This document shows, piece by piece, positions 1-64,000 of a DNA stretch of 64,000 nt. Made by a program: the position numbers and the translations under genes. How positions within the stretch are numbered: the stretch's first letter is position 1; each line of letters begins with the position of its first letter. Under the pieces are notes generated by a model. That model worked only from the letters and a program-made list of their open reading frames with translations. It had not been told where the DNA came from and ran no database searches. Origin of the DNA: Basidiobolus meristosporus CBS 931.73 (lineage: Eukaryota; Fungi; Basidiobolomycota); assembly GCA_002104905.1 (NCBI GenBank), contig MCFE01000484.1, positions 3,858-67,857 of the forward strand. Direction: 5' to 3'.

Positions 1-2340
1 CTTTCAAGCAATCACAGGTGATAGGAAAATGTATTTGGCATGCAAAATAATTAGTCAATCACTAGACTTGAACTTCATTTTAATTGGCTGCCGCTATGAG
101 TAAGTATCCGCTGATTATCTCAATGAAATATTGGTTCATGCAATACTTTTGATGATTTTTTATAGGTAAGGACTTAAGACGTTTTTATCTAGTACGTTGA
201 GGACACTTGATTTACTCTCTTATCATCCAGCATTGCGTTGAATGCTGTTTACTAGTATTCATCCAATAACAACAAGCGAAGATTTTTCACCCGACCGCAT
301 ACATATTTTGATAGAATAGCTTGAATATTATAGGTTTATTTCAACCACCAGTTGCTCTGGTTCAACACTTCAGCCCAGAAGTATCATATCTACAACCCAT
401 GTCCAAGCGTCTAAACATGTGCCTAAGTCTTGGGATTGTTACATTCAATACATCCAATACCTGAATCTATTCGCTGAGAATCGCAATTGCAATCGCGCAA
501 GATAGTGAGCATTTCAGGCCAATGTCCAACTGAGAAAAATTATGCGCATGTTACACATGTGATGTGAAGTTTTCTTACGCCGCCATTTTCATACTCAAAC
601 TGACACACCAAAGTAAGAATACTATCTTACCTCAATGCTGAGAACTAAACGACTAGTGTCACGCATTCGGATTCAAAGGTGGCACAAAGCACTTGATATA
701 GCGATGAAGAATGCAATGTCGGGTAGAAAATCCAGTGATTAAAATAGCAGGTTACATCGAACAATAGATATACTTCTCTCCGTTTACTGATTGATGTGAT
801 ACAAACATTTACCCGAGACTAATGGGCCAATCTTGTCAGGACTGGTTGGTTATCTTGAAATAACAATTTTACATGCATTCAAATAGATTCAAATTTTATT
901 TCTTCAATCGTGTATTGTATTTGAACTTTTCCATGGACCAAATGGTTGGAGCATAGCGGGCATCCTCTTTGTCATTAGTAAACGAGACCAGACCTATCAT
1001 TGGGTGGATGGTTGCTTTTAGAATAGAATGTTTATTTTCGGCAATGCTCCCGTGAGTACAGATAAAAAAGCCTGCAGATTTTTCACCCTTAGATACCAAA
1101 TGGCCTTGCCACGGATCTTACTTGCATCGATGTTCTAGCCAAAGCCTCGCACGACAACATCATTACATTCCATGTCAGCAAACAAGTAACACCAGCCTCC
1201 GTATTTGTCAAATTACGACAAAGGCTTGCCTTCTTAACCACCCATTTAACAAGGTTTTGAGAATGTCACACCCGATAATATCCGGCTGGATTCACTGAGT
1301 GCCCATTTCAGGGCCTATACAATCCACAGCAAACCCGTCAACTCCTTTCGCACACACGCCGTACCAAGAGTTGAGATTCGTTCAATTGCACATTATACCA
1401 ATGGGCGCCGTGCAGATCTCCTACAACATTAGGGGATTTGGCTACTGAGTGAAAATTATCCCACCTTTTCTCTTGGAAATTGGTGCATCTACAGTTTGAT
1501 GTTGTTACGACTGAACTTTGAAGAATTATGTATATAGAATGTTCCCGCTCTTTACTCCTAGGAAAGGCATAAATTATGAGATGTAGTGCACTGTTCGTAT
1601 GTCCTTCGGGACCATAGGATCTGTCAAGTTTGTCATTCCAACAACCCTGCAAGGACAGTTTGTACATTCTAACCGCTTGACTACTATTTACCAATTGAAA
1701 CTAAAATGGAGTTTAACCCTAAGCGTCATTCCTCAACATCTCTATCGCGTGTGCATGACTTGTGAATAGCTGCTACCAGACACTCTTATTACATAAGATT
1801 CCACAACAATGTGAACGCTGCTTGTCCCAGTATTGATAGAGGACTCAATGCCAAGTACCATGTTGGTAATACAAGCACAACAGAGTAAACCAAACAGAAA
1901 CAAGCTTGGCTAACTATTCTTACAGAATCAATATTGCCTTGTCTCTGTTTAACTAAAATTCAGAACTTTGTCCGTGGTGATAGTATGAAGTATTGAAGTA
2001 AAACATGGGATAGCCATCAAAGACACCAACGAACCTCAGATAATTTGTATAATCTTTTTTCTCATTCGTACAATGGTTAAAAATATCTTCAAAAACTTTT
2101 TCGTCATCAGTGAAGATTCGGCAACCGACGGTCATATCCATGAAGATCTTACTGTCCTTACAGTCATGAAGTTACAAACATGCTTTAGCATGTAAGCCAC
2201 CACTGAGTGAACAATATGGCGATGTCGAATAGTACAGCTATCAAGCGTAGAATATTCTTTGGATCGAAGAAACCAAAATACCTCTCCACGCTCAAAATTC
2301 TGTAGATCACTAAAGATGAACACATGTAACAGAAATACAT

Positions 2341-3392
2341 TGCCTAAATATGGCAATGGTCGACCCATGACACTATCTAGAAATAGAGTGCCGATCCACG
2401 ACAAGATGACTTCTCCGTATATGGTAGGATCCTTGAAATCCCTCTCGATCTGAGAAGGTGAGCCAGATCCAAGTTGATTGGATTGAAAGTTGTGGAAGTC
2501 CCCTACCCAAGATTCCTTCACTTGTCGAGGATAGCGATCGAATCCCAATCGCCATTTGGTTCGGCCACAGACTCTAGGCCTGAAATGGTAAGAGAGTTTG
2601 AATCCTTTGTAAATTGGTCTGCCCTTCCTCGGTTTTCCTCAGCTTTCCTCGGCTATATATTACGAGCCTCATGCCAAGGATCCAGCATCTTCATAACAGC
2701 TCAACAATCCAGTATGGTCAAGATCTCTTCTATCTTTGCTGGTGTCACTGTCGCTGCTGCTGGCCTTTTGGGCCTGGCTGTCCAGGCACTCCCTGCCTCA
2801 ACCACGCCCAGCACTACCCCAAGTCAGACTAGCACTACAGAGGTGTCTGGACCCCATGTCAAGCTAGCCGCTCTGTCTGAGCTCGACAACGCCTGCTCAC
2901 TACAGTTCCGCTTCGATAACGGTCAGTGCACAGACTGGGCTGATGCCCGCTACTACCAACTTACTTGCCACCACACTCAGTGGTGGGGGAATGCCAAGAC
3001 TTGGCCCGCAAGTGCTCGCAACACCGATGGCTGGGTTGTCTCCAACGAGCCACGAGTCCCCTCCATCATCGCCATCCAGCCTGGATACCAAGGGTGTGAC
3101 TCCTATGGCCACGTCGCAGTCGTCGAGAGCATCAACGATGATGGAAGTGTTTACACCAGCAACTGGAACTACATTGAGAATGGACGCGGCGGTCCCTACA
3201 TCACCACATACGTCAACTTCTGGCCCGGAGAAGGGGTCTCCTTCATCTGGTATGAATAGGAGAGATACCCAACAATGGAATATACCATTCAGCAATGCCG
3301 GCATATACCCAACAGAGTATTTACCCAGTAGTGTCATCAATTCCCCGATAAATAAATACTAAAATAGTAAAGTAATACGTTTTGCCAGTGTG
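2341..3392 (+). repeat. 1052-bp direct duplication, copy 1 (carries CHAP gene with promoter and 3' UTR)
   Basis: Matches 4361..5412 (offset 2020) at all but 7 positions in a line-by-line comparison; flanks are unrelated. Confidence 0.97.
2714..3259 (+). CDS. Secreted CHAP-domain protein (putative peptidoglycan amidase/endopeptidase), copy 1, 181 aa, intronless
   Basis: Likely start MVKISSIFAGVTVAAAGLLGLAVQA (signal peptide), then an S/T/P linker, then CHAP motifs GQCTDWA (Cys), WGNAKTW, GHVAVVE (His) and SNWNY; TATA-like TATATAT about 55 bp upstream and AATAAA at about 3350. Confidence 0.85.
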   Translation: MVKISSIFAGVTVAAAGLLGLAVQALPASTTPSTTPSQTSTTEVSGPHVKLAALSELDNACSLQFRFDNGQCTDWADARYYQLTCHHTQWWGNAKTWPASARNTDGWVVSNEPRVPSIIAIQPGYQGCDSYGHVAVVESINDDGSVYTSNWNYIENGRGGPYITTYVNFWPGEGVSFIWYE

Positions 3393-4360
3393 TTGTCAAA
3401 AAATGACTGCCTACATGATTACAGGCATCCAATAAGCAATTTCACTAGAATTTGAGATTGAATGGTATGCTATCTGCAGCAGTGGGAAACGATAGGGGTA
3501 ACCGTGATCTAGCATAACTGTTTGAGTGAAAGGGTGAGGTACTTGAAGGTAGGTAGGTAGATAGTGATCTACTTCTCTGCCAATCATGGTCAATAATCGT
3601 GGTGATGCGGAAGGGATAAGCGTAATTTATCAGGAATGCCGGTGTTCCATACCATTTGGTTCTGGTCTACACACGTTGAAAAGATATTCTGTTTAGAATC
3701 CAACTTGGCTATGCCTGCTTTGATCCTTTTTTGATGGTCATATCACTCAGCAGCATGCGTTATGGTTTTAAACGTCAAAAGAATCGAGGTGGCAATGAGT
3801 GACTAGAGAAGTGTTCCCTCATCACTCATCAATCTATTGAGCTGATATTTTTCGTACTCTTCACTGAGGATTAATTGATTACGCCTTGACTTGGTGCGAA
3901 CATCAACGTACGTATATGCTAACCACAAAATAAGTCACGACTTCATAATAATTTTCCCGTTTGAAGCTTACTTGTGTCGCTATTTTTGAACACTTCACCA
4001 CTATGGGTAAGAGATAGTGATCGAAAGGCTCCGTCTTCGAATTCCACTCGGATGAAATGAACCACTTCTAATCTGTCAGTCATCATTCTCATAGCCTGAT
4101 AGTAAGCCTGAGCTACCAATGAGAACTCCATACCCGAATTGCATAGGGCTTTGGAGCCTCTATATTCATAGTCTAGACCTGAACCCAAGTTCCACAATGT
4201 AAGCTATTCGACTTGTTGAAATGCAGCTCTCAACAAGTATGAGGCTTGAGTAGTCTTCTATCAAGAATAGCAAGGACTGTGAGCTGCTTGGTGTGGGTGA
4301 GGGGAAAGGATGTTCCTTAATCGGAAGTACATATCTAGGTATGTACTATCTTGACTTCCG

Positions 4361-5412
4361 TGCCTAAATATGGCAATGGTCAACCCATGACACTATCTAG
4401 AAATAGAGTGCCGATCTACGACAAGATGACTTCTCCGTATATGGTAGGATCCTTGAAATCCCTCTCGATCTGAGAAGGTGAGCCAGATCCAAGTTGATTG
4501 GATTGAAAGTTGTGGAAGTCCCCTACCCAAGATTCCTTCACTTGTCGAGGATAGCGATCGAATCCCAATCGCCATTCGGTTCGGCCACAGACTCTAGGCC
4601 TGAAATGGTAAGAGAGTTTGAATCCTTTGTAAATTGGTCTGCCCTTCCTCGGTTTTCCTCAGCTTTCCTCGGCTATATATTACGAGCCTCATGCCAAGGA
4701 TCCAGCATCTTCATAACAGCTCAACAATCCAGTATGGTCAAGATCTCTTCTATCTTTGCTGGTGTCACTGTCGCTGCTGCTGGCCTTTTGGGCCTGGCTG
4801 TCCAGGCACTCCCTGCCTCAACCACGCCCAGCACTACCCCAAGTCAGACTAGCACTACAGAGGTGTCTGGACCCCATGTCAAGCTAGCCGCTCTGTCTGA
4901 GCTCGACAACGCCTGCTCACTACAGTTCCGCTTCGATAACGGTCAGTGCACAGACTGGGCTGATGCCCGCTACTACCAACTTACTTGCCACCACACTCAG
5001 TGGTGGGGGAATGCCAAGACTTGGCCCGCAAGTGCTCGCAACACCGATGGCTGGGTTGTCTCCAACGAGCCACGAGTCCCCTCCATCATCGCCATCCAGC
5101 CTGGATACCAAGGGTGTGACTCCTATGGCCATGTCGCAGTCGTCGAGAGTATCAACGATGATGGAAGTGTTTACACCAGCAACTGGAACTACATTGAGAA
5201 TGGACGCGGCGGTCCCTACATCACCACATACGTCAACTTCTGGCCCGGAGAAGGGGTCTCCTTCATCTGGTATGAATAGGAGAGATACCCAACAATGAAA
5301 TATACCATTCAGCAATGCCGGCATATACCCAACAGAGTATTTACCCAGTAGTGTCATCAATTCCCCGATAAATAAATACTAAAATAGCAAAGTAATACGT
5401 TTTGCCAGTGTG
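4361..5412 (+). repeat. 1052-bp direct duplication, copy 2
   Basis: Near-identical to 2341..3392. Confidence 0.97.
4734..5279 (+). CDS. Secreted CHAP-domain protein, copy 2 (identical protein)
   Basis: Same ORF as 2714..3259 with only two synonymous changes (CAC/CAT, AGC/AGT). Confidence 0.85.
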   Translation: MVKISSIFAGVTVAAAGLLGLAVQALPASTTPSTTPSQTSTTEVSGPHVKLAALSELDNACSLQFRFDNGQCTDWADARYYQLTCHHTQWWGNAKTWPASARNTDGWVVSNEPRVPSIIAIQPGYQGCDSYGHVAVVESINDDGSVYTSNWNYIENGRGGPYITTYVNFWPGEGVSFIWYE

Positions 5413-5467
5413 ATCCGTCTGACTTATTCAAATTAGAATATCAGTTTAGTGCTAAGATTTGCAGTTC

Positions 5468-6240
5468 TCATAAAAGATTCTCAAGGTGAATGAATACACA
5501 TCTTCCACACCTTCCTCCAACGCTTTTTTTGACGTGAAATAGCCCGTTGCAAATCCCTAACCCTAAGTAGCACTGTATATGGCAATAGTCAACAAGAATG
5601 CGCATCTTGCTGTGAATGATTGGAAAACAAGTTGAAGGTGATGAATGTTTAATCGTAGTTGGCATGCAATATACTCTAGGCGAACCCTGCTAGTGAGATT
5701 GCCGAATTCCTTCCAGGGCCAATGCCTGTAAAGTCTGTGATAAGTTGTCCTGATCAACAGAGGAGTTTCCATTACTTGTAGAAGCAGCATCACTCTTGGG
5801 GATTAGAAGATCCCCTAATAGATCTGGTAATGCGGTTAGAAGGGGCGTCACATACAGAATATTCACCAAACTATATACCTTTAGATTTTTTGTCCTCCAC
5901 CTTCTTGACTTCCGATAGCTCAAGCGCTGTTTCGGACAGCTTGATTTTCAGCGTTGGATGCTTTTTGAAAGTGATTTGCCCACCCCATAGCCAGGTTGGA
6001 ATTTCCTTCGGAATGCTGATTTCTGAAGTGAACCGCTCGATAAATTCTGTTTCTTCCGAGCCTACCACTCCATCTCTCAGGTACCTGCACATGAAACGGT
6101 TGGTAGAAGCATCCAAGGCAGGTTTAAGCTATCTGTTTACCTCGCATATTCGGTCAAAGCTGATGGCACGCTGTAGAATTGCAGCTTGCGTAAACACATG
6201 ACCACGACACCAGTAACCACTGAACCATCAATACAATGAA
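5468..6240 (-). pseudogene. Possible decayed gene or TE remnant of unknown family
   Basis: Protein-like fragments (5871..6116, 5690..5923, 5468..5665) chain together across stops and one frameshift; no family recognised. Confidence 0.25.
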
Positions 6241-7102
6241 GATAGAGAGGATGATATTCGGGGTTGATAATAATCTATAAGGCGATTCATGAGTAATTAT
6301 CTATAGCCGTTCGAACCAAACCACTACCTCGAGGATTTGAACCACCTTGGAGAAATTCAAGGGGACATTTTCTTTCGGCTTTTTGACGCGAATCATCATA
6401 TTGATGATTCCGTGTTCTCTACAGAAGGTCACCAATTCCTGTGTTGGTTGATCCGGTATTAAAGATAGCACCGTCTTCAGTTTGAGTCTTGAGGAATGTT
6501 ATCAAAAATACAAATACTACTGCTCAATAGGAGAGATGCACTCACCGCTTTAAAAAACGCAGATTCCGCTCCTTAGGATAAGCTCCGCGAAATATGTTAC
6601 TCTCAACTATACCATATCGAAAGGGGGGTACAATAGGTGGAAGAATACGATTTGCTTGCATAGGTGCACACAGAAGGAATATTCGCAGCAGTTAAACAGC
6701 TATCATGCACCACTAAGGCTAGCTAGCAAGCAAGCGGTGGTGAGAAAGTTAAGCAAATTTTATGGAAAACACACAATTCTGAATAAATTAGTATACAGGC
6801 TTTACTTGATTAGCAGAGAATTTTGAGGGACAAAAAAAGCTAGAAATAGGGGCACCACCGATCATCACAGAATAGAGGCCTCTCACCAATTTCCAACTCA
6901 CCTTTACATTGCGAACTCCTGAGCTTCACGAAATACTCGTTGCTCTCAATTGCCCGCTTCTTCACACACAACCATTTGCCTTCTCGGTGTTTTTCGTGGG
7001 ATTTTTCACTCGGCGGGGAAATTTAGAGTTTTGCAAGAGTCGAAATACGCCAGTTGTATTGTTTGACCGGAAATATTGATAATAAATAGCATAACAACCC
7101 CG

Positions 7103-9783
7103 ATGTCCTCTAACCCTACGTTTGGCACGCCTTTGATTCAAACACCCCTTGGATCTTCCGCGATACCTATCATCGCTCCTACCGAAGAGAACCAGGGCCA
7201 GAAAGAGGCAAAACGTCAGTGGTTACCTTTCAAATTGATTAGTGCTATTTGTTCGTGAATCTAACTCCCTTGATTAGCAAAGGCACCTTCCAGCACTCCT
7301 ACCACTCCAAACACAAAGTCACGCACTTGTCGTAACGTGATTATTCATGGGTACTGCAGATACGAAGGAAAAGGCTGCGAGTTTAATCATGATCTTAACG
7401 TATGTTTTCCAACAAACCGTATATAAACAACCGGTGTATTAACCGCGGAACCTCCCCATCTAGTCCAATGCGCCGACTCCCGTTACCTCGCCCGAATCGT
7501 ATAGCTCTTTCGTTGCCTTCTCACCAGGCTTCATCTGATCTAACCAATGTTTTTGGTGATAGAAAGTCGAAACTTAGAATAACCTCACCGGCCTTCAATC
7601 CCACGGGAGCCCTTACCTCGGCCCTGAAATTTAACTCGCCAGTAGGTAGGGAATAGCTTGATGTTGCCGGCCATAGCGGTGACACACATCTAACCTAATA
7701 TGTTGCACTCTACGTAGCCGTAGTTGAGAAGACACCAGTCAACTAACGGACCCAGTGGCGTTGACTTTGAGACAGGGTATTGGACACCGTGGTCGATTTC
7801 ACTTTCCAGTCATTAATTATCCATCTTCTCACGGAATAGAGCGCCTTACTATGCTCAGCCTGCCAATTCGGGCTATCATCCCTCAAACTCGAGTGTAAAT
7901 CACCTGTCGGCCGACTTTGGCTCGATGGACCTGGACAACGGCATGGTAAGTGCGCGTGCACCAATGTGAATCAACATCATCACCCAGCCAGCTTACCAAC
8001 TACCATGCATGCAACGCTAGTCGGCGAACTACCCTCCGCTGGAGCTTCGATACCACCTGTACACCACACCACTTCCACACATCACCAATCTTCCGCCCAA
8101 CCGCAAGACAATCCACTCGTTTTTCATGTCGGATAATTTACGCGAGGAGCTGCAGAGAAAGAACGAAGCGTCAATTCAATACTTGGATCGTATGTGTGGT
8201 TTATTTAGACTGACGGACTGCTCTCGCGTCTTGTTAATTCTCTCCAGCAGCACAAGACTCAGCACTACCTGCGGAGGTGCATGTGTACCATTCCCTGTAT
8301 CCTCTAGACAGCCCCAATCAGGCCAAATCTACGCAGGCCTTTGGGTACCCTACCTCGGTGTACAAAGCAGCAAGCAGCATCGATGGGAAGCTCTACGTGC
8401 TTCGTCGAATCGAAGGTTCCTTTCTTTCCTGACCACCTTGATAGAGAGTGGCTAACCCCTTTCGGACGCTAGGCTACCGTTTGACGAATGAGGCAGCAAT
8501 GTCGACCATCGAAAACTGGCGCAAGATAAGCCATCCGAACATCGTGTCTGTGCGCGAGGCGTTCACCACCAAAGCATTTGGCGATCACTGTACGTAGTTC
8601 CATCTAACCGACGGCCTTGCAGTAAACTGATTGATATGTTTAGCTTTGGTGTTTGTCTACGACTACCACCCGTGCTCCACCACACTGGCCGATCAGTACC
8701 TCCATCCCAACGCAATCCTCCCTTCAGCGAGGAACTCCCTCAGCGCGGACAACATCACCGAAGTCAAGTTTTGGAGCTTTGTTGTGCAGATAACCTCGGC
8801 ACTCCGTACGCTACATGCAGGTGGCCTGGCAGCCTGTATCCTGGACCCAACCAAAATATTGATTACCGGAAAGAACAGGTACACTCCACCAAGTCTCCCG
8901 GGAAGCGCGTGCTAACTCAGTGTGTCCTTTAGGATTCGTCTCAACTGTTGTGGGATCTACGACATGCTTTCATACGCCAGCACCAGAAACACCGCCCACT
9001 ACCAGGTAGGTCAACCCCATGCCGACCCACCTCCCCACACGCTCACGTAGTCCACTTTCTAGCAAGAGGATTTGCTCCAGTTCGGCCAGCTGCTGACGTG
9101 CTTGGCATGCAACTCCTCCAGCGCGCTCGCCAACCTTCCCAAGTCCATCGACTTCATTGCCCGCCACTATTCTCCAGACGTCAAGAATCTGATCCTCTAC
9201 CTCCTGAGCAAACCCTCCACGACCAAGAACATCGATGACATCATCGGGATGCTGGGGCCCAAGATGCTGCTGGAGCTGAACCGCACCCACTAGTAAGCCA
9301 ACCCTTGAATCGAGGCATCCCGATGCACGCATACTAACCCCGCAACCCGCTAGCTACAACGACTTTTTGGAAAACGAGCTGTCCACGGAGCTGGAGAACG
9401 GCCGGATTGCTCGACTGATGATGAAGTTGGGCTTCATCAATGAAAGGCCAGAGTACGTCATATCCGCGCATTGTATCGCCGCACATTAACTGAGAGAAAC
9501 TTTGACATTGACTAGATTCGATCTGGATCCCAGTTGGTCCGAAACCGGAGACCGCTATTTGATCAAGCTGTTCCGAGACTATGTCTTCCATCAGGTGGAT
9601 GAGAACGGGAACCCGGTGTTGGATATCGCCCACGTTCTGTCCTGCCTGAACAAGCTGGATGCCGGTCTGGAGGAGAAGATCATGCTGATGTCGCGGGACG
9701 AGCAGTCTTGTTTGATTGTGAGCTACAAGGAGCTGAAGGATTGCGTCCAGCAGGCGTTCTCCGACCTCACCAGACGCCATTGA
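7103..9783 (+). CDS. PAN3: PAN2-PAN3 deadenylase subunit PAN3 (multi-exon)
   Basis: Exon 1 7103..7214 splices in phase to 7278; CCCH finger [22 protein letters not shown]; pseudokinase segments ([22 protein letters not shown]); C-terminal [30 protein letters not shown]. Confidence 0.95.
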
Positions 9784-9900
9784 AGATTTTTCCGTTCTAA
9801 CCTTCATGTAATTAAGAAAACACGCCAACATTTCATGGAAATATTTGGTAAAAACCCCCAAAAACATCAATAAATCTTCGGAAGATAGCAATTATCCGCA

Positions 9901-10165
9901 CGGCCAGGAGTCCATCTCGGCTCTAGCGGCAAAGATGGCCCCCACTCCTGTGGAATTCCTTGTTGGAGTGGTTTTGGTGGAATAAGACCCTTAAATGGGG
10001 GCGTCCACCAATGGCCGACCGCACCTGGAATGGGTTTGTTTGGACCATCTCCAATTTGTTACTCCTTGTCGATGTCTAGGCCGGCATCGATTGCGTTATC
10101 GGAAGGCCATACCATTGTGTGGGATCGGTGAACGGTGATCCGTGGAATCTCCTCCCTGATCCCTG
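9901..10165. ncRNA. Candidate structured RNA of unknown family
   Basis: Intergenic GC-rich block with several hairpins: CAGGAGT/ACTCCTG with CCATCT/AGATGG, TTGGTGGA/TCCACCAA, TCGATGTC/GGCATCGA, GGATC/GATCC; no diagnostic snRNA, SRP or RNase P motif recognised. Confidence 0.25.
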
Positions 10166-11239
10166 GTTGCTAACGTAAAATACGGAAACCTTTGAGGTAA
10201 ATATGTGCTACGCATCTACTGACTAATCTTAAATAAGCTAGCAACTTAATTCCCATTTACATTTACCTTGAACTTACACACCAGATCGACCCAAGAATGC
10301 ACTTGTCATGTTAAATATCACCGGATCAACCAAGTGAAGAACAGTCGGAAGGCTTATGTGCTTCACATACCTCACCGACCATGAGCCTTCTCTAGTCGCC
10401 GGCTGCTCTCAGCAAGAAGCAAGGCGAATGTGCGCAAACTGGTTTTGCTTGTTATTACAACTCGTTGATACTCCACGTGGTTTCCTGGATTTGACTGGAT
10501 TACAAATCCATTCTTTTAGGAAGCGCTGACAGATGAATTGCATATATGGCTAAACAAGCTTCCTAACCCAGCAACAACCCAAATCCACATTGATGGCTAC
10601 GGATATGGCCAAGCATCCCCCAGAGATCAGAGTCAGTATACGGAAAGTTTACCCGCGGGTCAAAAATTACCAAATGCCCATCGAATTGGGAACAATGGTC
10701 GCTTTTGGCTATATTAAGGAGAGAAACAAGCATATCCAGAGGCCAAACCGGGCTAAACAATTAAAATGTGAGTGGTGGCCCAGGTTCGAGGCTATGGTGA
10801 TGGTAAAACAATATAGTTGGGAATTCTCCTCATTTACCAGAATTAGCAACTGGTGCAAAGCAAGAGCAAGCACAAGTAGCAGGGCAAGTGCAGGAGCAAG
10901 TGCAAGCGTAACTGAAAGCGTAACTGAAAGCGAAAGGGCCCGTGGAAATGCAAAGGTCTACACCGCACCGCTACGTCGCAAGGCCATCGTTCTTGGGCAA
11001 CCAGTCCATGCGTATTGCGAATAAAGTTCGCATCAGCGTGGATTCATATCTCGACCTGATCAGGCAATGATTCTTTAGGGCAGAAACTTCTAAGACCATT
11101 CGATAGCACATGATTTGCTAGGTGCGGCGGGCCAATGACCATCCGGCGGTGGCTCCTACATAAGGCGGGCGGCTGGCGATGAACGTCGCATTCCTTCACC
11201 TTCTGTACATTTATTCAAAGATTAGATTCATGAGCATTG

Positions 11240-12256
11240 ATGGCATTACTAATACATGACACCAACGATCTTGAGCAGATCGAACTCGCCATCACTCCAT
11301 ACTTTCGGATCATTTCGATGGGGATTTTAGTCATAGTGATCGTGTGTGCGATCATGATTTGGATTTGGCGAAGACAGCTCACCCATCGAACCTCCTACAA
11401 CCTCGCCTTCTGGAGTCTCGTATGCATTCTTATTTACCACGCGATGGGCTTTTTCAAGACCACGTCCACCCAGCTCTCCATCTGCACTGTAGTCCCCTTC
11501 TTCGAAAACGTCGCCAAGCTATCGGCCGTCTTCATCACTGGATGCATTGCGTACAACCTCCGGCGAGTCTTCATCAAGAAAATGTCGGTGCCCCCCAAGC
11601 TGGTCCGTGGCTATATCCCTCTCTCCATCCTCTTCGCCGTCATCGTCAGCATCCCCGGGCTGGTCTACTCGCTGGACCGGGACATCTGCTGGCTCAAGGA
11701 CAAATCCAACATCTGGCCCATGATCTATTGGTGGATCACCTCCGAGGTGTGGATGCTCATTGTGCTGACCTACTGCCTGGTCATCGTGATTGTGGTCTTC
11801 AGAATCATTCATCAAGGCAATCGCGAAATCAAGCGACTGCTGAGGAGACCAGATGGAAGCGATGGCCAGCCGCCAGTGGTGCGCCAACGTAGCAGGCAAC
11901 TCAATCAGGCTGCGGTGCGCATCATCATGTATCCTATAGTACCCATCCTCAGCTTCACCCCCAGCCTGGTCACCTTCACCATCCAGATGATCCAGTTGGT
12001 TGGCCACCACATGCACAGCGCGCGTTATCAGGAGATCATCCAAAACTGCACTCTGGCTGCCGATTTCATCAGCTCTTGGACCGGGATATTCGCCGGGATC
12101 GCGTTCATGTGGGACCCGGTCGTGACCACGGTTATTATGGAAATCAGGGTCAAATATGGCTGGGCCGACGGTCCCGAGGCCAACAATCAAAAGCCGGAAA
12201 TACAAATAGACGAAAGCGGTACCTTCCGGATTAGTAGCACCATGCCTATTATGTAA
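11240..12256 (+). CDS. Seven-transmembrane GPCR-like receptor (cAMP-receptor/Git3-like fold), intronless
   Basis: 338-aa ORF with about 7 hydrophobic segments, TM3-end IAYNL, ECL2 ICWL, basic third intracellular loop, TM7 GIFAGIAFMWDP. Confidence 0.75.
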   Translation: MALLIHDTNDLEQIELAITPYFRIISMGILVIVIVCAIMIWIWRRQLTHRTSYNLAFWSLVCILIYHAMGFFKTTSTQLSICTVVPFFENVAKLSAVFITGCIAYNLRRVFIKKMSVPPKLVRGYIPLSILFAVIVSIPGLVYSLDRDICWLKDKSNIWPMIYWWITSEVWMLIVLTYCLVIVIVVFRIIHQGNREIKRLLRRPDGSDGQPPVVRQRSRQLNQAAVRIIMYPIVPILSFTPSLVTFTIQMIQLVGHHMHSARYQEIIQNCTLAADFISSWTGIFAGIAFMWDPVVTTVIMEIRVKYGWADGPEANNQKPEIQIDESGTFRISSTMPIM

Positions 12257-12430
12257 GTATGGAACTGCCTTCTTCCCTGTAAATATCATCACCCATCCCA
12301 ACCCCAATATACATAAAACTGTACAATTAATAAATCGCTCGAGCTTTATTTGCTTAAGTTACGTAAGTTTATTGTATATATCGCCCTCGTCACGTAGATT
12401 AGCGTATTTACACACTTCTATTTACATTTT

Positions 12431-12906
12431 TCATGGCGCCGGCACTGGATTCGGTTTGGTTACTGGTCGTTGTACGAACACCCTGACTTGTCTCTCCATG
12501 TGGACCTTTGCCAGCTGGTAATCTCTCGAATACTCGGCATCGCCGTAAGCGCGTAGTGTGTAGTGGTCCTCAGGGCTGTCGGCGGGGAAAGCCCATTGAA
12601 AGTCGCCAGCCCCCTGGCTGATCAATTGGGTGATGTTTTGAAAAAGGCTCGACCCATTCTTACGCAAGATATCCAATGCCACGCTGGAGCTATGAAGAGA
12701 TCCCGAGATTTCTATTTCCAAGGAGATGTTAAAGGGCCGCCCGGCCACGATGACCGAGTAGGGCAGAGGCTTGGTTATCACGATTTGATCTACACATACG
12801 AAGTTAGATGGGCTCCCGCCAAAGAAGCTACCTGCAGGCTCGTACCTCCGGTTACCCCAGCAATCACCGAGATGTAGGTCAGCGCGAGAACTCTGAGCCG
12901 ATTCAT
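12431..12906 (-). CDS. Small secreted hypothetical protein (about 140 aa; possibly Kre9/Knh1-like beta-sandwich)
   Basis: MNRLRVLALTYISVIAGVTG signal-like exon; GT..CTAAC..AG intron 12790..12845 restores frame to DQIVITKPLPYSVIVAGRPFNISL. Confidence 0.65.
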
Positions 12907-14104
12907 TACGTTTAGGTTAGGGTAATCAGGTATTGGGACAATTTTAAGGTTAATAAACGTGGAATAAATCTCCGTGTCTGCCATAAACATGGAATCCCCG
13001 GCATTGTATGCCTTATACTATAACCATTGTCCCTGTACGTCTATTCAAAATTGTGTTTAAAATTTTCACGAATTTCATTGTCTAGATTATTGAAAAAGTT
13101 TGCTTATCTTGATTTCCACGACCCATGAGATATCTTCGGAGAAAAAAATCCTTTATCAGGGGACATGATTGGTGGTATCTCCCCATCACCCATGTCTAAG
13201 AATAGCATAAAATGGATGCACCCAGTGTTCTGTCTCTCACCTTCAGTACATTGGTCTGCATATTGCATATGGTAAGTGACATTTCCTCAGTTCGTTGGTT
13301 CCTTTCCTTATGATGGTGTAATTTGCGTTTGAAAGGCAACACTCCGCGGTGTCTTGCCGGACACCACATGCGGGTTTGCTCACATGAGACTACTTTTTTG
13401 CTGAAGATCAACCTACAATTCCAATCCAGAATTTTCTATCCGCAACCTAACACTAACCGACTTATTTCAGTCTGTAGGACGCATGCAGCGAAAGTCCCTC
13501 ATCTGTAAATATGAATGTAAGTACTGACTCCGACTTTCATACGAAGTCAAGCGTCCGTCCAGTGATTAAAAAAATTCGCTACCCTGAATTTCCATGTGGA
13601 TCTCTTATTTATCACCAAGATCTCTGAGGACAGACCTTGACTTCCCATTCTCTATCTTTCAATTCATTTCACTTACCCACTATTTCCTAGGATTGCCAGG
13701 GGTTGTTTGTAAATAAAATAAATGAAATTCAACCATATCACGTGTCCTTTCGCTTTTGTACTCTGTAATTTAACAAACAAATCCATATTGGGAATGAGGC
13801 GAATGGTGTAGACGCCAAGAGACGGGATTGTTTTGTGGTTTTGAGGCGATTTCATGCAAATCCCACGAACTCGGAGTTCTAAATATTTAAGCTATTCAAA
13901 CGTGATGGTGGACTGATGAGCAAGGGGAATGTAGGAGTGCTTGGGATGTATCAAATTAGTATGTAGGAGCGACATCCCACCGAGGGTATAAATAAATTGA
14001 CTTGCACGCCGGACCAAGGGATCTACATCCGACACATTGAATCAAACCGTCCTATAAATATATTTCTCTTCGCCAGTATCCCTAATCTTGTACATTGTTG
14101 AGCC

Positions 14105-15013
14105 ATGGCATTTCGCTCGTATGATGATGAACAGCTATTCTATTTCCCCTATGAGATTGGGAAGACAAAGCAGAACATGGATTCGGTGGTGTATTCAGGT
14201 GAATACTCCCCTCATCGTTGTGTTATATGAACATGATTTAATTGTGCCAACTTGTAGAACAATATTCCACCGAGGTTCCGGGATTCGCCTTTGATCCACT
14301 ATCTCTACCAGCGGAATTCTTCCCTGCGGATATGGGCTATTCCTCACTGCCAGAAGCCTCTCCAGAGTCATCCACCGTGTCCGAGACATTCATGTCCGAC
14401 TTCTCCGAATACACGCAAGAGATTTTGGACCAGCTGTCTACTGCTCCCACAAAAAGGAAGAGAAGCGAGCCTGAGGTTCTGAAAGAAACGCTGGAGGAGC
14501 TCTCGGGGAACGGCCCTTCCAGGTAAGCAGGATTGAAGATACCTGCTCCTCAACAGCACTAAAGCCCACTTTACCACAGCCCTAGCCCACCCGGGTCGCT
14601 ATCAAACGCCGAGATCAGACGGCAGATCCACATACAATCGGAGCAAAAGCGCAGAGCCCAAATCAAGGACGGCTTCGAGGAGTTGAAGTGCCACCTCCCA
14701 AACTGTAGCAACAAGAAGATCAGCAAAGCCGCCATACTTTACAAAAGTAAGTCTCAGGCGTGTGCTGATGGCGCTCCAGCTGCTTGCTAACCTTGCACCA
14801 CTCCACAGCCGTCCAGTATCTGCAGCACCTCAAGAACATCCAGATCGCTTTGATCGGCCAGCTTGAGCATATGGGGGCCGAGAACGAACGTCTTAAACAG
14901 TAAGTGGCTTGATGATCGGCACGGCGTCAGTTACTAAGTCTCTTCGGAACAGGTTTTGTGACGCAGCCCTTCAGAAGCAGAGCTTAGAAAAGGTCTACTC
15001 GATCGGACTCTGA
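14105..15013 (+). CDS. bHLH-leucine zipper transcription factor, Mlx/Max-like (5 exons)
   Basis: RQIHIQSEQKRRAQIKDGFEELKCHLP..KISKAAILYK..VQYLQHLK; canonical introns; exon 1/2 junction checked in phase (14198/14258). Confidence 0.88.
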
Positions 15014-15266
15014 ACCCCCCCCTTCAACCACAGCACCGGGTCGCTTCCCAAGCCCGCCTCATTCAACTCTGCATATACCACGTTGACCGCACGTCTACGT
15101 ACTTCCCATGAATATAACCTCATGTCCATCAGTACATAATCCATGTCGAGCCCATGCATTTTGGTACCTATAGACCGCATTTCATAAATAAACAACTCAT
15201 CCGATGAGGGGCAGGGGCTTTATTAATATATACATGAGATGCCTGGCCGGGGGATATACATTGGAG

Positions 15267-16485
15267 CTAGAGATCAGCAAGGCCTCTGGCAATCACCTCG
15301 TACGTCAATATGGTCAAAGCACTGGCCGGGATGGTGCGTAGCAGATTGGTGGGCATTCCTTTGTAGAAGGCCGACCACCCCTCCTCCAGGTAGATGGTCG
15401 TGATGGTGTGCCGAATTCCCGCATAGCGAAATGGCCGGGCGGTTTGGTTCTGAAGCCGGGTCCGGATGACCTCGTGCGGATACGTGGCGACGCTTGCGGC
15501 CATTTTGGAGGTGGCTGATGCAACGAGGATCGAGGAGGTGGGAAGATTGCCATCCTCTGGTTCTGGGAACCCGTTAGTTTGCTTGTTCGGCTCCAATGAG
15601 CATTGGGTAACACTTACTAAGGTAGATCTTCAGCTGCTCGTACAGAGGGAATTGAACGGCCACATGCAGCAGGCCAAAGAGACTGGGGACGAGTCCCTTG
15701 TAAAAACCATGGATCCCCTCCTCCACCCAGATGGTCTTGAATGCGTGGAGAGTGTTGTTGTAATGATACGACGTGGCCGAGGATTGGGTCTAGGGGTGCA
15801 GCAGAATGTAAGTTTGCGTTCGCACGGTTGATCATTGCTGGTACAGTACCATGAACCGAGTCTTAATCACCCACAACGGGTTGGTTGCCGTGGAGCTAAC
15901 GGCACCAGCCCCCATCGCAGAGATCATATGAACCAGGGGCTGACTGTCGCCGACTAGTGTAGAAGCAGATCAATTATTCGCAGTCCAAAGCAACAAAGGT
16001 GGCCTAGGCGGCTTACTTTTGAGAGGAAGCTCTTGCTTCAGATAGTCGTAGACGGTGAAATAAATCGCCCACGTCGGTAGATAGCCGAATATCGTGGGCC
16101 CGAGGCCTCGGTACCAACCGCGGAGTCCGTTCTCCGCCCATATTCTCTTCAGTGTACCTGGCAGCAGTTAAGGAGGCAAACATCAATACACTAGATTCCA
16201 AAGGTATTTAGAATTTTGGAATGTTCTACATATGCGTCAATACTCACTAAAGGTTCCTCGGTAATGGCCTGCGTCGTAGCGACCCTGGTTCTGCAACTTC
16301 GTCTTGACCACATCCAGCGGACAGGTCACAATCGAAGCGACGCAACCTGCCCCAGCGCCTGCTAGCGAGTTTCTAAGATTGTCCGAACGCCTGCAACAAG
16401 TACAAGAGCCGTTTAGCAATGCAACGTACCCACCTGGACTCGTGAATTACCTCAGCTTATCGCGAACATTCTCCAAAGGACCCAT
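15267..16485 (-). CDS. NDT1: Mitochondrial carrier, NAD+ transporter (Yia6/Ndt1-like), multi-exon
   Basis: Carrier signatures [11 protein letters not shown] and [11 protein letters not shown]; [25 protein letters not shown]; spliced start [12 protein letters not shown]. Confidence 0.8.
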
Positions 16486-16917
16486 TCAAAATAGATTTGC
16501 TAGTTGGTGAGCTAAAGAGAGAGTGGTTGACTGACGTGGAAAATTGGTCAGCAAACAATCTTGGTCACCAAGTTCCTGAGAAGAATCAGAATAAATGAGA
16601 ATCATGCTGCTGATATCACGGAGGTGGGGTGGATGATCGTAGCTTCAGGTAATCAACCAACTCTGTTGACCTTTTTGGGGGTCAGTTTCCATATTGGTGC
16701 ATCGATTAGCCCTCGCTGCTCGGCATATGATAGCTAACTATGCTAAACTACACACAATAGAGGCACCGAATGCACTAATTGCGCAAAGTGTAATCATTGA
16801 ACAGGGTGAAGATCTCAAATACTTTTATTCATGAATGATTAATAGCCTGAGATGGAGCGGATCATACTTAACTGTATGATAAGGAGAAAGCGTCTTGGCG
16901 GCAGATGGCCAGTTTGC

Positions 16918-17556
16918 TTAGTCTAGAGAGATGTTGCATCAGTACACATGACCCAATATCAAGTATCGTCTTTGGAGCACTTACTCTTCTTCTTGGAGAC
17001 ACCAACGGTTCTTCCTCTACGGCCGGTGGTCTTGGTATGTTGACCACGGACACGGAGACCCCAGTAGTGACGAAGACCACGATGGGCACGGATCTTCTTC
17101 ATACGCTCCAAATCCTCACGGAACTTGTTGTCGAGTCCATTGGCAAGAACTTGGGTGTATTTACCATCAACGATATCCTTTTGTCTGTTAAGGAACCACT
17201 TGGGGATCTTGTACTGAAGGGGGTTTTGGATGATGGTGACAATACGTTCCAATTCTTCGTTGGTGAGTTCACCGGCGCGCTTGGTGAGGTCGATATCGGC
17301 CTTCTTGCAAACCATGGTGGAGTAACGTCTACCAACACCCTTGATGGAGGTCAAGGCGAAGACGACCTTGGTTCTACCGTCAATGTTGGTATTGAGGAGA
17401 CGAAGAATATGCTGGAATTGGTTCTTATCGGGAACGACGAGAGACTAGCAATGGACAGCACGTTAGCTACGGTGAATATCATTTAGCCGACCACGATCCA
17501 TCCATCGGAGTGGTCTCGCGGGGGCCTGCTTCACTTGTTGATTGATTTCTTACCAT
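16918..17556 (-). CDS. RPS18: 40S ribosomal protein S18 (uS13); ATG-only first coding exon and 5-nt last exon
   Basis: [58 protein letters not shown]. Confidence 0.98.
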
Positions 17557-17948
17557 CTTGACCGTCTGCAACACCAAGTGGGAAAGGAGGGCTCAATTTG
17601 TTTAAGTCATCAGTTTTATTCAACCGTCAGGGCCATTCTTCTCCCCCGCTGATTGACCGCTACCCCGGGCTCGGGTCCAGATGTGGTTTTGGGAAATTTC
17701 TGGTTTAACAAAGCTGCTTAAACCCCTTGATTCTGGAAGGTTTGTTTGCCTCCGGTCATGTGATCCGGCCCGTGTTCCCTCCGCCAATCATAGGAGGAGG
17801 GGGAATTTTTTCGTTGAGAGTATAAGGAGAGTAGTTGGATTAGCAGGTCTTTCTCTTTCCCCCAACAAGGACAACAATAAAGGTCAGTGGATGAATTCAT
17901 CGACTCGCGCTGATAATGGATTGCTAACGGATGCTTTCTTCTGTGTAG

Positions 17949-18380
17949 ATGGCTGGTGGTATCACTGTAAAGGACGTCAACGCTCATGACTTCATTAAGG
18001 CCTACGCCGCTCACTTGAAGCGCAGTGGTAAGCTCGAGATCCCTAAGTGGGTCGATCTTGCCAAGACTGCCACCTACAAGGAATTGGGTCCCTACAACCA
18101 AGACTGGTTCTATGTTAGAGCTGCCTCCATTGCTCGTCACGTCTACCTCCACAAGAGCGTCGGTGTTGGTCACTTGAGACGTCTCCACGGTGGTCGCAAG
18201 AACCGTGGTACCAAGCCTTCTCACCACGCTGATGGCTCCGGCTCTGTTAACCGTAAGGCTCTCCAAGCTCTCGAGAAGCTCGGTATTGTCGAGCAAAACG
18301 CTACTGGCGGTCGTAGACTTACTGTTGATGGCCAACGTGATCTTGATCGTATTAGCTCCCAAGTCGCCAAGAGAGCTTAA
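17949..18380 (+). CDS. RPS19: 40S ribosomal protein S19 (eS19)
   Basis: [45 protein letters not shown]; ATG directly follows a TAG acceptor, implying a 5' UTR intron (probable donor 17626). Confidence 0.98.
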
Positions 18381-18609
18381 TTCACCTCTTAGATTAAGAA
18401 ACCCAACAATCGTTCTGACGAAATAAACAAAGCTTAAATTCATCTTTCAGTTGCTGTGTTTCATCCATCACTAGTGTATGCAGCGTATATGGGGTCCGGA
18501 TGCCACTGGATCGTCGTGAAGCAGTGGCCATCCAAATAAGCTCGATTTTCAAATTGATTTCCCAATCCTTGGTATAAGAGGTTGTGCTTATGCCGGTTGA
18601 ACCTTGAAC

Positions 18610-20640
18610 ATGAGTGGAGTACATACATCACCCTCCTTGAGGTGGTTTCAATTCCTCGACGGACAAGGCCTACGCTCCTTGGGTGTTTTTGCCATATTGG
18701 TATTTGCTTTCTATCTGCGATGGACTGTTGGCTTGAATCCCTATTCTGGTAAACCGTTTTCCTCCCCACTTCGCTACACTTGGATACTGATCACCGCGTT
18801 GCCGACTTCTTTCCACCCAACGCGCACTTCACAAAGGTTATAGCACGCCCCCTTTGTACGGCGATTACGAGGCTCAGCGACACTGGATGGAAATCACGCT
18901 TCATCTGCCCATCTCCCAATGGTATCGATACGATCTACAGTACTGGGGGCTGGACTACCCTCCGCTTACCGCATACGTAAGCTGGATATGCGGATACGTG
19001 TAAGTATTTTCTTCCCGTAACTGGCACTTACAGAGGTGTATACTCACGATTTCGCTTCCGTTAGAGGCCAGTATTTCAACCCCGAGTGGTTTCTGCTTGA
19101 TAGCTCACGTGGCTACGAGTCAGTTGAAAGCAAGCTGTACATGCGTGCCACGGTGATATTCTTCGAGTATTTGATATATATCCCGGCAATGGTGTTCTTT
19201 TATAAGCACTGGGCCAAGAATACCAACTGGAGCACCAAGGTAAGTCGAGTTCTAGTTGAGCCCATACAGCGGTGAGCATGGTCGTCATACTTGTCCAATA
19301 TCCAGAACGCCGCATTGTTGCTGGTGTTGTTGCAACCGGCTCTGATCCTGATCGACAACGGCCATTTTCAGTATCCTTTTTTACGTTTCGCATGGCCAAG
19401 AGCTTCTCAATTATGTGCGAATCCTTGACCCGAGAAATCAAGATACAACTCTATCATGCTCGGGCTCACTGCATGGGCTGTCGTTTGCTTCTTGTGCGAC
19501 CTGGATGTCATCGGAAGTGTTATGTTTTGCTTGGCCCTAAGTTTCAAACAGATGGCTCTCTACTATGCATTGCCAATCTTCGCATATCTGCTAGGAAAGT
19601 GTATCAAGAGAAGGACGGAGGGGTAACTAACTTGAGCGCACCTGATCTTGTGGCCAAATAGCTCATTCTGCTTCGACCATCAACCAGATTCTTCCTTCTG
19701 ATCAAGCTTGGGATTACCGTGGTGCTAACACTCGGCGTCTGTCTTGCCCCCTTTCTAACGTCGACGAGCGATCTACTCCAAGTGGCTCACCGTGTTTTCC
19801 CGGTCGCTAGAGGCCTTTACGAAGACAAAGTGGCTAATGTCTGGTGTGCCATTAGTATATTTGTTAAGCTTCGATCGTTGTTCAACCTCGAGAAGTTGGT
19901 TCAAATCAGGTACCCATACGTTCACAACAAGCACCCCTCTTTGTAATACGATGGCTAACGCTTTTCTAACGCAGCGCGTTGACTACGCTGTTGTGCTCGG
20001 CACCTTCGTTTGTCAACCTTTTGTTGAACCCCACCAAGAAGCGACTGATCTATTCCTTATGCGTCGTTTCCCTCTCATTTTTCTTGTTTTCATTCCAAGT
20101 TCACGAGAAGACCATCCTCTTGCCAATTCTACCTGTCAGTATGTTGATCCTCGAGGAGCCGGTGGCGGTCCCCTGGTTCATCAATGTTGCCACCTTTAGG
20201 TAAGAATCCCCAATATATAAGTGGGTAACCGTGATGATAAGCTCTAACCGTTGCTCGTATGTGTAGCATGTTCCCGCTACTTAAGCGCGATGGACTGATG
20301 ATTCCCTATTTCATCATGCTTTGCTTATGGAACTGGTTGGGAAACTTCCTGGAACGGCCGAAGAAGTACACTCTCGTTCTAAATCTGGTAAGGATCTGGC
20401 TACCTGCGCTCGAAGGGCCTCAGCGTATCTAATCATTTTCGAACCTGTATTTAGCTAAGTTATGTGACGATGGTGGCCATCCATGCATTGGAATTTCTGG
20501 TCGTTCCTCCCGCCAAATACCCCGACATCTTTACAATGCTGAATGTCATCTTTTCCTGCGGGATGTTCACTCTATTCTTTGTGTATTTCAACTACAGACA
20601 GCTCACGACATCCACGAAGTCCAAGAAGAAAACCCAGTAG
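18610..20640 (+). CDS. ALG6: Dolichyl-P-Glc:Man9GlcNAc2-PP-Dol alpha-1,3-glucosyltransferase (multi-exon)
   Basis: [53 protein letters not shown]; C-terminal KKTQ ER-retrieval motif. Confidence 0.95.
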
Positions 20641-21409
20641 GCTACATGTACCTGCATCCTGGGAGTTGGACTGTAGCAATGGATACGGGCCTCATTTCAG
20701 CAGGAATAAACCAGTCATACCATCCATCCCTTGATTTCATGTAGATCTCCAAGACTCGTATCCTCTTCTACCTTGCTGGAATGAGAAACAGGCACCACTG
20801 GGCGCCTGAGACTAGGTTCTCAGTAATCATTCAGCGCGATTGACAATACATGTGCGAGTGCCAATGCAGGTGATGTCCATTATTGGGTACGATCTTCCGC
20901 GCGAATATCCAATCAGACGTTCCTGTCAAAGGTCGTTGAAATCGCATTAGGCAATTTGTGGGATCGAACAGTCTGGCTTGATGAACATACACACCAATTT
21001 ATAGTGGAGAATTAGATTACAACCAGATCTTGCCTGAAGCATTCGGATATACTTGGCATATGTTGTAATACATGCTTTCATGATTGGCCACGCTTGCCAA
21101 TCGTGAAATATGGATATCATCGACTGACCAACCCTCAAGAAGTCCATGGTTTCTCCTCTATCGTAATGTCGGTTCGATTTGTTGGCATATAGCCTAAGCC
21201 TCACTCTGCAGAAACTTCATATAAAACCACGTATAAAAAAGCAGTCAATGCTTAAACAATTGATCGTTATTTCAAGGGCAGGTGTGTTTCAATCGACGTT
21301 ATATCCTTTCTTGTGCCTTGTACCTTTATCACTCCGAGAAGCCCCTTTGGTGAGAATACAAGCAGCATAGTCCATTTCCATTCCTTACATTTGTGACTTG
21401 AGGCTGAGT

Positions 21410-23637
21410 ATGGATACCAGATTAACGAAATACATCAATGACCCTATTCACGTAAGTCGACCCCCCCCACACTCTGGTCTATCTGTCTCGACCTAACAGC
21501 CTTACTGCTTCTTCTCAACACCATAACCAAAGGGGTATATAAATATCGACGAACATTGCTTGGACATAATTGATACCGAGCAATTCCAACGTTTACGCGA
21601 CCTCAAACAACTTGGTCCGGCATATTTCGTTTTTCCAGGCGCTAGCCACAATCGTTTCGAACATTCCATAGGTACTGTTGTTCCGCAAGTGTGTTATTCA
21701 GGCAACATTCCGCTCGTTGCTAACTCTCTCTACACGAAGGCGTCTCCCACCTTGCGGGAACTCTGATTGAGCGGCTCAAAGCTAGCCAGCCTGAATTAGA
21801 AATCGACGAGCAGGACATCAAATGCGTAAAGCTAGCAGGGCTGTGCCATGATCTAGGTAGGTGTGTACTTAGCTCCGCGGGTTGGGACAGATATTCAACA
21901 CACTCCATTCCGCAGGACATGGCCCTTTCAGCCATATATTTGACAACGAGTTTATCCCGCGATCCAGGCAAGTCGGCGGTTTCGGATGAAGAATCCTTCG
22001 CACAGTTCTGCAAACAGAAAATCCAACCAACCAACCTTTTGTTTAGGCCTGATATCGTCTGGTCTCACGAGCAAGCCTCTGAGATGATGCTGGAGAACTT
22101 GATCGAAGAGAATTACATCGATATCGATAAACAAGAGATCGACTTCATCAAAGATCTTATCATTGGAGAGTCAAGATCAACCAGGTAATAAGTCATAATT
22201 GTATGGTGCTCTGGTCGACCGGGCGTGCTAACGGATTGACGAACCCATCACAAGCCAGCAACATGAGAAACGGTTTCTCTTTGACATTGTCGCCAACAAA
22301 AGAAACTCGGTTGATGTCGACAAATTTGACTACATCGAGCGTGATTGCTACAACCTTGGCATCAAGAGCAGTTACGACTCATCAAGGTGCGTAACAGATT
22401 GATCATGGACCTCCCCTTTCTCCATGAGCTAGACTAATGTTTTTCAGGCTGATGACATTCAGTAGAGTGATTGACAATCAGATTTGCTTCCACCATAAGG
22501 AGGTATACAATATGTACGAAATGTTCCATACTCGCTACAGCCTGTTTAAAAGAATATATACTCATCGTGTGGGTAATGATGCATCAAATGGACTCTCGTT
22601 AATTCGATCCATACTAACCAATTCCCCACCGTCCAAAGGCAAATCAATCGAATACATGATCATCGATGCCATGCTTGCCGCTGACCCATACCTCAACATC
22701 TCGAAGGCGATCGAAAGTCCGCAGGATTACTTGCATCTCACAGATGACATCCTGAAGCAAATAGAAAGATCAAAGTCAGAGGTAAAGCATTGGGTGTACC
22801 AGGCGTACTTGGTCTTGCTACGTCTATTCATGATTAACCGTGTCTGTAGGAGCTGCTGCCAGCAAGACAAATTATTAAGCGTATTCGACAGCGCCAGCTG
22901 TACAAATTTGTAGATGAGTTCATAATTCCAAGCGAACTTAAGCAGTACCTGACCAAAGTAAGCCGTCTCTTTTTGTGTTAACTGGCTCATCGTCTGACTG
23001 CCTTTTATCTGGGAACAGTCAATGGTTAATGAGGAGCAGATCGTTGCTCAGCAGAAGACCGGAGACAATATCAAGCTTGAGGATGTCATCGTGGAGTGGC
23101 TGTCCATCAATTATGGTAAAAGGAGTCAAAATCCTGTAGATTCTATCAAATTCTTCTCCAGGTTCAATGGAGATGGTAACGAACTTCTCAGCCCATTCAT
23201 TGTTGGGCACACCTAGTATTAACGCCCATTGCATCTTCAGAAGCGTTCTCCGTCCCAAAGACCAAGGTCAGCTATCTGGTTCCTGAGCATTTCGAAGAGA
23301 TTGTTATTCGGGTATTTGCAAGAGACGTTACCAAGGTAGCTACCTAACCTGTGTACTTGTTGGTCCCCTATTCTGATCTAGTACTCGTTCCTAGATACAA
23401 CAAATCCAACTGGCTTTCCGGAGACTCTTGAAACAATTCAAGGGACGAATTCCAGAATCTCCCGACATCAACCTTGAGCCCAACTACGCACATACCTATC
23501 CCAACAACTTCAAAAGCCCCTCCAAAAGGCGATATGAACAACCGGATTCTTTAAATTCTAGCCCCACCAGAGTATTCAGCAATCCTGAGACCCCGTGCAA
23601 GAATGGCAAGATCAGGCTGGAGTTTTCCAGTATTTAA
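21410..23637 (+). CDS. SAMHD1: SAMHD1-like HD-domain dNTP triphosphohydrolase (no SAM domain; multi-exon)
   Basis: [68 protein letters not shown]. Confidence 0.92.
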
Positions 23638-24153
23638 CCTATCGGCCACTTGATTTCTAGATACGCTACTTCTTCGCTTCTGACCAAGCCCCGTAAACCC
23701 GATATCCCCGGAAAGCTTTGTGAGCCGAGCATTGTATAGAAGCTAGGATATCCAACCCTATATGTGCACCAAGATCACTTCCTAAATAAACACATTGCAT
23801 GCTGTGCATTCGTTTAAACACAGATGCCCTTCAGTTAAGCGTGATTAAAAACCCTTGACCCTTAAGCGCCCGAAAATCGAGGGATGGAAATTGGGGAAAA
23901 CTGGGCCTTTAATGTTGATTTGATGGCGAAAATTTCTTTCGCATTATGACCCTCGGGAAGATTGATATTTCATTCCAACACTTCCAGTCCAAAAGGAATA
24001 GCGTTCTGTACTGAAAGGTAGGAATCCCCACCCCGCAAACCACGAAGGTGTTCACCCCCGGCTGAAGACCTCCGTCTCTGTCTACCGTGTAGCGTAGATA
24101 CCCTCCCACCTAACGAGCAGCCCACTAAACCTTTCCCAATTGTAACATCTAGC

Positions 24154-24532
24154 ATGGTCGTTCGTATTCGTCTCACCCGTCTTGGTCGTAAAAACCTTCC
24201 CTTCTACCACTTAGTGGTCGCCAACGCAAGATCCCCACGCGACCGTAGACACTTGGAACATATCGGTACATATAACCCACTTCCTGACAACGAGGGCGTC
24301 AAGCACGTTAGCATGAACATGGAGCGAGTGAAATATTGGCTATCGGTTGGTGCCCAGCCCTCCGACCCGGTCCAAAAGCTCCTTTCCAAGGTAAAGTAAC
24401 TCTACCAGTCTCACACGAAGCTCGCAGAAACTCACCACTGTCCTGCCCTCCCCTCTGTAGGCCGGAATCATTCCCAGCAAGCCCAAGCCCACCCCCAAGA
24501 ACTCCGGTACTTCCGGTAAAGTTCAACGCTAG
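24154..24532 (+). CDS. MRPS16: Mitochondrial ribosomal protein bS16m
   Basis: MVVRIRLTRLGRKNLPFYHLVVANARSPRD..IGTYNP..YWLSVGAQPS; intron 24391..24460. Confidence 0.95.
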
Positions 24533-25102
24533 ATTTGGAGAAGGTTCGTCGCCTCACCTCCACCTCCCCTTCCCCTTGACGAGCGAGTGGCGTCCCCCCT
24601 TTTCACCCTCACCGACCATACATCCCATTGCATCTTTCTTCATAACTTCCCATGTCTTTGGTACCTTCGATTTGATCATTAAAACACTCTTGTTATGATG
24701 TATTCCAGAACTGGACTGGTTGTCGTTGGTGGAGCGAATGCCAGGCAGCACGGTTTACCTGGCTGTTGCCAGGAAAGCGAAGCGAAGGAAGGGAATTGGA
24801 ATGGAATGGAATGGAATAGAGAACAAGGGAGGGATTTTGCGGCTGGAGATGTACGATGTGTTCCGGATCGGGGAATGGGCCAACCCACCTCTCCGTCCCA
24901 CGCCGGATCCATTTTCAGATGGTAACACTGTTGGTCGGTTTCATATCGTGCCATTGGGTTTCTCTTCCGCCTGCTCTTCCTGGATGCTATCTCCGCTGAG
25001 GTCGTCTTACCTCCGTCCCAAGCCCCAAGATATTGATCAATTCATCTCCCATCCGGACGGCCAATCTTAACTCGCTTTCATTTCCCCACAGTGTGGTCGG
25101 TA

Positions 25103-25114
25103 GGTCACGTGACC
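25103..25114. promoter_or_regulatory. Perfect 12-bp palindromic extended E-box GGTCACGTGACC
   Basis: Sequence seen about 320 bp upstream of the truncated globin ATG; function not shown. Confidence 0.35.
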
Positions 25115-25433
25115 AGGGGGATCCCATCGACCCGAGTAGTCATAGTATCCCAGGACACAAGGTCCAGGCTTTAGTGTATCTCACGAGGTCACGGCTGATT
25201 GGAGGTTATGGGGTAACAGAAGCGGACGAACATTAGACTAGAGGATACCCAGCAAGCCCATCTCCATGTGACACCGTGGGGTGACCTTAAAATCTTGGTC
25301 GGACACCGGTTTGGAATCGACCAGGGAAACGCTTTAAAACGGGGTTGGGGGATGGAGGGGACTCGATATCGCCATTCACTTGGTCAGCCTGGAGGGTCGG
25401 AAATCCTCCTCCTCCCCGGAATCACCGCCTCCC

Positions 25434-25967
25434 ATGGAACTTTGCGGTAAAGATGGCCTGAAGCCGGACTCGACCGGGCATGAGCAACGCCCACGGATCA
25501 AATCCTTCGCCAGTCTACAGAGCGCCGACCTACCGGTCTCGGCGGACGATGAGCCGCTGCTCGAGACCCTAGGGGAGCATCGGGTGGAACAGATGGTGGA
25601 ACTCTTCTACAACTACAACCTCAGGGATGAGGTCACCCGTGGCTTCTTCCAAGGGGTGAACATCGAGAGGTTGCAGCGGATGCAGACCCGCTTCCTGGTC
25701 CACATCCTGGGCGGCCACCCGATGAACACCGGAAAGATGCGTTCCGCGCACAAACGCTTGCTGGACCTCGGGGACGTCCATTTCGACGCCTTCCTCGCCA
25801 ACATCCATCGCGCCTGTCACGAGCTGAAGTTCGCCCCCAAGGTGACCCACCGGATCATGACCTCCGCCGAGGCCACCCGGGCCGACGTCCTCGGCAAGAA
25901 CCCCTACCTGAAGTTGAAAAGCTCCCGGCAATGCCTCAAAGATCACGAATCCACCGTGTCCCGTTGA
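25434..25967 (+). CDS. Group I truncated (2/2) haemoglobin with N-terminal extension, intronless
   Basis: LETLGEHRVEQMVELFY (B9-B10 FY), RGFF (CD1 Phe), RLQRMQTRFL (E11 Gln), LGG, MRSAH (F8 His), HFDAF, STRADVL-like end; start codon uncertain. Confidence 0.85.
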   Translation: MELCGKDGLKPDSTGHEQRPRIKSFASLQSADLPVSADDEPLLETLGEHRVEQMVELFYNYNLRDEVTRGFFQGVNIERLQRMQTRFLVHILGGHPMNTGKMRSAHKRLLDLGDVHFDAFLANIHRACHELKFAPKVTHRIMTSAEATRADVLGKNPYLKLKSSRQCLKDHESTVSR

Positions 25968-27419
25968 CCCTCGGCGGTCCCCTGCCCCACTTGACCCAAC
26001 CCCCACCCCAACCGCCCCTTCTTTCCCCGCCCGCATCCTGCGTTGCCGTGTAGATTGCGAACACCCCCTCCCCACTCGCACCCGACCGTTTGATTCCTGG
26101 TGGCTCGTAGGAGCCCCTCGTTGCATCGAATCTCTTCCAGCTCTTCTTCCAGGTAACGCACCCAACCGGGCAAATCTCCCACGAACACCCTCCCCCAACC
26201 GGGATGCCCGAGCGGTCCCAGCCAGCCGAATCGGGGCCGGTGTCAGCGGCCGGGTCCGCGTCCCCACCCCCACCCTCACCCTCGTCCACGTTCACATCAC
26301 CTTTGGCCAAACCAGGCTTCTAGTCTAGTCTCGGTCGAACGCATTCAGTACACAACCCTACGGTTCGTAATAAAGTTCTTTGCCCCGTAAATTCTGTCCC
26401 TGATCTTTCACCAGGTGTTGCGGGAGGTCGATGGTCGTGTCGTGTCGTGGCGTGGTGGGTGCTTGCCCATATAGGTTATCGGGGGGGGGAGTTGAAGATT
26501 CGGGGAGATCCTCATCGGTGGTTCAAAAAGGAGAAGGAGGTAGTAGGGCGGAGACGGGGACGAGGGCGGGAGCGGGAGCGGGAGCGACAACAGGAGAAGC
26601 TGGTGGTACCGCGTGTGTCCATCCGAGAATCGTGCGCTGGAAACCCGATCGGATCAAGGGGATCTGTTGGTGTCAGGTCGCCTTCCAGTCCATCTCCAGT
26701 GACTTCTCAAGTCTGAGCCTGTAGACGTCGGATTGCCCATTTTCCAAGCCCAAACTCCGGCCCAACCGGAAGCTCAAACCCAATCTCTCGGGATCCTGGT
26801 GCCGGATTAGGGGAGGCTGACGTCCGTGCGGTGGACCCGGGAAGGACGCTGGCCCAGACCCCATGGAGTCCATCGGGTGGACTGGTGGGTGCTCTGCAAA
26901 GTCGTGCCCCACCCACACCAGACGCGCTATCCCCATTGGTTTGGCGCTCAAGGTTTCACCGGGACTCGGTGGGTTCATGGTCGTCCTCATCCCCTCCAGC
27001 GGGAATGCTCATCCATTGGTTAAACGGCTTTGGCACAATCTTGGCATGTATTGAATGTTCCTATGATGGTGTCTTGACAAAGGTCCATGTACCACACCCC
27101 ACACCCCATGCTTCATATACATTACATGCTACCAGCATCCTAGGAGCCCACCATCAAGCATAGCCCTGTTCACTAACATTGGGAGAACAGGTAGATTGTG
27201 TGGCTTTCACCCAACAATTCATTGAATGTCCAAGTGGTATTTGTGCTTTCACATGGTCCAGGCAAGGCAACCATGTAGAATATGTTCAGGAAGCTCCCAA
27301 GAGCATGCAAGCAAACCTTGGGGGCCTTTCAACAACTTTGAGGATTTTCATGTCCAGTGTACCTGATATTCTGGTGAAAGGTTCAAGGTGAATCCCATTC
27401 CAGAATCAGGGCTATGTAC

Positions 27420-29070
27420 TCAAAGGTTCCTAGGCCACAATCCAAGTGACTAAGCCAAGTGAATGTTTAGGAGTGATCACAAAATTTTCAACACCATGCC
27501 ACTTGCAATTCCTGAATGGGGAGCTTCTTGAGGATGTGTATATGGTTCAACCTTATGGGGTTGTTGACAAACATAGCCCCCATTTGGTCTGCAAGCTCCA
27601 AAAGTCCCTATGCAGCCTCAAACAATCCCCAAGACCTTGGAATGCAGGAGAGACTCTTATTTGATGCCACCAAGTCTCCAGAGTTGCTCTCAACTGTTTC
27701 AATTTTGTAATCACACCTAAATATTCATTTGACTTATTCACTTAGATCATAGTCTGCAATGCTCAGAGAACTCTTGCCAAGCTCCTTTTTGGAACATGCC
27801 TAGAGTATATTACCAGAATATCAGGTACCCTGGAAATGAAGGATTGCCAAGTTGTCCCAACTGCCCCAAACTTTGCACACATTTTTTGGGACATTTCAGG
27901 GCATGTTTGGTGTTAGTTGTGCCAAAGCCATGTAAAAGTGCATGTGTTGCATTTGCATACAGTAAATTATCCAGTGAAAGCTCCCATAAGTACTGCGGAG
28001 ATGTCAGAGGTGATCTTGAATCCAAGCAGATTATGTCGCTTTTGTTGTATGAGTTTTGGAGATATTAAGAGTATTTAGGAGAACCAGTAGATTATGCATT
28101 TATTACTTAATGACTTATTGAATGTAAAAGTGGTATTTATACTTTCATGTGATCTTGGCAGAATAAGCATGAGCAATATGCTTAGGAAGGTCCCAAGTGC
28201 TGCAATATTCTGAGGAGTATTGGAAGTGATGTGGAGAACTAGAGGATTTACATGTTATTCACTTTTAAATTTATTGATCAAAGGTATGGTATTTATACTT
28301 TTGATAACATAGAGCATGCAGATGAGTAAAGTTTGTTAAGGTAGGTCCCTAGAGTATGTGTGCAAAGTTTGGGGGCTTTTGGATAACTTTGAGAAAGATT
28401 ATAATCTGTACCTGATAATCTGGTGTAAATATTCTAAGTAATACTCAACAAGATATTTGTTCAGGACAGAATGCTAATCAAAGAATAAGATTTATGTGAC
28501 CATGCTTGCATGAATATTTAGGTGACAACTGTTGTAAAAATTTGTATTTCCACCTAAATATTCACCTGACTTAGTCACTTAGATCATTACCTTCAAATCG
28601 TAGAGAATACTGACCAAATTCCTTGTTGGGATTTACTTAGAATATTTACCCAGAACATGAAAATTCTCAAAGTTGCCCAAACAGCCCCAAACTTTGCGCA
28701 CATGCTCTTGGGACCTTCCTTAACCTATTCTACATGTTTGTAATGCTAAGACCAGGTAAAAGTATAAATACTACTTTTACATTCAATAAATCATTAAGTG
28801 AAAACCACATAATCTACTTGTTCTCCCAATCACTTCCAATATCTCCAAAACTCTTACAACAACAACTTGTTAATTACAAGACCAAGAGCATGTGCGCAAA
28901 GCTTGAGTCTGTTTTGACAGCTTTGAGAAATTTCATGCTTTTGCGCATAATGTTTTGGTGAGAATATCCTAATTTAATCAAAACAAGGAGTTTGGTCAGA
29001 ATTCTCAAATATTTGTAGGTAATGATCCAAGTGACTAAGTTATGTGAGTATTTAGGTGCAATTACAAGTC
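27420..29070. mobile_element. Cluster of related MITE-like elements / imperfect nested palindromes
   Basis: Arm motif TTGTA..CACCTAAATATTCA..GACTTAGTCACTT.GATCAT recurs in both orientations (about 27430-27490, 27705-27900, 28330-28530, 28545-28730, 28870-29065); 28040-28145 is inverted at 28757-28865. Confidence 0.6.
27490..27645 (+). pseudogene. Ty1/copia reverse-transcriptase fragment
   Basis: [45 protein letters not shown] resembles the copia RT block LNG.L.E..YM.QP.G..VCKL.K.LYGLKQAPRAW. Confidence 0.75.
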
Positions 29071-29259
29071 TTTACATCACTCCAACTCTACCAAATACCC
29101 AAATCAACTAGTCCTAATAGCTATCTGGGATATTCAGTTTTGTCTGCAGTCATTTCATCTGTATGACAGTTAACTACTCTAGCTAAGTGCTCTACTATAG
29201 CCTCACATGAAGTAATGTCTTATATCCATATGCCAAGTTCTAGCATAAAAAGCTGAATC

Positions 29260-29600
29260 TCTACCTTATGGCACTGCAAGGTATAGCACTTCATCTGCCA
29301 GTCTTTGTAATAAATCCTTGCAATATTCAAGCATATATTCTTGAGCACTGCTCTTGAAGAAGTTTTGCAATCTTATAGTATTCCTATTAATGCACCAAAA
29401 TTCCACTGTAATCAATTCAATAGTCTTTTGAGTTCTTGATGTTGTTGCTTTGTCTCTCAGTGGAATCTCCACTCTGTCAACAATGGAGGACATGAAGGCT
29501 GTGGTAGACAAATTGCCTTTCTCTGCAGTTCATCTACCTCACTGGAGTGTAGCTCAACTGGCTGCATGTCCAAGTCTTGTGAGAATAGCAGATGCCTTCT
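29260..29600 (-). pseudogene. Fragment of repeated TE-associated accessory ORF
   Basis: Reverse-complement homologue of about 30920..31255 (LQNFFKSSAQ..YC.DLLQRLADEVL.LAV). Confidence 0.6.
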
Positions 29601-29689
29601 CTGTATATTTTCTTTGCAATTATAGATCTCTGCAGAGCTGCAAACTGACCACAATGCCCAGTCAAATACAAATGCAACAGATGCAGTAC

Positions 29690-31740
29690 CTCCGGTGAAA
29701 GACCAGCAAATGACAATCATGACACCACCATCACTATTGTTAGCAGGTATTATGTTGGTTCCTATCAAAGTAGTGATGGGACAATTGGGTGCAGTTGCTG
29801 ATAGGATATATGCAATGGCCCAGAGAAATTAGGAAATAGACCAGAAACAGGATGAGCAGACAAAAGGTGTAGAGCAATCAATAACTCAGGTAAAGAAAGC
29901 AGTATCTTTCCTGCAAAGAAGAAACTTGAGTAGCTCCATGTCACAGCCAAGAATTGAGCCATTTCCCAGTGTAACAGTAGAGGAACACCATATAGTCTCT
30001 GAGGCACAACAACAGTGCCCAAAGATAAAGCACACAGAAATACCTATCAAAGCATGGGAGAGAGAAAATGAAGTATTTATACCACAGCCTAAAAATCAAA
30101 AGACACTGAAGATCTGTGAAGCTGCTCAGTGCAATGCTAACAAGTGGGCTAATATTGAGAGGCTGTTAAAAGTCTGGCATGTCAACACCTTAGGGCCTGC
30201 ATTTCCATGGGACTATCAGGAACTTAAGGCCAAGCAGAGTGTGCTTTAGTTGTTCCATGAGCATTATTCTGGATTCAGGCAAGAAAACTGATTTTAGGCT
30301 AGCATTGGTATGCTAAGAAAGTATCTCAAGAGTAGCAGAGACTATCAGAGGCAGAATAACAACAGAGCAATGGCCAAAAACCAGTAGCTTCCTCAAGAGC
30401 CTGTTACAAGCAGTGCCAAAAGCTCCAAGCAAGCATCAAGGAGATATCAGGTAGCTGGAAAGGTGCTGATAAGGGAAAAGCAGGCAGACACAGATGCACC
30501 TGCACATCATTTATCAAGGAAAAAGCATAGTTCCACTCAAGAGGTGCTCAGTCAAAGTAGCAGTGAAGGCCCTGGCAGTAATAAAAACCAGTGGCTACCC
30601 TAGGAGATCATCACACCATGAGCTGAGAGCTTGAAACAAGCAGGAAAAAAGCATTAGTGCTCCCACAGAGTGCCTGCAAGGGACAAGCAGGCCAAAAAGA
30701 TGCATCAGAGCAGCATTTATCAAGGAGAAAATGTAGTTCAATAAAAGAAGTACTCAGATAGATTAGCAGTGAATGACCTGGCAGTGATGAAAGACAAGGA
30801 AAGGGAAAAAAGTCTACCCAAGCCAGAGATAGGGAAGCACAAGAAAGAAGCTGCAGTTCTTGCCAATTAATGCCAAAAGCTTGGAACTGACTGAATCCCA
30901 TCATAGCCAAATTACCAACACAAAAACAGCTGCTTTCACAAGAGTTGGAAGCACCAACAGTTGAGCTAAACACTAGTGAGGTAGATGAGTTTGCAGAGAA
31001 TGGCAGTTTGTCTACCACAGCCTCCACATCCTCCATTGTTGACAGAGTGGAGATCCCACTGACAGAGAAAGCAACAATGTTAAGAACTCAAAAGGTTGTT
31101 GTAATGCCTTCAGTGGAGTTTTGGAACATTAATAGGCACACCTAGAGGTTGCAGAACTTCTTCAAGAGCAGTGCTCAAGGAAATGCACTTGAATATTGCA
31201 TGGATTTATTGCAAAGACTAGCAGATGAGGTGCTAGACCTTGCAGTGCAAGCTGAAGACCATGATGTATGGAAACCAGTGAATGAACAGTGGTATAAAGC
31301 TGTGGGTTTCCTGCCAAAGTCATGGATACAGAGTATTACAGCAGAAATACTCACTGGGTGATGGATTTTAATGAAGTTACTTGTTGAGTGTGGGGTTGGG
31401 CTTAATATTAGTGTAGGGTATAGGGACTTGTATAGGCCAAAACAATATGGCAATTGAGGTACAACTGAAGTTTCAAATCAAATAAATCAATTTGTATGCA
31501 TGAAGAGTGAGAGAAATAATTGAGTCAGGAAGTAAGGAGAGTGAAAAGAGGCAATAGCCAGCCAATGCACACAAATGTTGGAGGTGCTAGAGTGTCCAGG
31601 AACAGAAAGTGAGAAAATTGGCAGCAAACCAATCAAAAGCCACTTTTGTTTTGTTGTGATGAAAAATTTTGACCAAGTTTTTTGTGAAATCTGGGGAGCA
31701 ATTATTTTTGGCAGTCTTTGCATGGTGTCCTGATACAGTC
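29690..31740 (+). pseudogene. Decayed accessory ORF of a probable CACTA-like element, copy in + orientation
   Basis: Stop-riddled reading frame homologous to the inverted copy at 33240..36040. Confidence 0.55.
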
Positions 31741-31929
31741 AATATCATTTAGTCTTGGGACTTTAAATTTGTGACAGCCTTTTGACAGGATTGTCACAAT
31801 GATAATTCATAAGGATTTCTTATTGTGATGAATTATTTTGCTCAAGTTTCTTGTAAAATTTGGGGTGCAGTTTTTTAACTGACTTTGCCCAATGTCCTGA
31901 CAGGATCAAGTCACTAGTCATGAGATTCT

Positions 31930-33180
31930 AATTTGGCAATTGCCTTTGGACAAGCTCATCACAGTTATTTTTCATAGGGCATGCTGGCTACTGATTATCA
32001 TCAACCTGAATCTGCTGCCAATCTTGCAGTGTCAGAGCAGAAATCTGATTGTAGTATCACTAATACATGGGCCTAAATCAGCATTCATTATGGATAGCTT
32101 CCTGTATGCATTGTGGGATGAATCTTGTGTGCTATTCAGCAGGGTACTAGTAAATAACTGCCATGTCAGATCACATAAAATTATCTGCATTGAAGATACC
32201 CTAGCCATCAGCAAGATAGCTGTTTTTTCTGGGCACAGCAAAGTGTAATGCTGTCAAATGCGCACAATCTAAGGGACTTACTCCATACCCCACTCATATT
32301 ATTATTATCCAAATACCAATACAAAGTATATCATCTTCCCACAGAGAGAACATTCAGAAGTCAGCATGCAATTGCACCAAATCTGGCAAGATACAAGCAC
32401 TAGCCAGAGTATGGATTTAATTAAGAATGGGAGATACTAAAGACAGAGAGAACTGTGGGAGCAAATGCTTTCTGCTAAGAGAAATATATTTGATCTTCAA
32501 TAATATCCCTATACTAGTGACCAAGGTTTGCATGAGGCACTTCAGGTTGAATGTGCTCTTTGAGATACCAGAGAAATTGAACAAACTGAAAAGATATTAC
32601 AGAGTATTTACTACCCAAACTACTTCTCACAAGCTCCAATCTATATTCTTACACATATGATACAATACAAACACAAGGACTGGAGTAATTGGATACATAT
32701 TATTTCAAATGTCCTTCTGAAACAATCTCTACACAGAGTATATTGAAAGCATTTGAAGTCACATGGCAACATTGTAGGAATACTTATTCAGAAGCAAATC
32801 ACCAATGCCAATTTGGTATATTTATAGCTTTTACGCAAGGGACTTGTGATGGGACCTGAGCAGCTATACTAAAAGCATAAAGCTGAATACAAATATCTCT
32901 GCCACTACTGTGTCCATTCTCTACTCAATCTTGCTTGGTGTGTGGAGAATATTGGACCTTGCTCCACCTTACAGGAGTTTTCATTGGCACAGAAGTGTAG
33001 GGGGACAGCAAGATAAGTCAAGTGATAAGTACTATTATATCTCAGTCTCATCAAAAATATAACCTTCAACTTTGTCTTGGATGTTGCAAGTTGACCTATG
33101 GAGGACAGCCAGAATGAGTTGGAAAATACTGAGTACAGATGTCCACAAGGAGACACATTTGCCCTATGAAATATTATTGA
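31930..33180 (+). pseudogene. CACTA/EnSpm-like transposase remnant (partial)
   Basis: CWLLIIINLNLLPILQCQSRNLIVVSLIHGPKS..MDSFLYALWDE matches the Tnp2-type NLPP..R....N......GPK.P..D..L.PL.DE block; homologous to about 42230..43400. Confidence 0.65.
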
Positions 33181-33239
33181 AATAATCCCATCAAAAGGCC
33201 ATCACAAGGTTAAAGTCCTGTGATTAAGAGGTACTGATC

Positions 33240-36200
33240 CTGTCAGGACACTGTCCAGAGACTGTTGAAAAATAATTGCACCCATATTTCACAAAAAACT
33301 TGGTAAAAATTTTTCATCACAACAATACAAAAGCGGCTTGTGATTGGTTCCCTGCCAATTTGCTCACTTTCTGATCCTGGACACACTATTGCCTCCTACA
33401 TTTGTGTGCATTGATTGGCTATTGCCTCTTTTTCACACTCCTTACTTCCTGATGCAACTGTTTCTCTTACTTTGCATGCATACAAATTGATTTATTTCTG
33501 TTAAAACTTCAGTTGTACCTCAATTGCTAATTGTATTGACCTATACAAGTCCACATACCCTACACTAACATTAAGCCCAACCCCACACTTCACAAGTAAC
33601 TCCATTATAACTTGCCACTCAACAAGTATTTCTGCTGTAACACTCTGGTTCCACAACTTTGGCTGGAACCCAACAGCTTTATGCCACAGTTCATTCACTG
33701 GTTCCCACACATCCTGGTCTTCAGCTTGCACTGCAAGGTCCAGCATCTCATCTGCCAGTCTTTGCAATAAATCCTTTCAATATTCCAGTGCGTTTTCTTG
33801 AGCACTGCTCTTGAAGAAGTGCTGCAACCTCTTGGTGTGCCTATTAATGTTCCAAAACTCCACTGGAGCCATTGTGATAGTCTTTTGAGCTAGGAATACT
33901 TGGGTTCTGTCTCTAATCAAATGTGATGGGGAATAAGGACAAAAGTTTGTCAAGGGAAAACTTTTGAGCTACAATCTCCAAATTAGTTGGCATTGTGACA
34001 AAAGTATGTGCTGGGTTCAGCATCCTTTGAGATGACAATGTACTAAAGCTTCCAAAGTCAAAACAACTGGAAACTCCTCAAGCAGGGACTTGATAAGAAT
34101 ACAGCTGTGGTCAATAGTTGCAAAGACAGAAAAGTATCTTTGCCTGTGCAAGAACAAACTTGGCAAAGAATCAAATATAATAAAAGATACCTACTCTGAG
34201 TATTCCTCACAAGTAGCACCTCTAAGGTCAGTTGGCTGTCAGCGCAGTTTCCTGGGAGTGTCCTGTGGTCTGGGGTTGGAAGTTCAGGTGGCAGCAGGTA
34301 GCAGTGATTACACTAATCAACAGGTTGGTATATTGATAAAAGGGATGATGATTATTGTTGAGGGATTGCCTCCATTATATACTTTTCTTACTGACTAAGT
34401 CATTACTAATCATGGTGTTCCAGAAGGTTCCAGATATCAATAGAGATCTTAATGACATCAGAATGACCTAAGAATGCTCTAAGTATGTGCTGGAAGGTTC
34501 CAAGAGGCACAGCACACCCAAACAATCAGGAATTGGTATTATGAAACCTGTGTAACATAGGGATACCATATATGGTATGGAGATGGTAGGAATGGTGACA
34601 CAGATTGGTCATCTGTCACAGGTGCTGGCGTGGGTACTTGCCTAATATAGAAGTACTTGTAGCTAGTAATCTTACATAAAGCAAGGGATAACTTATGCAA
34701 TAAGGTACGCAGCTGTGATAGTTGGCCAGTTTATGGGATAGTACTGATCAAGTAAGACAAATGGTATAACACTAAAATAAGAGTAGTAGAGAAATAGGGA
34801 AGTAGAAAATATAGGAATGAGCACATCTGTCAGTGGGTGTCACTGTGACCCCACTACAGTGGCAGTTAATTGGCAAAAACTGCAGTGTTTTTTGCATGCC
34901 TCCCTGTCTCAGGCTTGGGTAGTCATTTTCCCTTTACCTTTTCCTTTATTACTGCCAGATCTTTCACTGCTACTTTGTCTGAGTGCTTCTTGTAAAGAAC
35001 TACATTTTCTCCTTGATAAATTCTGCTCTGACCCATCTGTTTTGGCCTGCTTGTCCCTTGCTGGCACTCTTCTGGCAACCTGAAGTTTCTTTTCCGCTTA
35101 TTTTGAGCTCTCAACTGTAGTTGTCACAGGTTCCTGTAAAAGCTGCTGGTTTATATCACTGCCAGGTCCTTCACTGTTACTTTGACTGGGTGCTTCTTGA
35201 GTGGTACTATGCTCTTTCCTTGATAAATGTGGTGCTGGTAAATCCATGTCTGCCTGCTTGTCCCTAATTGACACTCTTCCAGCTACCTGATGTCTCTTTG
35301 ATGCTTGTCTGGAGCTTTTGGCCCTTCTTGTAACAGGCTCTTGAGGAAGCTGCTAATTTTTAGCCATGGCACCCTTGTTCTTCTGCCTTTGATAGTTTCT
35401 GCTCTTCTTAAGATACTTTTTTAGCATACCAATGCTGGCCCAAAATCCACTTGCCCATTTGAATCCAGGATAATGCTCATGGAGACAGTCAAGTGCATTC
35501 TGCATGGCCTTGAGTTCCTGATGGTCCCATGGTATGCCAGCCTTGAGGTGATGGCATGCTAGACTTCTGACAACCTCTTGAATATTGGCCCACTTTTCAT
35601 TATTGGACTCAATGGCTTCATGGATCTTTAAGGTCTTTTGACTTTTAGGCTGTGGCATAAACACCACATTGTTGCCCTCCCACACTCTGATAGCTTTTTC
35701 TGTGGGCTTTATCTTTGGGCACTGTTATTGTGCTTCAGAGATTATATGGTGTTCCTCTGTTGTTACATTGGGAAATGACTCAATTCTTGGCTGCAACATT
35801 GAGCTACTTGAGTTCCTTCTGTGCAGCAAAGGTACTGCTTTCTCTACCTGAGATATTGATTGCTCTACATGTATTATCCACCTATCCTGTTTCTGCACTA
35901 TTTCCTGCTTTCTCTGGGCCATTGCATCTATTCTATCAGCCACTGCACCTAATTGCTTCATTAATGCTTTGGTATGAGCTGACAACATACTTGCTAATAT
36001 GGGTGGTGGTGATGTTATGACAGCTGCTTGCTGCTCTTCAACTGAGGGTACTGCATTTGCTACATTCTCATTTGCCTGAGCATAACAGTCAGCTTGTGGC
36101 TCTACAGAGGTTCTCAAATGCCTACTTGACTGAGAGCCTGTGGAGTCTGCATTGTTACCTTTAATGGGCACACTTTCCACAGAATCTTTTTTGGATGTTT
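33240..36200 (-). pseudogene. Decayed accessory ORF of a probable CACTA-like element, copy in - orientation (interrupted about 33890..34830)
   Basis: ORFs 35725..36180, 35353..35685 and 33501..33767 mirror the + copy at 29690..31740. Confidence 0.55.
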
Positions 36201-36274
36201 TGCCTGGCTTGTTGCACTGAATGTCAAAGCAAGCTGTTGTCCAACTGTTCTTCTGTTGCCATCAATGTTGGGGT

Positions 36275-39200
36275 TGTTGAAATATTGGACTATTTGGTAT
36301 TGTTCTGCTGCTAAAAATTTACTTAACAATTCTGGACTAGTCTTGGTCACTGTGGGACTAATTTACAGCTCTCGCTTTGCCTCTTTCTTCAGATCTATGA
36401 TCTTACAATTATTCCCCTATAGTCAGGATCAAATTAGTACTAATACTAACAATTATGTACTAACCATGAAACTGTTACAGAATGCTCCTGAATATTGAGA
36501 AACACTCCTTACTTAGTGTTACAACTGTATTACTTCTACAAAGGTATAAATACTGAGCTTCTTTATTAATAAGCAACAGTTCAACTATTATCACCATTTC
36601 TTGATAAGTTCCTTATATCCAAATCACTTCTTAAATTGCAACAGGTTATGAGCCCCAATTGCCTTAATCTATCCTAAAGATGACTTATACCAGCAAACAG
36701 AACAACACAAACATCTTCCCTGTAAAGGAGAGGTTTAATGAAAAGAACTACAGACTTTGGAGAATCAAGATGCAGATCCACCTTGAGGAAAGGAAGCTTT
36801 GGAATGTAGTAACAGGAAAAGAAGTTGAGCCCAAAGGAACAGCAGAAGAAGTGGGGAAGTTTCAAGAGAAGGAGAGAAAGGCCTTTAATGCCATATGTAT
36901 CAATGTGCAAGATTCCTTCATTGGACAAATCCATGCCTCAAATACTGCCAAAGCAGCATGGGAATCCTTAGAGAAGATCTTTAGGGCAAAGTCAGTATCA
37001 AGCAAGCTTTATTTGAAACAAAAGTTCTTCAACATGAGGAAGAAGCCAGATGATGACATGCTACAACTTATTACCAAAATGAAGACACTTGCAGAATAAC
37101 TTTACAGTATTAATACTGGTGTAGATGATGAAGAAAAGATACTCTGTCTGCTTTGCAGCCTACCAGACAAGTATGAGCCACTCATACTTTCTTTTGAAAG
37201 CAGAGAAGACAACTTGACTTTAGACTATGTCAAAGGAAGACTTCTCCATGAAGAACTCAGACGTAATTATCAAGCAGAGAAAATGAAGATAATGCTTTAT
37301 TCAGTCCAGAAAGGCACTCAGAAAAGAAGGAAAAACAACAAAACCAAAGAAAACCTGGTTGCAGCATCTATTGTAAAAAGCCAGGACACTGGGCAAGAGA
37401 ATGCAAGAAGTAACAAGCAGACAAAAAACAGAAACTAGAGCAGGCCAGCCATATAACTACTGATGAACAGTTATTTGTAACCGTACAAGAGAGTGCAAGT
37501 AACCAAAGTAATGAATGGTATATTGACTCTGGAGTTTCACAGCATATTTATGGTATAAAGGAGTGGTTCAGCAACTCAAAAACTATTCCAGTAAGAAAGG
37601 TTTATCTGTGAGATAACTCTGCTCTGGAAGCTACAGCAAGTGGGTCTATACAACTATATATGAGCAATAGCTCAGGGGCAACTACAGCAAGACTCACTGA
37701 CATACTTTATGTACCTGGAATAGCTAAGAACTTACTCTCAGTCAGTAAAGCAACTGCTCAGGGACTGGAATTTGTTTTTACTAAGATGAGCTGCTCAATA
37801 TTGAGTGAGAATGGACAAAAATTAGCTTTGGGAATCAGAGATCACAATACACACAAGTTACAATGCAAGATCATTGTACCTGAGTATGTCAACATTGCTG
37901 AAACTGATGAAACTAACTGGGAGATGTGGCATAGGAGGCTAGGACACATTGGGGAACAGAAAATGAGCCAATTGGTGAAAAATCAGCTTGTTTTGGGCCT
38001 AGAATACTCAATTCCAATCAAATCAAATGTTTGTAAGGGATGTTCATATGGCAAACAAGCTAGGCAACATTTCAAGAGCTCAGAAGGCATCAATACCACC
38101 AAGATATTGTCTATTGTACACTCAGACATATGTGGCCCCATGAGAACACTGTCCTCTGGAGCCAGGAGATACTCTATGACGTCTATTGATGCCAAAACAA
38201 GATATACATGGGTGTACTGCCTCAAAACAAAGGATGAAGCTTTAGAGACGTTTAAGCACTTCAAGAACATGGCAGAAATACAAACTGGGTGTAAATTGAA
38301 GGTACTACAAAGTGACAATGGAGGAGAATACAGCTCAAAGGAGTTTGCAAAATACTGCTTGTCTACTGGTATACTTCAACAGACCACTGTTCCTCATACT
38401 CCACAGCAAAATGGAGTAGCAGAACGTGCAAATAGAGCAATAGTAGAGATGGGAAGATCTATGCTACATGATAAGGGAATGGACTACAAGTTTTGGGCTG
38501 AATCTGTTGCTACCACTGTATACATCAAGAACAGATGCCCAACAACAGCACTACGTGATTCTACACCCTTTGAAGCATATACAAGCAAAAAACCAGATCT
38601 CCAGCACCTCAAGATCTTGGGCAGTGATGTTTTTGATCACATCCGCAACAAAAAAAAAAAAAAAAACGCCAAAAGTTGGAAGCAAAGAGTAGGAAAGGGA
38701 TCTTTCTTGGGTATTGTGAAGATACTAAAGGGTATAGAGTATATGATGGCAAAATTCACAAGCTGATCAAGAGCAGGGACATTGTATTTGAGGAGAATTC
38801 AGATCAGAAAGCCACAGATATTATTGGCCAGCTGCCGGATGATGCAATCAACACTAATGAAGAAGATACATACCAAATCCAGACAGATACAGAAGATACT
38901 TCTACCAGTTCCAGATCAGAATAGATTATCCCAGTTAGGAGATCTACCAGAATAAGAAATCCTCCTGGATCCTGGTGGCAGACATCTAATGATCATGAAG
39001 AAGCTTATCTTGCCTTACGTGCCAAACCTCAGAATCTGGAACAGGCAATGCAAAGTCCAGATGCTACTAGGTGGCAACAAGCAATGCAGGAGGAGTACCA
39101 ATCACTGATCAAGGCAAAAATGTGGGAACTGGTAGATTTACTAAATGGGACAAAGCCAATAGGATGTAGATGGGTCTACAAGATCAAGATAGCCTCAAAT

Positions 39201-40969
39201 AGTGCTGTTGATAGGTACAAGGCTAGATTGGTGGCTAAAGGCTATTTCCAGATCCAGCAACTAGACTTTAAGGAAACATTTACTCCGGTTGCCAAGTTTA
39301 ACTCCATTAGAGCAGTTCTAGCCCTGGCAGCTGTACACAGTCTAGATCTACACCAAATGGACATCAAAACAGCCTTTCTAAATGGGGATTTGCAAGAAAA
39401 CACATATATGGAGCAACCAGAGGCTTTACCAATCAAAAAGTACCCCATAAGGTGTGCAAACTTAGAAAATCATTGTAAGGGCTTAAGCAGGCACCTAGAG
39501 CATGGTATAACAAGATTGACACATATTTAGAGGAAATTGGGTTCTCTTGTAGCACTGCATATCACAGTATATATGTGAAACAGCTCAAAAAGGGTGTGAT
39601 CATCCTAGTTCTTTATGTGGACAACCTAATTATAGCTTCAAGTGACCAAGAGGTACTTATACAGACAAAATCAGATCTCTTCAGCAAGTTTGAGATGAAA
39701 GATCTTGGAAAATTGAGCTATTGTCTTGGAATTGAGGTCAAATTTGACATACCTACTCAGAAAATTATGCTGCATCAGTCTAAGTACATCAGGGACACTC
39801 TTAGATGCTTCAAAATGGAAAATTGCAAACCTGCAGCTATTGCTATGGACAATAACCTGAAATTAAGCAAATCTCAGCCAGTTATAGATGAAAACGGCTC
39901 AAATATGGACCAAAACTTTCCCTATCAATCAGTGGTGGGTAGCCTAATGTACTTGATGGTGTCTACACGTCCTGATATTACAGTGGCAGCTGGAATAGTC
40001 AGTCAATTCATGCAGAATTATGGATCAGATCAAATTGCAGCAGTTAAGCGGATTTTCAGATATCTACAAGGTACCATAAATATGGTACTGGAATACTCTG
40101 GAGCAGCTAATAGGCAAAAATCTGATGGTTATAGTGATGCAGATTGGGGTAGGGATCTGATAGAGAGATGCTCTACCACAGCCTAGGTATTTCTTTATGC
40201 TGGTGCTGCTATTACTAGCAATTGCAAGAAACAACCAACTGTGGCCCTATCTACAACTGAAGCCAAATATATGGCTGCATGTCAAGCATCTGAGGAGGCT
40301 GTATGGCTACAGAAATTATTCAAAGACTTGGGCTTTAATTCAGATGAACCAACATGTATTTATAAGCATAATCAAAGTTGTATTTCATTAGCTAGAAATC
40401 CTACTAATCATGCCAGAACTAAGCACATTGATATACAGCATCACTTTGGGAGGGAAGCTGTAGAAAATAACTTAGTAGAGTTAGTGTACTGCCCAACTAG
40501 CAAAATGGTGGCAGATATATTGACAAAACCACTAGCTAGGCCACAATTTGAGAATCTCAGAGAGGAATTAGGATCAAGATATTATTTAGTTGAGGGGGAG
40601 TGTTGAAGTACTGGACTACTTGGTATCATTCTGCAGCTAAAAACTTACTTAACAATTCTGGACTAGTCTTGGTCACTGTGGGACTTATTTACAGCTCTAA
40701 CTTTGCCACTTTCTTCAGATGTATGATCTTATGATTATTCCCCCATAGTCAGGATCAAATTAGCACTAATACTAACTATTATGTACTAACCCTGAAACTG
40801 TTACAGAATGCTCCTGAATATTGAGAAACCCTCCTTACTTAGTGTTACAGCCGTATTACTTCTACAAAGGTATTAATACTGAGCTTCTTTATTAATGAAC
40901 AATAGTTCAACTATTATCACTATTTCTTGATAAGGCCCTTATATCCTAATCACTTCTTAAATTGCAACA
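36275..40969 (+). mobile_element. Full-length but degenerate Ty1/copia LTR retrotransposon
   Basis: 369-bp TG..CA LTRs 36275..36643 and 40601..40969; TSD GGGGT; PBS GGTTATGAGCCC; PPT TGAGGGGGAG; gag-pol broken by stops and frameshifts; about 29 LTR mismatches (about 8%). Confidence 0.97.
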
Positions 40970-41199
40970 GGGGTTTGGTTGGGAATCCGACAGCTTTGCT
41001 TTATTTTTGGGTGGCACATATATGGAAGTGAGCCAAACCAAAGGGGAAATAGTGTTACATATACATGTGTATGTGGTGCCAAAACTTTATTTATAATGCT
41101 TACTATGGCAGGTCATCATTGAATCTTACATACAAGTAGGTGCAATGTCTCAAATACAAGACTGTCTTAAGTTCACCTGAGTATTGAACAAAAAGTGAT

Positions 41200-44000
41200 A
41201 AAATAGCATTATGTTGTTGAAGGTCAAACTGTTTGCCTCATGGACAAGACCACTTTGACTCACTGCCATAAGAGAAGAGAAAAAAGACCATGTGGCTATT
41301 GTGGCAAGCCTCTCAGCCAAGAAGCATGCAGACAGCATAGGAGTTATTACAAGGATCACAGCCAGTGTTTTCCCACCCATGTCATATATGACCACTCATC
41401 AGTCACTACTGTACCAACATTATCTTGCCAGCCAGTTGATACTTCTATATTGGCACCTGGCCATCTTTGTCACCTTGCACAAACTGAGTTAGGTGAGTTT
41501 GTGACACCTTTAGGCTCACCTCAGCCTTCTGAATATGACATGTAGAGTGACAGCTCTGATAAATATGGTTCACTGATGGTTTTAGGGCCTATCTCCCCTT
41601 ACAACAGAATGACGTATGAGCCCAGTCAAATCCCTATTTGCAATGAGACAACACCTGTTGAAACAAATGCCAAGAATACTTTATGGAGCCAAGTGAGCCC
41701 AGCAATCCATCTACTGGTGAATGATGTAATGTTGTGGCTAGAGAAGTGGCGTGTTTCCACTAATATCAGTAATGGGGACTTTGAGGATTTATTATTACTT
41801 CCTGCTAAAATTGTACCAGGATGTAGCTTACCATGTACATGGTACAAGTGGACAACTATCACGTGGCTGGCAACATATGATCCAGAGACTGTCTTGATTC
41901 CAGCATGTGTCAACAGTTGCATGGCATTCACATCCAAAAATGCTACCATTGCAACATGTCCAAATTGTCAGGAATCCACCACATTTGAGGGAAAACATTG
42001 TTCCAACTCCAGAAATATTCTGGTCATACCCTGTCTGAGGAAGCTGATACAGTCCAACAAATATTGCAAAGCTATACAGTACCACATTCAGCATCAATCA
42101 AGTGCAAACATATCCCATATATTTGATGGCAAACATTACAAATAGCTAAGAAGCAAGGGCTACTTTGAAGGTATGTATGACCATGCCTTTGCTTTGGCAC
42201 ATGTCAGATTCTCATTAAACAAGTACTCTTCCAGCAAATCCTGCTGGCCACTGATTCTCATCAATCTGAAGCTGCCACCCATCTTACAGTAACAGAGCAA
42301 TAATCTGATGGTAGTCTAACTGGTATCTGGGCCTAAATTACCACCCAACCTGGACAGCTACCTGTATCCATTGCTGGATGAATTTTGTATGCTTTCAAGC
42401 AGGATAACAGTAAATGGCCATCAGGTAAAAGCGCATATGAATACCTGCATTGGAGATACCCCAGCCATCAGCAAAATAGCAGGTTGCTCTGGGCACAATG
42501 GACAGTATTGCTGTTGAATGTGTGAGATCCAGGGGATTTACTCCATAACTGACACTCATTATTATTACCCAAACACCAGCACTAAGAACATCATCTTTCC
42601 TCAGAGAGAACTTACGGAGGTCAGCAAGCAATTGCAGCAAAGCTGGCAAGCTATAAGTCATTGGCCAGAATATGGAATCAATTGGAAACCAGAGATACTT
42701 AAGATATAGGGTATCTGTTGGGGCAAAAGCTTTCCACTGGGAGCAAAGCATTTGCCTTTAGCATTATCCCTATACTGATGATCAAGTTGTACATGGGGCA
42801 TTTCAAGCTAAATGAGCCCTTTGAGATACCAGAGAAAATTGAAAGAATTGGCAAGATATTACAAGGTATCCACTACTGTAAGTACTTCTCACTGGCTCTA
42901 ATTAATATTCATATGCATATGCATCAATACAAATGCAAGGACTGGATAAGCTGGATATGTATTTATTCAAGTGATGTTCTCAAGTTATTCCTACAAAGAG
43001 TACATTGGAAGCATTGGGTGTCTTTTGTGGACAATGTAGGAATATTTATCCAAAAGTGGATCACCAATGCCAACTTGGTGCATCTACAGCTGTTGTGTGA
43101 GGAGTTTGTGATGGTATTTGAGTGGCTATACTGCAAATATAAAGCTGAATGTGTAGATCTCTGCTGCTACTGTATCCATTCTCTACTCCATCTTGCCTTG
43201 TTTCACCTTTTGCAAGTTTCCTATGGAGCAAATGCGTGGGGAGATAGGAAGACAAGTCAAGTTGCAGGTAATACCATATTCCAATCCCATCAAGAGTACT
43301 ACCTTCAAGTCCATCATGGATGTGATGAGTTGGCACTTGGAGGACAGCCAGGAGGAGTTGGAAAATACTGAGGACAAATGTGCACATGGAGACACCTATG
43401 CCTATGGCATTAAGAAGCTAAGCAGCCCCAATGTGTGGGTAAACAGTTAAGTAATGTAAAGTTGGGTTGGGTGCAACAAGCAACTAATTTTTATCAGGAG
43501 AACTCTACCAAGGTATGCTGGATTTTGCTCAGTCACAAGCCAACTTCTACACTTTTAAATATGAAATTCACAGAGACAAAAGCCAGAGTGCACCTATCAG
43601 GGGGACTAGAATCCAGCAGGGAGAAGGAATATATTGGCTAAATACCAAGAAGTTCTTTGCAGATATTCAGGAGGTATTCAAGGTAGAGGTGGCAGCAACT
43701 AAGCATATGTTTGCAAGATGTATATGTTACCAGCAGTACAAGGTATATGGCAACTTTTCAAGTATCACACTAAAAAGCTGTAAAGTTGAGGTGATAGAAG
43801 TATGTCATTTGTGGCAGGTGTGCATGTTTGTGAAGGTTAGTAAGCAGGGGGTCATATTTTTTTTGATTCAAGCTATATGTGGAATACCCAAGGTAGCAGT
43901 GGGTAAGCAAATAAAGAGGGGATATTCTGTAGTGGAATATATGCATTACACCACAGTAGGTAGAAAAAGGAAATACATTTTGTGAATTGGTATGGTGGCA
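41200..44000 (+). pseudogene. CACTA/EnSpm (CMC) Tnp2-type transposase, degenerate
   Basis: ACVNSCMAF..ATCPNC, HIFDGKHYK, INLKLPP..GPKLPPNLDSYLYPLLDE; multiple stops. Confidence 0.75.
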
Positions 44001-46531
44001 TTATTAAAAACCAATTGTAGGCCATCATACTGCCAATATAATGCAATCAGAGTCTTGCTGTGAGGCCATCAAAATACTGTCAAGTTTCTTGCCATATAAG
44101 ACAATTGGATGTCCTGGCTGGATGGATCCATTTTAAATAGTTGTAGAGCGCTAAAAGACTGCAACAATACCATGCAATATTGTAACAGCACCAATTAAAT
44201 TTTTTCTAGTTTTATCTCATTATTCCATTGTAAAATTAGCAAATTACCATTATGATCCTGTTGTAAGATCATTAGGAGGGTCACTAATTCCAAGCTGCTG
44301 GTATTGTGATGGTCTATTAACAGGATCCTGACAGCTGATTGAGATTAGATCCACCCAGGACCAAACTATTTCTCAGAGGGATGCCCTTGTATTAAGAAGT
44401 TAAGCAGCCCCAATGAGGTGCAAGATAGTGCCATGATTTTCTGTGACATTTTACAAGCCACAGGGCACATTTTAAGAATACCTGGAATGTTCTGGTGTTA
44501 CAAGTCTTGGAATAAGAGTTGTAGAGGAATAGGGAGTTTAGCTAGTATTGTATACACTAAAACTTGAACTGATCTTTATTGAGGTTCCAGCAGCTTCTTA
44601 TATACATTTTGCCAGATCAATTGCTGACTAATTATATTTCCTAATGTAGGTTGTGCCTGATGACTCATTTGATTGCATCATCATCACCCAATAATATCCC
44701 ACTTAATATATCTATTTCTGTCTGATAAGGATCTGCTGATTCATTTGCTGACTAATGTTACCAATATGATAGATAATACTAATATACTGATATCGTAAAC
44801 ATATAACTAATTGATTTGACTAAAAACTGATCTAACTTTAACACTCAAGCAGCAGACCATAACATTCTCCCCCACTAAAGCTGAGAGGGTTCTCCTGAAT
44901 CTCTTTTCTTGTAATACCAATATCTTGATGGTTCAGTATTGTCAGCAAGTCTTGCAAGCTTGAGTCTGTCTCTATGAACTAAATCTTCCCAGATATTCCC
45001 TTGTTTATCCACTAGTTGGTACGCTGCAAATGGACATTTTCTGATGATCTTGATTGGTCCTGTCCATTGTGGCTCAAACTTCTTCCAAGTGTTGTTTCTT
45101 AACAATACAAAGTTCCCAACTGTCAATGCTTCTGGTGCTATAGTCTTATCAAATCTCTGCTTCATCTTTTCTGCACTTTGAGATACTTTGGCCTGTGCCT
45201 CTTGTCATCTTCCTTCCAATTGCTGGTGTCTACTGGGCTGATTAAGTTCATCTTCTAAGGCATCTGTGAGCTTGGGTTGTGTGAGATCTCCTGGAACCCT
45301 TGGTTCACATCCATACACTAAGTAAAATGGTGATTGTTGGGTAGTGTTGTGCACTCTAACTCTGCAGGCAAAAAGTGCTTGATCTTTATACGCATCCCAT
45401 CTACTGACAGCTCCATTTGCATACTTGGTCAGCATTTTTCCAAATAATCCATTAAAGCATTCAGTGATTCCATTAGTTCTGGGGTGATATGCCAAGGTTT
45501 TCAAGTGTTTAATCTGCTGCATTTCCAGGTAAGCCTCTAATGTCTTTGCCATGAAGTTTGCTCCTCTATCAGATAAGATCTCCACAGGGCATCCAAACTT
45601 CATCAGGATCTCATGGTAAATGAAACTTGCAACTTCTTGTTCACCGGCTATTGGTACAGCTTTAGCAACTGGCCATTTAGTGGCATGATCAATTGCTACT
45701 ATGATCCAACAATTGCATTTCCTGGTGGTTGGCAGTCTTCTAATAGAGTCAATTCCCCATCTCTCAAATGGACTTACAGGCTCCAAAGGGAAGAGCTTGG
45801 CAATTCTTTGTGGCTGGCCTTGATTGATTTGGCAGTTTTGGCATGTTTTCACTAGCTTCTCAATATCTTGTTTCATTCTGGGCCACCATGCTCTGGCTTT
45901 CACAAGGCTATAGGTTCCTTTAATTCCAAGATGTCCATATCCATTGTGTAGCTTATGTATTAAATCCAGGCAAGCAACATAAGGACAATAGGCAATAGGG
46001 CTTCCATCAACAATTTGGTAGAGTGTTTCATCCTGTACAACAAATTTGCTGGCTTCATCCCGGATTATCTTCTTTATCTCTTCATCCACCTTGTTAGGAA
46101 TGGCTTGGTCCTCCAAGTATTGTGGTAATAAGCTAGGCCAATCTGATTCATGCACCAAGTTGAGTTGTGCCACTTATTCTAGTCTTGATAAGGCATCAGC
46201 AACCGTGTTGTTTTTCCCAGGGCAGTAGACAATCTCCAAGTCAAATTGCTGGATGTATTCACTCCATCTTGTCATTCTTCTAGAGAGTACCTTCTGAGTA
46301 AATTTATACTTGAGGGAGGCATGATCAGACTTTACAGTGCATTTGACTCCTTCAATATAGCATCTCCATGTCTTCAGGCAGTGTATTATAGCAAGCATCT
46401 CCTTCTCATGCAGAGTATAGTTTTGTTCTGCTAAGTTCAGTATCTTGGACTCAAAGGCAAATGGATAGTCCTTTCCCTTGTGTTCTTGGCTTAGTACTCT
46501 ACCAATTGCATAATCTGGAGCATCTGTGCAC

Positions 46532-46900
46532 TGTTGCAATTTAAGAAGTGATTTGGATATAAGGAACTTATCAAGAAATAGTGATAATAGTTGAACTGTT
46601 GTTTATTCATAAAGAAGCTCAGTATTTATACCTTTGTAGAAGTATTACAGCTGCAACACTAAGTAGGGAGGGTTTCTCAATATTCAGGAGCATTCTGTAA
46701 CAGTTTCAGGGTTAGTACATAATGTGTGGTAATAGTGCTAATTTGATCCTGACTATAGGGGAATAATCATAAGATCATATATCTGGAGAAGGTGGCGAAG
46801 TTAGGGCAGTAAATGAGTCCTACAGTGATTAAGACTAGCCTAGAATTGTTAAGTAAATTTTTAGCTGCTGAATGATACCAAATAGTCCAATATTTCAACA
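46532..46900 (-). mobile_element. Copia solo LTR inserted in the RNase H of gypsy A
   Basis: 369 bp, TG..CA, TSD TGCAC; splits EFTLC|TDAPDYAIG. Confidence 0.96.
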
Positions 46901-48873
46901 TGCACAGGGTAAACTCTTTTCTGAAGTCAGGTATTCTTAAGCTTGGCAGCTTAGCTAGTTCATTCCTGAGCGTCTGAAATGCAGTCTCACAGGCTATGTC
47001 TCACCTGTAAGTGTTGTCTTTCTTGAGGGTATCAGTTAAAGGGGCTGCAATGCTTGCAAAGGACTTGACAGATCTCCAATAATAGGATGCCATTCCAAGG
47101 AATGATCTGAGTTCTGATATGCTATGGGGCTGCTTCAAGTTCTTGATAACTTCAACCTTCTCAGGGTCTAAGGTCATTCCTGTGCTAGTCACTATGTGTC
47201 CCAGATATTCAATGTTTTCCTTGAAGAATTCACACTTGGCTAGCTTCCCATATAGCTTGTTCTCTCTTAGTTTCTTCAAGACCTTTTCAATGTGCACTAC
47301 GTGATCCTCTTCTGTCTTGGTGTGTATCAATATGTCATCCAGATAGATTATCACAAACTTGTCTAAGTACTCCTGAAAGACAGTCTGCATCAGCACATGA
47401 ATGTTGCAGGGGTATTAGTGAGGGCAAAACTCATGACCAAGTACTTGTAATGTCCATATCTGGTCCTGAATGCTGTCTTAGGGATATTGTCTGGTTTCAC
47501 CCTAATCTGGTTGTATCCTGACATGAGGTCAATCTTGCTGAAAATAGTGGCTCAATTAAGTTGGTCCAAAAGTACATCATTCCAAGGTATGGGGTACATA
47601 TTCTTGGCGGTAACTGAGTTCAGGGCTCTGTAGTCAATGCACATCCTAAGTGTTCCATCCTTCTTTTTCACAAAAAGCACTGGCGCTCCGCAGGGTGACT
47701 TGCTGGGCCTGATGTATCCTTGCTCCAATAGCTGATCGATTTGTCTCTTCATTTCCTCCAATTCCAATGGACTCATTCTGTAAGGTGTCTTGCTTACTGG
47801 AGGGCTATCTCCTGTGTCAATGGCATGATCCATGTCTCTGACTGGTGGTAGGCTTACAAGCTCATCTGGAAACACATCTGAATATTTCTTAAAGAGAGTC
47901 TGGACCTGCTGAGGTGCTGGGGTAGAGAAATCCTCCTGTAATACCACCGTGAGGAACATATGAGTACCTTTTTTAAGTGCTCTACAGAACTGGGTCTTGC
48001 TAAGCTCACTTGTCTCACACATACTGGAATTGACCAAGTTGAAATCCAGCCTGGCAGGTGATAGCTCATAGGTTTTGTTATCCTTTTGGATCTGAGAAAC
48101 ATGGGTTCTCCAGTTGATTGATGGATTACAACAAAACAGCCAGGTTTTTCCAAGTACAAGGTCAAACTTGCAGTTCCCAAATATATAAGCCTGTAGGTCT
48201 TCTTCATAGTCATTGATCTTCATTCTTACTGGCTGAGTAATACGGTTGATTATGTGAGAGTTCCCATCAGCTGTGGAGACTGAAGTTGATTTGGTAGGTT
48301 CCAAGTTGATTCCAGCTTTCAGAGCAAATTGCTCTGACATGTACTCATGTAATGCTCCTGAGTCAAATCATGATCTTGGCAGGTACTCCATTGATTACTC
48401 CATTCAAGCATAATAGCTTTCCTGAATTTGAGGTCATCTGGGATAGGTATTCTTCTGCCATGTGGAAGGTGAGTTCTGAGTCTTCTTCAAGTTCATCCTC
48501 AATGTTACTATGCTCCATGGCCTCAATGCGGTTAAAGGTTCTTGATGGGTGGTGTCCATTTCTTCTCTGAGGGCAGTACTTTGGATTATGTCCTTGCTGG
48601 TGCCAATTGAAGCAATGTCCTTTCTTCCTGCATTCTTCTGAGGTGGGGTTATTCTGCATAGCATCTATTTCCATTGGTACTGCTTCTGACTGTCTTCTTT
48701 CATAAGGATTGTAGCCTTTTGGATTAGTCACTGTAGGCTTCCCAACTCCAAACATAGCTGAGTCATAGTCAATGGCAATCTTGATGGCTTCTTCAATAGT
48801 CTGAGGTCTTTGATAATTCACTTCCTTGCAAGTTCTTTCTTTCAACCCAACAATAAAGTATTCAACTTGATCC

Positions 48874-51800
48874 TGTTGCAATTTAAGAAGTGATTTGGAT
48901 ATAAGGAACTTATCAAGAAATAGTGATAATAGTTGAACTGTTGTTTATTCATAAAGAAGCTCAGTATTTATACCTTTGTAGAAGTAATACAGCTGCAACA
49001 CTAAGTAGGGAGGGTTTCTCAATATTCAGGAGCATTCTGTAACAGTTTCAGGGTTAGTACATAATGTTTGGGTAATAGTGCTAATTTGATCCTGACTATA
49101 GGGGAATAGTCATAAGATCATATATCTGGAGAAAGTGGCAAAGTTAAGGCAGTAAGTGAGTCCTACAGTGACTAAGACTAGCCTAGAATTGTTAAGTAAA
49201 TTTTTAGCTGCTGAATGATACCAAATAGTCCAATATTTCAACACTCCCCCTCAACTAAATAATTTCTTAATCCCAATTTGTCTCTAAGGATCTCAAACTG
49301 TGGCCTAGCTAGTGGTTTTGTCAATATGTCTGCCACCATTTTGTCAGTTGGGCAGTAAACCAGCTCTACTAAGTTATTTTCTACAGCTTCCCTCACAAAG
49401 TGATGCTGTATATCAATGTGCTTAGTTCTGGCATGATTAGTAGGATTTCTAGCTAATGAAATACAACTTTGATTATCCTTGTAAATACATGTTGGTTCAC
49501 CTGAATTAAAACCTAAGTCTTTGAATAATTTTTGTAGCCATATAGCCTCCTTAGTTGCTTGACATGCAGCCATATATTTGGCTTCAGTTGTAGATAGTGC
49601 CACAGTTGGTTGTTTCTTGCAATTCCAAGTAATAGCTGCACCAGCATAAAGAAATACATAGCCTGTGGTAGAGCGTCTGTCAATCAGATCTCTACCCCAA
49701 TCTGAATCACTATAACCATCAGATTTTTGCCTATTAGCTGCTCCAGAGTATTCCAGTACCATATTTATGGTACCTTGTAGATATCTGAAAATCCGCTTAA
49801 CTGCTGCAATTTGATCTGATCCATAATTCTGCATGAATTGACTGACTATTCCAACTGCCACTGCAATATCTGGACGTGTAGACACCATCAAGTACATTAG
49901 GCTACCGACCATTGATTGATAGGGAAAGTTTTGGTCCATATTTGAGCCGTTTTCATCTGTAACTGGCTGAGATTTGCTTAATTTCAGGTTATTGTCCATA
50001 GGGGTTGCTGCAGGCTTGCAATTTTCCATTTTGAAGCATCTAAGAGTGTCCCTGAGGTACTTAGACTGATTCAGCACAATTTTCTGCGTAGGTATTTCAA
50101 ATTTGACCTCAATTCCAAGAAAATAGCTCAATTTTCCAAGATCTTTCATCTCAAACTTGCTGAAGAGATCTGATTTTGTCTGTTTAAGTGCCACTTGATC
50201 ACTTGTAGCTATAATTAGGTCGTCCACATAAAGAACTAGGATGATCACACCCTTTTTGAGCTGTTTCACATATAAACTGTGATCTGCAGTGCTACGAGAG
50301 AACCCAATTTCCTCTAGAAATGTGTCAATCTTGTTATACCATGCTCTGGGTGCCTGCTTAAGCCCATACAACAATTTTCTAAGTTTGCACACCTTATGGG
50401 GGCTTTTTGGATCGGTAAAACCTTCTGGTTGCTCCATATATATAGTTTCTTGCAAATCCCCATTTAGAAAGGCTGTTCTGACGTCCATTTGGTGTAGATC
50501 TAGACTGTGTACAGCTGCCAGGGCTAGAACTGTCCTAATAGAGTTAAACTTGGCAACCAGAGCAAATGTTTCCTTAAAGTCTAGTCCCTGGATCTGGGAA
50601 TAGCCTTTAGCTACCAATCTAGCCTTGTACTTATCAACGGCACCATATGAGGTTATCTTGATCTTGTAGACCCATCTGCATCCTATTGGCTTTCTCCCAT
50701 TTGGTAAATCTACCAGTTCCCACGTTTTTGCCTTGATCAGTGATTGGTACTCCTCCTGCATGGCTTGTTGCCACTTAGTAGCATCTGGACCTTGCATTGC
50801 CTGTTCCAGATTCTGGGGTTCGGCACATAAGGCAAGATAAGCTTCTTCATGATCATTGGATGTCTGCCACCAGGATCCAGGGGCATTTCTTATTCTGGTA
50901 GATCTCCTAACTGGGATAATCTGTTCTGATCTGGAACTGGTAGAAGTATCTTCCATCTCTGGCTGGATTTGGTACATATCTTCTTCATTTGTGTTGATTA
51001 CATCATCAGGCAGCTGGCCAATGATTTCTGTGGCTTTCTGATCTGAATTCTCCTCAAATACAACGTCCCTGCTCTTGATCAGCTTCTGAATTTTGCCATC
51101 ATACACTCTATACCCTTTAGTATCCTCACAATACCCAAGAAAGATCCCTTTTCTACTCTTTGGTTCCAACTTTGAGCGTTTTTTGTCAGGGATGTGATAA
51201 AAAACATCACTGCCAAAGATCCTGAGGTGCTGGAGATCTGGTTTTTTGCCTGTATATGCTTCAAAGGGTGTAGAATCACGTAGTGCTGTTGTTGGGCATC
51301 TGTTCTTGATGTATACAGCGGTAGCAACGGATTCAGCCCAAAACTTGTAGTCCATTCCCTTATCATGTAGCATAGATCTTCCCATCTCTACTATTGTTCT
51401 ATTTGCACGTTCTGCTACTCCATTTTGCTGTGGAGTATGAGGAACTGTGGTCTGTTGAAGTATACCAGTAGACAAGCAGTATTTTGCAAACTCCTTTGAG
51501 CAGTATTCTCCTCCATTGTCACTTTGTAGTACCTTCAATTTACACCCAGTTTGTGTTTCTGCCATGTTCTTGAAGTGCTTAAACGTCTCTAAAGCTTCAT
51601 CCTTTGTTTTGAGGAAGTACACCCATGTATATCTTGTCTTGTCATCAATAAACGTCATAAAGTATCTCTTGGCTCCAAAGGACAGTGTTCTCATGGGGCC
51701 ACATATGTCTGAGTGTACAATAGCCAATTTTTTGGTGGTATTGATGCCTTCTGAGCTCTTGAAACGTTGCCTAGCTTGTTTGCCATATGAACATCCCTTA

Positions 51801-53561
51801 CAAACATTCAATTTGATCAGAATTGAGTATTTCAGGCCCAAAACAAGCTGATTTTTCACCAATTGGCTCATTTTCTGTTCCCCTATGTGTCCTAGCCGCC
51901 TATGCCACGTCTCCCAGTTGGTTTCATCAGTTTCAGCAATGTTGACATACTCAGGTACAATGATCTTGCATTGTAACTTGTGTGTATTGTGATCTCTGAT
52001 TCCCAAAGCTAATTTTTGTCCATTTTCACTCAATATTGAGCAGCTCAGCTTAGTAAAAACGAATTTCAGTCCCTGAGTAGTTGCTTTACTGACTGAGAGT
52101 AGGTTCTTAGCTATTCCAGGTACATAGAGTACGTCAGTCAGTTTTGCTGTTGTTGCCCCTGAGTTATCACTCATTTTTAGTTGTATAGACCCACTAGTGG
52201 TAGCTTCCAATGCAGAGTTATCTCCCAGATAAACCTTTCTAACGGGAATAGTCTTTAAGTTGCTGAACCAATCCTTTATACCACAAATATGCTGTGATGC
52301 TCCAGAGTCAATATACCATTCATTACTTTGGTTACTTGCACTCTCTTGTACAGTGACAAATAACTGTTCATCAGTAGTTATATGGTTTGCCTGCTCTAGT
52401 TTCTGTTTTTCGTCTGCTTGTTTCTTCTTGCATTCTCTTGCCCAGTGTCCTGGCTTCTTACAGTAGTTACAGCAGCCAGGTTTTCTTTGGTTTTGTTGCT
52501 TTCCCTTCTTTTCTGTATGCCTTTCTGAACTGAATAAAGCATTATCTTCAATTTTCTCTGCTTGATCATTACATCTGAGTTCTTCATGGAGAAGTCTTCC
52601 TTTGACATAGTCTAAAGTCAAGTTGTCTTCTCTGCTTTCAAAAGAAAGTATGAGTGGCTCATACTCGTCTGGTAGGCTGCAAAGCAGACAGAGTATCTTT
52701 TCTTCATCATCTACACCAGCATTAATACTGTAAAGTTCTTCTGCAAGTGTCTCCATTCTGGTAATGAGTTGTAGCATGTAATCATCTGGCTTTTTTCTCA
52801 TGTTGAAGAACTTTTGTTTCAAATAAAGCTTGCTTGATACTGACTTTGCTCTAAAGATCTTCTCTAAGGATTCCCATGCTGCTTTGGCAGTATTTGAGGC
52901 ATGGATTTGTCCAATGAAGGAGTCTTGCACATTGATGCATATTGCATTGCAGGCCTTTCTCTCCTTCTCTTGAAACTTCTCCACATCTTCTGCTGCTCCT
53001 TTGGGCTCAACTTCCTTTCCTGTTACTATGTTCCAAAGCTTTCTTTCCTCAAGGTGGATCTGCATCTTGATTCTCCAAAGTCTGTAGTTCTTCCCATCAA
53101 ACCTCTCCTTTACAGGGAAGATGTTGGTATTGCTTTGTTTGCTGGTAGAAGTCATCTTTAGAATAGATTAAGGCAATCAGGGCTCATAACCTGTTGCAAT
53201 TTAAGAAGTGATTTGGATATAAGGAACTTATCAAGAAATAGTGATAATAGTTGAACTGTTGCTTATTAATAAAGAAGCTCAGTATTTATACCTTTGTAGA
53301 AGTAATACAGCTGCAACACTAAGTAGGGAGGGTTTCTCAATATTCAGGAGCATTCTGTAACAGTTTCAGGGTTAGTACATAATGTTTGGGTAATAGTGCT
53401 AAATTGATCCTGACTATAGGGGAATAATCATAAGATCATATATCTGGAGAAAGTGGCAAAGTTAAGGCAGTAAATGAGTCCTACAGTGACTAAGACTAGC
53501 CTAGAATTGTTAAGTAAATTTTTAGCTGCTGAATGATACCAAATAGTCCAATATTTCAACA
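48874..53561 (-). mobile_element. Young Ty1/copia retrotransposon inserted in the gag of gypsy A
   Basis: 370-bp LTRs 48874..49243 and 53192..53561 with 5 mismatches; TSD GATCC; PBS GGTTATGAGCCC; PPT; host gag rejoins as RMDPLD|QVEYF. Confidence 0.98.
49238..53155 (-). CDS. Copia gag-pol polyprotein, 1305 aa, open
   Basis: CNYCKKPGHWAREC knuckle, WYIDSGAS protease, WHRRLGH..CKGC, integrase HSD..SDNGGEY..E, RT YVDD, RNase H YSDSDW..DN..ADILTK. Confidence 0.96.
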   Translation of the reverse strand: MTSTSKQSNTNIFPVKERFDGKNYRLWRIKMQIHLEERKLWNIVTGKEVEPKGAAEDVEKFQEKERKACNAICINVQDSFIGQIHASNTAKAAWESLEKIFRAKSVSSKLYLKQKFFNMRKKPDDYMLQLITRMETLAEELYSINAGVDDEEKILCLLCSLPDEYEPLILSFESREDNLTLDYVKGRLLHEELRCNDQAEKIEDNALFSSERHTEKKGKQQNQRKPGCCNYCKKPGHWARECKKKQADEKQKLEQANHITTDEQLFVTVQESASNQSNEWYIDSGASQHICGIKDWFSNLKTIPVRKVYLGDNSALEATTSGSIQLKMSDNSGATTAKLTDVLYVPGIAKNLLSVSKATTQGLKFVFTKLSCSILSENGQKLALGIRDHNTHKLQCKIIVPEYVNIAETDETNWETWHRRLGHIGEQKMSQLVKNQLVLGLKYSILIKLNVCKGCSYGKQARQRFKSSEGINTTKKLAIVHSDICGPMRTLSFGAKRYFMTFIDDKTRYTWVYFLKTKDEALETFKHFKNMAETQTGCKLKVLQSDNGGEYCSKEFAKYCLSTGILQQTTVPHTPQQNGVAERANRTIVEMGRSMLHDKGMDYKFWAESVATAVYIKNRCPTTALRDSTPFEAYTGKKPDLQHLRIFGSDVFYHIPDKKRSKLEPKSRKGIFLGYCEDTKGYRVYDGKIQKLIKSRDVVFEENSDQKATEIIGQLPDDVINTNEEDMYQIQPEMEDTSTSSRSEQIIPVRRSTRIRNAPGSWWQTSNDHEEAYLALCAEPQNLEQAMQGPDATKWQQAMQEEYQSLIKAKTWELVDLPNGRKPIGCRWVYKIKITSYGAVDKYKARLVAKGYSQIQGLDFKETFALVAKFNSIRTVLALAAVHSLDLHQMDVRTAFLNGDLQETIYMEQPEGFTDPKSPHKVCKLRKLLYGLKQAPRAWYNKIDTFLEEIGFSRSTADHSLYVKQLKKGVIILVLYVDDLIIATSDQVALKQTKSDLFSKFEMKDLGKLSYFLGIEVKFEIPTQKIVLNQSKYLRDTLRCFKMENCKPAATPMDNNLKLSKSQPVTDENGSNMDQNFPYQSMVGSLMYLMVSTRPDIAVAVGIVSQFMQNYGSDQIAAVKRIFRYLQGTINMVLEYSGAANRQKSDGYSDSDWGRDLIDRRSTTGYVFLYAGAAITWNCKKQPTVALSTTEAKYMAACQATKEAIWLQKLFKDLGFNSGEPTCIYKDNQSCISLARNPTNHARTKHIDIQHHFVREAVENNLVELVYCPTDKMVADILTKPLARPQFEILRDKLGLRNYLVEGEC

Positions 53562-54346
53562 GATCCAGGGGGTCCATTCTTTCAATTTGTCCAAGTAGAC
53601 ATCTGTACTCATAGATGTACTCTTGAACCATTCCTTTCTGTGTGAGTGTCTTTAACTTCCTTCTTAGTAGTCTCTGCTGGTGTGGAGATTCAAAAGCATC
53701 CTGAATTTCCAACACAAATTCATCCCAGGTAGAGATTGTAGACCATCCCATCATAGTGGCTGACCTGATCTTGTTGTGGTACCACTGTAAAGCTGCATCT
53801 GCCAGGTAAGAAGTTGCATAATGCAACTTGCTTTCTGGAGCAATTTCTTTAGCCTTAAAAGCTTCCTCAATCTGAAAGAGCCAAGTTCCCAGGTTTTCAT
53901 TGACTCTACCATGGTACTGGTTGATCTTCACACTAAAGTTGCTCTTGACAGGGCTTTGCTGGCTCTGGGCCATGGTAGTCATTCCTTGCTGCTGTTGGCT
54001 GAGGATCTGGAGTAACTGTTGCTGTCGGGCCAGGATTTGCTGCATGGCATTCTTCCATTCTTGATTGTCAAACATCTTGAGGGTGGTTTCTTCTTTCTTC
54101 AGGAGGGAGGTTTCTGGTTATTGCTGCTACCAATGTTATAAGTCTTGGTATAAGAGTTGTAGAGGAATAGGGAGTTTAGCTAGTATTGTATTCCCTAAAA
54201 CTTAAACTGATATTTATTGAGGCTCCAGCAGCTCCTTATATACATTTTGCCAGATCAATTGCTGATTAATTCTATTTCCTAATGTAGGTTGTAGCTGATG
54301 ACTCATTTGACTGCATCATCATCACCCAGTAAGATCCTACTTAATA

Positions 54347-55026
54347 GACTTGTTCTATTGGATAGTGCCACATTGAGCCATGAGTGCCAAATGATGCCAT
54401 AGTGTGCCAGGGAGGCTAAGTGAGCCTATACTTGGCTGCAGAGTGTGAAACATAGATCTGCATCTTCATGCAAAGCAGTTCATGTGTTTCACCAGTTGTG
54501 TTGGAGAAAATCCATTTTTTGACCTTTTTTTTTAGGTCAATGTTGTGCAGGATGTGTTAAAGCACAAATGGATTGAAAATATGCATTTGGTACTCTATAC
54601 CCATGGCACTCTGAATCTAGCTCCTGTGGCTTGTAACATGTCACAACAATGCATGGCACTATCTTGGTCCACTGGTACTATCTGGCACTATAAGTGCTTT
54701 GTATAGATATTACTTTAGGGCTAATAATTAAATATGTTACAAGCCACAGGAGCTAGATTCAGAGTGCCATGGGTATTGAGTACCTGATGCATGTCTTCAG
54801 TTCTTCTGTGCTCTTACACATCCTGCATAACATTGATCCACATAAAAACATCAAAAAATAGATTTTCTCCTGCATCATAGGTGAGACACAAGGGCTGCTT
54901 TGCATGTAGATGCAGATCCATGTTTCACACTCTTTGGCCAAGTATAGGCCCACTTGGCCTCTCTGGCACACTATGGCATCATTTGGCACTCATGGCTCAA
55001 TGTGGCACTATCCAATGGAACAAGTC
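54347..55026. mobile_element. 680-bp foldback MITE inserted in the 5' LTR of gypsy A
   Basis: About 293-bp inverted arms (54347..54639 and 54734..55026), 94-bp spacer, duplicated target TAATA; removing it restores a 369-bp LTR. Confidence 0.9.
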
Positions 55027-55630
55027 TAATATATCTATTTCTGTCTAATAAGGATCTGCTGATTCATTTGCTGACTAATGTTATCAATATGATAGTTAAT
55101 ATTGATATACTGATAACCTAAACATATAACTAATTGGTTTGACTGAAAATCGATATAACTTAAACATTCAAGCAACAGTTCATGACACTATATTGACTAT
55201 CTTGGTATTTCTATACATGAAACCAAGTCTTCATGTAGCAACTGAGCTCTCCTACATTAACATATTAAATCCCATAGATTTTGCATTATGTGGCACAATC
55301 TTGCACACTCTGGCACAATATGACACAATGAGGTTGGTACACACAATTGCATTATGTGCATAATCAGATATCATTATTGAGGCTGGTAAAATCCATTACT
55401 TGGATATGTTTCTTTAATATGAGTGGAACTAAGTGCATATCACAATATAAGCTACACTGATACTTACAATTGTGGTTACCATAACTCCAATTGGATGGTG
55501 TGTCCATGACTGATTGGTCTAAAAGTATCTAGAGGCTCTTGGCTCTCAATTAGCTCATTGACCAGCACACAAGCTGCGTGATTCACCACCAAATATCCCA
55601 TTTTGCCTATTGGGAAAGTAAATCTAAGTG

Positions 55631-58600
55631 TATATTAAGTAGGATCTAATTAGGTGATGATGATGCAGTTAAATGGGTCATCAACCAGATCCCACATTAG
55701 GAAATACAAGTAGTCAGCAATTGAACTGGCATAATGCATACAAAGAGCTGATGGAACCTCAAAAAAATCAGTTCCAGTTTTAGTGAATACAATACCAGCT
55801 AAACTCCATATTCCTCTACAACTCTTACACCAAAACTTGTAACATTGGTAGCTTTATTAATCAGAAACCCTCCCTCCTGAAGAAAGAAGAAGCCTCCCTC
55901 AAGACAACAGAAAATGAAGAATGGAAGAATGCCATGTAGCAAATCCTGGCCTAACAGTAAAAATTACTCTAGAACCTTAGCCAGCAGCAACAAGGAATGA
56001 CTACCATGGCCCACAGCCAGCAAGGCCCTGTCAACAGCAACTCTAGTGTGAAGGTCAACTGGTACCATGCTGGGGTCAATGAAAACCTGGTACCACAACA
56101 AGATCAGGTCAGCCACCATGATGGGAAGCTCTACAATCTCTACCTGGGATAAGTTTGTATTGGATATTCAGGACGCTTTTGAACCCCCACACAAGCAGAC
56201 ACTATTGAGAAGGAAGCTCCAGACACTAAGACAGAAAGGAATGGTTCAAGAGTATATCTGTTAGTATAGATGCCTACTTTGACAAATTGAGCAAATGCAC
56301 CCCCTGGATCAAGTAGAATACTATACTAATGGGCTGAAGGAGAGCACTTGCAAGGAAGTGAATTATTGGAGACCTGAGACTAATGAAGAAGTTATTAAGA
56401 TTGTCATTGACTATGACTCAGTTATGCTTTGAGTTGGCAAGCCCACATTGACTAATCAGAGAGGCCATAATCACTTTGAAAGAAGACAATCAGAAGCAGA
56501 GCCAATGAAAATAGATGCTATACAGAAGAATCCCATCTCAGAAGAATGCAAAAAGAGAGGACTTTGCTTTAGTTGCCACCAGCAGCAACATACTACAAAG
56601 TAATGCTTTTGGAGAAGAAATGGGCACCAGCCATCAAGAACCTTCAGCCATATTGAAGCCCTTGAGCATAGTAACATGGAGGATGAACTTGAAGAAGACT
56701 AAGAACCCACCTTTGATATGACAGAAGAATACCTATGCCAGATGACCTCAATATCAAGAAAGCTATTTTACTTGAATAGAGTAATCAATAGCGTACCTGC
56801 CAAAGTCATGATTGACTTAGGAGCATTGCATGAGTATATATCAGAGCAATTTTCTTTGAAAGCTGGAATCAACTCAGAACCCACCAAAGCAACTTCAGTC
56901 TCAACAGCAGATAGGAACTCTCACATAATCAACCGTAGTAATCAGCCAGTAAGAATGAAGACTAATGACCATGAAGAGGACCTACAGGCCTATACATTTG
57001 GGAACTGCAAGTTTGATCTTGCACCTGGGAAAACCTGGCTATATTGTTGTAATCCATCAATCAACTGGAGAGCACATGCTACTCAGATCCAGAAGGATAA
57101 CAAGACCTTTAAGCTATTACCCACCAGACTGGATATCAACTTGGTTTATTCTAGTATGTGTAAAACAGTGAGTTTAGCAAGACACAGTTTTGCAGGACAC
57201 TTAATATAGGTACTCAGATGTTTTTCATGGCGGTATTACAGGAGGATTCCTCTACTCCAGCACGCTAAAAGGTCCAGACTCCTTTGAAGGAATATTCAGA
57301 CATGTTTCTAGATGAACTTGTAAGCCTACCCCCAGTCACAGATGTGGATCAAGCTATTGACACATGAGAGACCCCTCCAGTGAGTAAGACACCTTACAGA
57401 ATAAGTCCATTGGATTTGGAAGAGATGAAGAGGCAAATAGATCAGTTATTGAAGCAAGGATATATTACACCCAGCAAGTCATTTGGGGTGCTCCAATAAT
57501 CATTGTGAAGAAGAAGGATGGAGCTCTTAGGATGTCCATTAACTACAGAGCCCATAACTTGGCTTCTGTTAAGAATAAGAACCCCATACCTTGGATTGAT
57601 GAGTGTTTAGATCAACTCAATGGTGCTATCAATGCATATTTGTCCAGTCCTTTGCAAGTATTGCAGCCCCTTTAATGGATATTCTCAAGACAGATGACAC
57701 CATGAAGTGGAACATAGCCCATGAGACTGCCTTTCAGATACTCAAGAAAGAACTTGCCAAGCTGCCAAGCTTGAAATTCCAGACTCCAGAAAAGAGTTTA
57801 GTTTGTGCTAAGATGCTTCAGACTATGCAATTGGTAGAGTACTGAGCCATGAATATGAGGGATAGAACTACCCAATTGCTTTTGAGTGCAAGAAGCTGAA
57901 CTCAGCAGACCAAGACTATTCAGTGCATGAGCAGGAGATGCTTGCCATAATACACTGCTTGAAGACTGGGAAATGCTACACTGACGGAATCAAGTACACT
58001 GTCAAGACTGATCATGCCTCTCTTAAGTATATATTTACTCAGATGGTACTCTCCAGCAGAATGACAAGATGGTGTGTATACATTCAGCAATTTGACTTGT
58101 AGACTTCTACCACCCTGGGAGAAACAACACAGTTGCCAATACCTTATCAAGACTAGACCAAGTTGCACAACTCAACTTGGTGCATGAGCCAGATTGCACT
58201 AGCCTTTTACCACAGCACTTGGAAGACCATGTTCAAATATTGGACTATTTGGTATCATTCAGCAGCTAAAAACTTACTTAACAATTCTGGACTAGTATTT
58301 GTCACTGTAGGACTAGCTTAAAGCTCTGGATTTACCACTTTCTTCAGATCTATGATCTTATGATTATTCCCCTATAGTCAGGATCAAATCAGCACTATTA
58401 CTAAACATTATGTACGAACTCTAAAACTGTTACATAATGCTCCTGAATATCGAGAAACCCGCCTTACTTAGTGTTACAGCTGTATTACATCTACAAAGGT
58501 ATAAATACTGAGCTTCTTCATTGATAAACAACAGCTCAACTATTATCACTATTTCTTGATAAGTTCCTTACATCCAAATCACTTCTTAAACTGCAACAGA

Positions 58601-58727
58601 CCATGCCAATTGTAACCAGGTGGATGAAGATATCAAGAAGATCATCCAGGATGAAACCAGCAAGTATGTAGTATGGGATGAAACACTCTAGGAAATTGCT
58701 GATAGAAGCCCTATTGCCTATTGCCCT
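55631..58727 (+). mobile_element. Ty3/gypsy copy B, highly degenerate and internally deleted
   Basis: Partial 5' LTR 55631..55844, PBS TGGTAGC, gag/PR/RT-start/RH remnants homologous to gypsy A; most of RT missing. Confidence 0.9.
58230..58598 (+). mobile_element. Copia solo LTR inserted in gypsy B
   Basis: 369 bp, TG..CA, TSD GACCA, homologous to the other copia LTRs. Confidence 0.95.
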
Positions 58728-61700
58728 TGTTACAAGTCTTGGTATAAGAGTTGCAGAGGAATAGGGAGTTTAGCTAGTATTGTATTCACTAAAACTTGAA
58801 CTGATTTTTATTGAGGTTCCAGCAGCTCCTTGTATTCATTTTGCCAGATCATTTGCAGAATAATTGTATTTCCAAATGTAGACTGTGGCTGATGACTCAT
58901 TTGATTGCATCATCATCATCCAATTAGATCCTACTTAATATATCTATTTCTGTCTGAAAAGGATCTGCTGATTCATTTGCTGACTAATGCTACTGATTTA
59001 ATAGATAATACTGATATACTGATATCCTAAATATATAACTTATTGGTTAGACTAAAAACTAATCTAACTTAAACATTCAAGCGGCTGATCATAACATTCA
59101 CCCCCACTAAAGTTAAGAGGGTTCTCCTGAATCTCTTTTCTTGTGATACCAATATCTTGATGGTTCAGTATTATCAGCAAGCCTTGCAAGCTTGAGTCTG
59201 TCTCTATGAACTAAATTTTCCCGGATATTCCCTTTTTTATCCACTTGTTAGTAAGCTGCAAATGGACATTCTCAGATGATCTTGAATGGTCCTGTCCATA
59301 GTGGCTCAAACTTCTTCCAAGTGTTGTTTCTTAGCAGTACAAAGTTGCCAACTGTCAAAGCTTGTGGCGCTATAGTCTTATCAAATCTCTGCTTCATCTT
59401 TTCTCTACTCTGAGATACTTTGGTCTGTACCTCTTAGCATCTTTGTTCCAGTTGCTGGTGTCTACTTGGCTGACTAAGCTCATCTTCTTAAGCATCTGTA
59501 AGCTTGGGTTGTGTGAGATCTCCTGAAATCCTTGGGTCACATCCATACACTAAGTAAAATGGTGATTGTTGGGTAGTGTTGTGCACTCTAACTCTGCAGG
59601 CAAAAAGTGCTGGATCTATATTCTCATCCCATCTACTGACAGCTCCATTTGCATACTTGGTCAGCATTTTTCCATATAATCCATTAAAGCACTCAGTGAC
59701 TCCATTAGTTCTGGGGTGATATGCCAAGGTTTTCAAGTGATTAATCTGCTGCATTTCCAGGTAAGCCTCTAATGTCTTTGCCATGAAGTTTGCTCCTCTA
59801 TCAGATAACATCTCTACAAGTATCCAAACTTCATCAGGATCTCATGGTAAATGAAACTTGCAACTTCTTGTTCACTAGCTATTGGTACAGCTTTAGCAAC
59901 TGGCCATTTAGTGGCATGGTCAGTTGCTACTAGGATCCAACAGTTGCATTTCCTGGTGGCTGGCAGTCTTCCAATAAAGTCAATTCCCCATCTCTGAAAT
60001 GGTCTTACAGGCTCCAAAGGGAAGAGCTTGGCAATTCTTTGTGGCTGGCCTTGAATGATTTGGCAGTTTGGGCATGCTTTCACTAGCTTCTCAATATCTT
60101 GTTTCATTCTGGGCCACCATGCTCTGGCTTTCACAGGGCTATAGGTTCCTTTAATTCCAAGATGTCCATATCCATTGTGTAGCTTATGTATTAAATCCAG
60201 GCAAACAACGTAAGGACAATAGGCAATAGGGCTTCCATCAACAATCTGGTAGAGTGTTTCATCCTGTACAACAAATTTGCTGGCTTCATCCCGGATTATC
60301 TTCTTTATCCCTTCATCCACCTTGTTAGGAATGGCTTGGTCCTCCAAGTATTGTTGTAACAAGCTAGGCCAATCTGATTCATGCACCAAGCTGAGTTGTG
60401 TCACTTGTTCTAGTCTTGATAAGGCATTAGCAACCGTGTTATTTTTCCCAGCACAGTAGACAATTGCCAAGTCAAATTGCTGAATGTATTCACTCCATCT
60501 TGTCATTCTTCTAGAGAGTACCTTCTGAGTAAATATATACTTGAGGGTGGCATGATCAGACTTTACAGTGCATTTGACTCCTTCAATATAGCAACTCCAT
60601 GTCTTCAGGCAGTGTATTATAGCTAGCATCTCCTTCTCTTGCAGAGGATAGTTTTGTTCTGTTGAGTTCAGTTTCTTGGACTCAAAGGCAACTGGGTAGT
60701 CCTTTCCCTTGTGTTTTTGGCTCAGTACTACACCAATTGCATAATCTGAAGCATCTGTGCACAGGGTAAACTCTTTTCTGAAGTCAGGTATACTTAAGCT
60801 TGGCAGCTTAGCAAGTTCATTCTTGAGCATCTGAAATGCAGTCTAACCGGCTATGTCCCACTTTTAGGTGTTGTCTTTCTTGAAGACATCAGTTAAAGGG
60901 GCTGCAATGCTTGCAAAGGACCTGACAATTCTCCAATAATAGGATGCCATTCCAAGGAATGATCTGAGTTCTGATATGCTATGGGGCTGCTTCAAATTCT
61001 TGATAATTTCAACCTTCTTAGGGTCTAAGGTCACTCCTCTGCTAGTCACTATGTGTCCCAGATATTCAACGTGTTCCTTGAAGAATTCACACTTGGCTAG
61101 CTTCCCATATAGCTTGTTCTCTCTTAGCTTCTTCAAGACCTCTTCAAAGTGTACCAAGTGATCCTCTTCTGTCTTGCTGTATATCAGCATATCATCTAGG
61201 CAGATTACAACAAACTTGTCTAAGTACTCCTAGAAGACAGTCTGCATCAGGGTCATCAATGTTGCAGGGGCATTGGTAAGGCCAAAACTCATGACTAAGT
61301 ACTTATAATGTCCATATTTGGTACTGAATGCTGCCTTAGGGATATCTTCTGGTTTTGCCCTAATCTGGTTGTATCCTGACATGAGGTCAATCTTGCTGAA
61401 TATAGTGGCTCCATTAAGTTGGTCTAAAAGCTCATCAATCCAAGGTATGGGGTACTTATTCTTGACAGTAACTGAGTTCAGGGCTCTGTAGTCAATGCAC
61501 ATCCTAAGTGTTCCATCCTTCTTTTTCACAAAAAGCACTGGTGCTCCCCACAGTGACTTGCTGGGTCTGATGTGTCCTTGCTCCAATAGCTGATCAATGT
61601 GTCTCTTCATTTCCTCCAATTCCAATGGACTCATTCTCTAAGGTGACTAGCTCACTGGAGGGCTATCTCCTGTGTCAATGGCATGATCCATGTCTCTGAC

Positions 61701-61855
61701 TGGTGGTAGGCTTACAAGCTCATCTGGAAACACGTCTGAATACTTCTTCAAGAGAGTCTGGACCTACTGGGGTGCTGGGGTAGCGGAATCCTCCTGTAAT
61801 ACCACCATGAGGAACATCTGGGTACCTTTTCTAAGTGCTCCACAGAACTGGGTCT
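58728..61855 (-). mobile_element. Ty3/gypsy copy C (3' LTR, INT, RH, RT; 5' part truncated), abutting or nested in gypsy B
   Basis: LTR 58728..59096 plus PPT; ORFs 59488..59811, 59814..60830, 60864..61190 and 61230..61634 closely match gypsy A. Confidence 0.93.
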
Positions 61856-62371
61856 AGCTGCCATGCTATCTCTGTGATTGTCTTGATAGCCCACCTAAGC
61901 ATTATCAGATGTGCCTTGAGATCTATCAGTAGTGATCTCTGGCAGTGGGGTTTAGTACTGGGCATTGGTGCTTCAGGTGCAGGGTTCAATTCCCACTGGG
62001 TCCATAATGCTGGTCAAGTCAGTGGTGTAAAAGTAGGCAGGTTTGCAAAACTTTTCTAAACCAAAACTTCATTTTTGTTGCCCAGACCCAAGTAAAAGTT
62101 AGTGTAGGCTGACTAACCCTAAACAGCAGCTTTATTTTTGCACTCCACCTGCTTATGCCCTTAGTGTGGGAGAGTGCTTGATGAATGGGAGCCATATGCT
62201 GATCCCTGGAGTGAGAATACATCACATACACATATCACAGATCTGTTAACATGAGTGACTTTATTCAAAATTGTAGACATTGAGTAATTTAGGTCATGCA
62301 AAACCAGTACAGTACAACTTGCAGCACTGGCATTTACTAATTCTAGCTGTGGGCACTCTAGTCTACCCAAC

Positions 62372-62839
62372 TCAGCAGCAGTCATCATAGCAATCATCCC
62401 AGCATGGGTCACAGCAATCATCATAGCAAGGATCATAGCAGGGATCACAGCAGTCATCATAGCAGGGGTCATAGCAAGGGTCACAGCAGGGATCACAGCA
62501 AGGGTCACAGCAAGGGTCACAGCATGGGTCACAGCAAGGATCACAGCATGGGTCACAGCAAGGATCACAGCAAGGATCACAGCATGGGTCACAGCAAGGA
62601 TCACAGCAGTCATCATAGCAAGGATCATAGCAAGGATCACAGCAGGGATCCCAGCAATCATCATAACATGGATCATAGCAGGGGTCACAGCAATCATCAT
62701 AGTCATTGTATGAGTAGCCTCTCTTCAGAACTTTACTGGTACCTTCAGCTGCCTGTCCATGGGGAAGGGAGAGTGTGGCTCCAAGGAAAAGAACACCAAC
62801 AACAGTAGCCAATGAGAGATTGCTGAAAGAGAACTTCAT
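62372..62839 (-). CDS. Secreted Cys/Asp-rich tetrapeptide-repeat protein (155 aa), function unknown
   Basis: MKFSFSNLSLATVVGVLFLGATLS signal peptide, KR (Kex2-type) at residues 39-40, then GYSYNDYDD, 26 C-(C/Y/W)-D-(P/D) units and CC-stop. Confidence 0.8.
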   Translation of the reverse strand: MKFSFSNLSLATVVGVLFLGATLSLPHGQAAEGTSKVLKRGYSYNDYDDCCDPCYDPCYDDCWDPCCDPCYDPCYDDCCDPCCDPCCDPCCDPCCDPCCDPCCDPCCDPCCDPCCDPCCDPCYDPCYDDCCDPCYDPCYDDCCDPCWDDCYDDCC

Positions 62840-63572
62840 TTTAGCTAAAAGAAAGAGAAGAGTTTGTATGGGAAGCCCACTAATAAGTTGAAGCAAGATT
62901 GAATGATGCTCTACCACTGCTGACCTTTCTGACTTAAATACATTTTCTCCTTGTCAGTCATCACCAATGATAGAGCCTCAGATATGTATCTATAGCACTA
63001 GGGGCATTATACCCACATCAGTAAATCAGGCCCAGCTGCCATCAGTAAATCAGGCCCAGCTGCCATGCTATCTCTGTGATTGTCTTGATAGCCCACCTAA
63101 GCATTATCAGATGTGCCTTGAGATCTATCAGTAGTGATCTCTGGCAGTGGGTTTAGTACTGGGCATTGGTGCTTCAGGTGCAGGGTTCAATTCCCACTGG
63201 GTCCATAATGCTGGTCAAGTCAGTGGTGTAAAAGTAGGCAGGTTTGCAAAACTTTTCTAAACCAAAACTTCATTTTTGTTGCCCAGACCCAAGTAAAAGT
63301 TAGTGTAGGCTGACTAACCCTAAACAGCAGCTTTATTTTTGCACTCCACCTGCTTATGCCCTTAGTGTGGGAGAGTGCTTGATGAATGGGAGCCATATGC
63401 TGATCCCTGGAGTGAGAATACATCACATACACATATCACAGATCTGTTAACATGAGTGACTTTATTCAAAATTGTAGACATTGAGTAATTTAGGTCATGC
63501 AAAACCAGTACAGTACAACTTGCAGCACTGGCATTTACTAATTCTAGCTGTGGGCACTCTAGTCTACCCAAC

Positions 63573-64000
63573 TCAGCAGCAGTCATCATAGCAATCATCC
63601 CAGCATGGGTCACAGCAATCATCATAGCAAGGATCATAGCAGGGATCACAGCAGTCATCATAGCAGGGGTCATAGCAAGGGTCACAGCAGGGATCACAGC
63701 AAGGGTCACAGCAAGGTCACAGCATGGGTCACAGCAAGGATCACAGCATGGGTCACAGCAAGGATCACAGCAAGGATCACAGCATGGGTCACAGCAAGGA
63801 TCACAGCAGTCATCATAGCAAGGATCATAGCAAGGATCACAGCAGGGATCCCAGCAATCATCATAACATGGATCATAGCAGGGGTCACAGCAATCATCAT
63901 AGTCATTGTATGAGTAGCCTCTCTTCAGAACTTTACTGGTACCTTCAGCTGCCTGTCCATGGGGAAGGGAGAGTGTGGCTCCAAGGAAAAGAACACCAAC
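63573..64000 (-). pseudogene. Second copy of the Cys/Asp-repeat gene with a 1-bp deletion at about 63715 (start lies beyond the window)
   Basis: GCAAGGTCAC here versus GCAAGGGTCAC in copy 1; real frameshift or sequencing error. Confidence 0.65.

Follow-up and report, generated by a model that had tools for sequence, protein, structure and literature searches.

Why should a fungus, whose own walls contain no peptidoglycan, as is the case for all fungi, carry side by side two genes that appear to encode an enzyme able to cut it, and where did these genes come from? This question is raised by the locus located at positions 2341 to 5412 of the window (i.e., the whole stretch of 64,000 nucleotides of Basidiobolus DNA analyzed in this work). 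On the basis of the data discussed below, we consider it probable that the tandem genes code for secreted CHAP-domain enzymes, that they descend from one ancient transfer from a Ktedonobacteria-like bacterium followed by an expansion of the family, and that their products are directed against bacterial walls.

The locus is built on two direct repeats of 1052 bp each, both on the forward (+) strand (2341 to 3392 and 4361 to 5412), which were delimited through an offset-2020 identity scan, a list of differences and repeat finding; they are offset by 2020 bp and differ at seven positions. The repeats are separated by an unrelated and unique spacer of about 970 bp (3393 to 4360), where identity at offset 2020 falls to the background level and where the ORF list contains short ORFs and no convincing gene. 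Each copy embeds a gene of 181 codons plus the stop codon in one exon (2714 to 3259 and 4734 to 5279), together with its own flanks, that is, 373 bp upstream and 133 bp downstream of the coding sequence. The two intronless 181-aa ORFs with identical products described in the first-pass annotation of this DNA are indeed present, and the coding sequences differ at two bases, both synonymous, in the third positions of codons 133 and 139 (3112 and 3130 in copy 1 vs. 5132 and 5150 in copy 2). The lack of introns agrees with the unbroken alignment with bacterial domains and with the single-exon 181-aa gene models of B. meristosporus. A putative TATA-like element recognized by consensus match (TATATATT; 2654 to 2661 in copy 1 and from 4674 in copy 2) lies 60 bp 5' of the ATG, the start context of copy 1 (CAGTATGG) has an A at -3 and a G at +4 by pattern match, and a further pattern match, AATAAA, falls within the repeat 92 nt 3' of the stop codon (3351 to 3356 in copy 1 and from 5371 in copy 2). 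An assembly artefact can be discarded as the cause of the duplication: in the source sample, one contig of short reads matches positions 3363 to 4412 with zero mismatches and bridges both spacer junctions, starting in the last part of copy 1, crossing the spacer and ending in the first part of copy 2. The proposal that the gene dosage has recently been doubled holds as far as the near-identity of the copies is concerned, but this may be due either to a recent duplication or to gene conversion, and the same pattern is found in an array of B. meristosporus; indeed, the dS between copies inside one array is 0.016–0.08 in the window species and in B. meristosporus alike. The depth of the short-read contig over the spacer amounts to roughly one half of the depth seen in the flanks.

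As regards the encoded protein, its N-terminus exhibits a Lys and a 20-residue hydrophobic stretch followed by VQA and LP, an arrangement compatible with the -3/-1 rule. A signal peptide is accordingly predicted at residues 1–25 (2714 to 2788 in copy 1, forward strand; hydropathy 1.7–1.9), with the cut placed after VQA, and it is followed by a linker (residues 26–57; 2789 to 2884) that is 53% S/T/P, has a pLDDT of 52–60 and is probably O-glycosylated and disordered; the export signal and linker proposed earlier are thus also predicted by our analysis. The remaining part (residues 58–181; 2885 to 3256) is assigned to the CHAP catalytic domain by alignments, AlphaFold and Foldseek. The earlier assignment to Pfam PF05257 was confirmed, the match covering residues 68–150 with E 8.4e-17 and 61.9 bits vs. 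a curated cut-off of 26, and the quoted motifs, QCTDWA (embedding Cys72), WGNAKTW and GHVAVVE (embedding His133), are all present. Cys72 and His133 are predicted to be the nucleophile and the base of the domain, respectively; the alignment of 49 sequences from fungi and bacteria shows no substitution at Cys72 or Asn152, and more than 90% of these sequences retain His133. In the AlphaFold model, whose CHAP domain has a pLDDT of 88–98 (above 90 in the core), Cys72 is placed at the start of helix 71–84 and His133 opens strand 133–140. Foldseek returned 16 matches at E<=1e-3, all of them CHAP domains of solved hydrolases with a papain-like alpha+beta fold, the best ones (prob 1.0) being those of the S. 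aureus amidase, phage phi812, LysGH15 and LysK, while glutathionylspermidine amidase and trypanothione synthetase are among the weak matches. The NCBIfam and PDB matches of the protein are also peptidoglycan hydrolases and amidases. Overall, the sequence suggests that the window genes encode an active-looking cysteine amidase/endopeptidase of the CHAP type (MEROPS C51), which is likely secreted and for which peptidoglycan is the putative substrate.

The staphylococcal and phage CHAP hydrolases (S. saprophyticus 2k3a, S. aureus amidase 5t1q, LysK CHAPK 4csh, LysGH15 4olk and PcsB 4cgk) share with the window protein the fold, the positions of the catalytic Cys and His and an equivalent of Asn152, at an identity of only 19–32%. 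The window protein differs from them in that it is made by a eukaryote, is devoid of an SH3b or LysM wall-binding module and carries Asn150 in place of the Glu of the aligned staphylococcal-type sequences, at a position that varies (N/D/A/G/S/T) across the subfamily. Either Asn152 or Asn150 might be the third polar residue (Glu/Asp/Asn) that completes the triad. In addition, the alignment shows that three extra cysteines, Cys61, Cys85 and Cys128 (an odd number), mark the subclade to which the window protein belongs.

Concerning the distribution of the family, an exhaustive HMMER search retrieved 1047 proteins at E<=1e-3, most of which have no known taxonomy; Basidiobolus proteins rank first, and the scores then step down to bacterial proteins. 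Among the named matches in the best 150 of this search, the only eukaryotes are Basidiobolus, Entomophthora and Massospora, and the family is common to three Basidiobolus species, Entomophthora muscae and Massospora cicadina. One AT-rich, eukaryotic-looking metagenome contig also matches the family. A word search with the E. muscae protein P0165 returned paralogues of that species only, and is uninformative on other Entomophthorales. The best match of the window protein is a 181-aa protein of B. meristosporus (86% identity). The statement that the fungus encodes two copies is correct for this locus, but the family is much larger, with about 40 distinct members in two further assemblies of Basidiobolus, where arrays occur on long contigs; the B. 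meristosporus array consists of six genes and adjoins an eEF3-like gene, and the identity between the window protein and Basidiobolus paralogues goes down to 47%. When the flanks were compared with B. meristosporus at the nucleotide level and by tblastx, similarity was confined to the CHAP units, and tblastx signals elsewhere were noise. The comparison with B. meristosporus gave a dN/dS of 0.07–0.08 at a dS of about 1, and selection on these genes is strongly purifying.

On the bacterial side, the scan of bacterial genomes with the single protein found no match, while an alignment-based scan disclosed 77 best loci, 76 of which are labelled Ktedonobacteria or Chloroflexota (40–61% identity), the remaining one being a MAG labelled as a proteobacterium. 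This MAG aside, every prokaryotic relative that could be identified belongs to Ktedonobacteria (56–61% identity). In Ktedonobacteria the subfamily is spread across many genera, with several paralogues per genome, and over about 115 residues the CHAP domain of these proteins (Thermogemmatispora sp. P0040 and paralogues of Ktedonobacter, Dictyobacter and Thermosporothrix) is 50–61% identical to the fungal one. The shared blocks are GQCT.WA, PSII.LQPG, YGHVA.VE..N.DGSV.TSN.N and the C-terminal PG.GV.F.W. The residue following GQCT separates the two groups, fungal sequences having D or E (GQCT[D/E]WAD) and most bacterial ones Y (GQCTYWA), and the three cysteines of the window subclade are a further difference. 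The overall architecture also differs: in the Ktedonobacteria proteins (250–400 aa), the C-terminal CHAP domain is preceded by an N-terminal tail, a hydrophobic helix and a long linker, and in the fungal ones by a signal peptide and a short S/T/P linker. A search of protein names and of the literature found no characterized CHAP relative in Ktedonobacteria.

In the phylogenetic tree, all 48 sequences from eukaryotes group in a single clade (support 86/95, present in 90% of bootstrap trees) with a stem of 0.44 substitutions per site, and within it Basidiobolus (73/74) is the sister of the Entomophthorales group; the monophyly of Basidiobolus was not rejected (p-AU 0.605). These values refer to an alignment of 116 columns in which several members of the eukaryotic clade lie on long branches. 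The neighbors of the eukaryotic clade are all Ktedonobacteria, and with a Firmicute outgroup it is nested among them, with mixed backbone support (99/11 and 96/73), which, together with the bacterial nature of the nearest non-fungal relatives, agrees with the bacterial ancestry suggested in the first-pass annotation. When the Entomophthorales sequences were left out of the trees, the outgroup was placed within Basidiobolus with weak support and Ktedonobacteria formed their own clade (98/100); the distant outgroup P0055, whose branch length exceeds 3, likewise attached inside Basidiobolus. We attribute this placement to an effect of long branches, given that the constrained tree was likelier and that fuller sampling moved the root to Ktedonobacteria. 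Since the rooting is unstable, arguments of distribution are in part needed to identify the donor lineage, as well as to establish which way the transfer went. The presence of the family in Entomophthora and Massospora implies that the transfer predates the split of these lineages, as well as the genus Basidiobolus; the fungal sequences being one clade shared with Entomophthorales, the transfer from bacteria appears real but old.

Different scenarios might account for the origin of these genes. The lack of introns and the bacterial nature of the closest non-fungal matches might suggest a contaminating bacterial sequence, or a duplicate created by the assembly; nevertheless, the same contig harbors a PAN3 pseudokinase exon (9502 to 9780; E 2.8e-46) and copia and Ty3 LTR retrotransposons, which shows that the genes are not contamination, long contigs from two other assemblies of Basidiobolus carry related arrays, the N-terminus and the linker are of eukaryotic type, and the seven differences between the copies and the independent short-read contig joining them speak against an artefact, so that the probability of either event is negligible. 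It is extremely unlikely that the subfamily arose in fungi and moved to the ancestor of Ktedonobacteria. The trees without Entomophthorales, with their well-supported Ktedonobacteria clade and the outgroup within Basidiobolus, would fit such a direction, but that placement is weak, the tree keeping Basidiobolus together is likelier and fuller sampling puts the outgroup among Ktedonobacteria; moreover, the more distant relatives of identified source are bacterial or phage CHAP proteins, the substrate class is found in bacteria alone, and the family spans a whole bacterial class with many genera as compared to one fungal subphylum. Contamination, assembly artefact and fungus-to-bacterium transfer were thus all rejected, on the basis of the contig neighbors, the bridging contig, and the tree and distribution, respectively. 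A recent transfer into Basidiobolus alone, with the Entomophthorales genes deriving from separate events, is very unlikely as well, even though hundreds of bacterial-derived genes have been reported in this genus (PMC7466969), the gene is intronless, and the long Entomophthorales branches can cause false grouping. The single eukaryotic clade (86/95), in which Basidiobolus and Entomophthorales are reciprocally separate, is what vertical descent predicts, and the length of the stem, the divergence of the Basidiobolus paralogues (down to 47% identity) and the GQCT[D/E]WAD motif common to fungi point in the same direction. The composition of the gene is also fully native (GC 56% and GC3 64%, vs. 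52–53% and 72–74% in the neighboring native exons). The acquisition restricted to this fungus, and recent, that was implied by the first-pass annotation did not stand up to the sharing of the family with E. muscae and M. cicadina, the single clade and the native composition.

A different question concerns what the enzyme does. According to another explanation, which we regard as unlikely although it deserves more weight than those just discussed, origin and fold are the same but bacteriolysis was lost, and the protein trims peptidoglycan fragments (for nutrition or signaling) or acts on peptides, either of the fungus or of an insect or amphibian host, or on gamma-glutamyl/isopeptide bonds. The CHAP superfamily does hold amidases not acting on peptidoglycan, Gsp amidase and trypanothione synthetase being among our fold matches, and the family has been retained in E. 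muscae and M. cicadina, obligate insect pathogens that grow in the haemocoel; the change of the Glu of two aligned staphylococcal-type CHAPs (P0053 and P0054) into Asn or Asp in nearly all the fungal members, as well as the three extra cysteines of the window subclade, would also fit a re-purposed enzyme. On the other hand, the closest characterized relatives, both in sequence and in fold, are all cell-wall hydrolases, the protein has a build predicted for export, and the Cys/His/Asn set is kept under strong purifying selection. Many diverged paralogues suit the variety of peptidoglycan cross-bridges better than one housekeeping substrate, and some wall hydrolases transferred to other eukaryotes are still antibacterial (PMC4241558; bioRxiv 10.1101/320382).

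The preferred reading, that is, an old bacterial gene turned into a secreted bacteriolytic enzyme, can be depicted as follows. The ancestor of Basidiobolus and Entomophthorales might have gained the CHAP domain once, from a donor within or near the class Ktedonobacteria (Chloroflexota), in which the domain would have formed the C-terminal end, outside the cell, of a protein anchored in the membrane. The cytoplasmic tail, transmembrane helix and linker of the bacterial protein would then have given way to a signal peptide of eukaryotic type and an S/T/P linker, and the gene would have assumed the native composition and multiplied into dozens of paralogues. These would often be arranged in tandem, and recent duplication or gene conversion might keep the members of an array similar. 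The protein should enter the ER, where the signal peptide would be removed after Ala25; the linker would be glycosylated and an enzyme of about 155 residues released. Cys72, activated by His133, in turn presumably oriented by Asn152, would attack the peptide moiety of peptidoglycan at an amide bond, possibly the MurNAc-L-Ala bond or a bond of the stem or cross-bridge. As a result, the walls of nearby bacteria might be weakened or the cells lysed, which might help the fungus to compete and/or feed where bacteria abound, as in the herptile gut, dung and litter.

The domestication of bacterial wall hydrolases by eukaryotes is not confined to this case. The Dae amidases of ticks are reportedly of this kind, and the same has been described for GH25 lysozymes (Metcalf et al. 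2014, PMC4241558) and for NlpC/P60 of Trichomonas vaginalis (bioRxiv 10.1101/320382). As in all of them, a transferred peptidoglycan-cleaving domain is here associated with a (predicted) secretion signal and has been retained under selection; the differences lie in the family (CHAP/C51), in the Ktedonobacteria-like donor, in a far larger expansion, with dozens of paralogues and tandem arrays, and in an activity that is here presumed from the sequence. As for transfers to Basidiobolus itself, the main text of Tabima et al. 2020 (PMC7466969) reports 806 candidates from bacteria, mostly intronless and with native composition, focuses on secondary-metabolite genes, names gut-associated phyla as the main sources, and makes no mention of CHAP, lysozyme or amidase genes. 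The CHAP genes share with those transfers the recipient genus, the lack of introns and the native composition, but their transfer is older than the genus.

Given that fungi lack peptidoglycan, a large and strongly conserved family of putatively secreted peptidoglycan-type hydrolases suggests a direct enzymatic attack on bacteria. The habitats of Basidiobolus are densely populated by bacteria, and the fungus is known from the gut of amphibians and reptiles. We can also speculate, although we are inclined to doubt it, that groups of paralogues have been tuned to different peptidoglycan chemotypes, forming an antibacterial arsenal that shapes the bacteria of the herptile gut, and that the window subclade, with its three added cysteines next to the catalytic one, is perhaps redox-controlled, in which case its enzyme might be inactive until it reaches a reducing environment, e.g., the gut. 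A literature search found no published mention of CHAP genes in Basidiobolus, and the case would add a CHAP-type example, with an unusual Ktedonobacteria-like donor among soil bacteria, to the short list of domesticated wall hydrolases. The proteins, being small and single-domain, should be easy to express and test and represent a possible source of new lytic enzymes. Automatically named entries for members of the family, such as "Peptidase C51 domain-containing protein", can already be found in public databases.

Two 546-nt open reading frames encoding the same 181-aa protein, as the first-pass annotation had described, are present on the forward strand at 2714-3259 (copy 1) and 4734-5279 (copy 2), and their coding sequences are distinguished only by the third bases of codons 133 and 139, both substitutions being synonymous. 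The duplicated unit extends beyond the gene: two repeats of 1052 bp (2341-3392 and 4361-5412), offset by 2020 bp and with seven differences between them, are separated by an unrelated spacer of about 970 bp. Thus, each copy possesses its own 373-bp upstream and 133-bp downstream region, including, as consensus matches only, a TATA-like TATATATT 60 bp 5' of the ATG and, 92 nt 3' of the stop codon, an AATAAA. No further CHAP copy was found by tblastn of the 64-kb window. The possibility that the two-copy arrangement is an artefact of the long assembly was ruled out, since one contig assembled from short reads of the source sample spans 3363-4412 without mismatches and so runs from the tail of copy 1 across the spacer into the head of copy 2. 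Among the short-read contigs of that sample, the k-mer depth is about 57 over the spacer (3393-4360) and about 112-119 over the flanks (1800-2340 and 5413-5900). Because the depth of the spacer lies below that of both flanks, the two-copy form may be carried by some haplotypes or nuclei and not by others, a tentative reading since contig depth is not copy number. These contigs also depart from the window sequence at 1870, 2034, 5564-5565, 5637, and 5758.

This pair, however, represents just one locus of a larger family. A word search retrieved, from two assemblies, 37 distinct Basidiobolus CHAP proteins, to which three more were added later; the exact window protein was not found in the protein database searched. 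The closest relatives are in an array of six CHAP genes within 9 kb of B. meristosporus CBS 931.73 contig MCFE01000090.1 (L001:8220-17011), comprising four near-identical 181-aa genes and, on the other strand, genes of 231 and 185 aa, flanked on one side by a gene for a reverse transcriptase and on the other by an eEF3-like gene. The dS value is 0.016 between the two window copies and 0.016-0.08 among the copies of that array, whereas the window genes and the nearest B. meristosporus genes are separated by a dS of about 1.0 with a dN/dS of 0.07-0.08, which indicates that the protein is under strong purifying selection. This synonymous distance was taken to place the window in another Basidiobolus lineage. 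The low dS within arrays indicates that in both lineages the copies are kept alike, whether through gene conversion or through a succession of recent duplications. Hence, the near-identity on which the idea of a recent doubling was based stands, but both processes fit it.

The assignment to the CHAP family was confirmed by Pfam (PF05257, E 8.4e-17, 61.9 bits against a cut-off of 26), and peptidoglycan hydrolases or amidases (staphylococcal CHAP domains, PcsB, and a phage phi812 hub protein) account for the partial matches in NCBIfam and the sequence matches in PDB. In an AlphaFold model based on an alignment of 49 sequences, residues 1-55 are disordered and the core (residues 60-181) is confidently predicted (pLDDT 88-98); its best matches in Foldseek are without exception CHAP domains from wall hydrolases of known structure (5t1q, 2k3a, 9eum, 4olk, and 4csh). 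Cys72 opens helix 71-84 and His133 opens strand 133-140. Across the aligned fungal and bacterial relatives, there is no variation at Cys72 and Asn152 and hardly any at His133. Asn150 aligns with the staphylococcal Glu, at a position that is variable within the subfamily. The catalytic His is replaced by Tyr in P0024 (B. ranarum) and by Gln in the bacterial P0092, and given these replacements some members of the family may be inactive. The N-terminus (a Lys, a hydrophobic run of 20 residues, and then VQA|LP) has the form expected of a secreted fungal protein, from which we infer secretion. The Ser/Thr/Pro linker reported previously is indeed there, as a 32-residue segment with 53% of these residues, and the protein is probably O-glycosylated.

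The contig itself is plainly eukaryotic, since it harbors a PAN3 exon, a full copia element, and several Ty3-type fragments. The PAN3-like gene, a native eukaryotic gene whose exons lie at 8631-9783 on the forward strand (Pan3 pseudokinase domain at 9502-9780, E 2.8e-46), is 4 kb 3' of CHAP copy 2. The copia element (49238-53155, reverse strand) retains an uninterrupted 1305-aa polyprotein ORF with gag, integrase, and RVT_2; a second copia integrase piece is located at 37660-38766, and the Ty3-type fragments at 45205-46173, 53428-54075, and 59814-60830, transposons being abundant in the right half of the window. A possible gene for a membrane protein is the 339-aa ORF at 11237-12256 (forward strand, high GC3 of 72%), which has several hydrophobic segments but matched nothing in Pfam at 1e-3. 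In 1-2400, no Cys-rich ORF was found. GC and GC3 gave no foreign composition signal in the CHAP coding sequence (56% and 64%, against 52-53% and 72-74% in neighboring native coding sequence).

When 1.84 billion representatives were searched exhaustively with HMMER, 1047 matched at E<=1e-3; the best scores (146-202 bits) all belong to Basidiobolus, after which the scores drop to about 122 bits. Seven matches are from Entomophthora muscae (P0165, P0178, P0182, P0192, P0273, P0289, and P0290, on contigs of 145 kb-1 Mb) and one, P0096, from Massospora cicadina. The metagenome protein P0181 comes from a 9-kb contig (L079, JGI 3300042649) with two CHAP genes at 1730-5466, each with an N-terminus resembling a signal peptide and a long linker rich in Q, N, and P, and an adjoining F-box/LRR gene whose nearest Atlas clusters are eukaryotic and commonest in Mucoromycota or Chordata. 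The 28% GC of this contig, its second CHAP gene, and the F-box/LRR gene make its source look eukaryotic; its CHAP sequence falls with those of Entomophthorales, and it may represent a further fungal lineage with the family. Among prokaryotes, the 77 best loci kept from a profile-guided scan of 185,579 species genomes (40-61% identity) all belong to Ktedonobacteria/Chloroflexota MAGs, except for one MAG labelled as a proteobacterium, and include Thermogemmatispora, Ktedonobacter, Dictyobacter, Thermosporothrix, Tengunoibacter, and Ktedonospora, often with several loci per genome. In the bacterial proteins (250-400 aa), an N-terminal tail is followed by a hydrophobic helix and a linker, and the CHAP domain occupies the extreme C-terminus; like the fungal ones, they finish in a PG.GV.F.W motif.

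Phylogenetic trees (IQ-TREE, LG+C20+F+G4, about 116 columns) were constructed with and without Entomophthorales. Without them, Ktedonobacteria are monophyletic (98/100), and the outgroup, a distant Firmicute, joins weakly inside Basidiobolus, the tree keeping Basidiobolus together having the higher likelihood (p-AU 0.605). In the fuller tree, with eight Entomophthorales and two unassigned sequences added, the eukaryotic sequences, 48 in number, all group in a single clade (86/95; recovered in 90% of bootstrap trees), whose stem is 0.44 substitutions per site and which splits into Basidiobolus (73/74) and a group of Entomophthorales plus the unassigned sequences. Since the outgroup joins among Dictyobacter paralogues (backbone supports of 99/11 and 96/73), the eukaryotic clade is placed within Ktedonobacterial diversity, the nesting among bacteria expected from the first-pass proposal of horizontal acquisition. 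This rooting and the distribution of the family argue for a transfer from bacteria to fungi, and the best reading of these trees is that of one old transfer from a Ktedonobacteria-like donor to an ancestor of Basidiobolus and Entomophthorales.

As to the role of these proteins, their anatomy (a putative export signal, a linker, and catalytic residues that are intact) fits a presumed role as secreted bacteriolytic or peptidoglycan-digesting enzymes, and so do the strong constraint on them, their diversification into many paralogues, and the abundance of bacteria where Basidiobolus lives. The same fold might have been re-purposed for a non-lytic role, which we consider rather improbable. Domesticated wall hydrolases have precedents in GH25 lysozymes (PMC4241558) and in Trichomonas NlpC/P60 proteins (bioRxiv 10.1101/320382), and Tabima et al. 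2020 reported 806 bacterial-derived candidates in B. meristosporus, the main text of that paper not naming the CHAP family (PMC7466969). Our literature search found no paper connecting CHAP genes to Basidiobolus or Entomophthorales. Events of this kind were already known; the new details are the CHAP family, its donor group, and how far it has expanded.

In the alignment, Cys61, Cys85, and Cys128 (codons 2894-2896, 2966-2968, and 3095-3097 in copy 1) are common to the window protein and the 13 Basidiobolus proteins closest to it. None of the aligned bacterial relatives has them, and no other aligned Basidiobolus paralogue has the full trio, the maximum there being one extra Cys (in two paralogues). 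It is likely that at least one disulfide is formed among the extra cysteines of this subclade. Their number is odd, and they lie near the catalytic Cys72.

Follow-up and report, generated by a model that had tools for sequence, protein, structure and literature searches.

Can a reading frame made of little more than one repeated tetrapeptide encode a protein, and if it does, what might that protein be for? The question is raised by a locus in a 64,000-nucleotide stretch of DNA from the fungus Basidiobolus meristosporus CBS 931.73 (contig MCFE01000484.1, positions 3,858 to 67,857 of the forward strand), which was analysed at its full length and is called the window below. Near the right end of the window, on the minus strand, an open reading frame begins with a hydrophobic leader, continues through a dibasic site and ends in a long run of units of the type Cys-Cys-Asp-Pro (CCDP), after which we name the gene and its predicted product.

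Coding sequence and predicted product

The CCDP gene starts with an ATG at 62839, in the context GCTAAAATG with an A at -3, and stops with a TGA at 62372-62374. Its parts are given below, together with two flanking signals that were assigned from sequence only.

62372..62839, minus strand: coding sequence of CCDP gene copy 1, 155 codons plus TGA, with no intron needed
62750..62839, minus strand: signal-peptide-like N-terminus, residues ~1-28/30, placed by hydropathy, with an approximate cleavage site
62720..62749, minus strand: short pro-piece, residues ~31-40, ending in V-L-K-R, a dibasic Kex2-type site with an aliphatic P4
62375..62719, minus strand: predicted mature chain of 115 aa, consisting of GYSYNDYDD, 26 C-[CYW]-D-[PD] tetrapeptides (62381-62692) and a final CC
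62934..62940, minus strand: TATTTAA, a TATA-like box that starts 101 nt upstream of the ATG
62260..62265, minus strand: AATAAA, a candidate polyadenylation signal 107 nt downstream of the stop

The 155-residue product reads, in order, MKFSFSN, LSLATVVGVLFLGATLSL, PHGQAAEGTSKVLKR and the 115-residue chain. The leader consists of MKFSFSN, the hydrophobic core LSLATVVGVLFLGATLSL and PHGQA; the core spans residues 8-25, with 9-residue Kyte-Doolittle means of up to 2.67, and a polar stretch comes next. The KR of the precursor occupies residues 39-40, and Kex2-type proteases prefer Lys-Arg with an aliphatic residue at P4. The sequence-only reading had proposed this architecture, a signal peptide, a propeptide ending in KR and a chain of tetrapeptide repeats, and the analysis supports it, the N-terminus being signal-like. 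The open reading frame, the KR, the mature length and the residue and tetrapeptide counts that it gave were all reproduced when we recounted them.

The predicted mature chain has a mass of ~13.0 kDa and a calculated pI at or below 4.05. Cysteine makes up 37% of it (43 residues), followed by Asp (35), Pro (20), Tyr (12) and Trp (2), with one residue each of Gly, Ser and Asn and no Lys, Arg or His. Its 26 tetrapeptides comprise 15 CCDP, 5 CYDD, 4 CYDP, 1 CWDP and 1 CWDD and correspond to a 12-bp array of 25.8 copies at 62384-62693 (Tandem Repeats Finder). A twelve-residue super-unit, CCDP-CYDP-CYDD, is repeated at both ends and flanks a homogeneous run of eleven CCDP, the chain contains ten consecutive CCDPCC units with the CCxxCC tetracysteine pattern, and 20 Asp-Pro bonds recur with a strict period of 4.

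Evidence that the CCDP frame is coding

Since stop codons are missing from four of the six frames that cross the repeat, an open frame alone is no proof of coding. Within the 12-nt unit, positions 1, 2, 4, 7 and 8 are invariant among the 26 units, and all five are positions at which a change would be non-synonymous; the differences that do occur lie mostly at third positions. The variation of a minisatellite would be indifferent to frame, but in the CCDP frame 20 of the 37 differing codons are synonymous and 17 non-synonymous, where ~17% synonymous would be expected from random single changes, and in the other stop-free frames the synonymous fractions are 0/40, 0/37 and 9/32; these counts are not independent events, because the units are related by duplication. 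Just two kinds of amino-acid change are seen among the units: position 2 of the tetrapeptide can change from Cys to Tyr or Trp, and position 4 from Pro to Asp, the latter being confined to units with an aromatic residue at position 2.

Contigs from four public sequencing runs were aligned to the window. Among these runs, X1 comes from the sample that was assembled, X5 carries a different organism label and X7 is from a further sample labelled as the same species. Ten variants are listed inside the coding sequence in X1, X5 and X7, of which nine are synonymous third-position changes and one is Cys to Tyr, a result that partly restates the variation among units because contigs can sit out of register in the repeat. 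The 49 codons of the non-repetitive N-terminus are in frame with the CCDP repeat, and a stop codon follows directly after it.

The strongest point in favor of a coding CCDP frame is an apparent diverged paralogue in X7. As the relatives are known as short contigs, the aligned middle of each uses the window's letters, and the loose ends alone are the contigs' own. The X7 contig (408 nt) matches the repeat and GYSYNDYDD and then diverges, and its loose end translates in frame. Ahead of GYSY, the prepro of this paralogue reads QAANGGSGVQKR, compared with QAAEGTSKVLKR in the CCDP gene. DNA identity between the two is 17/30, six of ten residues are kept, including the KR and the P4 Val, and four of these six are written with different codons; the QAA...V-x-K-R of the pro-piece is thus retained through synonymous changes.

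It had been recognized at the outset that the frame might be a minisatellite open by chance. The silent-site bias in the CCDP frame, and the pro-piece and KR kept in relatives from other runs, speak against this, and the CCDP open reading frame is in all likelihood a real gene for a secreted repeat protein.

A small family of related sequences

A shorter type of paralogue was found in X1, where KR is followed by WYNSYGYGDDCC...WEDDCCCDDD (its start, as read, is KR and then WYNSYGYGDDCCDPCWDDCYDDWEDDCCCDDD...), and a variant in X5 reads ...SYGYGDDCC...WDDDDCCCDD. The short paralogue, with KR followed by WYNSYGYGDDCCDPCWDDCYDD..., has a 14-residue string in common with the C-terminal part of the CCDP protein. 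Like the CCDP protein, this short Asp/Cys/Tyr peptide has a KR, then a Tyr-rich start, then Asp/Cys-rich repeats that include DDCCDPCWDDCYDD, and its genes, like the CCDP gene, form a tandem array and are confined to Basidiobolus. It differs in being much shorter, in having no long CCDP run and in starting with WYNSYGYG rather than GYSYNDYDD, as far as its partial sequence extends. Taken together, the contigs of X1, X5 and X7 and the CCDP gene define a putative small family with one plan: a leader, a KR, a Tyr-rich start and Asp/Cys repeats. The CCDP gene has each of these features and lies, as the plan also has it, among tandem genes. From the sequences compared, the family looks restricted to the genus Basidiobolus.

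The tandem array

The CCDP gene lies in a head-to-tail array, of which the window contains one complete unit and part of a second:

61856..63057, minus strand: array unit 1, 1202 bp, the CCDP gene with its flanks
63058..64000, minus strand: array unit 2, which ends with the window at the end of contig MCFE01000484.1

Each 1.2-kb unit carries a single intron-less gene with a TATA-like box and an AATAAA of its own. Because unit 2 ends at the contig end, the assembly breaks inside the array. Unit 2 differs from unit 1 only by two single-base deletions within G runs, one opposite 61947 and the other opposite 62514, and the second of these shifts the frame of the unit 2 gene copy (coding sequence from 63573 to beyond 64000, with the start codon off the contig). 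At the deletion opposite 62514 the depth in X1 is 74, compared with tens of thousands around it, and at the deletion opposite 61947 the sole contig restores the G. At least one of the two deletions may thus be an assembly error, and it may also be that some array units are dead, given the frameshift in unit 2.

How many units does the genome contain? For contigs that match the unit exactly, the word depths are 2033 and 2254, and for diverged retrotransposon pieces they are 84-243. If the single-copy level is ~75-100, the unit depths suggest roughly 20-30 units, an estimate in which the single-copy depth is assumed and word depth is not the same as copy number.

The left edge of unit 1 adjoins a gypsy-type retrotransposon fragment (reverse transcriptase ORF at 61230-61634), and the whole right half of the window consists of copia and gypsy DNA. 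In X1, word depth sums to ~280,000-330,000 over the gypsy-type sequence at 61700-61853, to the left of the array. This is far above the depth of the array, and the fragment belongs to a very abundant retrotransposon family of the genome. Exactly at the junction of the units, at 63016-63066, there is a perfect direct repeat of 24 bp (2.1 copies, CATCAGTAAATCAGGCCCAGCTGC), which may mark the recombination point behind the array.

Public annotation of the locus

The last 4.8 kb of the contig carry a single gene-index call, which overlaps the CCDP gene on the same strand in a different frame:

62161..62706, minus strand: public gene call, a 181-aa hydrophobic ORF in the A-V-I-L frame, out of the CCDP frame

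Because none of the 40 codon differences among the units is synonymous in the frame of this call, we judge it to be very probably a wrong-frame gene model, which was probably chosen as the longest ATG-initiated ORF. As the reference annotation calls the wrong frame, the CCDP family is invisible to protein-database searches and to secretome surveys. The CCDP product is absent from both protein collections searched, look-ups by exact product gave no match for the CCDP protein, for the His/Ser frame of the plus strand or for two ORFs in the flanks, and cluster look-ups gave none.

Searches for homologues, families and structures

At E<=0.01 a Pfam scan of the CCDP protein returned only a sub-threshold MSSP match (16.3 bits, against a cut-off of 21.2), and NCBIfam returned none. 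In a word-indexed protein search, the whole protein gave low-complexity matches only, with E no better than 8e-6. Homology searches gave no candidates for its N-terminal 55 aa and no scoring match for the wrong-frame ORF at 62161..62706. Matches from phmmer against 1.84 billion representatives were rejected as homologues, since they are period-4 repeats whose identity of 24-25% amounts to one residue in four; the best Cys-containing match among them is P0103, a bacterial CYDPCEEP protein with SpaA/SdrD-B domains. The best score in the ESM Atlas was 0.68, below a useful level, and the top row was the Phytophthora M96 family. Only circumsporozoite NANP/NVDP repeats were matched by sequence in the PDB (E 1e-13), and these matches are compositional and periodic rather than homologous. 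AlphaFold2, run without an alignment, gave a helical hairpin that we rejected, as every fourth residue is Pro, the models disagree with one another and the best had a pLDDT of 68.8, with the other four at 40-52. Literature searches for CCDPCC and for cysteine-rich proteins or metallothionein in Basidiobolus found nothing on the CCDP protein. The statement of the sequence-only reading that it recognized no family is thus borne out in Pfam, NCBIfam, the PDB and the Atlas, and the putative CCDP gene family is without a described relative in the databases and literature searched.

Runs of CCDP do occur elsewhere. When metagenome contigs were scanned for (CCDP)3C, 34 loci emerged (L004-L037), with runs of three to eleven units, and the Basidiobolus leader, KR or Tyr-rich start was present in none of the 34. 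The proteins with such runs include lipoprotein-like ones (L004, L009, L013), low-GC Gly-rich membrane peptides (L006, L015, L036), high-GC proteins rich in Cys, Gly and Pro (L005, L007, L029, L030) and ~350-aa proteins with a C-terminal CCDP run (L008, L024, L033). In seven loci that were scanned (L004, L006, L011, L014, L020, L030, L033), the Cys-rich run matches neither a Pfam nor an NCBIfam family, and the only domain of L011, a TIG domain, lies outside that run.

Bacterial-type proteins such as P0001 and P0003 (with a weak BclA_C-like tail), P0103, L004, L006 and L030 resemble the CCDP protein in their CCDPCC or CYDPC strings of 3-11 units, and the run often follows a signal or lipoprotein-like leader. 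They differ from it in their N-termini, domains and organisms, which are unrelated, and their Cys-rich runs likewise match no Pfam or NCBIfam family. As the runs recur in unrelated, mostly bacterial-looking proteins, the motif is convergent and not unique, and its recurrence in bacterial surface-type proteins suggests that it has a general property that is unstudied. The sequence-only reading did not mention this recurrence, the tandem array or the wrong-frame gene call.

Comparison with known systems

To which known proteins is the CCDP protein most similar in design? Fungal metallothioneins (Cup1, Crs5 and Cryptococcus CMT1/2), with the CUP1 array, resemble the CCDP gene in very high Cys content, repetitive Cys motifs and head-to-tail amplification. 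They are cytosolic and have no secretion signal, whereas the CCDP precursor has a signal-like leader and a KR pro-piece, and its cysteines are arranged as CC-D-P rather than C-x-C. No metallothionein family model of Pfam matches it. Metallothioneins are small, with ~30% Cys and few or no aromatics; the CCDP chain has 115 aa and 37% Cys, but also 12% aromatic residues (12 Tyr and 2 Trp).

The mammalian high- and ultra-high-sulfur keratin-associated proteins share a Cys-Cys-x-Pro periodicity with the CCDP protein, and their CCxP repeats give a disulfide-cross-linked matrix. Unlike the CCDP protein, they are vertebrate, intracellular, without a signal peptide and not acidic; the CCDP gene is fungal and encodes a signal-like leader, and its product has no Pfam match to Keratin_B2 or Keratin_B2_2. 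The NANP/NVDP repeats of the Plasmodium circumsporozoite protein, which form Asx-Pro turns, have the same period-4 x-x-[DN]-P design, although they contain no Cys and belong to unrelated biology. By analogy, the match hints that the x-x-Asp-Pro units of the CCDP protein might form turns.

Two further systems resemble the CCDP gene in secretion and organization. The M96 proteins of Phytophthora are secreted, contain Tyr and are of low complexity; their genes form tandem arrays with tens of copies, and the proteins are proposed components of the sexual-spore wall or matrix (PMC5999078), although they are His-rich and Gly/Ser/Tyr-rich rather than rich in Cys, Asp and Pro, come from an oomycete and are not homologous. 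Fungal Kex2-processed repeat proteins (KEPs), in which this same strain is the richest (PMC7329392), share the signal peptide and KR site. KEPs are defined by a signal peptide and at least three repeats bounded by dibasic sites, and the CCDP protein is not a KEP by this definition, because it has a single KR, at 39-40, and no dibasic sites between its repeats. It is best placed with those secreted repeat proteins that are rich in cysteine, low in complexity and encoded by tandem arrays, and among these its composition is extreme.

Possible roles of the CCDP protein

What could such a protein do? The sequence-only reading had offered three roles, a metal sponge, a cross-linked wall or adhesive polymer and a calcium template, among which the sequence data do not discriminate. 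The reading we favor is that the locus represents a real, genus-restricted, tandemly amplified gene whose product is a Kex2-type-processed extracellular cross-linking or matrix component; on present sequence data, this combination is possible, and we stop short of calling it probable. The precursor would enter the ER and lose its signal peptide, a Kex2-type protease of the Golgi would cut it after V-L-K-R and the mature chain would be exported as a ~13-kDa polyanion with a net charge of ~-35 and 43 thiols. Its backbone would most likely be a chain of Asx-Pro or beta-turns, a globular fold being unlikely because Asp-Pro or Asp-Asp closes every tetrapeptide. Disulfides would link CCDP chains to one another or to partners, Tyr-based links might add to these, and the carboxylates of the Asp residues could be binding sites for cations or for partner proteins that are polycationic. 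The resulting material could be wall, spore coat or adhesive, and many near-identical gene copies would serve its production in bulk.

An extracellular cross-linking or matrix role appears most likely because the secretory route is oxidising, the number of cysteines is odd and the chain ends in CC. These same features, with the tolerance of Cys-to-Tyr/Trp changes and the recently expanded central run, suggest that bulk chemistry matters more than a precise fold. The CCDP runs in bacterial proteins of lipoprotein-like, spore-like and envelope-like types also point to a surface or material role. Both the organism and the closest organizational parallel offer context: CBS 931.73, with 43 Kex2-processed repeat proteins, ranks first of 1461 fungi in their number (PMC7329392), and the Phytophthora M96 genes are present in >40 copies, are induced >100-fold on mating and undergo concerted evolution (PMC5999078).

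Could the thiols instead bind metal? On such a reading, the CCDP chain would be an extracellular or vesicular binder of soft metals and metalloids, in which reduced CC-x-x-CC would chelate Cu(I), Cd, Zn, Hg and As(III), and the array would be a CUP1-like dosage amplification. The CCxxCC tetracysteine pattern binds biarsenicals and soft metals, and the ten consecutive CCDPCC units of a chain that is 37% Cys fit this pattern; CUP1 of yeast is an amplified tandem array, which the ~20-30 head-to-tail units recall. In addition, the fungus inhabits the reducing gut lumen of herptiles (PMC9391592). Nonetheless, we regard metal binding of this kind as unlikely, since no Pfam metallothionein family matches at E<=0.01, 14 aromatic residues in 115 are unusual for metallothioneins, a literature search on metallothionein in Basidiobolus gave nothing relevant and a signal peptide would direct the chain into the ER, an oxidising compartment in which thiols are normally converted to disulfides, whereas classical metallothioneins are cytosolic. 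A different chemistry would make the chain a precursor. Asp-Pro bonds are acid-labile, and the 20 such bonds with their strict period of 4 could release P-C-[CY]-D peptides in an acidic gut, or tyrosinase could cross-link Cys and Tyr, through cysteinyl-DOPA, to give a polymer that resembles a pigment. Among the indicator families of the Zoopagomycota secretome are secreted proteins with tyrosinase domains (PMC9391592), and precursors of Kex2-processed peptides are unusually numerous in the strain (PMC7329392). This idea is purely chemical, and it seems very unlikely, as no dibasic sites separate the units and the array is surrounded in the window by transposons, with no modifying-enzyme gene adjacent.

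An altogether different explanation is that no protein is made and that the locus is a non-functional 1.2-kb satellite containing a 12-bp minisatellite that is open by chance and has an ATG upstream. Stop-free frames in four of six cases, the number and near-identity of the array units, their location within transposon-rich DNA and the frameshift in unit 2 are what such a satellite might display. We consider this explanation very unlikely, because the silent-site bias is confined to the CCDP frame, a non-repetitive 49-codon prepro precedes the repeat in frame and its KR and neighbours are kept in a paralogue at 17/30 DNA identity. In addition, a stop codon comes immediately after the repeat, the TATA-like box and the AATAAA lie at sensible distances and the shorter paralogue type has the same plan of KR, Tyr-rich start and Asp/Cys repeats in two organisms.

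A further, more novel reading can be envisioned, although we think it somewhat unlikely. Here an exported poly-tetracysteine (CCxxCC) polyanion, encoded by a CUP1-like array, would constitute an extracellular thiol reservoir, acting either as a sponge for soft metals and metalloids in the reducing herptile gut or as the thiol- and Tyr-rich partner of a polycation in a coacervate-type glue or spore-wall material. If this reading is true, the CCDP protein would represent a new class of fungal protein, one that either forms extracellular material or handles metals. If the protein is made at all, it would be among the most cysteine-rich exported proteins known, written in a four-letter alphabet and encoded tens of times. 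Several questions would then become testable: by what means an early-diverging gut fungus makes its spore wall or adhesive, how it deals with extracellular metals and how the ER folds a chain that carries 43 thiols.

Other features of the window

Each array unit also contains a string that resembles the T-arm of a tRNA, GGGTTCAATTCCCAC, at 61979-62003 and 63180-63204 on the plus strand. A tRNA identity of the GGTTCAATTCC piece was rejected, since ARAGORN found no tRNA, Rfam gave none at E<=1 and the piece folds no better than shuffled sequences. A contig of X5 matches the T-arm-like part of the unit at ~82%. The piece may be an old SINE-like sequence or a conserved flank.

Toward the left end of the window, two tandem copies of a 181-aa gene lie at 2714-3259 and 4734-5279 on the plus strand, in a 2020-bp unit whose copies are 99% identical. 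Both products start with a signal-like leader and contain a CHAP domain (PF05257, E 1.8e-16), and both genes are annotated in MCFE01000484.1. These fungal genes carry a bacterial-type peptidoglycan-hydrolase domain, possibly as a result of horizontal transfer.

Finally, we note a copia-type LTR retrotransposon at 48872-53489 on the minus strand, with a 1305-aa gag-protease-integrase-RT ORF at 49238-53155 and direct repeats of 300 nt at 48872-49171 and 53190-53489. Since the ORF is uninterrupted and the repeats are 98% identical, the element looks young and is possibly active.
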